This document shows, in pieces, positions 1-64,000 of a DNA stretch of 64,000 nt. A program made the translations under genes and the position numbers. The stretch is from Okamejei kenojei (taxonomy: Eukaryota), in contig CM069162.1 of the NCBI GenBank assembly GCA_035221665.1, positions 17,856,001 to 17,920,000 of the forward strand. Direction: 5' to 3'. Below the pieces are notes generated by a model. It saw only the letters and a program-made list of their open reading frames with translations, did no database searches and was not told the DNA's origin. Within the stretch, counting starts at the first letter, position 1; each line of letters opens with the position of its first letter.

Positions 1-204
1 GCCAGAAGTATTTGATTCCATAGCGTCTGATTTTTTAATTAATTTTCATTATCAACAAATGAGAAATAAGCCAAAATTGCTTGCAATTGTCAATGATAAA
101 CAGATAACAGTTGTCCCCAGGTCATGAATACCCAACTTATGTTTAGTCTGCAGACATGAGTGATTGTTTGGGAGACCAGAGGGATAGATTTGCCAGCTGC
201 AGAT

Positions 205-335
205 GTCAGGGTCTATGGGGAGAAGGCAGGAGAATGGGGTCAGGAGGGAGAGATAGATCAGCCATGACAGAATGGCAGAGTAGATTTGATGAGCCGAATG
301 GCCTAATTATGCTCCGATCACCTATGACCTTATGA
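205..335 (+). mobile_element. CR1 LINE 3' end
   Basis: tatggggagaaggcaggagaatgggg...ccgaatggcctaatt...tatgaccttatga; same family as 46590-47156 and 55655-55920. Confidence 0.8.
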
Positions 336-764
336 TCTGCTGCAAGCATCTTCTGCCACATGGGAAGGTGGCTCATGGCAATATCTGACTGCTGAGTTAA
401 TTGCGCTGTTTTAACTACACATTGCCCTCGATGGCCTATGTTTTTATTTAAATTTTTTGCCAGGCACCCACATTTCTGGTTTGTGAACTGTTTGGGTTAT
501 AAACAGTTCTCAGGAACTGAACCTTGCCGCAACCTGTGAAGGACCTGCAGAAGAACTAAACCTCATCGTTAAATAAAGAGCTTTGGCAACAATAGTGGAG
601 AATTTCTGCTGACAACCAAATACCAGTGACTCCATTCAAGTAGTGCCAAACATCTATGAGTCATATTTTCCCATTCTAGAGCTCTGGCAAGTTGCAAATG
701 TGTCAAGGCAGATTGGTGAATACAATGTACAAAGGTGCTCCACGCATTGAAGAGTACATTTCAA

Positions 765-858
765 TATGAAGAAACAAAGAAATGTAGATGCTGATTAAAA
801 CACAAAAGGACACAAAGTGCTGGAGTAATTCAGCGGGTCATGCAGCATCCCTGGAGGG
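765..858 (-). mobile_element. Hammerhead-core short element, left half (split by the Rex1 LINE)
   Basis: acacaaagtgctggagtaattcagcgggtcatgcagcatccctggag continues after the LINE at 2494-2533 (aatatggatagg...gagacccttcttcagac). Confidence 0.75.
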
Positions 859-2493
859 ATGCTGCCTACAAGGCGAAACCAGGAGGCAGCTCGGATGTCA
901 GCAATACATCACTCCCTGGTATTTCAGTCTCAGTCACAGAGGCTGACGTCAGGAAATCCTTCAGAGGGGTGAACCCTCGAAAAGCGTCTGGACCTGATGG
1001 CATACCTGGTCGTGTTCAAAAAACCTGTGCGGACCAACTGGCTGGAGTTTTTACGGACATTTTCAACCTGTCACGTCTGAGGTCTGAGGTTCCCACCTAC
1101 CTCAAAAGGGCATCAATAATACCGGTGTCCAAGAAGAGCAAGGTGACGTGCCTCAATGACTATCGACCTGTGACACTAAAGCCTGTGGTGATGAGGTGCT
1201 TCGAGAGGTTGATCATGGCGCAAATTAACTCCTACCTCGACAAAAACCTGGACCTACTGCAGTTCACTTACCGCCACAACAGATCAACGGTGGACTTGAT
1301 CTCGCTGGCCCTCCACTCCGTTCTGGACCACTTGGACAACATAAACTCATATGTCAGGCTGTTAATCATTGACTACAGCTCGGCATTTAACACAATCATC
1401 CCCTCCAAGCTGGTTACCAAACTCGCAGAACTGGGTCTCTGCGCATCCCTCTGCAATTGGATCCTCGACTTCCTCATTCACAGACCACAGTCTGTTCGTA
1501 TTGGTGGAAATGTGTCAGACTCGATAACAATCAGCACGGGAGCACCTCAAGGCTGCGTGCTCAGCCCCCTGCTGTACTCACTCTATACTCATGACTGCAT
1601 AGCCGGTCATAGTGCAAACTCCATCATCACGTTCACTGACGACACCACTGTTGTGGAACGTATCACTGATGGGGATGAGTCGCAGTACAGAAGAGAGATC
1701 GCGCGACTGTCCATATAGTGCCAGCACAATAACCTGGCCCTCAACACCAGCAAAACCAAGGAACTGATTGTGGACTTTGGAAGGAGTAGGATAGGGACCC
1801 ATATCAACGGGTCGATGGTTGAAAGGGTCAAGAGCTTCAAATTCCTGGGTGTGCACATCTGTGAAGATCTTTCCTGGTCCGAGAACACAGATGCAATTAT
1901 TAAGAAAGCTCATCAGCGCCTCTACTTCCTGAGAAGATTACGGAGAGTCGGACTGTCAAGGAGGACTCTCTCTAACTTCTACAGGTGCACAGTAGAAAGC
2001 TTGCTGACTGGTTGCATCGTGGCTTGGTTCGGCAACTTGAGTGCCCTGGAGAGGAAAAGACTACAAAAAGTAGTAAACACTGCCCAGTCCATCATTGGCT
2101 CTGACCTTCCTTCCATCGAGGGGATCTACCACAGTGGCTGCCTCAAAAAGGCTGGCAGCATCATCAAGGACCTACACCACCCTGGCCACACACTCATCTC
2201 CCTGCTACCTTCGGGTAGAAGGTACAGGAGCCTGAGAACTGCAACGACCCGGTTCAGGAATAGCTACTTCCCCACAGCCATCAGGCTATTAAACCTGGAT
2301 CGGACAAAACTCTGAACATTAATACCCCTCCATCTGTTATTTGCACTTTATTAATTTATTAATTAATGTGTGTATTTAAGTATATAATTGTAGTCAATGC
2401 CTACTATGTTCTGTTGTGCTATGCAAAGAAAGAATTTCATTGTCCTGTCAGGAACACATGACAATAAACTCTTTTGACTTTGACTTGACTTTG
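859..2493 (+). mobile_element. 5'-truncated Rex1/Babar-like non-LTR retrotransposon, RT disrupted
   Basis: ORFs 840..1718 and 1770..2315 are in one frame, split by TAG at 1716-1718 (likely TGG>TAG). Motifs [48 protein letters not shown]; 3' UTR with ACAATAAA and (T)TTGAC tail. Confidence 0.9.
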
Positions 2494-2713
2494 AGAATAT
2501 GGATAGGTTTCGAGTCGAGACCCTTCTTCAGACCACTCTGGTGAAGCAGTATTAATCTAGTATGCCACCAACTTATACTTGCAATGCACTCAATTCTGAG
2601 TCCCTGATTTCAATTAGCCGTGAGCTGGCTGGTGAACACTAGGATTTTCTCACAGGAATTTTTGTTTTCATTTTAAAAAAAAGCTTGAACAGCAAGGTAC
2701 TGAGAATACTTAC

Positions 2714-2789
2714 CAACTCTCCATAGTGCTTCATTGCATATTCCAGGACCCCAGCTGCTGCCTCTGGTTGCTGCAGTTTGTTATTTATG
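2714..2789 (-). CDS. MTOR: mTOR coding exon (exon 29 equivalent)
   Basis: (S)INNKLQQPEAAAGVLEYAMKHYGEL; gacAG/GTaagt; 76 bp, phase matches the previous exon across a 36.9-kb intron. Confidence 0.96.
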
Positions 2790-4320
2790 CTGTCAACGAA
2801 ATTAGATAATTTAGTACAATTCCAAGAAAGTGTCGGAGGATGTACATTACACTAAAAGATGTCCCAAAGTGCTCCAGGTCTAAAGAATTAACTTTGAAGT
2901 GCAATTACTGTTACAAGTGAGCGAGTTTGGAAGCCCGGATTTCAGTAACTAGAAGCAGAGTGGTCAAGGGGGCCGGTCATGTGACGCCTCTCACTTGTCA
3001 CTATTCAGAGACAAGAATTTAAGGGATTAGAGGGAGAAAATGCAAAAACAAACGTAAGTTTAAATGCAAGTCAGACAAAAAGAAATACAGAAGAACACTA
3101 CATAATGAGAGTCAGAAGTACATATTCAATCTTTGCTAGTTCAGATTTAATGGTGTTAATCGTGCATCAAGACCCATCGGTACCCGTGAAGTACAATATT
3201 AATATTTAGTTACTGTTGTGAATACGCATATAATCACTTCAAAAATGTGTCATCCGCCAAGTTTAAGAAACCACATACTATATGCTTCACAATAATGTCC
3301 CCATTGGATTTGCAGAAAGAATCCTGTTAAGGAAATCAGCAGAATTTTATTGTAGTTAAAATACCATTTTGTCACAATTTAATGCAACCATCCTCTAAAA
3401 TATAACTAGATTTACAACTTCCAATGCCCACCTTGGCTGATGCAATTGCAGTTAAATCATAAAGGATGTCATTTTACCATTGTGACAAAAAGATATTTCT
3501 TGACTGGGTTTAGTCATTTTTGGCAGAAATTGACGCTGCTGTATTTAAAATCAATCATCAAGTATTTGAAAAACTGTTGAAAAGTTTCTGAAGGAATCAG
3601 GTTAACGTTGAATGACTACAGCATGATTTGCTCAGTATAATCCATAACAGGCAATTACTGAGTAAAGTTAGAAGTTATAAAAAATTCAAACATGCAACAT
3701 CAATAGGTGAAATGTTATTTAAACAGGTGGACCCAACCTCCATGTTGAATACTGCAGTGTTAAATTACCAGAACAAAGACAAACTGATAAAAAGCATTGA
3801 GAAAATAATGCTTGAGTAATCAGCCAAGAGTCTAAGAAAGAGGAGGACTATATATTTATACAGGTTACCTGAAGGACATAGTATGCAATGTAAACATACA
3901 ACCTATTATTGCTATACTATTCACTTGTGCATCATCTTATAAACTGACTGGATATCTTTTCCTTCAAAATAGAGTTCCTCATTCATTGAATAACAAGATG
4001 ATGTGGAGCAACAAGTATTTCAGTGTCTTTTGCCCATGACCACGATTTGGTATCAACTTTTTTGACCAAGATCTCAGGAAAAAGCTATAGACAAACTGAG
4101 GTAACGGGCCTTGGGATCCATAAATGACAGTGCAATGTAAAATATAAGAATACGAATAATCAATGTTAATAACATTTAAACTGATTCAACAATAAAAATG
4201 TTTAATCTAGGAAAACAAACATTGATATTTTCCCTTTGTCCCCTTCAAACTTCTACCATATCTCAAAATTGGTGGGCGGTGTCGTGCACCTCATTGTTGA
4301 ATCGCCTTCGAGCCCATCTT

Positions 4321-4487
4321 CCTTATCTCTGCGTCTCCCTCTCCCTGACGCTCAGTCTGAGGAAGAGTCTCAACCCGAAACGTCACCCACTCCTTCTATC
4401 CAGAGATGCTGCCTGTCCTGCTGAGTTACTGCAGCATTTTGTGTCTATCTTCGGTGTAAACCAGCATCTGCAGTACCTTCCTACACA
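4321..4487 (+). mobile_element. Hammerhead-core short element
   Basis: cagtCTGAGGA-agagtctcaaccc-GAAACGTC-accc...gctgagttactgcagc...cagcatctgcagtaccttcctacaca. Confidence 0.8.
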
Positions 4488-5418
4488 TGTTCCTAAACCT
4501 ACAGGACATGACACTCATATTGTGTTCACCAACACCAATGTGAACGCAGACAGATTAACACAATGAAACAATAGTACAAACGGATTTATTTCCCTTTATC
4601 ATTGAACATTTCGGCGAGTTGTCTATAAATAAATTCACTTGACATCTTTATTTTAAGTTAACTGTATGTTTAATATCCAAAATGACTCTCAAAAGCACCG
4701 ATACAACTAGAACTACATATCCTATCCTGTGCAACCAAACACTGACTTCCCCTATCCAGATGCTATTGATGATGAAACCCTCATGCAAGATATCTCATAT
4801 TTCTCCAAAACATCACCAACAACATATCTTCTCATTCCTAAGTGTCAAAACATACTAAACCTTTGCTTTTCTGCCTCTCCTTCCTTTCTTCCAAAATTAA
4901 TGAAGGATGCCTCAGTTATTATATTAATGCACTCTAACCCCAGCAATTCTCTATTTACGAATTAACTTGAATCTCAAATTTATTTATTTTGACTAAGCTA
5001 TCAGTCTCCTTCCCCAACAGGCCAATCAACATCTTAGACATATTTCTTAGGTGATAAGTGAAAGTTGATGTTGTGGACATAAAATTAAACCATTTAAAAT
5101 CAGAATACGTTTTATGATTTTTCAAAAAATCTTTCCGGCAATGTGATTAAAAGACGTTCACATTATTTATGGATACATGCAAATACTAGCTTGGGAATCT
5201 CGCTTTTAACAAAGCTTTGTGCTACTGTTCCAATAACAAATGTGTTTACTCACATTGTTGCTCCTCAGTTTTTAAGTTTTGAATACATTGGGGAAAACAA
5301 CTACAATCAGGGCAATCCTCATATATATATAACATATTGGTGAGGTAGTCCATCCTTTGCAAATTAGTAACTTTAACCTTGCTTCCTTCTTCATTCACCA
5401 ATGTTTGCACATAACATA

Positions 5419-5731
5419 CCATGCCCTCCACGATGTTTGGGACAAAGACCCATCATTTATTCATTTGCCTCTGTACTACACAATTTGAGATTTGTAATAG
5501 AAAAAAAAAAATCACATGTGGTTAAAGTGCACATTGTCTGATTTTATTAAAGGCCGTTTTTATACATTTTGGTTTCACCATGTAGAAATTACCACAGTGT
5601 TTATACATAGTCCCCTCAATTCAGGGCACCATAATGTTTGGGACACATGGCTTCACAGGTGTTTGTAATTTCTCAGGTGTGTTTAAATGCCTCCTTAATG
5701 CAGGTATAAGAGAGCTCTCAGTACCTGGTCT
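5419..5731 (+). mobile_element. Tc1/mariner solo terminal fragment (same family as 24232-25822)
   Basis: Close to the reverse complement of 25500-25822: TIR tgccctcca..tgtttgggacaaagacccatcattta and inner direct repeat tgtttgggacaca. Confidence 0.85.
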
Positions 5732-6577
5732 TAAAACTCTTGGTTTAAGTTTTACTGATCATCACAAATGTGTGCAAATATTTAACCCCATAAGTGCACG
5801 GCACATGGAATTTACAAGTCATTTAAAATCATTCATAAGATTCTGTGTGCCAGCTTTATTTTGAATATTTGCAGTGGAGACTATCGCAGTACACATGAAG
5901 AGGGGAAAAAAACGCGGACAAATGTGGCCCAAAAATCTTCTTAGCTTAAATCAATATGGCAGAATGATCACCAGGGTCTCAATAGTCTGAAGGGCTTCAA
6001 TAGTGCCATTTATTAAGACTAACTAAGGATGGATAGTAATTGTAAAATTGCCAGTGTTGCCAAATCCAGTCACAAGACAAAAATCTAATTTGAAGATAAA
6101 TATAATTCTGCTTGAACTTTCCTCTCAAGCATGAAGATGGCATGAACTGCTTGAGGAAATTATTGATCATCCTTCAGCATCAAGTGTCCTTGTATTAACG
6201 CAGTGAACATTTAAAACAAATATTGTTTTCAGGCTTCAACCTACAGTTTTGCTGATGGGCACATCTGGGTTCCACCTGACCACTGCTGTCGTCGCCAAGT
6301 CCCTCCAGATGGAAAAAGATATGAAAATGTGTCACTAAAAAACCACAACAAAACATTGGCTTGTCAACTTCTTTGAATGTTCTGGTCAACCACATTTTTG
6401 TTATTTAAACAAGATCAGTGAAGCGTTACAGTAAACAAACATGCTTCTTTTCAAGAAATCCATCAAACATGTCCACGAAGAAGAAAAAAAAGACTTCTAC
6501 TGATGTTAGATTTGTTGTGAACTTGACAGCGTTATGATTCAACCATTAAAGTATGAGACAAATATGACCTTTTACTG

Positions 6578-6712
6578 TGTTTCGGAAAATGAACACAGAT
6601 ATTTCGTCGCACCTACGACAGCCCAAATTGTCGCCACTGTCGCCGAAAAGTTTTCAACATGTTGAAAAATTTTCGGCAGTCGCCTACAAATCGCCTAAGT
6701 GGGACAGGCCCT
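6578..6712. mobile_element. PIF/Harbinger MITE fragment (one end)
   Basis: Ends in tcgcctaagtGGGACAGGCCCT; gtcgcc/ctacgac motifs shared with 52050-52587. Confidence 0.7.
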
Positions 6713-6826
6713 TCAGGGATAGTCCCTGCCTCAACTACCTCATCTGGCAGCTTGTTTCACACACCCACGTTCCTTTGTGTGAAAAAGTTGCCCCTCAGAT
6801 TCCCATTAAATCTTTGCCTTCACCTT

Positions 6827-7243
6827 AAACATAGAAACATAGAAAATAGGTGCAGGAGTAGGCCATTCGGCCCTTCGTGCCTGCACCGCCATTCCATATG
6901 ATCATGGTTGATCATTCAACTCAGTATCCTTTACCTGCCTTCTCTCCATACCCTCTGATCCCTTCAGCCACAAGGGCTACATCTAACTCCCTCTTAAATA
7001 TAGCCAATGAACTGGCCTCAACTACCTTCTGTGGCAGAGAACTACAGAGACTCACCACTCTCTGTGTGAAAAATGTTTTCCTCACCTCCGTCCTAAAGGA
7101 TTTCCCCCTTATCCTTAAACTGTGACCCCTTGTTCTGGACCTCCCCAACATCGGGAACAATCTTCCTGCATCTGGCCCGTCCAACCTCTTAAGAATTTTG
7201 TAAGTTTCTATAAGATCCCCCCTCAATCTTCTAAATTCTAGCG
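6827..7243 (-). mobile_element. Young CR1 LINE 3' end nested in an older CR1 fragment
   Basis: ORF 6921..7226 RGDLIETYKIL...TRGHSLRIRG...FFTQRVV...LPQKVVEA; (catagaaa)n tail; very similar to 60553-60965. Confidence 0.9.
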
Positions 7244-8760
7244 ATGTCCTCTGGTCCTCGATTCACCTACTTCCCCACAGTGTACACACTGGAATGTAAA
7301 ACAAATGCAAGCTTGGTTAAACTGGAATACGAAACCCCCGTCCATTATCAAAATACTTGAAATCTTCTGAAACGGCAATCCTGTGCGGCAGACACGGCAA
7401 GTCAAATGGCTACCTTTCACTGGCATTAAATAACCAGTGGTGATTGGAGTTCATGATGGAACAATGACCACATGCATTATATGATGTAAAAATCATCGAC
7501 TTTGACATCCAGTAAATTAGATATTATCCGGTGTTTAGCTGATTATTTTGTACATTAAAATATTTGATTAGTGTTCTTTATCTTATCAATATGGGCGGTT
7601 AGAAGAGCAAAATTACCTTTAGGATGCAGAAATTGCGTTCTTAAATGTGAAAGTACTTAACTTTAATGCTTTCTGCTCCACAGCACAATCAGATAGAAAT
7701 GCCAGTATTAAATTTGACATGGTACCCAACATCCAATAGATTTTATATATTTTCCCCAAGGATGTTCAGGAAATGTACACACTCGCAGTTACACAAAGAT
7801 TCTTGCGACCCGACAAATGGTCCAAGCAAGGCAAAAAGATCCGGGCAACTCAATGACTAATTGGGAAGATTATGGGGGGGGGAAGTAAAATCAACCCACT
7901 CAGTAGCTAGTTCTAAATGATTTCTTACAACAGGTTAATCATTATATTACAGTACAAAATAATATTTGAACATAACAATCAGAACAGATAGCAGGATTTG
8001 CTTTAGGAAGTTGAATGAAGAAAGAAGCAGATAAAATCACCATGTTTTACAAGGATGACATGGTGTAGAGTCATGAAGAGGGAGTCTTCAGACACTTCAA
8101 CTAGGAAGCAAACAAATGATGGTCCTTAAGGTGCAACTTTGAGGCTTACTTCCTTCTTTTATATCATTTAATGAACTGCTTGGAAGTTTGGAGTGTGTTT
8201 TATTTTTGTTTACACAGACAAAACCACAAAATCTCTATAAGCAGGTCAACATATTCAGAATATGTTAAGAAAGCACTTACTAATTTTATATAACAGTTTA
8301 ATGGAAACTAAACAATCTTTAAATTGGATGGGAGATATGATCATCTTAAAATCAAATGGCATCAGTTCTGTCACGAGAACATGTTGCCTCAAGCTGCTCA
8401 ATGATACGTTGTACCTTGTACTATACCGAGAAAAAAGGTGCATTGCCATGATCTGGAAAGATTAGTTTAGTTCTAAGAAGTGGTCAAACCATCTCAGCCA
8501 TTTTCCTCAAAACACAAAAATTGGAAAATTACAGATATAATTCAACATGAAACAAATGCAGGATAAGCCAACTCAACTTTTCTTTGACCACAAGGAGAGA
8601 ATTAAGTCTGGCCCCTTGAACGAAAGCATCATAATGAAGCAATGCCAAAGAAATCCATGCAGTTGGAGATTTTGTACAATCACTAAATGGCAAAATAATC
8701 AGCATCTGACGGCACAGATATTTCTGGTCAGTTTCAAAAGAGCAAAGATTAGAGCAAAGT

Positions 8761-8856
8761 CTGAAGAAGGATCTCGACCCGAAACGTCGCCTATCTCCTT
8801 CGCTCCTTAGATGCTGCTGCACCCGCTGAGTTTCTCCAGCCTTTTGTGTACCTTCA
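8761..8856 (+). mobile_element. Hammerhead-core short element
   Basis: CTGAAGA-aggatctcgaccc-GAAACGTC-gcctatctcc...gctgagtttctccagc. Confidence 0.8.
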
Positions 8857-9527
8857 AAACAGCAAAGTTCAATTGTGTTGATCAAGTATGTTCACCATTA
8901 AACACCGACCTTGACAGAGCATTATTCTTTTACCTACCTGTAAAATTGAGCTTTTTTCCCCAGCATATTTTTTCCACTGATAAAGTTCCGTGCCAGAAAC
9001 ATCATGTGCCCTGCTAAACATGCTGATTTCTACATCCATTCTATCTGCATTAAGAAATCTTGTGGTAATTTAAAGACTCATACAGATACCTGACCAATCC
9101 CTCTTGCTTGTAGGATGTGCAGGCTGGATGAATAAGAACTGCGAGTTGGAAAGTGGAGATTGAGAAGAACAGAAAGTGTTCAAGGTTGCATGACAGAAAG
9201 TTAAGATTTGGTCAGAGAAATAATTAAGGTAAGCCCTTAACAAGTCTGAAATTCTTATTATGAACTGGCTTTGATTCAGTTAGGCTTTATTGAGACCTTG
9301 TGTTCATGCATTACTTCAATGAGGTTTCATTTAAGTGACTGAAAATCCACAATTTTATTGAACAGTAATAAAAAAACACCCTGGAACAGGATCAAAACTG
9401 CAAATCATAACCAGTTTGAAGCGTCGGTGATTCAAACATCATATAAAACACACATTCTTATGATGTTTGTCATAAGTATTTGTTTGGAATAGGTTCTCTG
9501 CGCTTGTGGCAAGTGAATCAAATAGGG

Positions 9528-9658
9528 AGTGAAGGTGAGGGGGTGAAGGAAGAGAGGGAGAGAGGGAGAGGGAGAGGGGGCAAGGAGAGAGGGGGGGGAA
9601 GAGAGAGGGGGGGGAGAGAGGGGGGGAGAGAGGGGGGGAGAGAGAGGGGGGGAGAGAG
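9528..9658 (+). repeat. GA/G-rich low-complexity tract running into an assembly gap
   Basis: (GAGAGAGGGGGG)n-like purine-only tract; purine-rich sequence resumes after the gap at 10021. Confidence 0.9.
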
Positions 9659-10020
9659 NNNNNNNNNNNNNNNNNNNNNNNNNNNNNNNNNNNNNNNNNN
9701 NNNNNNNNNNNNNNNNNNNNNNNNNNNNNNNNNNNNNNNNNNNNNNNNNNNNNNNNNNNNNNNNNNNNNNNNNNNNNNNNNNNNNNNNNNNNNNNNNNNN
9801 NNNNNNNNNNNNNNNNNNNNNNNNNNNNNNNNNNNNNNNNNNNNNNNNNNNNNNNNNNNNNNNNNNNNNNNNNNNNNNNNNNNNNNNNNNNNNNNNNNNN
9901 NNNNNNNNNNNNNNNNNNNNNNNNNNNNNNNNNNNNNNNNNNNNNNNNNNNNNNNNNNNNNNNNNNNNNNNNNNNNNNNNNNNNNNNNNNNNNNNNNNNN
10001 NNNNNNNNNNNNNNNNNNNN
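9659..10020. other. Assembly gap (N run)
   Basis: 362 N bases. Confidence 1.
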
Positions 10021-10532
10021 ACGGGGAGAGAGAGACTCGGCAAGAAAAAATGTGATCACATTTCTATTCTGGCTAGAACCTGTAACATAAAGGAAATGTT
10101 TTATACTTTGAACCTTTGCAACAAACTGAAGGGGAAAGTTACAACCTATTTTGCTGATTAAGGTTCATCAACACAGTTATTTTTAAAATATTAAAAATAA
10201 ATCAACAGTTAGTGTGTTGGCTCCGTATCACAAACAAAGGTTCATGTCCCTAATTTGTGACATAAGGCGTTCCTGTGCCTAATTGAACAGAGTGAGAGGA
10301 ACCTGTGGATTCCTTCCTTACCAGCCAATTCTAGAGGAAGAGGAGAGGATACGCTGGACGTCTGGGGGGTAGCAAACAAAGCAGTATGTGGATGTAGGTT
10401 GTGACAGGAAGTTGGTGTGGGTGGTGGTTAAGGTGGGGCGGGGAGGTTGATGTTCAGAGGGGTCATGAATTAAAGCATGGTGACAGTGGAAGTGGAGTTG
10501 AGGCTGAGAGATTAACCGGTGTAAGAGCTGGT

Positions 10533-10840
10533 TAGTTTAGGTTAGTTGAGTTTGAAGATACAATGCAGAAACAAGCCCTTTTGCCCACCGAGACCACACC
10601 AACCACAAACACTCGTTCACCAGTTCTATCCTACACACTCGGGACAATTTACAGAAGCCAATTAACCTACAAACATCCACATCTTGGGAATGTGCGAGGA
10701 AACCTAGAGCACCTGGAGAAAACCCACGCGGTCACAGGAAGAACATACAAACTCTCCACATTCAGCACCCGTAGTCAAGATCCAACCCGGGTCTCTGGTG
10801 TTGTAAGACAGCAAGTCTGCTGCTGTGTCACTGTTATGGC
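10533..10840 (-). mobile_element. tRNA-derived V-SINE/HE1-like SINE
   Basis: Reverse complement has a tRNA-like head (gacccgggttggatcttgac), central tgggttttctccaggtgctc domain and ctaaact tail. Confidence 0.75.
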
Positions 10841-12006
10841 TACTGAGGCTCCACACAATACTGTGTGTCAGAGAAACCACCTTGCAAATGAAGAACGCAG
10901 CAACACTACATTCTGAACCATCTGTTTACATGTCCTTGAACTGGCGAGAGTGTGGGTAATGGCTGCTGTCGGATATGACTACCTACCGAATTAGTTCGGC
11001 AATGTTATATCCAAATCTTAATGCCCTCATGGTATTGAGTGCTAACAAAATTTGTTGCTTTATTTGCATTATGTTTATTTATTTTCCCCCACTTAAATTT
11101 CATACATGCGAGTTTTATTCCTTGCCCCTGAGTTTTGGGCAATGATTTGCGAAATCCATAAGAGTGATCCTCCGTCATCTAAATAGCCATAATGCGGTGG
11201 TTGTCTTTAACAACTTTTAATAGGAGCTAATTGTTAAAATAACAATAAGCAATAAAGTTTATGGGAGTAAAAACCTCAACTCTGGTCAGAACTTTTGATA
11301 GAACAAACCAGCTCTTGTCTCGCCCTGGTGAAAGATCAATGTTTTATCCATGTTCCAAAAAGGAAACCAGATGTCTGTGTTGCTCTCGTGGTTTTATCAA
11401 CTGTAGACTAGATGTGGTCTGGAATCACTGCGCAACATGCCACAACAGTGCTCCACACAATAATTTGCAGCATACTTGCGACTTACCACATTTTCCACAT
11501 TAAATCCCAAATTACACCGCAAAGCTTTTCTGCAAAAGTTGGAAATGCGACATTTTTTGCACAATGCTTCAGAAGCGGGTTTAGATGCTCCGTTAATTGG
11601 AAGATTGTGAAAAAGACTAAAATGAGAAATACTCTTACATGCATGAATTATGCAAACTTCACTCATTCCTTTTATCCAGGGAGTTAAGTTCAACTCACAG
11701 CTGGTTTCAAATTGCAATTATCATTATGGAATTAAGACAGATGTTGGCAAACATGAAATTTGAAGAGTTGGAGACACATTATTTCTTCCAAAGCATATAA
11801 AAGTTAGACTCACATTTATAACTGGTTCACAAATATGCTTTAGGGAAAAAACTCAGCTGTCTTTACCCAGCTATGACTCCAGGCTGACAGCAATGTGACT
11901 GATTCTGCACTGCACTCCAAAATAGTCTAGCAGATTCAGTTCAGGATCAAGCATCAGGATAAGACAAACATCAACTGCTGCTGGCAAAGCAACAATTCGG
12001 TGAAAG

Positions 12007-12220
12007 ACACAAAATGCTGGAGCAACTCAGCGGTTCAGGCAGCATCTCTGCAAAGAAAGAATGGGTGGGGTTTTAGGTTGAGAAGGTCTGAAGAAGGGTC
12101 TCCACCCGAAACATCACCCATTCCTTCTATCCAGAGATGCTGCCTGTCCCGCTGAATTACTCCAGCATTTGGTGTCTATCATCGGTATAAACCGGCATCT
12201 GTAGTTCCTTCCTACATAAC
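12007..12220. mobile_element. Inverted dimer of the hammerhead-core element with TSD
   Basis: Left arm is the reverse complement of the right arm; direct repeat TCGGTGAAAG at 11997-12006 and 12221-12230. Confidence 0.8.
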
Positions 12221-12489
12221 TCGGTGAAAGGATCTCCAAAATCTGCCCTAAACTCCGGGCATTACTGGAAATATGCCGGACGTTTCAGTTTCAAATTGTT
12301 TCTTTGCAGATTTTGTTTATTTGACATGGTTCAGTTTTAGTTGCAACTCAAATTATTCCAGTTACTTAACATTAGCCTGACATCAGTTATCATTGATATG
12401 CAGCCAGTCGAGTAATAATCAATGGGGTTTTAATGTAGATCTATGGGCTTCCATTAGATGTCTTTCTCCTGAAGTGAGTAGAAAGCTTA

Positions 12490-12664
12490 GTTACCTGAAA
12501 CTGCTCATTCAATGTTAACTCCCAAGGTCAGCCACATATCATGTTGGATGATGAGGTGCAGGTCCTTAAACTTACACTGTGAAGCATTGGAACAGTGCAG
12601 GAGGCCAAAGACAGAAGTCTTTGTGGGAGGGATGGAGAATTAATGTGAATGGTGACTGGAAGAT
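12490..12664 (-). mobile_element. Penelope-like element GIY-YIG C-terminal remnant
   Basis: With one frameshift the minus strand reads LPVTIHINSPS...SVFGLLHCSNASQCKFKDLHLII...GVNIE, resembling the recalled PLE motif LPVAxHFNS...GLLHC...RKLEEQHLIFxLGT..PxGLNIEF. Confidence 0.65.
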
Positions 12665-12667
12665 TAA

Positions 12668-13330
12668 AGGGCCAGTCCCACGAGCATGGGACTCCATGCG
12701 GCAAGTGCAACCTAACGTGGTCGCTTGAGCCATACGGGCCCGCGGGGCCGGTCCCACTTCGATCGCCGGAGCGTATGGAGTTGTGCGGAGCTGGTCCCGA
12801 CATCGCGGGGAGCTCCGAAAAACTGACCGTGTTCAAAAATTCCGTGCGGCAATGTAGAACTTCCCACGGACTTCGCTTGAACTGTGATGTGGAAAAACAT
12901 GCCTTTGTAAATTATATGCTTTTGGACTGCAAAGATATGAACATCTGACAAGTACATAAAATTGCATTGTCAATGAGCAAGATGCATCCAAGTTATTTCT
13001 CTTTCCTTGAAAATGAATACAAAAACAGAATGAAAGCAGAATAGGGGAAAAATATTTCAAAATGGTCCAGTTTTTGTTTATGGCTTCAGAAGTTACATTG
13101 TGCAAACAAATAGAAAGTATTATTGTCGTACGCACGAACTTCCTGCGGACTTAGCTCGAACTTCACGTCACTCGCTCGACCTCCGCGCGGCCCCCACTTC
13201 CGGTTTGGTCGCGCTCGCTACATGCAAGCGCATGCTGGTGGGACCGGCCCTGTACGGAGATCACGCGACCCCCGCTTCCGGTTTGGTCATGCTTGCCGCA
13301 TGCAGGTCGCACGCTCGTGGGACAGGCCCT
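12668..13330. mobile_element. Non-autonomous PIF/Harbinger DNA transposon (MITE)
   Basis: TIRs AGGGCCAGTCCCACGAGC / GCTCGTGGGACAGGCCCT; TAA target duplication at 12665-12667 and 13331-13333. Confidence 0.9.
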
Positions 13331-14674
13331 TAAGTCTAACTTTGCGGATTAAATCGAGATACCATGTCATTCAATTTGCATTGAATTCTCCAAAGGGGAG
13401 ACAGCATTCTGAGCACTGAATACAATAAAACAAATTCTCACAACATACAGATGATAGTTAGGCTGATGTAATACCAGGCGATAAATAGGTTGGTTAACTA
13501 GTTCACTGGATACAGGTACAGGATCACCAACAGCAGCCTTGGAATGAGGCAGATTCCACTGAGCATATTGGAGCAGTTTAGTTTTAAGAGCCGAATAGTT
13601 TGAAAAATTACATTGTAAATCAAAATGAGCACCCATCACTGCTAATGGGTGACATATGTTCAAAATGCAACACCGTAGTTTGGAAGAAAGTGCACGACGG
13701 CAAAGGTTAGGCCAAAAACAGGGTATAAGTCATAATGAAATCACTTGACAACTGCACAGATTTAACACATTCAAAAGTGGACTGAATTCAGGGTAAAGTA
13801 TAATGGTACATTATAGAATTATTCTTTTGCTGTAGCTCTTGAAAAACAGTGTATAAATTAAGAAAATACGATGACCCTAGGAAATAAGGGAAATAGGAAA
13901 TTTCTACAAAATTTCAAAATTTAGTGATTTTGCTGCTTCACATTATAACTTCCATGTGGAAAAAGTTCAGCAAAAATTTACTTTGGATATAATTCCAACT
14001 CTCAAAATCCCCCTTTGCACAGATAGTCAAACCCATTATCATTGTTACTTTTAACATCCAAGACATAGAACAGGAATACAATTGCATTTTGAATCTTCCA
14101 CAGCTGGCGGTAAAATAAATGTAAATCTTAACTACTCAGCCCACTAAGGTTGCAACCTGTTTTAATAACAGCTCAGACATGTCCATTAAAGAACGGAATT
14201 GGAACAAGATATCTACACTGGAAACACTGTGATGAGAAATGCAGGTTCTTCTAGATACACTGCAAACTGATTCACCTTTGTTCTGCAAGAGCAATATTTA
14301 GCTTCCAGCTGATTAGCACTGGTTTCAGTTACTCAATTAAACAAAATTGACCAAATTAAACCATAAGATTAAACCCAATCAACCATGAAAATATAAACCA
14401 TTTTATAGAATATCTTGTTCTACCATTCACTACTTCACCACAAAGGAATTTGAACTGGAGAGTGCATAATATTCTGCTGTCTGACATTAATAAAGCATAA
14501 GTGAACCATACATATTATACATTATTCTGCCCACTCAGTCCAAAACGTTCTTTGCAGATATAACTAAATACAAATGCAGCTTTTATGAAAACGCAGCTTG
14601 GATCCAGGATTCACGGCAATGAATATATTTTAAAGAATATCCTGCCATTTGGGAAGGTTTCTAAGCTAACAGGA

Positions 14675-14895
14675 GTGGCACAGTGGTGCAACTGGTAGAG
14701 CTGTTGCTTCACACACCAGGGTGCTGCCTGTGATCTTGTGGGTTTCCTCTTGCTGCTCCGGTTTCCTCCCACATCCCAAAGACGTGTGGGTTCCTCAGTT
14801 AAGTGGCCTGTGTGAAATTGCCCCTTGTGTGTCGTGAGTGGACGAGAAAGTGGGATAACACAAGACTAGTGTGTACGGGTGACCGATGGTCAGAG
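14675..14895 (+). mobile_element. V-SINE/HE1-like SINE (internally deleted)
   Basis: ggcacagtggtgcaactggtagagctgttgc head; ctccggtttcctcccacatcccaaagac core. Confidence 0.75.
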
Positions 14896-15296
14896 TCACA
14901 TGGCAGTTTCAGACAGTTGCTAGGGAGAAGGATGGAGTTGGCAATTAGGAAAGAGTTTTTGATGGGGCCCAACGATGGTGACCTTGGTCTTCCCAATACA
15001 GAGTTGGAGGAAATGATCGGACAATGTAAAGAGAGCGGTGAGGTCATAAACAGTTAGCATTAGCTCATTTCAGAAAGTCACTATGCACAAAATAAAAGGG
15101 CATGGACAGATCTCGAAGGGACACTGGCAGTAATGGTGTAAATACGAGAAGCAACGCCATTGAACATGATCCTCAGCAATGTGTGCATATATAAAGAATG
15201 GGAGGCAGCTAGCATGATTTGCCCAAGTGGCCAACATTTTGTTGAGGTAATGCCTTCAAGTAGGTCAAGGAGGAATAGATATATCTGTGACAATGA

Positions 15297-15740
15297 GATA
15301 GAATCATAGTGTGGAATCAGGCCCTTTGGCCCAATTTGCCCATTCTGACCAATACAGTAGGTCCCATCTACACCAGTCCCACCTGCCTGCGTTTGCCCCA
15401 TATCCTTTGAATCTATCCTAGCCATGTACCCGTCTAAATGTCTCTTAAACTTTACGAATATTACCTGCCTTAACAACCTCCACCAGCAGGTTCATACACC
15501 CATCACCCTTAGTGCAAACAAGGTCCCCCTCAGGTTCCTGTTAAATCCCCTCTCACATTAAACTGATGTCTCCTGGTTCTCGATTCCCCTACTCTGTGCA
15601 TTTTCTCGATCTATTCCTCTCATGATTTTGTACATCTCTATACAATCACCCCTTATTCTCTTGCGCTCCAAGGAAGAGTCTCAGGCTGCCCAACCTCTCC
15701 CTATATCTCGGGTCCTTGAGTCCTGGCAACATCCTCGTAA
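15297..15740 (-). mobile_element. Older CR1 LINE 3' fragment
   Basis: ORF 15081..15476 contains FKRHLDGYM; gcaacatcctcgtaaa corresponds to the FTRMLPG motif. Confidence 0.75.
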
Positions 15741-17118
15741 AAATAGATAGAATATCATAGTGAGTTTGATCACGTAATTCATTACCGTGAAGAGTATGTC
15801 TGAAAAGAGGGATTTGGAGTCAAATGGGCATGAAATTGGGAGACAAGCTTCTGTTGAATCTACTAAGTTATTCATTTTCTGTTGCTTAAACAACTTTGGC
15901 TGTTCCGACTTTTCCACTCTTTTTAAAACTGAGCTACATCTGCAAAAAGAGATTTCACCAATGCACATATATTTACAGTTGGACGTTTTCCGATATAGAG
16001 TTACGTAATCTAATTGCCTGAGACCAAACAATGCTCTTCTGTTCAGAATTCCCCAGCTCAGTTGGTCTCGAATTGCCATCAAGTTAAGTGTGACAACATC
16101 AGACATCTGCGTAATCTATTAAACATCAGGCACTAGATTTCTGCGAATGCAGTTTTCTTGATGCAACTATTCTAGACATGAACAATGTAAAATATGTCAA
16201 CAGAGAGTACTTTTGTAATACGGGCCAAACACTGGATAATATTGCTGGAGAAACTACACAGAAAACTGAAAAGAGCTTTAGCCAAAGCAAATGGCTTGAC
16301 CTACACAACGTTTTATACTTCAACTTACATAAAAATCACCATTACAAACTTTCTACATTAGTTGTAACCCAGAGCTGCCGGGTTTATGGTTTATGCAATT
16401 AATGACAGAACTGCCAATAAGGGCAAATGGAGCAATCATCAGAACAAATTTTTATCAAATAAATGCAGGATTCCCCACAGAAAAAAAAAATCAACCCAAT
16501 GTCTGTTTTTGAATTCCTCTCACAACATTTTCACAAAATTACATATCACTCAGGTCAATTCCAATAGTGATTATCCTGCTAACTAATGGTTTACTGAATG
16601 GGTTAAGTCCCCCATAGCAGAGAAACCAACAGGAAATTTATTTTAGCTTGTTACAGTTTTGTCTAAAATTACTGAGTTTTATTTTTCCATTCTGCTCATA
16701 AATGTAGAATGTTTGGGAATAGTAGCATGCTAATTTGCCCTTGAATTTTCAGAAACATATGTGGAAAATGAAACTGAAAAATGCTCCAATGTAGATGGTT
16801 GAAAAGGACAGCATGGACCTACTGTAGAGCTGCAGAGACCGTTTCTGTGCTGTGTGACTAGATTACTCCATTACAGCACACTGAAGTAAAAATGCAGAAT
16901 GAATTGAATATTTGATGAATTGAACTGCGATAGCAGCAAAGAAGACTGCATATTATGAAACCCGTAAAAGCTGATGATTATCTTAACCTAATTGAGGAAT
17001 CGCCTAATTTAAAATCCACCCATTTATTGACTGCATTCTTCCCTCTGACCAAATGACTGACGTTCCCATCACAAATCTGCCCTTGGTCACAAAGTACATT
17101 GTTGGCGTATTCAACTTA

Positions 17119-17415
17119 GGGCAGTGAGGTGGCGCAGAGGTAGAGTTGCTGCCTTACCGTGTGCCAGAACACCCAGGTTTGATCCTGACCATGGGTGCTG
17201 TCTGTACGGGGATTGTACGTTCACTTTTTGATGGTGTGGGTTTTCTTCAGGTACTCCGGTTTCCTTCCACATTCCAAAGACGTACAGGTTTGTAGGCTTT
17301 GGTAAAGAAATTGCAAATTATCCTCAGTGTGTGTAGGATAGTGTTAGTGTATGGGGTGATCGTTTGTCGGCATGTACTCGGTGGGCTGAAGGGTCTGTTT
17401 CCACGCTGGAAATCT
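17119..17415 (+). mobile_element. V-SINE/HE1-like SINE
   Basis: ggtggcgcagaggtagagttgctgcc...acccaggtttgatcctgacc (A/B boxes) and ctccggtttccttccacattccaaagac core. Confidence 0.8.
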
Positions 17416-18379
17416 AACAGCAGTCGTTTTACACTACTGTATGCAATAGCAAGATACTTGGCTTTATTTATTCTGAACTGTGCAAGTCCAGAGTTTTCTT
17501 CACAGCACCGGAAGTGCATGATTTGTACTATTGTCTCAAAATTATCGTGCAATTATATGTTGAATTAGGACGTTATGTGAAGGGGGATGAGGGAAATTGG
17601 CCTTTTTAGTGATTATCTCACTATATCAAAACTCAATTGCTAGTGATGCAGGGGCAGAGACAGGCAATCGTATAGGGAACAAAATGTCAAAATCAGGTAT
17701 CACAGCAAATTGAATTTCTACGCATGCTAAATTCCAGTTCTGCAGCCTGTACGGAAAGTGCGTGGAGCAGTTGGCACCATTTGTTTGTTGTCAGTGCATC
17801 AGTGTGTTGACTACACTGGTTACACAGTCCCTTTTTGAGCCTGATTTAATGCTAACAGTTCTTCAGCAATGATTGAAACCGCTTGTTCACAGTTTAACAT
17901 ATCTACAGAATGAGGAACAACTGAACAACTGTTGTGACAGTGCAACTTAGCTGTAGGATGTGGAGAGATGGAGAGGGCTTGTGAGCAGCCAATATCAATC
18001 AATCTCAACTGAAGAACTGTGCACATTAGTTAGTCTCAAAGGGGACTGGGGGCCGTAGACAACACAGTTGCACTAGTGTCAGCTGTTCACAGACCTCAAG
18101 TTATTCTATGGGCTCCAAAATGATTTCCAAATAATATTGAGTCCCAACACATTAGTTTCCCCCAAACTTTATTGGACTAAAATAAGGTATTTCGTGCTGA
18201 TTTTACATAAACCGTGCTGAAATTATTTAACCATGATGAAGTAACACCAAATACACCTGAAATTTTACAAAGTAAAAAAATAGCTCAATTATTTGACTCC
18301 CACAAATGTACAATCGCTGACAGATTCACTAAAGGAACTTGTCCATTAAATTTCAAAATTTCTTGTTCCATCAGCTTAG

Positions 18380-18655
18380 TTGTTTTAGTTGAGAGAGGTA
18401 GCATGGAAACAGACCCTTAGGCCCACCGCATCCACGCCGACCATCGATCACCCGTTCACACACTAGTTCGACACACTAGGGGCATTTTACGGAGGCCAAT
18501 TAACCTACAACCCGCATGTCAATGCAATGTGGGATGTCAACGCAGTCACACGGAGAACATGCAGACTCCACATAGACAGCACCCGAGGTCAAGATCGAAC
18601 CCGGGTCTCTGGCACTGTGAGACAGCGATTCTACCAGCTGCGCCACTGTGCTACC
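18380..18655 (-). mobile_element. V-SINE/HE1-like SINE
   Basis: Reverse complement: gcacagtggcgcagctggtaga...gagacccgggttcgatcttgacc. Confidence 0.8.
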
Positions 18656-19084
18656 CATATTGTGAGGACAAACAAGGGAATAAACAGCATATCCTGCTGA
18701 CCACCTTAGAAAACTGGGCTTTCTTGAGGTGCTGCGGATCATCATCAACAGCAGAAAAAACTGTAAAACGCCACCATCTGTAATCTTGTAGCCAGACATA
18801 GTCTTTACTTTGCCATTACAATCAAGCCACAGAATCATCCCTGGTTCAAAGAGTCCAATGAGCTGAGCCAGGTGGAGCATTAGGCGTCCTTTAGATTGAG
18901 GTACCAAGCTGCAAAACGGGCTACATTCATGCTGAACAGCAAGCAACAGATGGACCGTGGTAATGGTAAATCCAACAAAACAAGATCAGAATTCTGCAAA
19001 CCTGCCACAGCTGTGCTCTACGGTGATGGAAAACTAAATGAATAATGGGAGGAGATTCTGAGAACTTTGCCACACTGTGGTACT

Positions 19085-19376
19085 GTGGCACAGCTGGTAG
19101 AACGAGTGCCTCACAGCACCAGACACCCCAGTTCAATCCTGAACCTTGGTTGCTGTCCGTGTGGAGTTTGCACGGTCTCTCTGTGACCATATGGGTTTCC
19201 TCCAGGTGCTCCGGATTCCTCCCATAGATGGGCAGGTTTGTACGTTAATTGGCCTCTGTAAATTGCCCCTGGTGTGTTGGGAGTGGATGAGAAAAGCAGG
19301 TGAACGTAGAGTTAATGTGAACGGGTCGGCGTGGACCAGAGGGGCCCATTTCCCTGCTGCATCCTTACACTAAACT
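19085..19376 (+). mobile_element. V-SINE/HE1-like SINE
   Basis: gtggcacagctggtaga...cccagttcaatcctg; tgggtttcctccaggtgctccgg core; ctaaact tail. Confidence 0.8.
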
Positions 19377-19649
19377 CAGTGTCAGGGCACAACACATGGA
19401 GTTTTAAAGATAAGATTGAAGCATTCTCATCAAACTGAATTAGAAGCCCTTTCTGACACCTAACAAATAAATCACAACTCAGCTAAAATAATTCAATGCA
19501 TATTACATCAACAATAGCTGTGAACAAGAACAATGGTAGCAGACAACATCTCAGCTGTAGTACTAAGAAGAAACACTCTCCTTTAGGCATGCTGTTCCAG
19601 CCGATACAGTACCAACAATGCGGAAAATTTCCCAAGTTATGTCCTGGTG

Positions 19650-20385
19650 TAGGGTCTCGACTGAAAATTCTTAGCAGTTCAAGCAGCATTTGTGGAAGCA
19701 ACCGAATAGTTGACTTTCCAGGTTGAGGGAAGATAGCCAATATAGAGCGGCGAGTTTGAGGAGTTAGGCAGGGGTGGCAGGAAATAGATGGAACCAGGTG
19801 AGGAAGGCGATGAGCAGATGAAGTTAGATGATGAAGGAATCACTGGCTGATGGGGTGAAAGGTAAGGACTCGGGAGACTCTGTCCCTGTTGTGATTGGGA
19901 GGAGGGGGAGCAAGAGCGGAGCTACTGGTTGCCGAGGAGACAAGTGTGAGGGCCTCATCTATCATAAAAGCTGGGAGCACTCCGAAGGGGTGGAGTAGAT
20001 GATAGTGGCTGGTAGGTAATAGGGAGAGCGATACGGAGAGGGAAACCAGGGAGCAGATGGAGTGAGGTGTGGGAGGGGAGGATGGAGATAAAGACGGAGG
20101 TTGGAAGGTGATAAGTGGAAACATAAGAGGCTGCAGATGCTAAAATTGCCAAAGAAGCAAGTGATAAGTGAAACCAGATGAGGACGGGATGATGGACAAA
20201 TGGACCCAGGTGGGGGTGGAGAATGAAACTGGATGACAGATGGGAGGAGCACAGAAAGAGAATATGGAGCACTGGAAGAGAGGGTCGCTGAAATAGGAAC
20301 ATTTGAGAGGTTATCGCCCTACACTGGCATGGGTAAGAGCTACTGTGTGGGAAGGAACTGCAGATGCTGGTTTAAATCAACTGAT
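19650..20385 (-). mobile_element. Decayed Penelope-like composite (ORF linker remnant and purine-rich terminal region)
   Basis: ORF 19840..20124 ends IDEALTLVSS...SALAPPPPNHNRDRVSRVLTFHPIS, resembling the RT-to-GIY-YIG linker (RVPLVLTFHP); flanked by fragments of the hammerhead-core element. Confidence 0.6.
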
Positions 20386-20399
20386 GTACATGTAGATTA

Positions 20400-21260
20400 G
20401 TTAGTAAATCTACAGACAAAACCAAAATTGGTGAAGTTGTGGATAATGAGGAAGGGTGTCAAAGTAGACAGTGGCATATACATCAGCTACAGAAATGGGC
20501 AGAGAAATGACAGAGTTGAATCCAAGCAAGTGTCAGATGTTACACTTTGGGAAGTTGAATGCGAGGAGAAAGTATATACTGTCAAAACTTTACAGCAGTG
20601 ATGCACGGGGAAATCTTGAGGGCCAAGTCCATAGCTTCCTGATCGTGGCAACACAAGTAGATTGAGTGGTAAAGAAGGCGAGTGGTATACATGCCTTCAT
20701 TGGTTGGGACACCGAGTATAATAATCAGGTTATGTTGCAGCATTATAGGTCTTTGGTTACGTAGCATTTGGAGTATTGTGTGCAGTTCTGTCCCCCCCCC
20801 CCCCCCCCTACTGGAAGGATGTGGACGTTTTGGAGTGGGAGTAGAATAAATTTACCAGAATGCCTGTCTGGATTTGAGGGTATTAAACAATTGATTGTTT
20901 TCTATGGAGCGTTGGAGGCTGAGGGGAGACCTGACAGAAGTATACTGAATTGTGCGAGGAACAGATTGGGATGAGAGCAAGTATCTTTTTCCCCAGAGCG
21001 GAAATGTCAAAGAATGAAGGGCATAGTGTTTAAAGGTGAGAGGAGCAATGCTTAAAGGAGCTGTCAGGGCACTTTTATTTTTACACGCAGAGATGGTGAG
21101 TGCCAGGAACACGCTGTTGTGGTGTTGTGGTGACATTTAAGAGGCTTTGAGTTAAGCGAATAGATATCATGAGCAGGCAGAGGTTTGTTTAACTTTGTAT
21201 CATGTTCGGCATGGACATTGTGGGCCGAAGGGCTTGTTCCTGGGCTGTACTGTTCTATGT
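20400..21260 (+). mobile_element. Degenerate CR1 LINE RT/3' region
   Basis: LNPSKCQMLHFG and LEYCVQF motifs; 3' end gggccgaagggcttgttcctgggctgtactgttctatg. Confidence 0.8.
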
Positions 21261-21639
21261 AAATGGACTGTAACAGTTCCAGAATGTGGTACACTACCTT
21301 CTAAACACACATATGCCGAAAAAAAAAAATATTTTTCATTTTGATATTGAGTTTAAATGAAATGCGTTATGTGGAGCTGATTTTACATTTAAACCAACAC
21401 TGAAACCCAATTAAAATAAATGGAATTATTACGCTGCTGCGTACCGCGTCTCAACTGCCCCAGTCACTGCAATTTATAGTTTAACTCACCGTGGCATTTA
21501 TAGCAAAGTACCGAAAATTTAGCAGACCGGGTGTTTAACCTCCCCCTCCCAACCCCAGTCATTTGACATCAGGAAAAGTCGACGGGGTTGGGAGGTCTTC
21601 CACTTGCCAAAACTCAAACAAAAGACATTTTTCTTGCAG

Positions 21640-21750
21640 CTCACATTCCTGTCAGCACCTTGATTTAATTGACAGATGGGGAGGGGCCTGTCACGCAAGC
21701 AAAGAGTGGGAGGGGCACAAACTACACATGTGGTAGATATTTAAGATGCG
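21640..21750 (+). promoter_or_regulatory. Putative ANGPTL7 core promoter
   Basis: Two GC-box-like GGGAGGGGC motifs (21678-21687, 21707-21716) and TATA-like TATTTAA (21738-21744), about 280 bp upstream of the ATG in TE-free sequence. The TSS cannot be seen from sequence. Confidence 0.5.
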
Positions 21751-22020
21751 GCCTCTGGGCTGTCTCAAGACTGCTTACATTTTGTTTCTGAAGGGAGACT
21801 GCAGGGAGACTTTGCTAGCTCAAGCAAATATAATGCTCACTGGATGAAGTGTGCACAAGAGGAACTTTTTTTTTTAAAGTGTTAACGAGTCAACTCTTTA
21901 AAGCACTCGGTCAAAGAAGTCGAACAGGACTCCAGTGCTTTTGACAATCTGCTACAAAACAGTGGCAAGTGTTTCAAACCCAAACGTATAGAGTGCTGTC
22001 ATTTCAATAATCACATAAGA

Positions 22021-22402
22021 ATGCCGGACAAAATTTTCCTCTGGCCTTTCCTGTTAATTTTTCTGCTCTGCAACTTCCCTCCATGCTACAGCCGGGCTCA
22101 AAAAGCACCCCGGAGAAGGGGAACGGCAGGAGGATTGAACCTTCCGAAGCTTGCCACCTGTTGCGATGAGGTGAAGGAGCTGAAGATTCAGGTGGCCAAC
22201 CTGACAGGCTTTGTCGCTGAGCTTAACAGGAAACAGGAGACCGACTGGATAAACGTCGTCATGCAGATGATGGAAGTCGAAAATAACTGTCGTCAGATTG
22301 AATCTCGCATTACAGAAGCTGAAGGAAAATACTCGGAAGTGAACAATCGGATAGACATTATTCAGCTTCAGGCAGCTCAAACCTTTACAGAGACATCAGC
22401 AG
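22021..22402 (+). CDS. ANGPTL7: Angiopoietin-related protein 7, coding exon 1 (signal peptide and coiled coil)
   Basis: MPDKIFLWPFLLIFLLC hydrophobic leader, then CCDEVKELKIQVANL...IDIIQLQAAQTFTETSA; donor G|GTAAGT at 22403; 382 nt. Confidence 0.95.
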
Positions 22403-24231
22403 GTAAGTGATGGAAATCGGGAGAAGGAGATGTTATTAAACACATGAATTCTCACGAGGTTCAATACTGCCAAGCATGACCCTGTAAATTTAAGTTTTAA
22501 AAGGTGACGAAAATAATCGGTAACTGCCCTTATTAGTCAAATTTGAACAACTTAATTATTTTATATTGACTTTAACCAAGTAAAATGTTCCAAGACACTT
22601 AAACGGATCGTTAACAACATTTGACAAATGGAAGCCACATGTTAAAATAATAAGGCACAGCTGTATAATATGGTTTGGGAATTTAACATTTTCTTAAATA
22701 TGACCCTATTCAAAATCATAAATAATTCAAAGGCATTCAAGGATGTCAACTATAGTAAAGGAACAATCAATCAGGCATCTGCATGGAACTGAACATTATA
22801 ATCACCCTTCTCCAAATCATTTCAATGCTTCCGAACGGACTCACCCCAACTAAGTTTGACAAAAGTTAATACGGTTAACATAACGTTTTCCTACATTTGT
22901 CAGATACCATTACTCTACAAATAGCTAACTAAACGGAGTAACGAATTTTTACTTTGTGATTCCGTTTACATATTGTAAGTTCAACATTCGTGGGTTACCA
23001 TACAAAACAAAATCATACTTAAAATGAATTATTTTATGGGCAATAGATTTAACTGCGATATTAATTGAACTAAAACTTCTCAAGATAAATGAACAAATGA
23101 TATATTATGTTTTCAATATGCCTTTTGAGAAATAATTATATTCAAACTGTATTTTATTTCAGCTCAAATCCATGTGCACTAATCTGAACAGAAACAACAC
23201 ATTCAAAAATCTCAAACAATGTTACCCTAAATGGCCTGACATGTGAAGTCATCACATTGATTTTATTTCTGACCAACTGCAGTATGTACTTGCAATTAAA
23301 AGGGAAGACTGATTAAGAGGGTTATTTATTTTCCCTTTATAAGGCTAGACAGCGTCTTAACAGAGGAAAACCTTTTCAAAAGAAATTGCAAATAAACCCT
23401 GTGTCTTTTCTATCATATGTTAACAAGTGATTGAACTAAAATCCAAGTTAAATAGCAGACTGCAAGCCCCAAGCCCTTATGTTGAACAATATTATCATTA
23501 ATGTGATCTAGCATTATCTGGGTAATAATCACAGTTGTTCTTCTATTCATCCACTGGGCATGCTGCGAAGCAAAAAAATCCCAAAGCATTTAGCTTCGCT
23601 GAGCTATTGTGAAGTAGCAATTACTGGTAATGTTAAAACTATGTGGCAACAGAAGTGCCCCCTGCGCAAGAATTACAGGTTTAATAGAGCTCATACTTGC
23701 ACCCTGTAGCTATAGATGATGGATTACAGGTTTAACAGATTAGATGCATTTCACATAAGTAACTTTTAGTTGGAACTCAGGAAAGGAATACTCAGAAGCC
23801 ATGGGTTAGAAATCTGCCCACTGTCATATTTAAAGAAAAACGTGTTAAAGTAACATTAACTACTGCACATTTGATTTTGTTCGGTTCCACTGAAGACAAA
23901 TCATCAAAGTGACAGGACAAAGTTGTACCCTAGTGTCACATGGAATTTCCTCAGGCAGCTGTCTAATCAGACAAGAAACTTCAGGGGTAATAAATTCTCA
24001 CAAGCAAGCCACTTGGCTTCTCAGTCACAATCTGAAAAGAATCCACAAATCTTTTTATATTTGCGTTTTATCTTCAATGAACAGCCTTCAAGAGTTGGGA
24101 GTTCAGAGAGCGATTTTCTTAGTATTTTTAGGATTCGTGTCCGTTTGAGAAAGCAAATTCAATTATCTTCTCCCTTTTACAGTCAACACTAGGAGTCAAC
24201 TTCTGCAACTGTGCTGCACTCTGCACTGATA

Positions 24232-25822
24232 CAGTGCCCTCCATAACATTTGGGACCAAGACCCATCATTTAATTTATTTGCCTCTGTACTCCACAATTT
24301 GAGATTTGTAAGTGAAAAAAAAATCACATGTGGTCAAAGTGCACATTGTCAGATTTTAATAAAGGCCATTTTTACACATTTTGGTTTCATCATGTAGAAA
24401 TTACAGCAGTGTTCAGGGGACCCTAATGTTTGGGACACAGCAATGTCATGTTAATGAACGTATTCATGTTTAGTAATTTTGTTGCATATCCTTTGCATGC
24501 AATGACTGCTTGAAGTCTGCAATTCATGGACATCACCAGTTGCTGGGTTTCTTCTCTGGTGATGCTCTGCCAGGTCTGTATTACAGCCATCTTTAGCTTA
24601 TGCTTGTTTTGGAGGCTAGTCCTCTTCAGTTTTCTCTTTGGCATATAAAAGGCATGCTCAATTGGGTTCAGATTAGGAATTGAACATTATTTAGCTTTGA
24701 AAAACTCCTTTGTTGCTTTAGTAGTATGTTTGGGTTCATTGTCTTGCTGCATACTGAACCGCCAGCCAATGAGTTTTGAGGCATTTGTTTGAACTTGATA
24801 GGATGTGTCCATACACATCAGAATTCATTATGCTACTACTATGAGCAGTTGTATCATCAATGAAGATAAGTGAGCCAGTACCTTCAGCAGCTATATATGC
24901 CTAGGCCATAACACCCCCACCACCATGTTTCATAGATGAGGTGGTATGCTTTGGATCTTGGGAAGTTCCTTCTCTCCGCCATACTATGCTCTTGCCATCA
25001 CTCTGATATAAGTTAATCTTCGTCTCATCTGTCCACAAGACCTTTTTCCAGAACTATGGTTGCTCTTTTAAGTACTTCTTGGCAAACTGTAACCTGGCCA
25101 TCCTATTTTTATGGCTAACCTGTGGTTTGCATCTTACAGTATAGCCTTCTGCGGACAGTGGTTATTGACAAATCCACACCCGACTCCTGAAGAGCGTTTC
25201 TGATCTGTCGGACAGGTGTTTGGGGATTTTTCTTTATTAAAGAGATAATTCTTCTCTTAGCAGCTGTGGTGGTCTTCCTTGGCCTGCCAGTCCCTTTGCG
25301 ATTAATAAGCTCTCTTTCTTCTTAATGATGTTCCAAACAGTTACCTTTGGTAAGCCTAAGGTTTGGCTGATGTCTCTAACAGTTTTATTCCTGTTTCTCA
25401 ATCTCATAATGGTTTCTTTGACTTTCGTCGGCACAACTTTGATCCTTATGTTGATAAACAGCAAGGAGGGCATAATGTGATGGAAAGACTGGAGGAAAGA
25501 CTATGTATTGAGAGCTCTCTAATACCTGCATTAAGGAGGCATTTAAACACACCAGAGCATATTACAAACACCTGTGAAGCCATGTGTCCCAACCATTATG
25601 GTGCCCTGAAATGGGGGGGGGGGGGGGGGGGGGGTGTGGGGAGAGGACATGTATAAACACAGCTATAATTTCTACATGGCGAAACCAAAACTTTTGATAA
25701 AATCTGACAACGTACACTTTAACCACATGCGATTTTGTTTCTATTACAAATCTCAAATTGTGGAGTACAGAGGCAAGTAAATAAATGATGGGTCTTTGTC
25801 CCAAACATCATGGAGGGCACTG
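24232..25822 (-). mobile_element. Decayed full-length Tc1/mariner element with IR/DR-type long TIRs
   Basis: TIRs CAGTGCCCTCCAT...ATGGAGGGCACTG of about 200 bp, TA at 24230-24231. Frameshifted transposase: HTH (RDISQTLGLPKVTVWNIIKK), VLWTDETK, QQDNEPKHT, NLNPIEHAF. Confidence 0.92.
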
Positions 25823-26700
25823 CATATGCACAAGGTTCCTCTACATTTGGTTCATTGAAAGTGATGCCCTTAATCCCACAGCACGTAGTTTCTTAAACTC
25901 ACAGTGGTGTGATCGTGCAAGAGTTAGATTGTTTACACTTGGGAATTCTGTTGTAGATGGAGACTCATGCATTTATTTGCAGCAGCTAAAAGTCAGTGGT
26001 GCACAAGTGTTTGCTTGGATCAGTGCTAGTACACTTGCCTCAGTCAAGATCATAAACCCAATTACCATACTGGGCAAACATGACAATTCAGTACTAGCAA
26101 CTGCCACATCGTCAGGAATATCATAGTTAAAGTCAAGTGGTAAATCGGTGTCCTACTTGTCTGTGCTAACAAATTCCAAACAGCTCATGGTGGTTGCTCC
26201 ACAGCAGAGGGTTTGATCAATGTCCTGGGCAGCATCAACTATCATCCAATAACAATAAAATGGTAAATAATCTGACTGTGGCCCGTTGTTCCCTACTGTT
26301 TCAAATCCTCTGCTGTTACCCTAAATGAATATTGAATGCCAAAGTGACCAATTGTCAAAATTGAATCTATCCCTCCAATTATTTCATCAATCCAGCACAT
26401 AGTCCTATTGCCAAAATTACTAAGCCACTTCCTTTTTCTTCAATTATGAAAATAATTGTATACATTTGCTCTACAGAATCTGGTTCCTAAGCAGCAGTGT
26501 CCTGCCATAACTTTGGCCTCTCAATTTTATCCGGTTGTTCTGAATATTACAGAAATTATATATCACCATTAACCATGCTGCACCGATCTCAGTTTGGCTG
26601 AATTTAGAATGAAGTTTACCGGTTTTACAAAATACACAATCAACCTGTTCAGAGTAGAAAATGTGAATACCAGACGACCATTAACCATAACAGCCGTTTC

Positions 26701-26826
26701 AGATCAGAAGGGTCCTGACCCGAAACGTCACCTATCCACGTTCTCCAGAGATGCCGCCTGACCCGCTGAGTTACTCCAGCATTGTGTGTCTATCGTTGGT
26801 ATAAACTAGCGTCTGTAGTTCCTTTT
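26701..26826 (+). mobile_element. Hammerhead-core short element (CTGA box lost)
   Basis: gaagggtcctgaccc-GAAACGTC-acctatcc...gctgagttactccagc...gcgtctgtagttcc. Confidence 0.75.
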
Positions 26827-28724
26827 TATTACAGTTGTTTTAGCCCTTGGATTTGCACATGCCTCTGATTGAGACAAACTTGATTTGTTTGACTCTGTTG
26901 CAGCTGACTGAAACCCCGCCTGATAAAAACTCAAATCAACAGGTAATTCAGACATCCTCATCCAATCAAAGCAAAAACCGCACAAGAAGGCAGACACTAA
27001 ATATCACGTTTTCTGAAACACAGAAGCAGCAAACTAGAGTTGATACTGCATTTTCTACATGCTTCACAAGTTTACAGAGTGTACCTCGCAGTTATTGAGC
27101 AGGCAGAAGAATGTCAGTTATGTACACACAGGTTCACACAAGGAGCATAATTATCTTGTCTCATAGATGGCCCCTCAGCTCCATCCAACCTAAACCCGCA
27201 TGAACATAAAAGAACCAGAAAGCAAAGTATAGACACTGGAAAACTGAAATAAAACAGAAAAGCTGGAAGTACTAAGTAAATTAGGCAAAATCTCAAGGAA
27301 AACAAAGTTAATCATTCAAATTGTTTTTTTTTAATCTGAATAATTCTGTTGAAAGGTCAGAACCTTTTGAGTACTATCCAGGAACTAAAATTTTGATTTT
27401 GATTTTTAAATAAATAATTATTGCATGCTATGGATAAGACTTAGCACAGCACTGCTTGCTCAAAGAAATTTAAAATAGGCCATGTATCTTTATTCACATA
27501 CATCTAAAGTTATTAGCAAACAGGCATGGCAGTAGCATCATTAAAAGTGCGGACATATTATTAGATGGGACTTTTGGATTTGTAAAGATTAAATAATTAA
27601 TTACCAATTACCAATTTTATTTTGATATATTCTGCTGAAAGCACATTCTCATGAGTGTGGCAGGAAAGTCAAATTAAACTAAAAACAAAAACAAAAAAAT
27701 CAGGAATAAACAAGTACCTTAACTCAAAGGTGGAATCCAAAATGCAACCCTTTAATTTCAGGATAATAATACTAACTTATCGGAAAAAATATGGATAGGT
27801 GTATAGCAAAAAAAAAAAATGCAGGCTTCTCCCATGCCTGAAGAAGGGGTTGGATTCCTAAAGAATATTTTGCCATTCGAAAATCTATACAGCAGTAATT
27901 GCAGTCAACCTTTAACTTCCGCCAAGGAATACCAATAGCTTTTGATGACAAAGTTGTTAGAAGCTCGTCAATCTCCTCCCAGTAAATATGCTGTAAATCA
28001 AAAGCAAACCAGGCTCTCAGTCTGAGAAGCTGAAAGATATGCATCAAAATGTTATTGGCAAATGGAATAGTGCAGATGGTCAAGAAAATGCCACCACCAC
28101 CAACACATTTTAAGAGCTTATATGTTTCGGAGACTCTTTAACATTCAGATAATCAAAAGTGCTGTTAAATGCAGAGATCCTCATGGATCTGTGCTTGAAA
28201 GATAGTCTCCAAATCTGTTCCCTCTGTTTTGTTGCAGACAACGATGACTTCATAAGACAACAAATTAAATTAAAACAAATCCCTTCTTTGTAGAGATTTG
28301 TAAAGTGAGTGTCTTCTGACTGGAGGAGACGTGTATGTGGAAAATTACAAAGTGACGGACATACAAACCACATTTGTGGGTTTTCATCGATCCCCAGAGC
28401 TAATAAATTAATTGGAGACATTTTAAAATTTGCACGGTTCTTGAATTGCTTTCTTATTGGTGTATTTAGTCTGGCTTCATAGACAGTGGCCGAGCATTCA
28501 ACAAAAGAAGGCTTCTTGCGTGAGTGGGCTCCATAAATAAACAAGAGATTTTTTACTGCTCCAACTTGGAAAAGTCCATATGTGTCAGGAACGAAACTAA
28601 AACACTGTTCATAAAAGGTCACTTTATTCACTGTTGCTCAAATGTGACTGCAATCTTGAAATGCTTCAATTTAAATTTCAGGGATTCAGAACCACTAAAG
28701 TAATCCCTAACCTTCTGTTTGCAG

Positions 28725-28825
28725 ATGCTACGTATGACTGCAACGCACTGTACCAGAAAAATTACCGAATATCTGGCGTGTACAAACTGCCGGCAGACGA
28801 GTTCCTGGGAACTCCAGAACTTGAG
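28725..28825 (+). CDS. ANGPTL7: ANGPTL7 coding exon 2 (start of fibrinogen-like domain)
   Basis: (D)ATYDCNALYQKNYRISGVYKLPADEFLGTPELE; ttgcAG/GTgac; 101 bp. Confidence 0.95.
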
Positions 28826-28990
28826 GTGACCCTTTCAAAATACATTTACTTCATGTTCTTGTATGCCCTCTTTTGAACATGTTTGTGGCTTTGCGTTTTA
28901 AAACAAGTTGTACTTGTACTGACTGTCTCTTGCAGGGCAATCATTATTCATCAGGTTTCATTTTAAAAGTTGTGAATATTGCGCTTGCAT

Positions 28991-29082
28991 AAGAAGGGTC
29001 TCGACCTGAAACGTCACCCATTCCTTCTCTCCAGAGATGCTGCCTGTCCCCGCTGAGATACTCCAGCTTTTTGTGACTATCT
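28991..29082 (+). mobile_element. Hammerhead-core short element (5'-truncated)
   Basis: aagaagggtctcgacct-GAAACGTC-acccattccttctctccagagatgctgcc. Confidence 0.75.
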
Positions 29083-29389
29083 AAAATTTGTACCATGTTT
29101 TTTTTTTAAATCAGTATTTTATGTTTTTCCTACTGAGCTCTTATGTGATGGAAAATTTGTTCTGACATACTGAAAATTATGAAAACAAAACTATATTTCT
29201 AATGTATATATCTAATTCATAACATATTCAATGGAATGCCCCGAATAGAAAATCCATATCAAAATTATGTGAAATCAAAATAATATTAGCTTGGACTGAG
29301 CTGCTGAATATGCTCATTTTCTTAAAATAGTGAAACATTTCCTATTTTATTGAAGTATGCTGCCTATTTTAACTCAAATCTTGTTATAG

Positions 29390-29584
29390 GTGTACTGTGA
29401 CATGGAATCTGGAGGTGGTGGCTGGACCGTTATACAACGTCGCAAGGCTGGCCTAACCTCTTTTAATCGTGACTGGAAACAGTACAAACGAGGATTTGGA
29501 AACATCCGTGGGGACTTCTGGTTGGGAAATGACCATATTTTTCGATTAACCAGACAACCAAGCATACTCAGGATAGACATGGAG
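29390..29584 (+). CDS. ANGPTL7: ANGPTL7 coding exon 3
   Basis: [19 protein letters not shown]...[25 protein letters not shown]; tatAG/GTaac; 195 bp. Confidence 0.96.
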
Positions 29585-29718
29585 GTAACTCATCCGAAAT
29601 TTAAATTCAGTACCCCGAATGTTACTCCAAATTTGCTTCTTTGCGCATGAAACGTTCAACTTGGTAGTAACAAGAATTTACAACTTAAATATGTATCCAA
29701 AAACAAATTAATGTGATG

Positions 29719-29985
29719 GTATCAGCTTGTATAACAGCACATAAACTGTGAAATGACTTCACCTGCATAAATACAGGACTGGGAAGGACAGATTCTCTAT
29801 GCAGAAGGGTCTGAAGAAGGGTCTCGACCCGAAACGTCGCCTATCTCCTTCGCTCCTTAGATGCTGCTGCACCCGCTGAGTTTCTCCAGCTTTTTGTGTA
29901 CCCTCGATTCTCCAGCATCTGCAGTTCCTTCTTTAAAAAATTCTCTATGCAGAATACAGCTGCTTCTTAATTGGAAACTATAATG
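29719..29985 (+). pseudogene. Decayed partial duplicate of the ANGPTL7 intron 3/exon 4 junction (pseudo-exon)
   Basis: gtatcagcttgtataa...atacAG|GACTGGGAAGGACAG matches the real junction from 30524; removing the insert gives DWEGQILYAEYSCF-LIGNYN. Confidence 0.85.
29807..29939 (+). mobile_element. Hammerhead-core short element with intact core and 15-bp TSD
   Basis: CTGAAGA-A-GGGTC-TC-GACCC-GAAAC-GTC at 29811-29838; TSD ATTCTCTATGCAGAA at 29792-29806 and 29940-29954. Confidence 0.88.
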
Positions 29986-30455
29986 AGTGGCACAGTGGTG
30001 CAACAGTAGAGTTGCTGCCTTAGAGAGTCTGGATTAGATTCTGACTATGGGTCTATCTTTGTAGATATAGAAACATAGAAAATAGATGCAGGAGTAGGCC
30101 AATCGGTCCTTCGAGTCAGCACCGCCATTCAATATGATCATGGCCGATCATCCAAAATCGGTAACCCGTTCTGGCTTTTTCCCCATATCCCTTGATTCCC
30201 TTAGCCTTAAGAGTTAAATCTAACTTTCTCTTGAAAACTAGATTGCACGTTCTCCCTGTGACCGTGTGGGTTTTCTCCATGTGCTCTGGTTTCCTCCCAC
30301 ATTCCAAACAGAAGCAGGTTTGTAGATTAATTGGTTTCTGTAAATTGCTCCTATCGTATAGGATGCCAATGTGGGATGACACAGAACCAGTGTCCGGGTG
30401 ATCAGTGAGCCCAAGGGCATGTTTCCACACTGTATCTCCAAACTTAACTAAACAA
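29986..30455 (+). mobile_element. V-SINE-like SINE interrupted by a minus-strand CR1 3' end (about 30067-30237)
   Basis: Head ggcacagtggtgcaacagtagagttgctgcc; CR1 tail tagaaacatagaaaatag; SINE core resumes at ttgcacgttctccctgtgaccgtgtggg. Confidence 0.8.
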
Positions 30456-30581
30456 GTATCTCTAAACCCAAGTATCTCTAAATGTGAACTTATATAATCA
30501 ATAATATTCGCTGGTGTGCTGGAGTATCAGTTTGTATAAACTGCAAATACATTGTCAAATGGCTTAATCTGTAAATTACAG

Positions 30582-30780
30582 GACTGGGAAGGACAGGCTC
30601 GGTATGCAGAGTATAGCTATTTTTCAATAAGCAACGAAGTAAACAGCTATAAGTTATTAATTGGAAACTACAATGGTACAGCTGGTCGGGACTCCCTCAG
30701 GTACCACAACAACACAGCTTTCAGCACAAAGGACAAAGACAATGACAAATGCGTAGACGACTGCGTACAATTCCGCAAAG
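30582..30780 (+). CDS. ANGPTL7: ANGPTL7 coding exon 4
   Basis: DWEGQARYAEYSYF...YHNNTAFSTKDKDNDKCVDDCVQFRK; tacAG/GTacg; 199 bp. Confidence 0.96.
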
Positions 30781-31038
30781 GTACGTGCTAATCGGTAAAC
30801 GGGAAGCAACTTGTCATTTGGCACTGCAATGGGTCCTGGCAATTTCGTAATGCTGTACTAATATCTATTTAATTACACAAGGCAAACAAAAGGGTATTCA
30901 AAATATACTGGCAATTCATGAAATGTGAACCGAGAATAAAAACCGTATTCTCACATAATTTTTTTAAAATCTAATTGAAATATATGACAGAATTTATATC
31001 TTTCACAATATAATAGCTTGGCATTCTTTTAACTGCAG

Positions 31039-31208
31039 GAGGCTATTGGTACAACTGCTGCACAGATTCCAATCTGAATGGAGTTTACTATCGCCATGGG
31101 TACCATACCCACAACTCTGATGGCATTACATGGTACGGCTGGCACGGTTCGAGTTATTCACTCAAGTATGTGGAAATGAAGATTCGCCCACAAAACGTCA
31201 AGCCTTAA
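31039..31208 (+). CDS. ANGPTL7: ANGPTL7 coding exon 5 (ends in TAA)
   Basis: (G)[55 protein letters not shown]; ctgcAG acceptor; spliced CDS is 1047 nt (348 aa plus stop). Confidence 0.96.
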
Positions 31209-31977
31209 GACCTACAATATGCCCACGACTTCAATAATGAAAAACTTAAAACCGTCACCATTCATTGAAGGATTTGTCTTTGCAAAACCTTGGGCACCTT
31301 CATAGACAGTTCTTTGTCCCTTCACTAATTACACACAGATGGTTACAAGCCCAAAAGAGCACCAATATAAAGTGAATGAAAAGCGCTAGAACCCACAATA
31401 GGTCTTTGAAATTTACAGTTTAAATTAAATAAGTATGATTTTTTGAGGGGGAAATAACTACAGTAATCTCACTGTCGTTTTCAGTGGAATAAAATGGTGA
31501 AATTAATTTTGCAATCTGGAAAACAGCTACTTTAGGAATTAGATACTATGTTACTCCAAAGAGTATCTTTAAAAACTTTAAAATTATCTTAATCTTTTTT
31601 CATAATACATTTCAACAAAGTGAAATGATTTGTTCTGCTTTTCCAGCAACCCAATGCAACATGTACATATCAACTGGCAACTCTAAATCAAGTTTTATAA
31701 GAAAAATATTTTTTTCAGTAGCATTTTAGTCTTTTGTATCAATTAGATCATTTGGAAAGCGTTTGAACTGTAAGCACTAGACAAGATATTTACTCTGTTA
31801 AAGATGTTTTACAAATGCAAGTTCCTGCTTGTGATGGAACCTGAACTGATAAAATGTTACTCGTTTCCTTCTCTTTGTTGCATCAAACTTGCATCAGAAA
31901 AAGAAAAGTATTCTCAAAATGTTCCAGTTAAAGAAGTGTCTATTTTGTATGTTCATTAAGAAGCCATATATATAAAC

Positions 31978-31983
31978 AATAAA
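31978..31983 (+). terminator. Putative ANGPTL7 polyadenylation signal
   Basis: AATAAA about 770 nt after the stop, followed by GT/T-rich sequence; an alternative AATAAA is at 31488-31493. Confidence 0.5.
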
Positions 31984-32749
31984 TGCAGTTCTTAAAAAAA
32001 AAAGTTGTACTTTCCTTAAGAAGAAATGTTGGGTGGCAAAACTAGTTGTTATTTTATATTCTTCATGATAGGCTGTGGTTATTTCCTGAGACGGGGCAAA
32101 TGTAGCCTAGTACGTGTCCTTAAATAACTTTGCAAGGCAATCCCTATCTGTCAATTTCACAAATTGCCAAGATTTGGAAAAATAATAATCATAAAAACCT
32201 GCAGGCATTTTGAAGAGGAAAATTAAGGTTTCTGGCATCAAATTAAGATCATAGGATCTCACAGCAAGATATTTGGTACAACCGTATGCTCTTGTTTCCT
32301 TCAGCTTTAAGACTTCAATAAAGTAATTTAAGGCAATAAAAGGCATTTCTAAAATTTCGAAGACAAAATGAGATGACAAGTACCCTCATCTTACTCGGCC
32401 CATTCACGTTTGCTCTCTGCAGTTTGATCTTAGCCCAGGGGCAAAAGCTCACCACCAACCTTTATACTTAATATTTGTGGTTCCAGAAATAGAGCTGATT
32501 TTCACATGAAAAGGTTTACTCACAATCTTACGACCCACAACAATGTGGTTGACTCTGATCTGCTCTCTGAAGTGGACACTCAGTAGGGCACTCAGTTGCA
32601 TCACAACCAATGCAATGAAGCGAAAGAATAAAATCTGATTGATCACATGGCATTGATCACCGTACCTGGCTAAGTTGCGCCAAACTTTAACCCCACTCAC
32701 CTTGGCGACGTTCTCCTCACAAAGCTGGTGAATAAATATGGACAAATGC

Positions 32750-33830
32750 CCCTAATTACTGTTTGCCAGCCTTCCTCTGCTCCTAGTGTTGAATAACACT
32801 GAGAAGAGCCAAGGGCACCTGATACTATCAAGAGCAGAGTACTCTGGGTGGGGAACTTCAATGTCCATCACCCATCAATAAGAATTACTTGGTAGCACCA
32901 TCATTATCAAGTCCCGAAAAACAGTTGCCACACTGGGTTTGCGACACAGCGAACAAACTAACACCAGGAAGGAACCTACATAACCGTACTTCATCAATCA
33001 ACATCTGTACACAAGAGCATTGGCAGGAGTAGCCATCAAACAGTCTTTGTGGAGACAAAGTCCCACCGTCACACCTTATATCCAGCAGCAACTTAAATGA
33101 ACATCACCTTAATCTATAACCTTACGGCCTCACTACATCATCATACATATTTTAATGAGAAGGCTAGGATGCCTTGGCAGTAGTAGAACTAGGTGCACCT
33201 TAAAATGCAGCATCAACCTAATGAAGTTGAAATACATGCATGCTACATAGCATGCCATAGTCACAAGCAAGCAGGCCAACAACCAACGGATCAGATCCAG
33301 GTTCTGTGGTCTTGCTGCATCTTGTTGTAAAAGTTGGTGGACAATTAAACAGCCAGCAGGAGATGACACCAAGAACATTCCCATCCCCATTTCCTTCGCT
33401 CCGCAGATGCTGCCGCACTCGCTGAGTTTCTCCAGCACTTTTGTCTACATTCCCATCCCCAATGCTGGGGTGACCTGCATTCGAGTACAAAAGACAAAGT
33501 TGAGGTAGTAGCATACATGTCCAGCCAGATGTGTCGAGTGGATGCTCCACCTGTGCTTCATTCCAAGATCTCCACTGCCATAGAAGCCAGTCTTTGGCTA
33601 ACTTGAGTCACACCAAGTGGTACCAATAATGGTTGAGGCCATTGTCCCCTGCAAAGGCTGTGAGACCAGACAATATCCCAGTTGTATTATTGATGTCCTC
33701 TACAACTAGGGAATTACCCATCTCTTGCCAAAACCATTCCATTACGGGCACAAAGGGAGCATTTTCCTGACATGTGGAAACATGCTTTTCACAAATAGCA
33801 TGGAAATAGCTTCTTGTTTTCATCCAGCAA
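32750..33830 (+). mobile_element. Highly degenerate LINE ORF2 remnant (APE to RT)
   Basis: ctctgggtgggg(g)aacttcaatgtccatcac resembles LWVGDFNVHH; gcaaaggctgtgagaccagacaatatccca resembles KAxGPDNIP. Confidence 0.55.
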
Positions 33831-33864
33831 ACAACTAACAATGATGCATTTCCTCTATCATAGT

Positions 33865-34078
33865 TACTTTTTTGCATATCTTTTATTCATTGTTCTTTAT
33901 CACTTTACATCGTCGCCTATATCTCTCGTTTCCCATATCCCAAACCAGTCTGAAGAAGGGTCTCAACCCAAAACGTCACCCATTCCTTCTCTCCAGAGAT
34001 GTTGCCTGCCCCGCTAAGTTACTCCAGCTATTTGATCTATCTTTGGTTTAAACCAGCATCTGCACTTCCTTCCTACAC
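33865..34078 (+). mobile_element. Hammerhead-core short element with pyrimidine-rich 5' extension
   Basis: ccagtCTGAAGA-agggtctcaaccc-AAAACGTC-acccattcc...cagcatctgcacttccttcctacac. Confidence 0.8.
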
Positions 34079-34227
34079 AAAAAAAAAAAAAATCTGGCTA
34101 ATTACTGCCCAATCAATGTAATCTTCATCAAGCACGAGACAGGAAAAGTGCAATATTTTCTTGAAGACACGAGTAACTACTCAACTCTTGAACAAAGCAC
34201 AAAGTGCTGGAGCAAGTTAGCGAGTAA

Positions 34228-34522
34228 AGGGCCTGTCCCACAATGCAAGTTCACGCAAGAGCTCTCCCGAGTTTAAAAAAAAATCTAACTCGTGGTACCT
34301 CGTCATGAGTATTTATTTACTCTTGGAAATTTTTCACAATTGAAAAAACTTCACGAGTTTCCGCGTTTCCCGAGTACCAGCCGCTAGCATTACGAGCCGC
34401 TACGAGACATCAACGAGCTCCGACGTACCCGCTACGTACATTCTATGTAATTACCACGAGTTTGATTTTTTTTTTAAACTCGGGAGAGCTCTTGGGTGAA
34501 CTCACATCGTGGGACAGGCCCT
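34228..34522. mobile_element. PIF/Harbinger MITE inserted in a minus-strand hammerhead-core element (about 34190-34590)
   Basis: TIRs AGGGCCTGTCCCAC / GTGGGACAGGCCCT with long internal inverted arms (aagagctctcccgagtttaaaaaaaa / ttttttttaaactcgggagagctctt); flanks TAA/TCA. Confidence 0.88.
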
Positions 34523-37214
34523 TCAGTCAACACACAGTATGTGGAGGGAATGGACAGGTGATGTTTCGGGTCAGGACCTTTCTTCAGACCAAAGATCCTA
34601 TAGGATCTTTGCTTCAGACTGCAGGTTCTGAGATTTGCAGCAGGAAAATGGTAGGGAAGGTTTTGATATTGAGGAGATGAAGGCAGGTATAAAGCTTTTA
34701 ACTGAGAGCATGGTAATATTAAATCAAACTTTAATTAAGCAAAAAGTCAGGCCCCCAGTGATGACGAGTTTTAGTTAAAAAGACCAGTGGACTGCAGCAC
34801 AACAAAAAAGTCCAAGGGAGTCAAGGGGGCTTGAGAAAGAATCAGACACACAAAATGCTGAAGTAACTCAGTGGTAAAGAATAAGTTGGATCATGAGGTC
34901 GTTTAGAAAAATGTGACGACTGGGATAAGGTATAAGAAGATAATGTTACAATGTGTTGGAAGTTTCAAGAGCATGATGTCACTCACAATTTATAGCATGA
35001 GGTGAAGCTGAATTCTCTCCTTCAAGGGAATTGTTAATTCAAGTTCCAAGTGGAAGAACTAAAAGCAGCAAGCACGTTTAAGCAGGAACTCTTTCTGTAA
35101 ATAAATTGAATGAAAATGTTGGCCACTTTAGGCTAATTTCATGTAACTTCAAGTAAATATCGGTATTCTTTAAATTCATATCAATCAAGAGCATCTGTAT
35201 ATTATAGGGAGCAAGGGCTATCTTGCTCCCAAGCAGTATGAAGACATTTTTCAAAGTCCATCTTCAGAGTTTCATTGACCGTTATATTGAACAGTCCTAC
35301 AAAGCTAATTTATTTCTCATTATCTCATTATCCATTTCTGACAGAGCCATCGCCTAACACATTATCTTTTTTTTGTGAGGATACTGATAATCTTGCCATG
35401 TATTTTCAGCAATGGCTATCTGGGTAGAAAGTCATATAATTTCACAACATAATGCACATTCAATGCAAGTCTCTTGGCAACATCTGTTTTAGCTGTGTGA
35501 GCACAGATCTGAAAATAAATCATTGTTTTTTTTTAAAATAGAGAAACTTATACATCTATAGTAACACATAAAACAAAATCTGCTGCAGCTCTTAGCTTCA
35601 TCATTGCATGCATTCTCCCTTTGTTAAGTAATGGAACGAGAAACAGAAAACTTTTCTTGCCAAGAAATGAAAGAAGAGATACTGGGAATGATGATGATGG
35701 TCTACTTATAATGCATTGCAATTTATAACACAGAACTTTTTTGGTAGGGCTTTAAATTTGGAATGGCATCATGAAATTGTTCAGAATTAACTTGATGGAG
35801 AGTGAAATCACCACTCTGCCTAGGTATGGGGTAGTCCACAACAGTAATGACAAAGAACAATTTAGATGTATTATTGCCTTTATTATATTACTTAAGGCGT
35901 GTCATCCCTGGAGAATTTTCATAATACATATATCCTCAATAAGTCATTGAGACAATCAACACTGCCACTACTTGGAGAATCCTCGCCCCCATTTGTTTTA
36001 CTGTAACATGCTCACTACTAACTACCTAGATTCGTCCACCAGTCTCCTCACAGTAACAGAATAACATGACAACCAGCACCTATTTGGGATGTGTCTATGA
36101 TGTGTCCCCCAGAAGAGGGGGAAGTAATGTGATCACGGGAAAACATACAAATTCTACACAGAAATCACCAAGAACTAAGAGGCACATGCACAACCTCTGG
36201 TACCACAGTGTCAGTCTATAATATACAGACTACTACAAAGAAATCTAAATCCACCACATACCAAGAAAAAGGGCAAGTTTATCCTTTGGTGTCTTAACAT
36301 TAGTTTAGCCCACTATATTGCCTTGTATTGGATGAATGTTTATTGTCGGGGTATTTCAGGTTTGAAACAAGAGCACAAAAAACAGAATATAAAAGTGGTT
36401 CAAAAAAGTGTTTTTAAGTTACAAAGTTCTTTATAAATAAATAAAAACATATTTGATAATTGCCAATAAATAAAATTGTAAGCAGCTAACGCAGATTATT
36501 ATGCTGAGTTCGAAATGAGATTAACTGAACAATTTTCATGCAGTGAACTACCAATTCGCAATAAAGTACACCAGCCAAATTTCAAATACCAGTCAACCAG
36601 CTAACACAGTGGAAGTCTTTAATCATGAAGGTTTCAAAGGGCATTCAAAGGATATAGAGTGCATGACTGAGAGCAAAATTTGATTACTTATGGATTTAAA
36701 TTATTTCCAAAATAAACAAAATGAGAACCTGCAGCATGTTACACAGGTTTACTTGAAAGGCGAGTCAAGTGTGTGACTGAAACGTACTTCAACGTTAATG
36801 CATTAGGAGTGCTGCAATGCTGCTGGTGCTTGAGGGCTTCAGAGCTCTGGCTAAATTAATAATATCTTCTGCACATTTGATTCAGATATAGACATTAAAT
36901 CCCAATAATATCAAACAGCACATCAAATTCAAAAGCTGCCATGCAGTTTTTGGTCACAATTGTATACACAAACTGTACTCGTGGAAACTAGAAGTGAATG
37001 AAAGCTTTGTCAAGACGTCTTAAGGAAGGGCTAGTTATGGTGGCCATTCACCGGTTCAGATTGCAGGCTACCCTCCCAAGCCAATTATATGCCCCCCTCC
37101 CAAGGTTATGCTCATGCTCGGGTATTCTTGATAAGGAAACACAGAGTGCTCATTGGTAAACATTCTGGGACCAGAGGCAGTATAACTGAGATGGCAAGGA
37201 CAATGTTTTAATTT

Positions 37215-37460
37215 GTAGGAAGGAACTGCAGGTGCTGGTTCATACCGTAGACGATAAACAAAATGCTAGAGTAACTCAGCGGGACAGGCAACATCTTTGG
37301 AGAGAAGGAATGGCTGAAATTTCAGGTCGAGACCCTTCTTCAGACTGAAAGTCATGAGGGAGTCGAGCGATATGGAAAGGTAAGATGTGAAAATGACAGA
37401 TCAAAGCAGACGATTATAAGGCTATGTAGAATGGTTAATTGTTAGGGGAAGGTGACAAAT
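37215..37460 (-). mobile_element. Hammerhead-core short element
   Basis: gtaggaaggaactgcaggtgctgg...gagtaactcagcggg...ggtcgagacccttcttcagactg. Confidence 0.8.
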
Positions 37461-39701
37461 TAATGTAAATGTTTGTTTGTTTTAAGTTGTAAATAAAGTT
37501 ATTTTATTATAGAAAGGAAATATGCAACAAATATCACAATTTCAAGTGGTGCAAAGGAACAAAGGCTGCTTAGTGTGTTTGTTCATAGGTTCTTAGAGGA
37601 CAGATTAATAAGATGGTTAAAAATGATGGCTTTCTTCATAGGCATGGAGTAAGAGAAGGGAACTGTATAAAATACCACTTTGACTTGCCAATTGCATACA
37701 ACCCTGGTCATATTTCAGAAACCTGGGGAGTGAGGGAAGGAGGGTGCTGCAAGGATCACAAATTAATAGCTCCAAGGAAATACAGGGTAAACTGGAGTTG
37801 TTTCCTTTGGAATCAAGGCATCCGAGGGGTTACTTAATTCAGGAGCATGAAATTCTGATAGAGTATGTAGGATGGACCCAGACACAGATTTGTAGAAGTT
37901 GTTCGTTTAGACATTAAAGAGACACCCTCAGGACATTTAAACCATACTTTGACGTGTACTTAATAAGCCACTATTTGTAGAGTTGTAGATTTTATGCTGG
38001 ATGGTGGGATTAGACTTGGTAGTTCTTGAAGCAGTACAGAGATGACGTGCTGTGAAGCCTCCGTATGTGTAATTATTTTTTGGCAATTCCATTATATCTC
38101 ATCAATGACAAATAGTTTCCTTCGCTAAATTCTGAATACTCACAAACAGAAATTTAAGACGCATTTCACAGCCACTCTCTAGTTACGCACTTATATGTCT
38201 TACACCAGATCTCTGCAATACCTTCTCCTTCATCACCTTAAAAACTAATAAAATTAACAAATTAAAGGCCAGTTTTAGTTGCATAATCTGTACCATTAAT
38301 GGAATATAATGTGGAAAAAGTCAGAGAAAAATAATTATGAATACATCTAGCAGAAATATCATTGCGTGAGCACCCGAATCTCCAGCATGCATACTTTGCA
38401 AATCTGCAATACTAATAAAGTTAGTTGCCCAACGTGCAAATCGTTAACCACCATCGTTGAATCAACCTGCTGGTAGAATTGACTTTAATTAATACAACCC
38501 CTAAGAAAAACAAAGTTAAATCTTTAGGATGTTCGATTGCGTTTCATTTGAAAAAATGGAAATTAGACATTGCTCATCACAAGCTATCTCCCATTTTCAA
38601 CGAGCTTTAATGGGGGAAAGCTATTCTCTCCCTTTCATAAGAAAACATTAAGTTACTTTATTTTTACCTAGAATAAATAAAATAATTAAAACTCATATTA
38701 ATAGTTTCCTACTGACCTTTCAATGAGATTTATTTAGATCTCTAAACTTGAGGAGAATTCTTCAAAGATACCAAAATGAAAACTAAACTATGCAACATAT
38801 TTCAAACAATGTACTTTTAAATACTTTGAGAGTGGAGACATTTTCCAAATGTAAGTGCATAATTCTCAAGAGAGAAAGAAAGGTTTGAAATCTGGTTAAT
38901 ATAAATGTAATGTAAAGACAACATGTTCTGCTTTTAAAATCATCATTTTACCTAGCTGCTTTTTTAAGTATCTGTTTTGACAATGAATATATTTTACTCA
39001 GTTCACATTTTCAGTTTAGATGTAGAAATTCAGTTTGTAGATTTAAATACGGAACACTTCTAAGGCAATGCTATAATTAACTAGCTCCACTTTGACTAAA
39101 GGTATACTGCCCTTAACATGGAATCGACAGCATGTAATGGCAAACCAGCGGGGAGTGGAAACAATACTGTACAACCTCATTGTGGGCGATATTCTATTGA
39201 ATAAAGTTTACAGTATTGCTCTGGGTTGCCATTATATACTGTCAATTTTGCAGAGGACAATACCAATTATGTGCCTCAAGCAAATCAAATGTTAAGGTTG
39301 CAAATTTCAAATATGCATGCTTTTTAAACTGCATCCTCAATAATTACAACCTGGAATCTTTAAACTGTATCCGATTCTCCCCTCTTCAATATGTGCAACA
39401 TGGAGACTTTACTTGAGGAGGAGTGCTGGAAATTGGATACGAGTGGGCTACAATATAGGCTGTATTGCATTCATCTCCCGTCTCCTGTCAGTAATAACCA
39501 CTCCATTGACTCCAGATGGGCTGGATATCAAAAGCCAAATGCAGATTTACATTTTTATTTTCTCCAGGTCCTCTGTGGTAGGCCAGTTCATCTTCCAAAC
39601 CACAAAGATGTTAATCATAATTATCTTTCCGACTAACTGCTGCAAACAAAACCAGAGTACAGTAACATGTGTGGCATTTTAAACAAAGCAGCTCTACCTA
39701 C

Positions 39702-39847
39702 CTAATTAATGATTCAAGAATTGCAGGGCAAGGGCCTTTCTGGAACTCCAGCTCTTTATAATGCAAGGCTTTGGCATATGCACGACATTTAGCTGCTCTC
39801 TCTCCAAGGAGGACAATGCCATTATCATCTCTCAAAGGTAGAGGCCC
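39702..39847 (-). CDS. MTOR: mTOR coding exon (exon 28 equivalent, start of FAT region)
   Basis: [48 protein letters not shown](S); atcAG/GTagg; 146 bp. Confidence 0.96.
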
Positions 39848-41476
39848 CTGATGAAAATGAAGAAGTTAGCCAGCTTGCCAAGATTAAGAAATTGATTTGT
39901 TCTTATTATCCTAGTACAGATTTACAATTAGGCAGCAAACAAAAAATAGTAGGAAATAACAGGTTTTTGGGGGGATGCTAGAATGCAAGCAGAAGGAACC
40001 TGCAAGAATCAGAGGTTATGCCACAACTTATTTTTAATATACATCAATGACAAATGAGGGGCTGTATGGAATGTATCCAATCTGATACAAAGCTAAGAGA
40101 AAGGCAAGCTGAGAAACAAGACAGAAGCTGTAAAGGAATTATAGACTTCCTTAGCAGAAAGATTTTAGTAGAAAGAAATTATGACATTGGTAATGAGTCA
40201 GAAAACATTTTTTTGCCAATCTTACCATATTGCAGTATATTAAGAAGCCAAGTACAGCAAGCAGCAATGACATCAAAAGGCACACCAAGCTTCACTGTAA
40301 GTGGATTGGGAGTATAAAAATAAGGAAGCCTCTGGAGCTTTGGTGAGATTTTCCCTCGAGTGCCAGAGGCTGTTTTGATTTCCTACTTGCCCAAAAGGGC
40401 ATGTAACAAAAGTGCACTTGAATAGGTTAATAGGAGAGCCCATGATTAGAGAAGGAATATAACGTGCCTATATCTACCAGAATTTTGAAAACTGAGATGC
40501 ATACATAAAGAAATTATTAGATCCTGAGAGGGCAAAAGCACAGATGCTATTTCCCTGGCTCGACTGACTGGAATGAGGGATTATGGCTTCAGGATGAGGT
40601 CAGCAATTTAGAAGGGAAGGGAGAAATTACTTCAGTCAAAGTGTGCAAGATCTTGATTGAAAACATGTATGCTTGATCGTAATCATATCGTCATTTCTTT
40701 GACTGGATACCATGCAACAAAAAAAGCTTGTTACTCTACCTTGATACACATGACAATAATAACATTAAACCTTAAAGATAGAATAGAAACATAGAAAACA
40801 GATGCAGGAGTAGGCCATTCGGCATTTCAAGTACCCCGTTCCTACTTTCTCCCCATATCCCTTGATTCCGTTAGCCCTAAGAGCTATCCAACCTCCAAGG
40901 AATGTGAGCATTCAATGCGCATTTTCACCAAGGGAATCGAGGCATTGGGAGATGGACTAAGAAAATAGTGCTATAAAAGTTCTGTAACAATCATACTGTC
41001 AATAATAAAACAATAATAAAACTAACTAAACCTTAAAGATATCCCACCTCTGAGCAATGTGAGCATTCAATGAGCATTTTCACAAAGGGAATCAAGGCAT
41101 TTGGATAAAGGCAAGGAAAACAGTGTTGTAAAAGATCTGCTATAAACTTACTGAGTAGTGGACAGGCCTTAAGATTCTCCATGCTCTACTAGCTGCGCCA
41201 CTGCTCTGCCTGTATTTTGCTAAGCGTGGACATTTATAGAATTTGATAAGAGACAAGCTTTCCTTTGAAAGTGAAATAAAACCGACAGATTCTGGAAATT
41301 TGACATAAAACAAAAATAGCTGCAAACACTGCAGGCATGCAGCATCTGTGAAAAAAAGGAAACAGAAATGACATTTCATGTCTGAGAATTTTATCTTTGC
41401 TTCTCTTTCTGTGGATGCTGTTGGACCTGCAGAGAGTTTCCAGCATTTTCTGTTTTTGATTTGGCTTCTCCTTTAC

Positions 41477-41639
41477 CTTGTCACTGTGCTCCATGAACTC
41501 AGCCAGGTTAAGCAGTGTTTGCGTGACCTCAGCAATGTCCTGGGAAATTAAAGCTTGCTCAATACTTCTGATCAGCTCATCTTGCTGAGATTCATGCAGT
41601 TCCGACCAACAGGAGAGGAAGGCTGCATTAAACAGGTCC
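41477..41639 (-). CDS. MTOR: mTOR coding exon (exon 27 equivalent)
   Basis: [54 protein letters not shown]; tacAG/GTaaa; 163 bp. Confidence 0.96.
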
Positions 41640-43206
41640 CTGTATTACAAGAAAGTACAAAACGTTAACATGTAGTGAGAAAAATAAATGATATGCCTGT
41701 TTAGATGAAAATATTTGTTCACTATAACTAAAAAATGAAAAATTAAAAATGTAGTTTTATTCAAGCACATTTTTTACTTATGCTTACAGGAGACGGCCAT
41801 TTAACTCATTGGGTCCATTCCAGTTCCAAGAGTAGTAATCCCTTTGGTCCCATTAACGTTATCCCTATTTCCTTGTATCCTTCCAAATTTATTTATGACT
41901 AATTTATTTCCCTCTTACTGTGGGCACTCTGTGGACTGATTACTCTCCAAAGTGGCAATTTTCCCAGTGCAAGCCTAGACAGAGACCGTTAACTGTTCAT
42001 TCAACGATGGATGGCAGTGTCAAAACCAGATCGGACCCAGATTTTTCATTGTGGCTTGGAAACCTTGGCATTTCTTCACCGAAAATATATAATTGCCTTC
42101 CCAGACTGAACCTCCAACCCTATACTAGCTCATTTTGGCTTAAAAGCAAACATCAGTGCATAAAAATTAGCCAAATTACCTCAGGTTCAAAAGCAATAGG
42201 GTTCCACATTGCTGTTTAATGTTATTGCCTTGTACGAGGTAAAAAAAAGTACGGCTTCTGAAAAAATTATATTCTCTCATTGTTGGCAGACTAATTTGCA
42301 AAGGTTACTACTTAGAATATTCCAGAGCAAAGCTCTTCAATAGAATAATCACCTATCTAATTCATATGCATAACCCATTTTGCAATTACAACCTCATGAG
42401 TTATTTGTTGTCATGCAATTGCAAAGAAAGGATTATTTGGAATAATATGAAATTTGGAAAATTAATCATCAGTAAATCTATATAAATGTACAGTATTGTT
42501 GAAAACAAGTTGCTGTATAGTCATTTTATATGACCTTATCAGTTGTCATAACCACATATTTATTCTAAATATCTTTTAAAATATATCTTATCCACAATGA
42601 GAATCTGCAAAGTAGAATTTCTATCTAAAACACTCCTTTCATTGGTGATTGCTCACAATTTTTTTCTTTTTATTCTTATTTTAGCCAACGTATTTAATTT
42701 GCTCTTTCAGCACTAGGATATTTGCATGGTATTACTTTCATGGTTTTCACAAGGATGTCGACACTGGGGATTCTAATAATACCACTGTGCGTCAAGTGGC
42801 AGCAACCCAAGTCAGCCTAGGGTAAAAGATTTGAAGGAAATAAAATTGATTCCTAACGAAATCTGAAAATTATAGTCAGCAGATCACGCAGCTTCAGTGG
42901 AAAGAGAAATAAAGGGATTTTGACTTGAAATGTTAACTCTGTTCCCTTTCCACAAATATTGTCTGAACTGTTAATATTTTGGGCATTTTGTTTCTATTTC
43001 AGATTTCCAACATCTGCAGTTTTTACATTTTCAAATTAGCTCCACAGTTGATGTTTCTTTTCAAATATAGGAAACTCTCGAATTAAGAAATGAAAATACG
43101 TGAAGCGAGGGAATTTATGAAATTATTTCTGCATCATTTTGGACACAAGAATATAAGTGCAAGAGGAACCCACTCAACCCATCAAACCTGCCCTGCCATT
43201 TTGTAT

Positions 43207-43402
43207 AAGAAAGAACTGCAGATGTTGGAACAATCGAAGGTAGACAAAACTGCTGGAGAAACTCAGCGGGTGTGGCAGCATCTATGGAGAGAGGAAATAG
43301 GCGACGTTTCGGGACTGAAGGGTCTCGACCCGAAACGTCGCCTATTCCTTCTCTCCACAGATGCTGCCTCACCCACTGAGTTTCTCCAGCATTTTTTGTC
43401 TA
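43207..43402. mobile_element. Inverted dimer of the hammerhead-core element with 15-bp TSD
   Basis: Arms aataggcgacgtttcggg / cccgaaacgtcgcctatt; TSD CCTGCCATTTTGTAT at 43192-43206 and 43403-43417. Confidence 0.88.
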
Positions 43403-43454
43403 CCTGCCATTTTGTATGATCATGTCTGATCTCCACCATGCTATATATATAGAT

Positions 43455-43930
43455 TTGAAGCACTGTGTACAGTTCTGGTCATCCTCCTATAGGAAGGATG
43501 TTAAGATGTAAAGGGTGCAAAAAAGATGATGAGGATGTTGAGATCTAGAAGGTTTGAATTACAAAGAGAGGTTTGAGTCTGGGTCATCTTTCCTTGGAGA
43601 GGAGGAGGCGGAGTGGTGACCTTATAGAAGTGTCCCAAGTTATGAGGAGCACACGAGGTGAAAAGCCACAATCTTTACGCGAAGATAGAGGAGTTTAAAA
43701 CTCAAGGGCATAAGGTTTAAGACGAGAGGAGAAGGATTTAAGTGACTGGAGGGGTAACTTTCTCATGCAGAGAATAGTACTTGGAATGAACTGCCAGAGG
43801 AAGTGACAAAGTAAGTACAATTACAACTACTACATTTAATAGACATTTAGATAGGTACATGGAAAAAGTGTTTGGAGGATTATGGGCCAGCCAATGGCAA
43901 TTGGGACCAGATCAATTAGGCAACTGCGTC
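43455..43930 (+). mobile_element. Degenerate CR1 LINE 3' region
   Basis: tgtgtacagttctggtc (CVQFWS), ggtgaccttatagaag (GDLIE), tggaatgaactgccagagg (WNELPE). Confidence 0.7.
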
Positions 43931-44439
43931 AGCAGTTTCCTGTTTATGTTGAATCCTATCTACTCCATGTTGTGTTCTTTATTTTTAATGTTTGGCTGTA
44001 TGGTGATTTAATTTTGCTGTGCAATTTGCACATGTGACAAATAAATGCATCTTATCTTATCTTTCCATGTTACACAGTTCCATGACTGTATGGCCACTAT
44101 TTTAAATGACTACTATACCTAATCTCTTAACTATGTCCATTAATTTGAGATTACCCTGTCCATGGAAACATCCTAATGTCTACCCTTTAATCCTTTAGTA
44201 TCTTACATAGTTTAACAAGAACATGCTTAATTCTTCCCATCTCCAAATAATTTATTTTGATTCTTTTAACAAGCTGAACCCCATTAATTGCTAATAACGT
44301 TAGTTTTATAATCTGACATAAATGTCTCAAATTCATTCTTTTCTCTTGCTAACAAATGTTTAAGTGCTTGTTATTTGGAAGGAAGTGGGGAGATTTGGAG
44401 ATCAATGATAATGGAAAACCAGTTAACGTCATCTCTGGT

Positions 44440-44730
44440 GATTGGTTCAGTCTGATCACAATCTTCATAGGGGATCACTTGGGCTCGAGGAATATCTCTA
44501 GTTCTGTGGTGGGCAAGAATCATTTGAGGGATCCACTGATTCCGCCACAAGTGGACTTGTTTATGCATGGCATCTGGCATTGAGGTCAAGGACTTCAGTG
44601 CCTTCCCATATATCATTACTTCACATTGAGCAGTCATGGGCCAGGGCCACACAAGTCGGTGAGGATGTAACACTCCTCCCAGGAGATGCTGAGAACATCT
44701 TTGAAACATTTTCTCTGACCTCTGATGTGC
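44440..44730 (-). mobile_element. RTE-clade LINE 3' fragment
   Basis: Minus strand GQRKCFKDVL...ALAHDCS...IWEGTE resembles the recalled RTE C-terminus GQRKRFKD.LK...WE.LA.DR..W. Confidence 0.55.
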
Positions 44731-44830
44731 ATCTTTGTGAACCAGTCGATTTAAGGAATACCAATTAAATATTTGATCCGTATTTATGATCTACTATTTG
44801 GCAATGTCACAATACAATGAGGATTTCTAC

Positions 44831-44973
44831 CTGGCCAAGGGGTTGTAGGCCTGAGCAAGCGGCCAACATGAGCGGAGTGCAGGTGATGGGGATTCTTTTA
44901 GTAATTCCACACTGAGTCGCCTCAGCCATTCCATCCAGTCATCCTTAGAGACTCTCCTGGCAGCTCCCCATGC
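44831..44973 (-). CDS. MTOR: mTOR coding exon (exon 26 equivalent)
   Basis: [47 protein letters not shown](R); tttcAG/GTaga; 143 bp. Confidence 0.96.
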
Positions 44974-45542
44974 CTGAAACAGAAGCATAACTGCTTACAA
45001 TTGCTCTTTTGTGACACATTTTCAAGCAGTTGAGTGTAGCAGTTTGGGCATGTACTGGCTAACTCATTACTGTGGTCCTGCTAAAATATATGAATTTTAT
45101 TAATGAAAGAGTCAGTTGAAACGTTAGCCACTATAAAAAATACAATTAAATGAAACCATTAATGCCTGCTTCATAATAGTGAACAAAGGAATGCCATGGA
45201 TGTATTGGCATTCATCTGTTAATAAACACCCTCTAAACCATTCATTTAAAAAACATAATTTTTGTTTCTAATTAGTGGCTGGTATTTCTATGGAAATTAA
45301 TACAATTGCAGGTACTATTGTAATATAGTACTAATCCCCCTACATCACAAGAAATGCTCACCACTTGCTGAAGGATAATTATAGAGTGGCATTAAATACT
45401 AGCAAGTCAGTAAAGCCAATCTCTTGCAAATGGATAAAAATAGCCTAAAAAGACCATACAAACAACACCGACAAATAACAGATTTTTATATAACGTAATT
45501 AATCAGGAGAAATATGGTTGAGCGCCTGCATCCACTTTATAA

Positions 45543-45785
45543 GTTTAGGAGCAGAATTAGGCCATTTGGCACACCAGGTCTACATCGCCCTTCAATCACG
45601 GCCGATCTATCTTTCCCTCTCACTCCAATCTCCTGCCTTCTCCCCATAATCCGACACCCAAACTAATCAAGAATCTATCAATCTCCACCTTAAAAATATC
45701 CAGTGATTTGGCCTCCACAACCTTCTATGGCAATGAATTCCACAGATTCACCACCCGCTGAAGAAATTCCTCGTCATCTCCTCAA
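45543..45785 (-). mobile_element. CR1 LINE 3' end
   Basis: gcagaattaggccatttggc...ctcctgccttctccccataa...gaattccacagattcaccac. Confidence 0.8.
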
Positions 45786-46589
45786 TTCAGAGCTTAGATC
45801 GGCTTAATGTAATACCCCACAGGAAAGCACGCCCTCAGTACAGTAGTAGTGTGAGCTTTGATTTTATTGTGCTAGGATCACCATCCAAATCAATCATTGA
45901 CAAACCCGCTAAGAAATAAGCCATGACAGAATTAACCTATGAGGGAGAGGGGTAGGAGCAGGCTTGTGCAATGCCTGGACCATTTGGATTCAAAGGCCTG
46001 CGTTTATGATTTACATTCTATGTGTGGAAACATTATGATACGTTCCGGATCTGAAAGTAGTACATACTTCTTTGGTTTCATTGTCATTTCATTATAACAA
46101 TAAATAATGTGAACAATACCTTGCATGGTGATCAGCAGAAATTAATGTTATTTGGCCAACATTGTCATAATTAAGGCCCATTTCAACAGTCTTTTACAGG
46201 GTCATAAATTATCATAATTTCACATTACATAGACATATGCATAGAGACTACCAAGAGAGTTAGAAAAAGTTAACATTTGATTTACAAGTTGCTAATTACT
46301 TTGTTTTAATACAGTTTTGACATTTACATGTTCCCATGAGTACTTAAATGACACTATAGATGTGATACTAAAGATCTGAACAAGATTTCATGAAATGTTT
46401 CTGCAATCTGCATTGACAATTACTGCTTGTTCTGATGCCCAAAGTACAACATGCTGATTAAACTGTGTCATATCCTTGAAGGGAACAAACTATTTCCGCT
46501 TCAACTTTACATGAAAGATGACTGAACCAAAGATGTACATCATTCGAGAATAAAAGCAGTGTTAGGCTGTCAATCACTAAGATGCACGT

Positions 46590-47156
46590 AAAATGCTCTA
46601 TAAGGCACTGGCGAGGCCACGTTTGGAATATTGTGAACAGTTTTGGGCACCATATCTGAGGAATAATGTGCTGGCTCTGGAGAGGGTCCAGAGGAGGTTT
46701 ACAAGAATGATCCCAGGAATTATTAGGTAGACCTATGATGAGCGTTTGTCAGCATTGGGCTTGTACTCGCTGGAGATTAGGAGAATGAGGGGAGACCTCA
46801 TTGAAACATACAGAATAGTGAAAGGCTTGGATAGAGTGGGTGTGGAGAGGATGTTTTCACTAGTGGGAGAGTCTAGGACTGGAGATCATAGCCTCAGAAT
46901 TAAAGGGCGTTATTTTAGGAAGGCGATGGGGAGAAATTTATTTCATCAGAGGCTGGTGAATCTGTGAAATTATTTGCCACAGAAGGCAAAGTCGGTGGAT
47001 ATTTTTTAAGGTAGAGATAGATAGATTCTTAATTAGTAGAGGTGTCAGAGGTTATGGGGAGAAGGCAGGAGAATGGGGTTAGGAGGGAGAGATAGATCAG
47101 CCATGATTGAATGGCAGAGTAGACTTTATGGGCCGAATGGCCCGTTCTTATGACCT
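46590..47156 (+). mobile_element. CR1 LINE RT C-terminus and 3' UTR, ending about 50 bp from an MTOR donor site
   Basis: LYKALARPRLEYCEQFWAPYL, LGLYSLEIRRMRGDLIETY; 3' UTR as at 205-335. Confidence 0.88.
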
Positions 47157-47209
47157 TAATGCATATAGCTAAAATGATGTACTGATCTTATTTTTAACCA
47201 TGGACAAAC

Positions 47210-47356
47210 CTTCTGCAGATTGGTGGTGCTGACGTGTAATTTCTTCATCGGTCCAGTCTCCACAGGTCCACTTGATAGCTTGTCACCTTGATTGCCCCGT
47301 GAATTCCGATGTTGAAAAATTATAGGATCTTCCTCTTCTTCAGCCAACGTGTAACC
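47210..47356 (-). CDS. MTOR: mTOR coding exon (exon 25 equivalent)
   Basis: GYTLAEEEEDPIIFQHRNSRGNQGDKLSSGPVETGPMKKLHVSTTNLQK; aatAG/GTttgt; 147 bp. Confidence 0.96.
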
Positions 47357-47548
47357 CTATTGTGCACAAATTAGTTTTAATAATTTCCTTCACAGTGGAA
47401 ACAGAATTCAGATATTTTCGTTTGACTATTCCCAGAAAAATTGAAGATTAGGCAACATACCTAGGTCCAGTCTTTGGTCAGTACAATTGTAGATACTGCA
47501 ATATACATAGGATTAGGATATCAACTTAGCCATTGCATTATAAGTGTA

Positions 47549-48065
47549 CTAGACCAAGTGGGACCCGTTAGGTCCCAGCTTCACATGGGAGGGCTGGTCC
47601 CTCAACGCAATATTCCACCTCTCCACCAATTCCAATATTGCTGGCTAGTGTGGGGGAGGGGGGGTTTCTGGAGCGCTAGCATAGTGTTGTGGGCCAAGGG
47701 GGTTGGTTTCCAGAGGGCTAGTATGGTCATTGTGGGCCAAATGGATTCTTGGGCTGGCAGCTCAGTCACTGAGGCCGTGCATGCGCACAAACACGCACAC
47801 ACACACCGCGGTAACACACACACACACACCGCGGTGACACACACATACACCGCGGTGATTGACAGGCGAGAGGATTTCAAGGTTTTTTAAACACTCATAA
47901 CTTTTTTCTTTTTTATCGATGGTAAAAGTCCTCGGGGCTTGCTCAGCAGAGGAGGACTGTGAGTAAGATGGCCAAAAACCATAGCGATATATGGTAGCGT
48001 TTTTTCTAAAATCAATATACAGCGCAGACAGGAAGTGGTCAAGATGCGACTTTTAATTATATAGA
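47549..48065 (-). mobile_element. Non-autonomous Helitron
   Basis: Minus strand starts A|TCTATATAATTAAAAG and ends TGGGACC-TAACG-GGTCCCA-CTTGGT-CTAG|T: 5' TC, subterminal hairpin, 3' CTAG, A/T insertion site, no TSD; internal (CA)n tract. Confidence 0.85.
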
Positions 48066-48439
48066 TAAGCTGTATAAAATCATGAGAAGAATAGATCAGG
48101 TAGATGCACAGAGTCTATTGCCCAGAGTAGAGGATTCGAGAATCAAAGGATATAGGTTTATGGTGGTGCTGAAGAATTCAAGGGTATGGAGAATCTTTTT
48201 TGATGACCACACCAACCAAATTTCAAAATTAAGCTTAAGTGAAAGAGGTTCAGTGCTGTGCAAATAAAATGGTGATATATCACCGAGTCAAAATTGTAAG
48301 CAGCCTGGAGGGAAACCTACATCTTGCACCTGCTACCCTTACTGTGTTGGATGGGAGAAGTTGCCGGTTTGGGGCTGGAAGCAAAAGTCCAAGCAGTGGA
48401 GGACTACAAACTTAAAAGAGGAGCTAAATCCATGTTTAC

Positions 48440-48532
48440 CTTTACAATGCGACATATTAACACATCATAGCGCTGATGGTTTATCCTGTGGCGGATCATC
48501 ACCTTATTCACCATGGGAATAAATATCTGATA
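48440..48532 (-). CDS. MTOR: mTOR coding exon (exon 24 equivalent)
   Basis: YQIFIPMVNKVMIRHRINHQRYDVLICRIVK; tttttcAG/GTaaa; 93 bp. Confidence 0.96.
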
Positions 48533-49149
48533 CTGAAAAATATACAAGAATGTGTCATTAGAATCAAGCATTGGCTTTGTTCACCATTGATTACTCAAAT
48601 TTCTCTTAATGGAGAAACGATCAATTATATGTTACTGTTTGCTAGAAAATGCAATGAAACAGTAGTTAGAATTTGCTACTTTAATAAGTTACATATATGA
48701 ATAAAAAGACCCTGCAGTGTCATGCGTAGATGAGGTCGCAACACTCTTCCCTTTGAGTCATTAGGTTGTCATAGCGATGCCTTGATGTTTGATCAGAGTT
48801 GATTTTCATCCGAACGGCAGGAGTTGGCTCCAACAGTCTGAAGCTATGATGCACAAAGCCCGTGGCATGCCTCTGGGGTTTTACAAAGACCTAGCATTTC
48901 TCTTTTTGACTGAGCCATACAAATGCAAACCATGTCATTTCAATAAAGAGCACCTCAAGTGCTTTCCAAAAGGGCAAGGATACGGTTCGTCAGAAGCGAT
49001 ATGGGAAGCAGCAGAAAATATGTAGAAAAAAGGCCAGGTAGGGTATTATTTTCATTACAAGTATTACATTTTAATTATACAAGTTTGAATATTTTAAATT
49101 TAGCAAACTTAATAATGAACACAAACTTTTAAAAACGATTGCATTTGTG

Positions 49150-49600
49150 TTTTAATTATCTCCCACCACCCCAGTCACCCTGACCCATTCCCCTTCTCCA
49201 TCCGTTCATCTTATGCCCTTTCCATATCAGACTATGACCATTTTCCTTACATCCCCCCCTTTCTCTGTCCCCTTTCACCGATCTCTCGCCCTCCGACTTT
49301 ACATTTCACCCCTATTCCTATCTACGACCCTTTGTCTCCTTTTCACCTCTAGCCTTTGTTATCATCTCCATCCATCTGCCAACCACTCGTCAGTTGTGTA
49401 CCCTCCTGTCACTTGCCAGGCTTTGCCCAATCCCACATCGCTTTTCCAGCGTTCTTTCCCTCACTCCATTCATCTGAAGAAGGACCCCCAACCAGAAACA
49501 AATCTTTCTGTTCCCACCACAGATGCTGCTTGACCGCTGAGTTTCTCCTGCACTTGTTTTTGCTCAAGATTCCCACATCAGTCGACTCCTGTGTCTTTTT
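49150..49600 (+). mobile_element. Older Penelope-like terminal region with decayed hammerhead core
   Basis: Long pyrimidine-rich tract, then CTGAAGAAGG...GAAAC...agatgctgcttgaccgctgagtttctcc. Confidence 0.6.
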
Positions 49601-51002
49601 TTCCCTCTCAAAATGTTTTCACAAATATGCACAGGAGATTGAATGGTGCCTGGAGAACAGCAAGGGAGGGTGCTCCAGTGTTCTGCCCAATATTTTACGC
49701 TCAAACAACAGTACGAACATTTTGCACTAAGAACTATCGATTCCCTCTCCCCTGACCCTCAGTCTAAAATGTCACCAATTCCATTTCTCCAGAGATTCTG
49801 CCTGACCCGCTGATTTTCTCCAGCATCTATCTGAGGAATATCATACTGTTTATTATCACTTTGCTCTTGCAAGCCAGTGATGTGCACATGTTGGCTGGTG
49901 TATTTCCTGCATTACCACAGGAATAGATCTTCAAAGGGCTGATATTAACTGCAAAATTCATTGGGGATTGCTGATGACAATAAGCAGCCAAATAAATATC
50001 CTTGACACATTTTCCAAGGTTAGGGAGCTCTCCTCCCAGTATCATATTAAAAAATACCTCTTGTTCACCACTCGCAAACCTACTAACTGATCAAAAAACT
50101 TTATTATGTGCAAATTGACAGCTGCATTTTCATAATTTACAGTACTGTGCACTTCAAAAGCCCTTCATCAGCAGTATACTTTAGGGTAACCCAGTGTCTC
50201 GAAAGGTATTACAAAAATACAAGACTTTCTTCTTTTTCTTCCGCATATTAGAAGCGAATGTGTAAGCAACTGATAATTTGGTTTAACCACGATGAAATTA
50301 GAATCACAGAAACTTTAGGAAAGAGAAGGCCATCCTGCCCTTGTGTTTCTCCTTGAAGAAAATGCCAACTTCCAGCAAGAGGCCTGTATGAATTTTTCCT
50401 TAATAATTATACTTTTCTTGTCTCCATTTCACCCTCTCCAGCACAATCATCTCGTTCACATTATATGCCGATAAGGACTGTATGCCAAACTTGAGCAATG
50501 ATTCAATGAAAACTCTATTTTTGAAAGATTGGAGCACACATTCATGTCATTAAAAATAAATCAGAAGTCCCGACTGCAGCTTTCTTTCGAAGTAATGTTT
50601 TACGGGCATATTCTATGTAAATGAATGCCACCTAAAAGTCACCTGGGGCTTTAAATTTATAAAATTTATAACCCATGTCAAATAAAATAACAGTTAACGA
50701 GTACATTCATGGTGGAGGAAATTCCTACTAAATGGAAGGTTACAATTTTAAGCGTCATTTAAATTCATTATATGTATAAAAAAACTGTCCAGGGAAATGG
50801 ATTGAGCTTGCAGTTTTATTCTGCCTCGGCACATTTTATTGAAAATGTTCTGGAGTTCCTCCAGTAAACTGCTTTAGGTGCAGGCATAATCATTCTAGTT
50901 GTATATAAATACAGCAGCCAGTTTATACAAAGGTCCTTCTGACAGTAAGAAAATTAAGATGATTTTTTTTAAAGTCTTGACTTGAGAAAAGTTAGTCAAA
51001 AC

Positions 51003-51290
51003 ACTGGCGCCACAATGGAGTTGCCTTACAGCGCCAGAGACATAGGTTCGATCCTGACTATGGGTGCTATCTGTAATGAGTTTGTATGTTCCCCTTGTGA
51101 CCGCGTGGGTTTTCTCTGGGTGCTCCGGTTTCCTCCCACATTCCAGACGTGCAGGTTTGTAGGTTAATTGACCAGTAAATTGTCCCCAGTGTGTAGGACA
51201 GAACTTAGTGTACGTGTGATCGATGGTCGACGCAAAATCAGTGGGTGAAAGGGCCTGTTTCCATGCTGTATCTCTATACTAAAACTAAAC
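51003..51290 (+). mobile_element. V-SINE/HE1-like SINE
   Basis: gagttgccttacagcgccagagacataggttcgatcctgac; tgggtgctccggtttcctcccacattcc; ctaaaactaaac tail. Confidence 0.82.
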
Positions 51291-52049
51291 ACGGAAAAGT
51301 CTGTTCAAAAAGTGTAATGACACATTTAAGACTCAGCCACTGGAACAGGAAGCATAACCTCAGTGAGACCTCTGAATCCAAAGACAATGTCAATGACAAT
51401 AGTGCATGAAACATCTGGAACACCTCTGAAATCCAGGAGTGGAGCTTGAGACCATCACCAGCAAATAACCTTAGGAAATGCAATTGTACTCTGCTCACAT
51501 GAAGCCAAATAAAGCAATCCTGATTCCAAAATAAACATCTGCAATAGATTCCCCATAAAATCGTAATTTAAAACTAATTAGATCATATCTAGTGTTGAAG
51601 GTTTTAGCGTGGAATGTGCTCGTCTTGAGTTCAGTAACCAGTTGAGGCTATGAATCAGTGAATCCCTTACATACTGGGCCAAGTTCATATCCAGATGGAC
51701 ATCATAATGCTCAGTTTTCAACTGAACCTGTCAGGGATTATCTTTCTTCCTTATTATAATAGAGAATGCAACCAGTCCACCAAACAGGTCCAAGGCCAAT
51801 TGCCAGTCCCAATCCAAGTCCGAATATATTATGTGTAAGAAAGAACTGCATTCACAGAATGGGAGAATGGTGCAGACTAAAATGAAATGTAGCTATGTTT
51901 CCGTCCCTACTCTCATCAATCTCCTTGGTTACTTCTTCAAACAACAAGCAAATTCATAAGACATGATCTCCCACCCACGTTGATTATCCCTAATCAACCT
52001 CATTCTTTGGAAATACATGTATATCTTATCCCTCAGAATCCTCTTCAGT

Positions 52050-52587
52050 ACGCCTGTTCCACATAGGCGATTTTTCAAAAAACCAGTGACTGGATTCCCC
52101 CTACAACAATGTCTACGACAACCTACCAACTAGTCGACGGCAAGCTACCGACAACCAGAGACCCATTAGGACATCCACTTACGACCACACCTACAACAAC
52201 CTACGACCACACAGGCAACAACTGAAGTCAACCTACGTTCACCCGTGACAAGCTACGACCCTGTCGGTGACAACTGAAGACGATTCAGTCATCGGTACCT
52301 GCCGCCGGTTGACGTAGGTAGCATCTGGTGACAACCTACGTCACTTGGCGACAACCTGCGTCATCCTGGCGACAACATACGACAGCACCTATGTCAAGCT
52401 ATGACAAGCCCACTGTCGCCGAAAGGTTTTGAACATTCCAAAATCCAGCGGTGACAAGAAAAAAGTTACGGCTCTTTAGGCAACTTGAGGAGACAACTCA
52501 CGACCATACAGGCGTCACCCCGCGACTGTGGCGACAGTCTAGTCACCTGTAGTCGCCGAAGAAATTGCCCAAGTGGGACGGGCCCTT
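52050..52587. mobile_element. PIF/Harbinger MITE with internal repeated motifs
   Basis: Degenerate left TIR gcctgttccacataggcga, right TIR ttgcccaagtgggacgggccct; many ctacgac/gcgacaac motifs; related to 6578-6712. Confidence 0.75.
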
Positions 52588-53508
52588 TACTCTCCTATCA
52601 TGGATGTTCAGGTTACTGGTCCATCGTACTCCAAGTTTTTCATCACAGCCCTTCTTAAATAGAGGTACAACATTAGCCATTCTGCACTCTTCCAGCTATT
52701 CATCCATTTCTTATGATGATTCAACATCTCAGCTAGAGCTCTTGTAATTTCTTCTCTAATTTCTCACGGTGTGTCCTTGGTTATCCCTGATCAGAACTGG
52801 GAGATTTATCTGCCATTATAAGATTTAGAATATTCAGCACCTCCACAGCTGTAATACAGACTGTCCTCTAAGTAATAGTACATCCCCATTTACTTTCCCA
52901 AGTTCTTTTGTCTTTATGTCTTTAACTGTGGCCAAAGTAGAGGGGAAGTATTCATCGAAGACCTTGCCCATCTCCTGCACCTCCACACATAGATGAGATC
53001 ACGTTGGTTGGTTTCCGGGGGGGGGGGGGCTTTATGTTTCGTGTGTTGTGCCTGTGATGCTGAAGATTTTCCCTGAACCTGTACCTCACTGTACTTGTGC
53101 ATATGGTAATATATTTGGAAGGTAGACACAAAATGCTGGAGTTATTCAGTGGGTGAGGCAGCATCTCTGGAGAGAAGAAATGAGCGACGTTTACAAGTCT
53201 ACACTAAAACATAATTTACTGTGGACCATTCATCTTCCAGCATGTTTTTGGGATGCGGGATGAACTCAATGCACCCAGCCAAAACCTGTGCGGTATTGGG
53301 GGAAACTTCACACACAAAATAACCAAAGTCAGGACAAACCCAGCCCCCCGCAGCTGTGAGGCAACAGCATACCCCCCGTCTGTCATTCATGGCGTGGGTC
53401 TAGGCAGCCAACTAAAGCCATAAGCTGCTTTACATTGTGATTTTCCAATCAGTTGCACATTGATGTACCAACACTCAGAGAATGAGAGATCAATCAACAA
53501 TTTACAGG

Positions 53509-53688
53509 TGTAAGAAAGAACCTCATGCTTGAAAAAATGGAAGGTAGACATAAAATGCTGGAGAAACTCAGCGGGTGAGGCAGCATCTATGGAGAGAAGG
53601 AATGGGTGACGTTTCGGGTCGAGACCTTTCTTCAGAATGATTTACAGATAATTTACAGGAGCTATAAATTTATGAGACTCTTCTTCAG
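53509..53688 (-). mobile_element. Hammerhead-core short element with 12-bp TSD
   Basis: Minus-strand core CTGAAGA-A-AGGTC-TC-GACCC-GAAAC-GTC at 53608-53635; TSD ACAATTTACAGG at 53497-53508 and 53689-53700. Confidence 0.82.
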
Positions 53689-54206
53689 ACAATTTACAGG
53701 AACTGGATCAGTCCCGTGGCTCATTCCTTAAAAGCTAGTCTAAATATATTGCCATATATTAACTGCAATATTTTCAATTTATCACAAGCATCACCATGTA
53801 CCTTGATAGCCCCTGAACAGAAAAATGGAAAAGATAATGCAAGCCAAATGGAAGATTGCTTCATTGTTTCCATTCACGCTCAGTTCTCGACATGGATATA
53901 AAAGTTACCAATGGATCTCACACAGCTTTTGGCATCCAGAATTGAGGTATTCCCAAATGCAATAAAATAGATTCTAGAAATTGAGAAATAAAGCACCACA
54001 GATGCTGGAAGTCTAAACAAAAGTGAAAAAAACTGCATAATTAACAGTTGAGGTAATACCTAGGAGGAAAAAAATGATTTTAACTTTTCAGGTGATGACT
54101 ATTCATCATCTGGAAAAGTGTGGAAATAGTACATTTTAAGTTGCAGAGCATGGGAGAGGGAAGAGTATGATTTTGATGGGGTGGAAACCATCCTGCACAG
54201 GAGACA

Positions 54207-54435
54207 TGTGTAGGAAGGAACTGTAGATGCTGATTTACACTGAAGATAGACTAAAATGCTGGAGTAACTCAGCAGGTCATGCAGCATCTCTGGGGAGAAG
54301 GAATGGGTGACGTTTCAGGTCGACCGCTCCTCAGACCTTCTGAAGAAGGTTCTCAATCCAAAACGTCACCCATCCCTTCTCTCCAGGGATGCTGCTTGCC
54401 CTGCTGAGTTACTCCAGCAATTTGTGTCTTACCTT
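54207..54435. mobile_element. Inverted dimer of the hammerhead-core element with 14-bp TSD
   Basis: gctggagtaactcagc...gggtgacgtttc / aaacgtcacc...gctgagttactccagc; TSD CTGCACAGGAGACA at 54193-54206 and 54436-54449. Confidence 0.85.
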
Positions 54436-55654
54436 CTGCACAGGAGACAATTGCTTTGAGCAATTGAATGCTTGTTGTCTACAGCTAACCTGTCTGGAGG
54501 AGTGTGAACAAAGGAAAATGAAGGGGGATAGTGGTGAAAAATACCTGCTGGAGATGTGATGCAGAACACTACATTTGGTGAAATTAGAATGGACTGGATA
54601 TAATCTCCCAGTCAGAAACAGAGCAAAAATCTACGAATCTCTTAATTTTCTGTGTTTTCAACACCATGCACCCACTCTCACCAGCCCAACCATAAAACCA
54701 ATATTCACAATGAAAAAACTCAATCAAACAAACTCAAGATCATACACCATCCTCTGTAACAAAGGTGCCTAATTTTAGTTTTCATTCAACATTTAAGTTC
54801 TATAAACAATTAGAAGATTTTTTACCGCACATTTCTATTTAGTCTTATGCACCACAGAAATGGTCACTTCAGCCCATTTTTGTCCATTACACAAATCCCC
54901 ATACCCGTGCCAGTATTAGTAGTTTCTTTCTGTCTTGCCTATGTAATTACCCATTTTTAATGCCTCTTAAACATGGATATATTTTTTGATCCCACAAACC
55001 TCCCTAGTAGCACATTCCAGATGTCAGCCACTCACCATGTAAACAAAAAGCTTACCGCTAAAAGTTCCTAGCCCTCACCTTTAATCTGTGCCCTCCGCTA
55101 GGATTATAATAGTCTATTTTAATTTGTTTTAAATTTCCAGATTGTTCCCATTTTCTTGTCAGAAGATCAGGTCAACAGGGAAGTCTTTTTCTGACTATCA
55201 GAGTACCCCAAACAGTAATCTGATGAAAAGATTCAAAAACCACAGTAAGTTTTGATCAAGCAGGCAGAAACAAAAAAAACCCTACAGGGTGCCGAGGTAG
55301 CTAACCACAAAGACCACCACCATTTAAAGAAAAAAAAAATCATAATTTAAGAACCAACAATTTGTTGTTGCTTTGTGGTGAGTTAGGGCACGCTCAATTA
55401 GAAACAGAACATGTAATTGTTATTTTACATTAATTTATCAGTTGAAAAGAAAAATGCAAAAGATTACAGGATCAAATGGCTGTCTCCATGAAGTGTACCA
55501 TGGGTGCAATAAGTTGACTAGTAAGTCTGTGGGCTTTAAGCATGTTATTTTACTGTTATGTGTTTAGCATTATAAATTAATTACTTTTAGCTGACCACCA
55601 TGAGAAATCTTCTAATTGCTTATAGTACTTAAATGTTGAATGAAAACTAAATGA

Positions 55655-55920
55655 GGTCACAACCTCAGAAATAAAGGGCGCTCTTTTAAAAAGGTAAAGA
55701 GGAGCTTCTTTAGTCAGAGGATAGTTACTGTGGAACTCCTGTGGAGGCCAAATCAGTGGATATTTTTAAGGCAGAGATAACCAAGTTCTTAATTAGAACG
55801 GGGGTCAAGGGTTATGGGGAGAAGGCAGGAATATGGGATTATGTGGCAGAGATCAGCTGTGATTGAATGGCGGACTAGACTCGATGGGCCGAACGACCTA
55901 ATTCTACTCCTACAACTTGT
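55655..55920 (+). mobile_element. CR1 LINE 3' end
   Basis: ggttatggggagaaggcagg...gatgggccgaacgacctaattctactcc. Confidence 0.8.
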
Positions 55921-58220
55921 GAAATACTCAATTGCAATCAACACCATTAACAATGTAGATAAACACAGTAGCGTTGACTAGTTGAGAAGGAAGCCAGATT
56001 GTCTTTACAAGGAATGCACAAAGTACAAGGAAAAACACCATTCACGACTGACATTTCAATCCCATCTTGAGCCTGTCCGGGCTTTCCTCAATATGTCAAT
56101 TGGTGAAATTGTAGGTGAATATCTCTAATTCTATCATTCCTTTGCATATTCGGCCCCGACACATCTTCTAAGTCCCCTTCAGCCTTGAATTGGTTTTCTG
56201 TTGTTGAAGAATAGATACTGCATCTTTTCAATCATTTAAAATATATCACTACTCACCTGCCCAAAAGATTAACCCACTTACAGTAATTAACCAAACACAA
56301 CCTTTTCCTCCCTACCATGTTTACTGCTGTAGAAATTTGTAAGATCAGGAAAATACGTAATCTTCCACAAATGAATTCTTAGGTTCATAAAAAAAAAGTG
56401 CTGATATGATTAAAATTAAATTTGCACTAAAAATACAAGAATTTACATTAAGTTTTGTTTTGCACTTTGAAACAAGTGATTTCACTGTTTCAGTTGCACT
56501 TGATGGAACTATGACGCTACATTTCTACATGCTAAAAGCCAATGCATGCTGTGCAAGGTTTCTGTATTAAAAATATCTCCTGCATACCGCTCTGTACTGC
56601 ATTACTGCATTTAATGTCCTTCCATGAATGCTTCAAAGGGCACCACTTTTCAGTCCGGTGCTTTTCACAGTGGACTACAGTACACCAAAGACAGTATCAA
56701 ATACAGATTTTTGCCCACTGTTTATATTGCTAACCAAGAGAAAAGTATTAAGCATTCTTTTCACTCACACACAAAAATCTGCCATTCATTGAAAGGAAAT
56801 ACAACTCACACTTCACTAGATACAAGACTTAGCCAAGAATAGCAACTTTACATCTTGATTCCTTTCAGTAAACATTCATTAAATGTCCACAGTTATTTTT
56901 AAAAAGTGACTTTACAGCTACATTTAAAAAAATACAAGTTCCTAGACATCTATTCATGAAGCACTTGTATTTAGCAGACCAATTACCAGACGCTCCCTGA
57001 CTTATGTAAGGGTTAGTTCCCACGGACCCTTGCGCGTCAAATGTAATGCAAGTTGGAAACGGAAGTGCGCACCTGAAACCTTACTATCCAACACGGAGAC
57101 TACGGGTACGCCTGGGTCAATGTGCCTGCGATGCTGCTACAGGAAGATTTTTGTTGTACTTCTACCTCACAGTACTTGTGCGTACGGCAAAGTTGACTTG
57201 ATTTACATTCTCGTGTGCTGTTTCTATTTTGTTGTGTTATTGTGCTAATATACCTGCAAACCTGTAGCGAGTAAGAATTGTATTGTTCCGGTCCTGGTAC
57301 ATATTCAGATGCAGATTAAATTATGAAAATACTAAAAGAACCAAAGGAAAAAAAATTGGAGTTTTTTCGCTGGTAGTTAAGCCGTCTCAACAGAATTAGG
57401 CAACAATTTGCACAGCTCCTAAAATGAACCAAAATTTCAAGGGGAAAATTGAGAGCTCAATACTTAGATTGTTCTATTTTTCACAGAACCTTGCCTGTTT
57501 TACGTCAGCCTCATTACAGAAGGGTGTCTTACTTTAGACAAAGATCTGAAAACATTCAAACAAGCAAAGTATATTTGGGTGCAGAATGTATTTTGTACAT
57601 GAACAGACTTTGTGGTTGGGTCTTTTGGTTTGGTTAGTAGAATAAAGGCAATGGGTTACAGTTCTATAACAATAGCAAATTGGTACACAACTTTCTCATA
57701 ACCTGATTTTGAGAAGGACTAAACTTTCTGGGCAACAAAGTATAAGCACTTGCCTCCAAAAGCAGTTACTATTTCACCCCCCAACCAGATTCGTATTGAA
57801 GGAAGTCCAAAGAAGGTTCTCAACCGAAAACATTACCTGTACATTTCTCTCTGCAGATAGCGCCTCTCCCATCGAGTTCCTCCAGCACTTTGTTTTTTGC
57901 TCAATATTCTAGCATCTACAGTTTCTGGGCTTTACAGTTTTCTTTTTCTCTAAAATAAATTGCCATTTCAAGTGGCTTTACGTTGTTTGCTCATGCCCAT
58001 AACAACTGGGTTGAAATTGGGTAAAATCATTCCATATTGTTCTCTGATACCAGTGATAATGCATTGTTCCGAATTAAATTTAAATCTAAGAGATGAATGT
58101 TCTAACTATACATAGACACCAACCAATATTGTTGAAATAGGAAATGCAGGTACACATAGTACAGTATATACACTATGTTTATATCTATACTAGAAAGATG
58201 GGTAATTAAGTTATTTTCAC

Positions 58221-58383
58221 CTTTTTTCCAAGTTGGAATACCAATGATGAAAGTGTGTCCATTGCAGTTTGACGCAATTCTGGAGTAAAATCCAGTGTAC
58301 GAACTATTGGATGAATAATCCTCGACGCGTAGTCAGTGAAGTCCAGGGATTCTGTCAGACGATCCAGAGTCTCCAAAGCCACC
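58221..58383 (-). CDS. MTOR: mTOR coding exon (exon 23 equivalent)
   Basis: VALETLDRLTESLDFTDYASRIIHPIVRTLDFTPELRQTAMDTLSSLVFQLGKK; gttAG/GTgaa; 163 bp, completes the split codon of the previous exon. Confidence 0.96.
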
Positions 58384-58805
58384 CTAACGCATTTTGGAAA
58401 GAGATCAATGTATGATCAAGAAACAAGGCCAATTTTTGTCCTTCCTCCTTCCAACTTTTATTTACGTTTGGCCAAAAGGCTTGAATTCCACATATTTAGG
58501 ATCTATTATTGTACAATATTACAAGCTTTCTATAACCCTCACTAACCCAGGATGCTATATTCTGTACAGTAAATATTCACATCCCATGTAGATGAGAAGA
58601 ACCATTAACTACACCAACCTTAGCCTCACAAATAGCAAACAGCCTAGTGATTTTCTTACATGAGACCCCACTCAGGAGTTTCATCCAACCATTTCAATGC
58701 TTCTCGCTACTTTTTATATAGTTGAAAGTATGTACAAACGTGACAGATGTTTGTTAAAGGTTTTGAAGGACTGCATAGATTGTATATGAACAACTGCAGA
58801 CTTAC

Positions 58806-58918
58806 TTTCTAGGCGCCAGTGGTACTTCTTGTCCATCAAATAATTTGACAATTGGAGGAAGAAGAAGATGCAAATAATCATCCAGATTGGCACCAAACAG
58901 TTGTATTGCATTCAGTAA
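58806..58918 (-). CDS. MTOR: mTOR coding exon (exon 22 equivalent)
   Basis: [37 protein letters not shown](K); tgtAG/GTaag; 113 bp. Confidence 0.96.
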
Positions 58919-60271
58919 CTACAGAAAGAAATCAACATCAATGGGTCAGTGGCACTTTATTGTCATATGCACCTAGGTACAGTGAAATTCCTTTTTTGCA
59001 TACAGTTCGGTAGAATTCTTATTTATACATAAGCACAATCATACTGAAGTACAAGGATATAGGAATAATAAATTACACTGACACAGAACTCAAGAGTCAC
59101 CACATTTTTAGCACTACATTGTGCGATTTGAAGTCCAAAGTTGTTAAACATGTTAACTCGGCGATAATGGCTCGTTATCCTGGCAGTGGCACAGGATTTG
59201 AAGAGAAAGTTAAAATAATACATCTGAAATTAATTTCTGTCATGAATTGTGAAACTGCTAAATAAAGATACTAAAATTGAAACATGCATTGCCTGAAGTG
59301 GCATAACTTTGTCAACACCCTTTATGTGGCGACTATTGCACACTTTGGATATGGAAGCAAAGAATTTCACTGTGACTTGTCACATGTGACAATAAAGTAT
59401 TCATTAATTCAAGTGCAAAGCATCTGACGAATTAAACTACATTATTTTGATCACTGAATACAATTGGAAGTTTCCAGTGCAGCTACTGTTTTATAATTCA
59501 TCAAAGCCCTAAACTTCAATAGCATGTGGAACACCAAAGGACAAAACAGATTGTACAGGGTGCATAGTAATCTACAGAGAGTCAGAAGGAAGATCCAATT
59601 TCTTGGCATCAATATTTTATTAAGAGAATCCAGCAATCAAAATGAATACTGAGTGGCAACGAGCAAAAGTTTTCCAATTATAAGAAATTGGATAGTAACA
59701 TGCTAATTTGGGAACACTGCAATCCACTCCAACATTTTGGTTTCTGGAATCAATAATTTGATTAAAATGCAACAGAGCCAAAAAATTCAATAAGGTTACA
59801 ATTCACCGAAGTATTATGATATTCGCGTTCAAACTTCAAAACTAGTTTATCCGTCTCCTTTATCATCAATGACAAATTATGTCAAAGAGAGTTTTAATAA
59901 TAAATACAAATTTAGTTATTGCTAAGCTGTTATTAAGCTGGGCTGTGAACCCTGTGAGGGAATTTTGAAATCTACCTATTTTATCTCACAACTCATGAAA
60001 ACTTAACCCATTAATCATTAAATAATGTACTGTAAAGCAGTGATGCCGATTTAAGACAGTTTTCTCTGGTCCAGCTTTTCTCAGCTTTTCTCAGCTTTTA
60101 AAAAAAGTTTTGTAATATAGAATTATAGTCCAATAAAGATTAAATAAAACATTTTACGGCACAAACAGAAAACTGTCAAGGGCTGAAACTGGATATTTTA
60201 GTCTGGAGGATTTTAACTATCAAAATAATTTGGTCCATTAATAAATATCATCAAAACTTTACTAGACTCAC

Positions 60272-60439
60272 CTTGATTGTGACACTACGGCCTGCACTGG
60301 TGTCATGCATGAAGACACGTAACATGTGAGGAATTAGCTGCGGTAGATAAAGCTTAAACTCCCCTCCCAAAGCGACAACAATCTGCTCAATGACCAGAAT
60401 GATCGTATTTTGCATTTGGTTGTTAAGTGTCCAATATTC
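60272..60439 (-). CDS. MTOR: mTOR coding exon (exon 21 equivalent)
   Basis: EYWTLNNQMQNTIILVIEQIVVALGGEFKLYLPQLIPHMLRVFMHDTSAGRSVTIK (inside ORF 60251..60481); tacAG/GTgagt; 168 bp. Confidence 0.97.
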
Positions 60440-60552
60440 CTGTAAACAGCAGAAGATAATGACTTTTAAAATTAAATCCACATTTAAAGTTCTTCTTAAA
60501 GGAATGTACTTTTGTGCTGGCTTAAGAAATCAAACAAAGAGTGTCTGTAGAT

Positions 60553-61310
60553 TTAGAAACATAGAAAATAGGTGCAGGAGTAGGCCATTCGGCCCTTCGA
60601 GCCTGCACCGCCATTCAATATGATCATGGCTGATCATCCAACTCAGTATCCCGTACCTGCCTTCTCTCCATACCCCCTGATCCCCTTAGCCACAAGGGCC
60701 ACATCTAACTCCCTCTTAAATATAGCCAATGAACTGGCCTCAACTACCTTCTGTGGCAGAGAATTCCAGAGATTCACCACTCTCTGTGTGAAAAATGTTT
60801 TTCTCATCTCGGTCCTAAAAGACTTCCCCCTTATCCTTAAACTGTGACCCCTTGTTCTGGACTTCCCCAACATCGGGAACAATCTTCCTGCATCTAGCCT
60901 GTCCAACCCCGTAAGAATTTTGTAGGTCTCTATGAGATCCCCCCTCAATCTTCTAAATTCTAGCGAGTACAAGCCGAGTCTATCCAGTCTTTCTTCATAT
61001 GAAAGTCCTGACATCCCAGGAATCAGTCTGGTGAACCTTCTCTGTACTCCCTCTATGGCAAGAATGTATTTCCTCAGATTAGGAGACCAAAACTGTACAC
61101 AATACTCCAGGTGTGGTCTCACCAAGACCCTGTACAACTGCAGTAGAACCTCCCTGCTCCTATACTCAAATCCTTTTGCTATGAATGCTAACATAACATT
61201 CGTTTTCTTCACAGCCTGCTGCACCTGCATGCCTACTTTCAATTACTGGTGTACCATGACAACCAGGTCTTGTTGCACCTCCCCTTTACCTAATCGGCCA
61301 CCATTCAGAT
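60553..61310 (-). mobile_element. Young 5'-truncated CR1 LINE (RT C-terminus in an open frame)
   Basis: ORF 60643..61242: LLQLYRVLVRPHLEYCVQFWSP...IEGVQRRFTRLIPG...RRLRGDLIETYKI; tagaaacatagaaa tail. Confidence 0.92.
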
Positions 61311-61347
61311 TTCCCCCTGTGTTCAGATTTCCTCCTACATCCCAAAG

Positions 61348-62478
61348 CAGGCACGTGCCGTCGGGGTAGGCAAGGTAGGCACTGCCTACCCTGACTAAAA
61401 TTATAACATGGTAATAACTAAATATAAATAGTAAAGGCATGGGAGAATTATGCCTATGTAAGAGATCGATCTCTTAGGTAGGCATAATTCTCCATGCCTT
61501 TCATCCGCAGCGCTTGTAACACGGGAAGCTCTGTGCAACCCACGTGCCGTCAGCGCTGCCTGAAGCCGTCAATAATAATCGGGGCTGAAGGCAGCAGAAA
61601 TTCTGCCTTTGCAGCACTGCGCATAGGTCACATGCGCATGCGCGGGGTTTTATGGTTTGTGCAAATATGGTTTGTCAATATTTTAAGTGTATGTTAGGTA
61701 ACAAAGAGAGAAGAATGGAGCTTGTGTACCAATAATGTGGTAAGTACATTTTGTTTTTATGTTTTTAAATACTGGATTTCCTGGGAGGGGGGGGGGGGCA
61801 CTGTAGCTGGGGATAGAAGCAGCTCGGGTAGCTACGAGCGGCCGCCGGTACCCGACAGCAGAACTGGCCGCCACTTCAGCGCCTTCTGCCGGCCCGCTCA
61901 CCTCTGGCAGTGCTCTCCGTCGGAACACCTGTCACCTGCCGTTCGCCGACTTCGCTCATGTCAGCGGCTTCCTGCAAAACCTTAAATTCCCACAGTCAAG
62001 TAACCTCAATCGCGCTGTCGGAATTTAAGGACATGAGTGAGGCCAGCGAGTGGCAGGAGAGTGGTTTGTAGACGGAGAGCTGCCAGAGGTGAGCGGGGAC
62101 CGGCAGAAGGAGCTAAGGTGGCGACTGGTTCCGCTGCCTGGCCCAGCGGCCGCTCCCCCCCCCCCCCCCCCCCCCCCCTCCCCCTGGCCTCAATGCGGTG
62201 GCATTCCACTCCTCCGTGCAAGGGGCATTATCCCAATCCCCTCATTCATAACATTTGTGCCCTCCCCACAACTTTACCCCGGGCCAGACTATCCAAACAC
62301 TGTGAAAGGAACTGTTCTCCCAATTGGTCTAGGACTAGGAAACCTTGGGCAAATTGAAATGTCACTGTTTTATTTATTTATTTACTTAACGGAGCGAACA
62401 ATCTGCGCATACGCGGTTTAATATTTTTTTTAGTGGACTGAATGCCTACCCTGAGTAATTACTCACGGCACGTGCCTG
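61348..62478. mobile_element. Non-autonomous hAT-superfamily DNA transposon
   Basis: Perfect 14-bp TIR CAGGCACGTGCCGT / ACGGCACGTGCCTG; perfect 8-bp TSD TCCCAAAG at 61340-61347 and 62479-62486; repeated TAGGCA/TGCCTA subterminal motifs; no transposase ORF. Confidence 0.92.
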
Positions 62479-62508
62479 TCCCAAAGGCAGGTTGGATGAC
62501 CACTTGAA

Positions 62509-62658
62509 NNNNNNNNNNNNNNNNNNNNNNNNNNNNNNNNNNNNNNNNNNNNNNNNNNNNNNNNNNNNNNNNNNNNNNNNNNNNNNNNNNNNNNNNNNNN
62601 NNNNNNNNNNNNNNNNNNNNNNNNNNNNNNNNNNNNNNNNNNNNNNNNNNNNNNNNNN
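62509..62658. other. Assembly gap (N run)
   Basis: 150 N bases. Confidence 1.
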
Positions 62659-63520
62659 TGCATGGAAGCAAGAGAATCAAAGGATTTTATGGCCATTGGA
62701 AAGATGGCAGGTACAGGAGAATGAGGGAATGACACAATTGCATTGGACTGCTCGGACAGCCAGCACAGGCTTGATGGGGTGATTGGCCTTATTCAACGTC
62801 ATAAGGAAATATAAGGACATAACATCAGAGCTAAATATGAAAATCTGCAATAAACTACTGAATCAATTAACTACTGTTGGGTCAAAATCCAGACCGTAGA
62901 ACCCAACAATGGGAATCCCTTCTCACCACGGACTGTCCTAATTCAAGGCCACTGTTAAGAGTGCTAGTTAAATCCTGGATTTGTCAACAATACCCGTGTC
63001 AGATAAATACATAAAAGCCAAGTTTAAGTCGGTTTTTACATAATGTAAACAGGTTACAGCGTGACTGAGCAACTGAAATTTCTAAGTGCAATTACTCCAA
63101 TTTTCTTTTTAAAATATTCAGCATTATCTTCAACATTTTGAGATCTGGAACACATTGGAAAATTACAATTCTCCAGTCTCCAGCACTTAAATATATAGTG
63201 TGAACATTATATCCAGAATGCTTTTCTGAGGTCAGTTTCAAACACTGCACGAGGGCATCTCGTCATGTGGTTCTGTGTTAAATTGCATTTGGTTATGCCC
63301 ATGTAAAGTACCTTGTTAGATATGTTATAAACTATCATATAAATTCATGTTGTCCTTAAAGAATTAGAAATATGCTATGTAGAAGGCTATGAACATAGAT
63401 TTCTATAACTAGTTATAGAAAGCAGAGAGATCCAGGCTGTTTAAATCATAAACCTTCAGGCAATTTTAAGACTGATGACAAGAATGACAGGAAGGCTATG
63501 AACTGATAAATGGTGCTCAC

Positions 63521-63607
63521 TTTAATCAAGGCAAATATGTCATCCATATAGGGTCGAATGTGAATCTTCACAAAGGAAACAAGCATTCCCAGCTGCTGGA
63601 ACAAAAA
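63521..63607 (-). CDS. MTOR: mTOR coding exon (human exon 20 equivalent)
   Basis: Minus strand reads FLFQQLGMLVSFVKIHIRPYMDDIFALIK; ttgcAG acceptor, GTgagc donor; 87 bp, phase 0/0. Confidence 0.95.
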
Positions 63608-64000
63608 CTGCAAGAAAACAAAAATTATATAAATAGTTTAGACATAAATGTTCTCAACTGAAAATTATAATTACATACATGATAAAAAAATTACATTCTT
63701 TCCCACGACTTTGTAATAAATAAATTGTACTACTTTTACATGGCAACCACAAAATTCAACAAAGCCCCAGATAATCGGTTTTAAATGTGCTAAACTGTAG
63801 AGACAAGCAGGAATAAGCCTGACACTAGGTCATCCAACAAAGTACAAACGGAAAATGTCAATAAATTCATAAATCGCATATTCCTCCCTTGCTTCTTGGA
63901 AGACCCCGATGTAGATTTCATCAAGTTCAGGGGATTGGTACACCTTAATAACTAGTGCATCAATAACTTACATTTCCACTCTCCCAATACACATGTGTTC

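Follow-up and report, generated by a model that had tools for sequence, protein, structure and literature searches.

The short repeats dispersed through the 64-kb stretch of elasmobranch DNA analysed here (the window) are probably the 3' ends of several EN+ Penelope-like element (PLE) subfamilies, each consisting of a pseudo-LTR (pLTR) that bears a minimal hammerhead, with or without a tail. The Penelope-derived origin proposed in the initial annotation is favoured by the match of the hammerhead to the PLE consensus and by PLE insertion signatures, namely two 3' ends, inverted pairs within one TSD and an optional tail. Formal membership of the family among PLEs awaits an RT/GIY-YIG ORF. The motif itself is known biology, and in the literature searched (which lay outside subscription journals, Dfam and Repbase) we found no paper devoted to an elasmobranch family that carries it; the family may already be catalogued.

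The repeat family is genuine. The core pattern, with up to three mismatches allowed, has 10 matches in the window and none in 100 shuffles, and an nhmmer profile built from 11 copies finds 35 matches at E<=10, against three weak ones in the reversed window. Defined by the 28 nhmmer matches at E<1e-3, the family occupies 2745 bp, or 4.3% of the window. The shuffle, reversed-window and TSD controls all favour a real short repeat in many copies, as first described, and a copy lies within a few bases of each of the 12 positions then listed; the estimate of about 15 copies was too low, as there are 22 arms from younger subfamilies and 8 older ones. Tallies given below refer to 21 arms: three matches with E>0.09 and eight old diverged arms are excluded, two copies split by later insertions are merged, and one aborted 16-nt piece is set aside. 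Most copies are decayed, and the alignment indicates that decay after insertion fell mainly at CpG, with 33 of 143 cells in those columns departing from the majority. Two scans of a bacterial and archaeal genome collection for stray family copies gave 0 and 0 matches.

Table 1. Features of the repeat family in the window (starts are counted from C3 of the hammerhead core)
Feature	Position	Strand	Remarks
Focal copy: left TSD, exact, 15 bp	29792..29806	+	direct repeat with 29940..29954
Focal copy: minimal type I hammerhead	29807..29842	+	matches consensus of Fig. S3, PMC4209133
Helix I 5' strand, GGGT	29807-29810	+	
CTGAAGA	29811-29817	+	
Extra A	29818	+	
Helix II, GGGT/CTCG/ACCC	29819-29830	+	4 bp, 4-nt loop CUCG
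GAA	29831-29833	+	
Palindromic ACGT	29834-29837	+	
C17, predicted cleavage position	29838	+	
Helix I 3' strand, GCCT	29839-29842	+	pairs U.G, G-C, G-C, G.U
Focal copy: body to short 3' end of tail-less copies	29843..29902	+	contains AGATGCTG and small hairpin
Focal copy: optional 3' extension of about 35 nt (PLE 'tail')	29903..29939	+	contains CAGCATCT
Focal copy: right TSD	29940..29954	+	
Inverted pair 1	11994..12230	.	13-bp TSD, 1 mismatch; + arm tailed, start -3; - arm tail-less
Inverted pair 2	43192..43417	.	15-bp TSD; - arm tailed, + arm tail-less
Inverted pair 3	54193..54449	.	14-bp TSD; - arm tailed (-3), + arm tail-less (-1)
Tailed copy, 134 nt 5' of core	37204..37490	-	14-bp TSD, 1 mismatch; null 1/150 draws at <=1 mismatch
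Tailed copy, pyrimidine-rich 5' extension to CAG-T before core	4290..4486	+	TSD not found
Tailed copy, homologous pyrimidine-rich 5' extension	33885..34080	+	TSD not found
Tail-less copy, start -2	8733..8867	+	15-bp TSD (1 mismatch), 11-nt target-like filler at 5' junction
Tail-less copy, start just past predicted cleavage site, sole such copy	33375..33461	+	15-bp TSD
Tailed copy, 12-bp TSD	53497..53700	-	complex 5' junction: aborted 16-nt element piece, target-derived repeats
Tailed copy split by LINE	772..2534 (pieces 2496-2534, 772-859)	-	start -3
Copy split by inverted-repeat element	34190..34590	-	start -3
Tailed copy, different subfamily	26706..26829	+	loop II CCUG
Tail-less copy	28991..29082	+	
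Tail-less, 5'-truncated copy	53117..53192	-	
Copy with short 5' extension, deletion in hammerhead	49740..49826	+	
Older copy after about 320 nt of pyrimidine-rich sequence	49156..49570	+	boundary approximate
Old decayed region	19664..20381	-	tail-only piece, pyrimidine-rich DNA, coding-like remnant, decayed family match
Tail-only copy, about 35-40 nt	20343-20381	-	in old decayed region
Decayed family match	19664-19727	-	in old decayed region
Older diverged probable head-to-head pair	41285..41453	.	no recognisable TSD
Similar older probable head-to-head pair	42876-43026	.	

The hammerhead assignment rests chiefly on comparison with known PLE motifs. All 11 core positions, the extra A, the G10.1-C11.1 pair and the palindrome agree with the PLE minimal-hammerhead consensus shown in Fig. 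S3 of PMC4209133, in line with the minimal type I core recognised initially; the match was scored for the focal copy and for the family majority, and the motif is fully intact in copy 29811 alone. A strict scan for core plus helix II passes four loci, one of which (29811) retains ACGU-C. Indexing the letters of the focal copy confirms the cleavage coordinate that had been given, 29838, and the helix I described for this copy does have 4 bp, two of them G.U; helix II, drawn before as 5 bp with a 2-nt loop, cannot fold that way and has 4 bp with a 4-nt loop. Helix I is shorter, at 1-3 bp, in the remaining nine of the 10 scorable copies. Thousands of minimal hammerheads in PLE ends are on record from fish, coelacanth and frog, and the parts of PMC4209133 that describe them give a helix I of 2-3 bp, an extra base after A9 and, commonly, ACGU-C. 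The window family shares with these motifs CUGANGA plus an extra nucleotide, a helix II closed by G-C, GAAA, ACGU, NUH and a helix I of 2-4 bp, as well as the occurrence mostly as single dispersed motifs, there ascribed to truncated PLEs, with some close pairs on opposite strands. It differs in that the 56 motifs of Fig. S3 include none from cartilaginous fish, and in being very dense and known here without a linked ORF.

The core is also better kept within the family than the sequence downstream of it. Outside CpG, 5 of 159 core cells deviate from the majority versus 132 of 953 downstream (p 4e-5, for rows that are not independent and from which flank letters were removed by hand in seven late-starting and two early-ending cases). 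The segment AGATGCTG, which in the focal copy (29859-66) is complementary to CAGCATCT (29913-20), is kept about as well as the core, with 7 of 144 cells deviating. Also kept in all subfamilies, downstream of the hammerhead, is a run of pyrimidines with YAG and ATG after it (29859-29861 and equivalents), which could be a second splice acceptor, an ORF start or merely part of an outer helix.

The covariation check suggested initially for helices I and II gave no signal above shuffles among 20 closely related copies, a set with little power (190/500 and 417/500 shuffles were equally high), and RNAalifold predicted 0 pairs on the family alignment. Rfam models, run on the whole window and on the focal 221 bp, returned neither a hammerhead nor a tRNA match; the one MIR1507 match in the window is inverted pair 2. 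The focal copy folds no better than its shuffles (z -0.65), and the best of eight sequences folded, the 12085 copy, reaches z -1.83. A possible 6-bp stem joins the core to the inner hairpin (29819-29885 and other copies), at a level borderline against shuffles. In a 40-nt piece the hammerhead fold lies within 0.5 kcal/mol of the MFE, and in the full focal copy it lies 3.3 kcal/mol above it, with a helix I probability of about 0.001. An active dimer is without folding support, since the dimeric hammerhead as modelled, at -15.9 kcal/mol, lies well above the dimer MFE (-27.7). Judged by its sequence, the family motif is a hammerhead by descent, and by analogy with what is reported for PLE minimal hammerheads any self-cleavage is likely to be weak.

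The 3' ends fall into two classes about 35 nt apart, at +124 to +130 in five TSD-defined arms and at +88 to +96 in five others (counted from C3), so that on the tail side copies stop at one of two set points, next to the TSD. Variation lies on the hammerhead side, where starts range from -134 in a TSD-bounded copy to pieces consisting of the tail only, and two copies have target-derived fillers at the 5' junction. The three young head-to-head inverted pairs, which also rank first to third among the inverted repeats of the window, each lie within one TSD of 13-15 bp and each combine one tailed with one tail-less arm; chance alone would give such mixed arms in all three pairs with a probability of 1/8. 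The predicted cleavage site is present in six of the six arms of these pairs. TSDs had been claimed for several copies, and we find an exact one of 15 bp at the focal copy, where the longest repeat among 2000 random 133-nt segments is 10 bp, and others of 12-15 bp elsewhere; a relaxed search over 13 arms yielded one credible TSD. Four copies carry homologous pyrimidine-rich 5' extensions, whose scores are attained by 0 of 100 shuffles, in a comparison of upstream sequence that also let through one spurious match, between 37343 and 34587. Similarity of the 320 nt upstream at 49.2 kb to the region at 19.7-20.3 kb is not significant (score 66; shuffles mean 54, maximum 78). The initial annotation mentioned neither the head-to-head pairs nor the copies extended 5', nor that there are two 3' ends.

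These junctions are informative about the reaction. Since the hammerhead side is variable and shows fillers and inversions, the strand in hammerhead sense is the template RNA; and because both arms of each inverted pair retain the cleavage site, that template was uncleaved. The TSDs show insertion at staggered cuts of 12-15 bp. The 5' junctions at 53497-53700 (-) and 8733-8760 (+) contain target-derived sequence more than once, along with a fragment of an aborted element, and suggest repeated template jumps as cDNA synthesis ends.

Close parallels exist among PLEs studied elsewhere. According to the sections of Frangieh 2024 (PMC11167929) on the reaction, the anole PLE takes uncleaved RNA as its substrate, cuts both strands and extends each, and its tail sits between two internal start sites of reverse transcription. 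Poseidon_Ac of Anolis is like the window family in having two fixed ends some 90-130 nt downstream of the hammerhead and an uncleaved template, and unlike it in that the Poseidon_Ac ORF starts in helix II (PMC11167929), where the window family yielded no assignable ORF start. An optional tail of 30-40 bp is described for PLEs in PMC8557442 and PMC3846280, and PMC3846280 describes for rotifer Pen2a inverted pairs with one tailed and one tail-less arm in one TSD. More broadly, the Penelope, Poseidon and Neptune inserts presented in these two papers share the inverted 5'-truncated arm, the tail on one arm, the TSD around the whole insert and microhomology junctions, whereas the window arms measure only 90-130 nt with no ORF between them and their TSDs are 12-15 bp compared with 8-10 bp in the rotifer (PMC3846280, PMC8557442). 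By extension from the anole PLE, the PLE protein would nick both strands, reverse transcription would begin inside the RNA at one or other of the two tail boundaries, head-to-head pairs would arise where both nicks serve as primers, and early termination of the cDNA would leave most copies as dead stubs of 90-270 bp. The hammerhead would be retained in the master elements and might cleave only as an ACGU:ACGU dimer or with help from protein, and its cleavage would not be what frees these copies.

A full element with RT and GIY-YIG was not found within the 64-kb window. A coding-like remnant of 41 aa at 19843-19965 (-), in the old decayed region, may resemble the PLE RT-EN linker. It had no match in the protein database, its representatives, Pfam or the Atlas, and one in the PDB at E 0.59; comparison with material from the Craig 2021 supplement (PMC8557442) likewise gave no relevant match. 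A six-frame motif scan of the window for PLE RT/GIY-YIG found nothing else convincing, and a Pfam scan took in seven chosen ORFs. No partial tandem that would place direct pLTRs around an ORF occurs in the window, an absence expected of short truncated copies. In copy 4357 one frame is open across the entire element (window 4180-4566, +); a single 172-aa database protein, without RT, contains the element and terminates in that frame, and by this likeness the element is read into spurious ORFs.

One point of the family is unexplained, namely a cluster of 5' ends just before the core. Starts 1-4 nt ahead of C3 are found in 8 of the 21 arms and in 6 of the 11 with defined junctions, for which P < 2e-4 under uniform truncation, corrected for the choice of counting window; this value is optimistic because real truncation favours short copies. 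Extended copies read CAG-T-CTGA at this point, and short-start copies have 0-3 G's ahead of the T. A G at -3 is present in 5 of 8 short-start and 0 of 4 extended copies, a difference that is not significant (p 0.08), and where present it gives a helix I of 3-4 bp in four copies versus 1-2 bp in the extended ones. In a tree built without the pre-core letters, which holds the six short-start copies of sufficient length and is otherwise without resolution (1 of 14 branches starred), a single clade for the short-start copies is rejected (p-AU 0.003), so the start recurs across subfamilies. No such cluster at the hammerhead is mentioned for Poseidon_Ac in the relevant sections of PMC11167929.

Of the readings of this cluster we tentatively prefer one in which the PLE transcript itself starts at -4 to -1 and the cDNA runs off to the cap, with 0-3 added G's. 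RTs add extra bases at caps, and internal priming at a 5' copy of the tail would yield a short run-off cDNA that ends at the capped transcript end. Several short masters are a possible source, though on the unlikely side; a splice junction at CAG|T, our second option, we consider unlikely, and chance or ascertainment quite improbable. As to a promoter or intron in the pLTR, only acceptor-like or initiator-like sequence was found before the core, and the short copies have no shared first exon or donor site. The pLTR of Drosophila virilis Penelope is similar in its pyrimidine tract plus AG just 5' of the core, as far as PMC2377424 and PMC4209133 detail it; its intron ends at 491 with C3 at 496, compared with a CAG that ends 1 nt before C3 in the window family, and it differs from the short copies, which lack the donor site and shared first exon (PMC2377424). 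We also considered whether the 5' GG could stem from CCA added to an antisense RNA, and rejected this because that side is the variable end.

The run-off reading can be carried further, into a joint proposal that we regard as doubtful: that most copies are strong-stop products and that the hammerhead is an RNA-RNA pairing signal and not mainly a nuclease. Acting on its own capped mRNA, the PLE polymerase would prime inside the 5' pLTR, extend 90-130 nt to the cap and add C's, and ribozyme-bearing stubs would thereby be seeded through the genome. The palindromic hammerhead would load two uncleaved RNAs onto a dimeric PLE protein, and priming of one RNA per tail boundary and per nick would produce head-to-head inserts with tailed and tail-less arms. 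If true, this would give a function to PLE hammerheads, whose role has so far been an open question, and the junctions in a shark or ray genome would be numerous enough for a purely computational test. Literature outside subscription journals contained no paper that we could find devoted to a strong-stop or RNA-pairing model.

Other origins for the family as a whole have to be weighed against the truncated PLE ends preferred here. One or more short non-autonomous families mobilised by a PLE (SINE-like solo pLTRs with a slightly lengthened helix I, beginning just ahead of the core) would account for the cluster of starts, for the helix I lengthened by the G at -3 and for the fact that the young copies all lack an attached ORF, and non-autonomous PLE derivatives figure in parts of PMC8557442 and bioRxiv 10.64898/2026.07.22.740005. 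The letters at -4 to -2 vary, however, and the short-start copies lie in different subfamilies, mixed with extended copies of the same subfamily. The non-autonomous family advanced initially is thus improbable, and 5'-truncated PLE ends fit better because the copies reach different upstream lengths and the short-start ones are not one clade. The label 'retrozyme-like' has fared worse. A non-LTR retrozyme, whose RNA cleaves itself, forms circles and is reverse-transcribed by a rolling-circle mechanism, would share the type I hammerhead, the non-coding sequence, the kinship to PLE pLTRs (Cervera 2020, PMC7229834; Li 2026, bioRxiv 10.64898/2026.07.22.740005) and the long TSDs; monomers exist, and one chondrichthyan genome is among those to which the preprint attributes retrozymes. 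But retrozymes as outlined in these two sources are tandem repeats of 150-450 bp that yield circular RNA, whereas the window family is dispersed and head-to-head, and none of the nine TRF rows of the window is a head-to-tail array. The retrozyme hammerhead is canonical by the 2020 definition (PMC7229834), with a helix I of about 6 bp and loop contacts, and the one here is minimal, with 1-4 bp. Only 1 of the 21 arms starts near the cleavage site, the template was uncleaved, and the full copy disfavours the hammerhead fold by the margin given above, so a retrozyme is very improbable.

We give as little weight to two readings in which the hammerhead likeness is an accident. A tRNA-derived SINE on the opposite strand is suggested by 11-mers that resemble an A box and a B box on the minus strand, at a distance of 41-42 nt (29819-29885 and other copies), the best copies having three mismatches over both boxes, a borderline result equalled by 27 of 1000 shuffles. 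This test was post hoc, 0 of 14 copies have fewer than three mismatches, the B-like box is the reverse complement of helix II, and the sense strand has no A or B boxes. ARAGORN and Rfam gave no tRNA match, in agreement with the initial remark that a tRNA head is absent. The polarity is also wrong, as truncation and fillers would fall on the supposedly fixed 3' end, and such a SINE is hardly credible. For the 3' end of a LINE or other retroelement it may be said that 5' truncation and TSDs are generic, and that covariation and an Rfam match are lacking. Against it stand the agreement with the PLE consensus, the scarcity of poly(A) or microsatellite ends, from which most copies are free, and the overlapping inverted arms with an optional tail, which are PLE-specific; DIRS-type elements, as treated in PMC8969392, are without TSDs, unlike this family. 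This origin too seems highly unlikely.

The family is of value as a natural data set on PLE insertion. Because its inserts are very short and bounded by TSDs, both ends of the PLE reaction can be read from them, including two-armed inserts and the sharp 5' end found at the ribozyme, and junction statistics make second-strand priming, the origin of inverted pLTRs and the role of the hammerhead testable.

Several neighbouring features were noted in the course of the analysis. The target site of the focal copy is included in an 87-nt local direct repeat, 81% identical (29719-29805 and 30524-30610), and a LINE/SINE-like repeat lies between its two copies at 29985-30400. The LINE inside the family copy at 772..2534 (795-2500, +) is 5'-truncated, has an ORF with RVT_1 and one stop, and shows at its 5' junction a short perfect palindrome of target origin; the inverted-repeat (MITE-like) element within the copy at 34190..34590 has 62-nt arms and spans 34222-34528. 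LINE 3'-end fragments, which we take to be CR1-like, occur at 6800-7262 (-), 30060-30240 and 60540-61242 (-) and gave no Pfam match. The first coding exon of ANGPTL7, a gene that we assume sits in an MTOR intron, is at 21886-22410 (+), and the part at 22021-22401 compares with ANGPTL7 of the ray Narcine bancroftii at 81%, of sharks at 76-78%, of chimaera at 69% and of coelacanth at 61%, a ranking with a ray at its head that marks the window as elasmobranch; the ORF at 41234-41644 (-) presumably resembles an MTOR exon. Finally, a near-perfect palindrome of 52 nt without spacer is located at 61442-61493.
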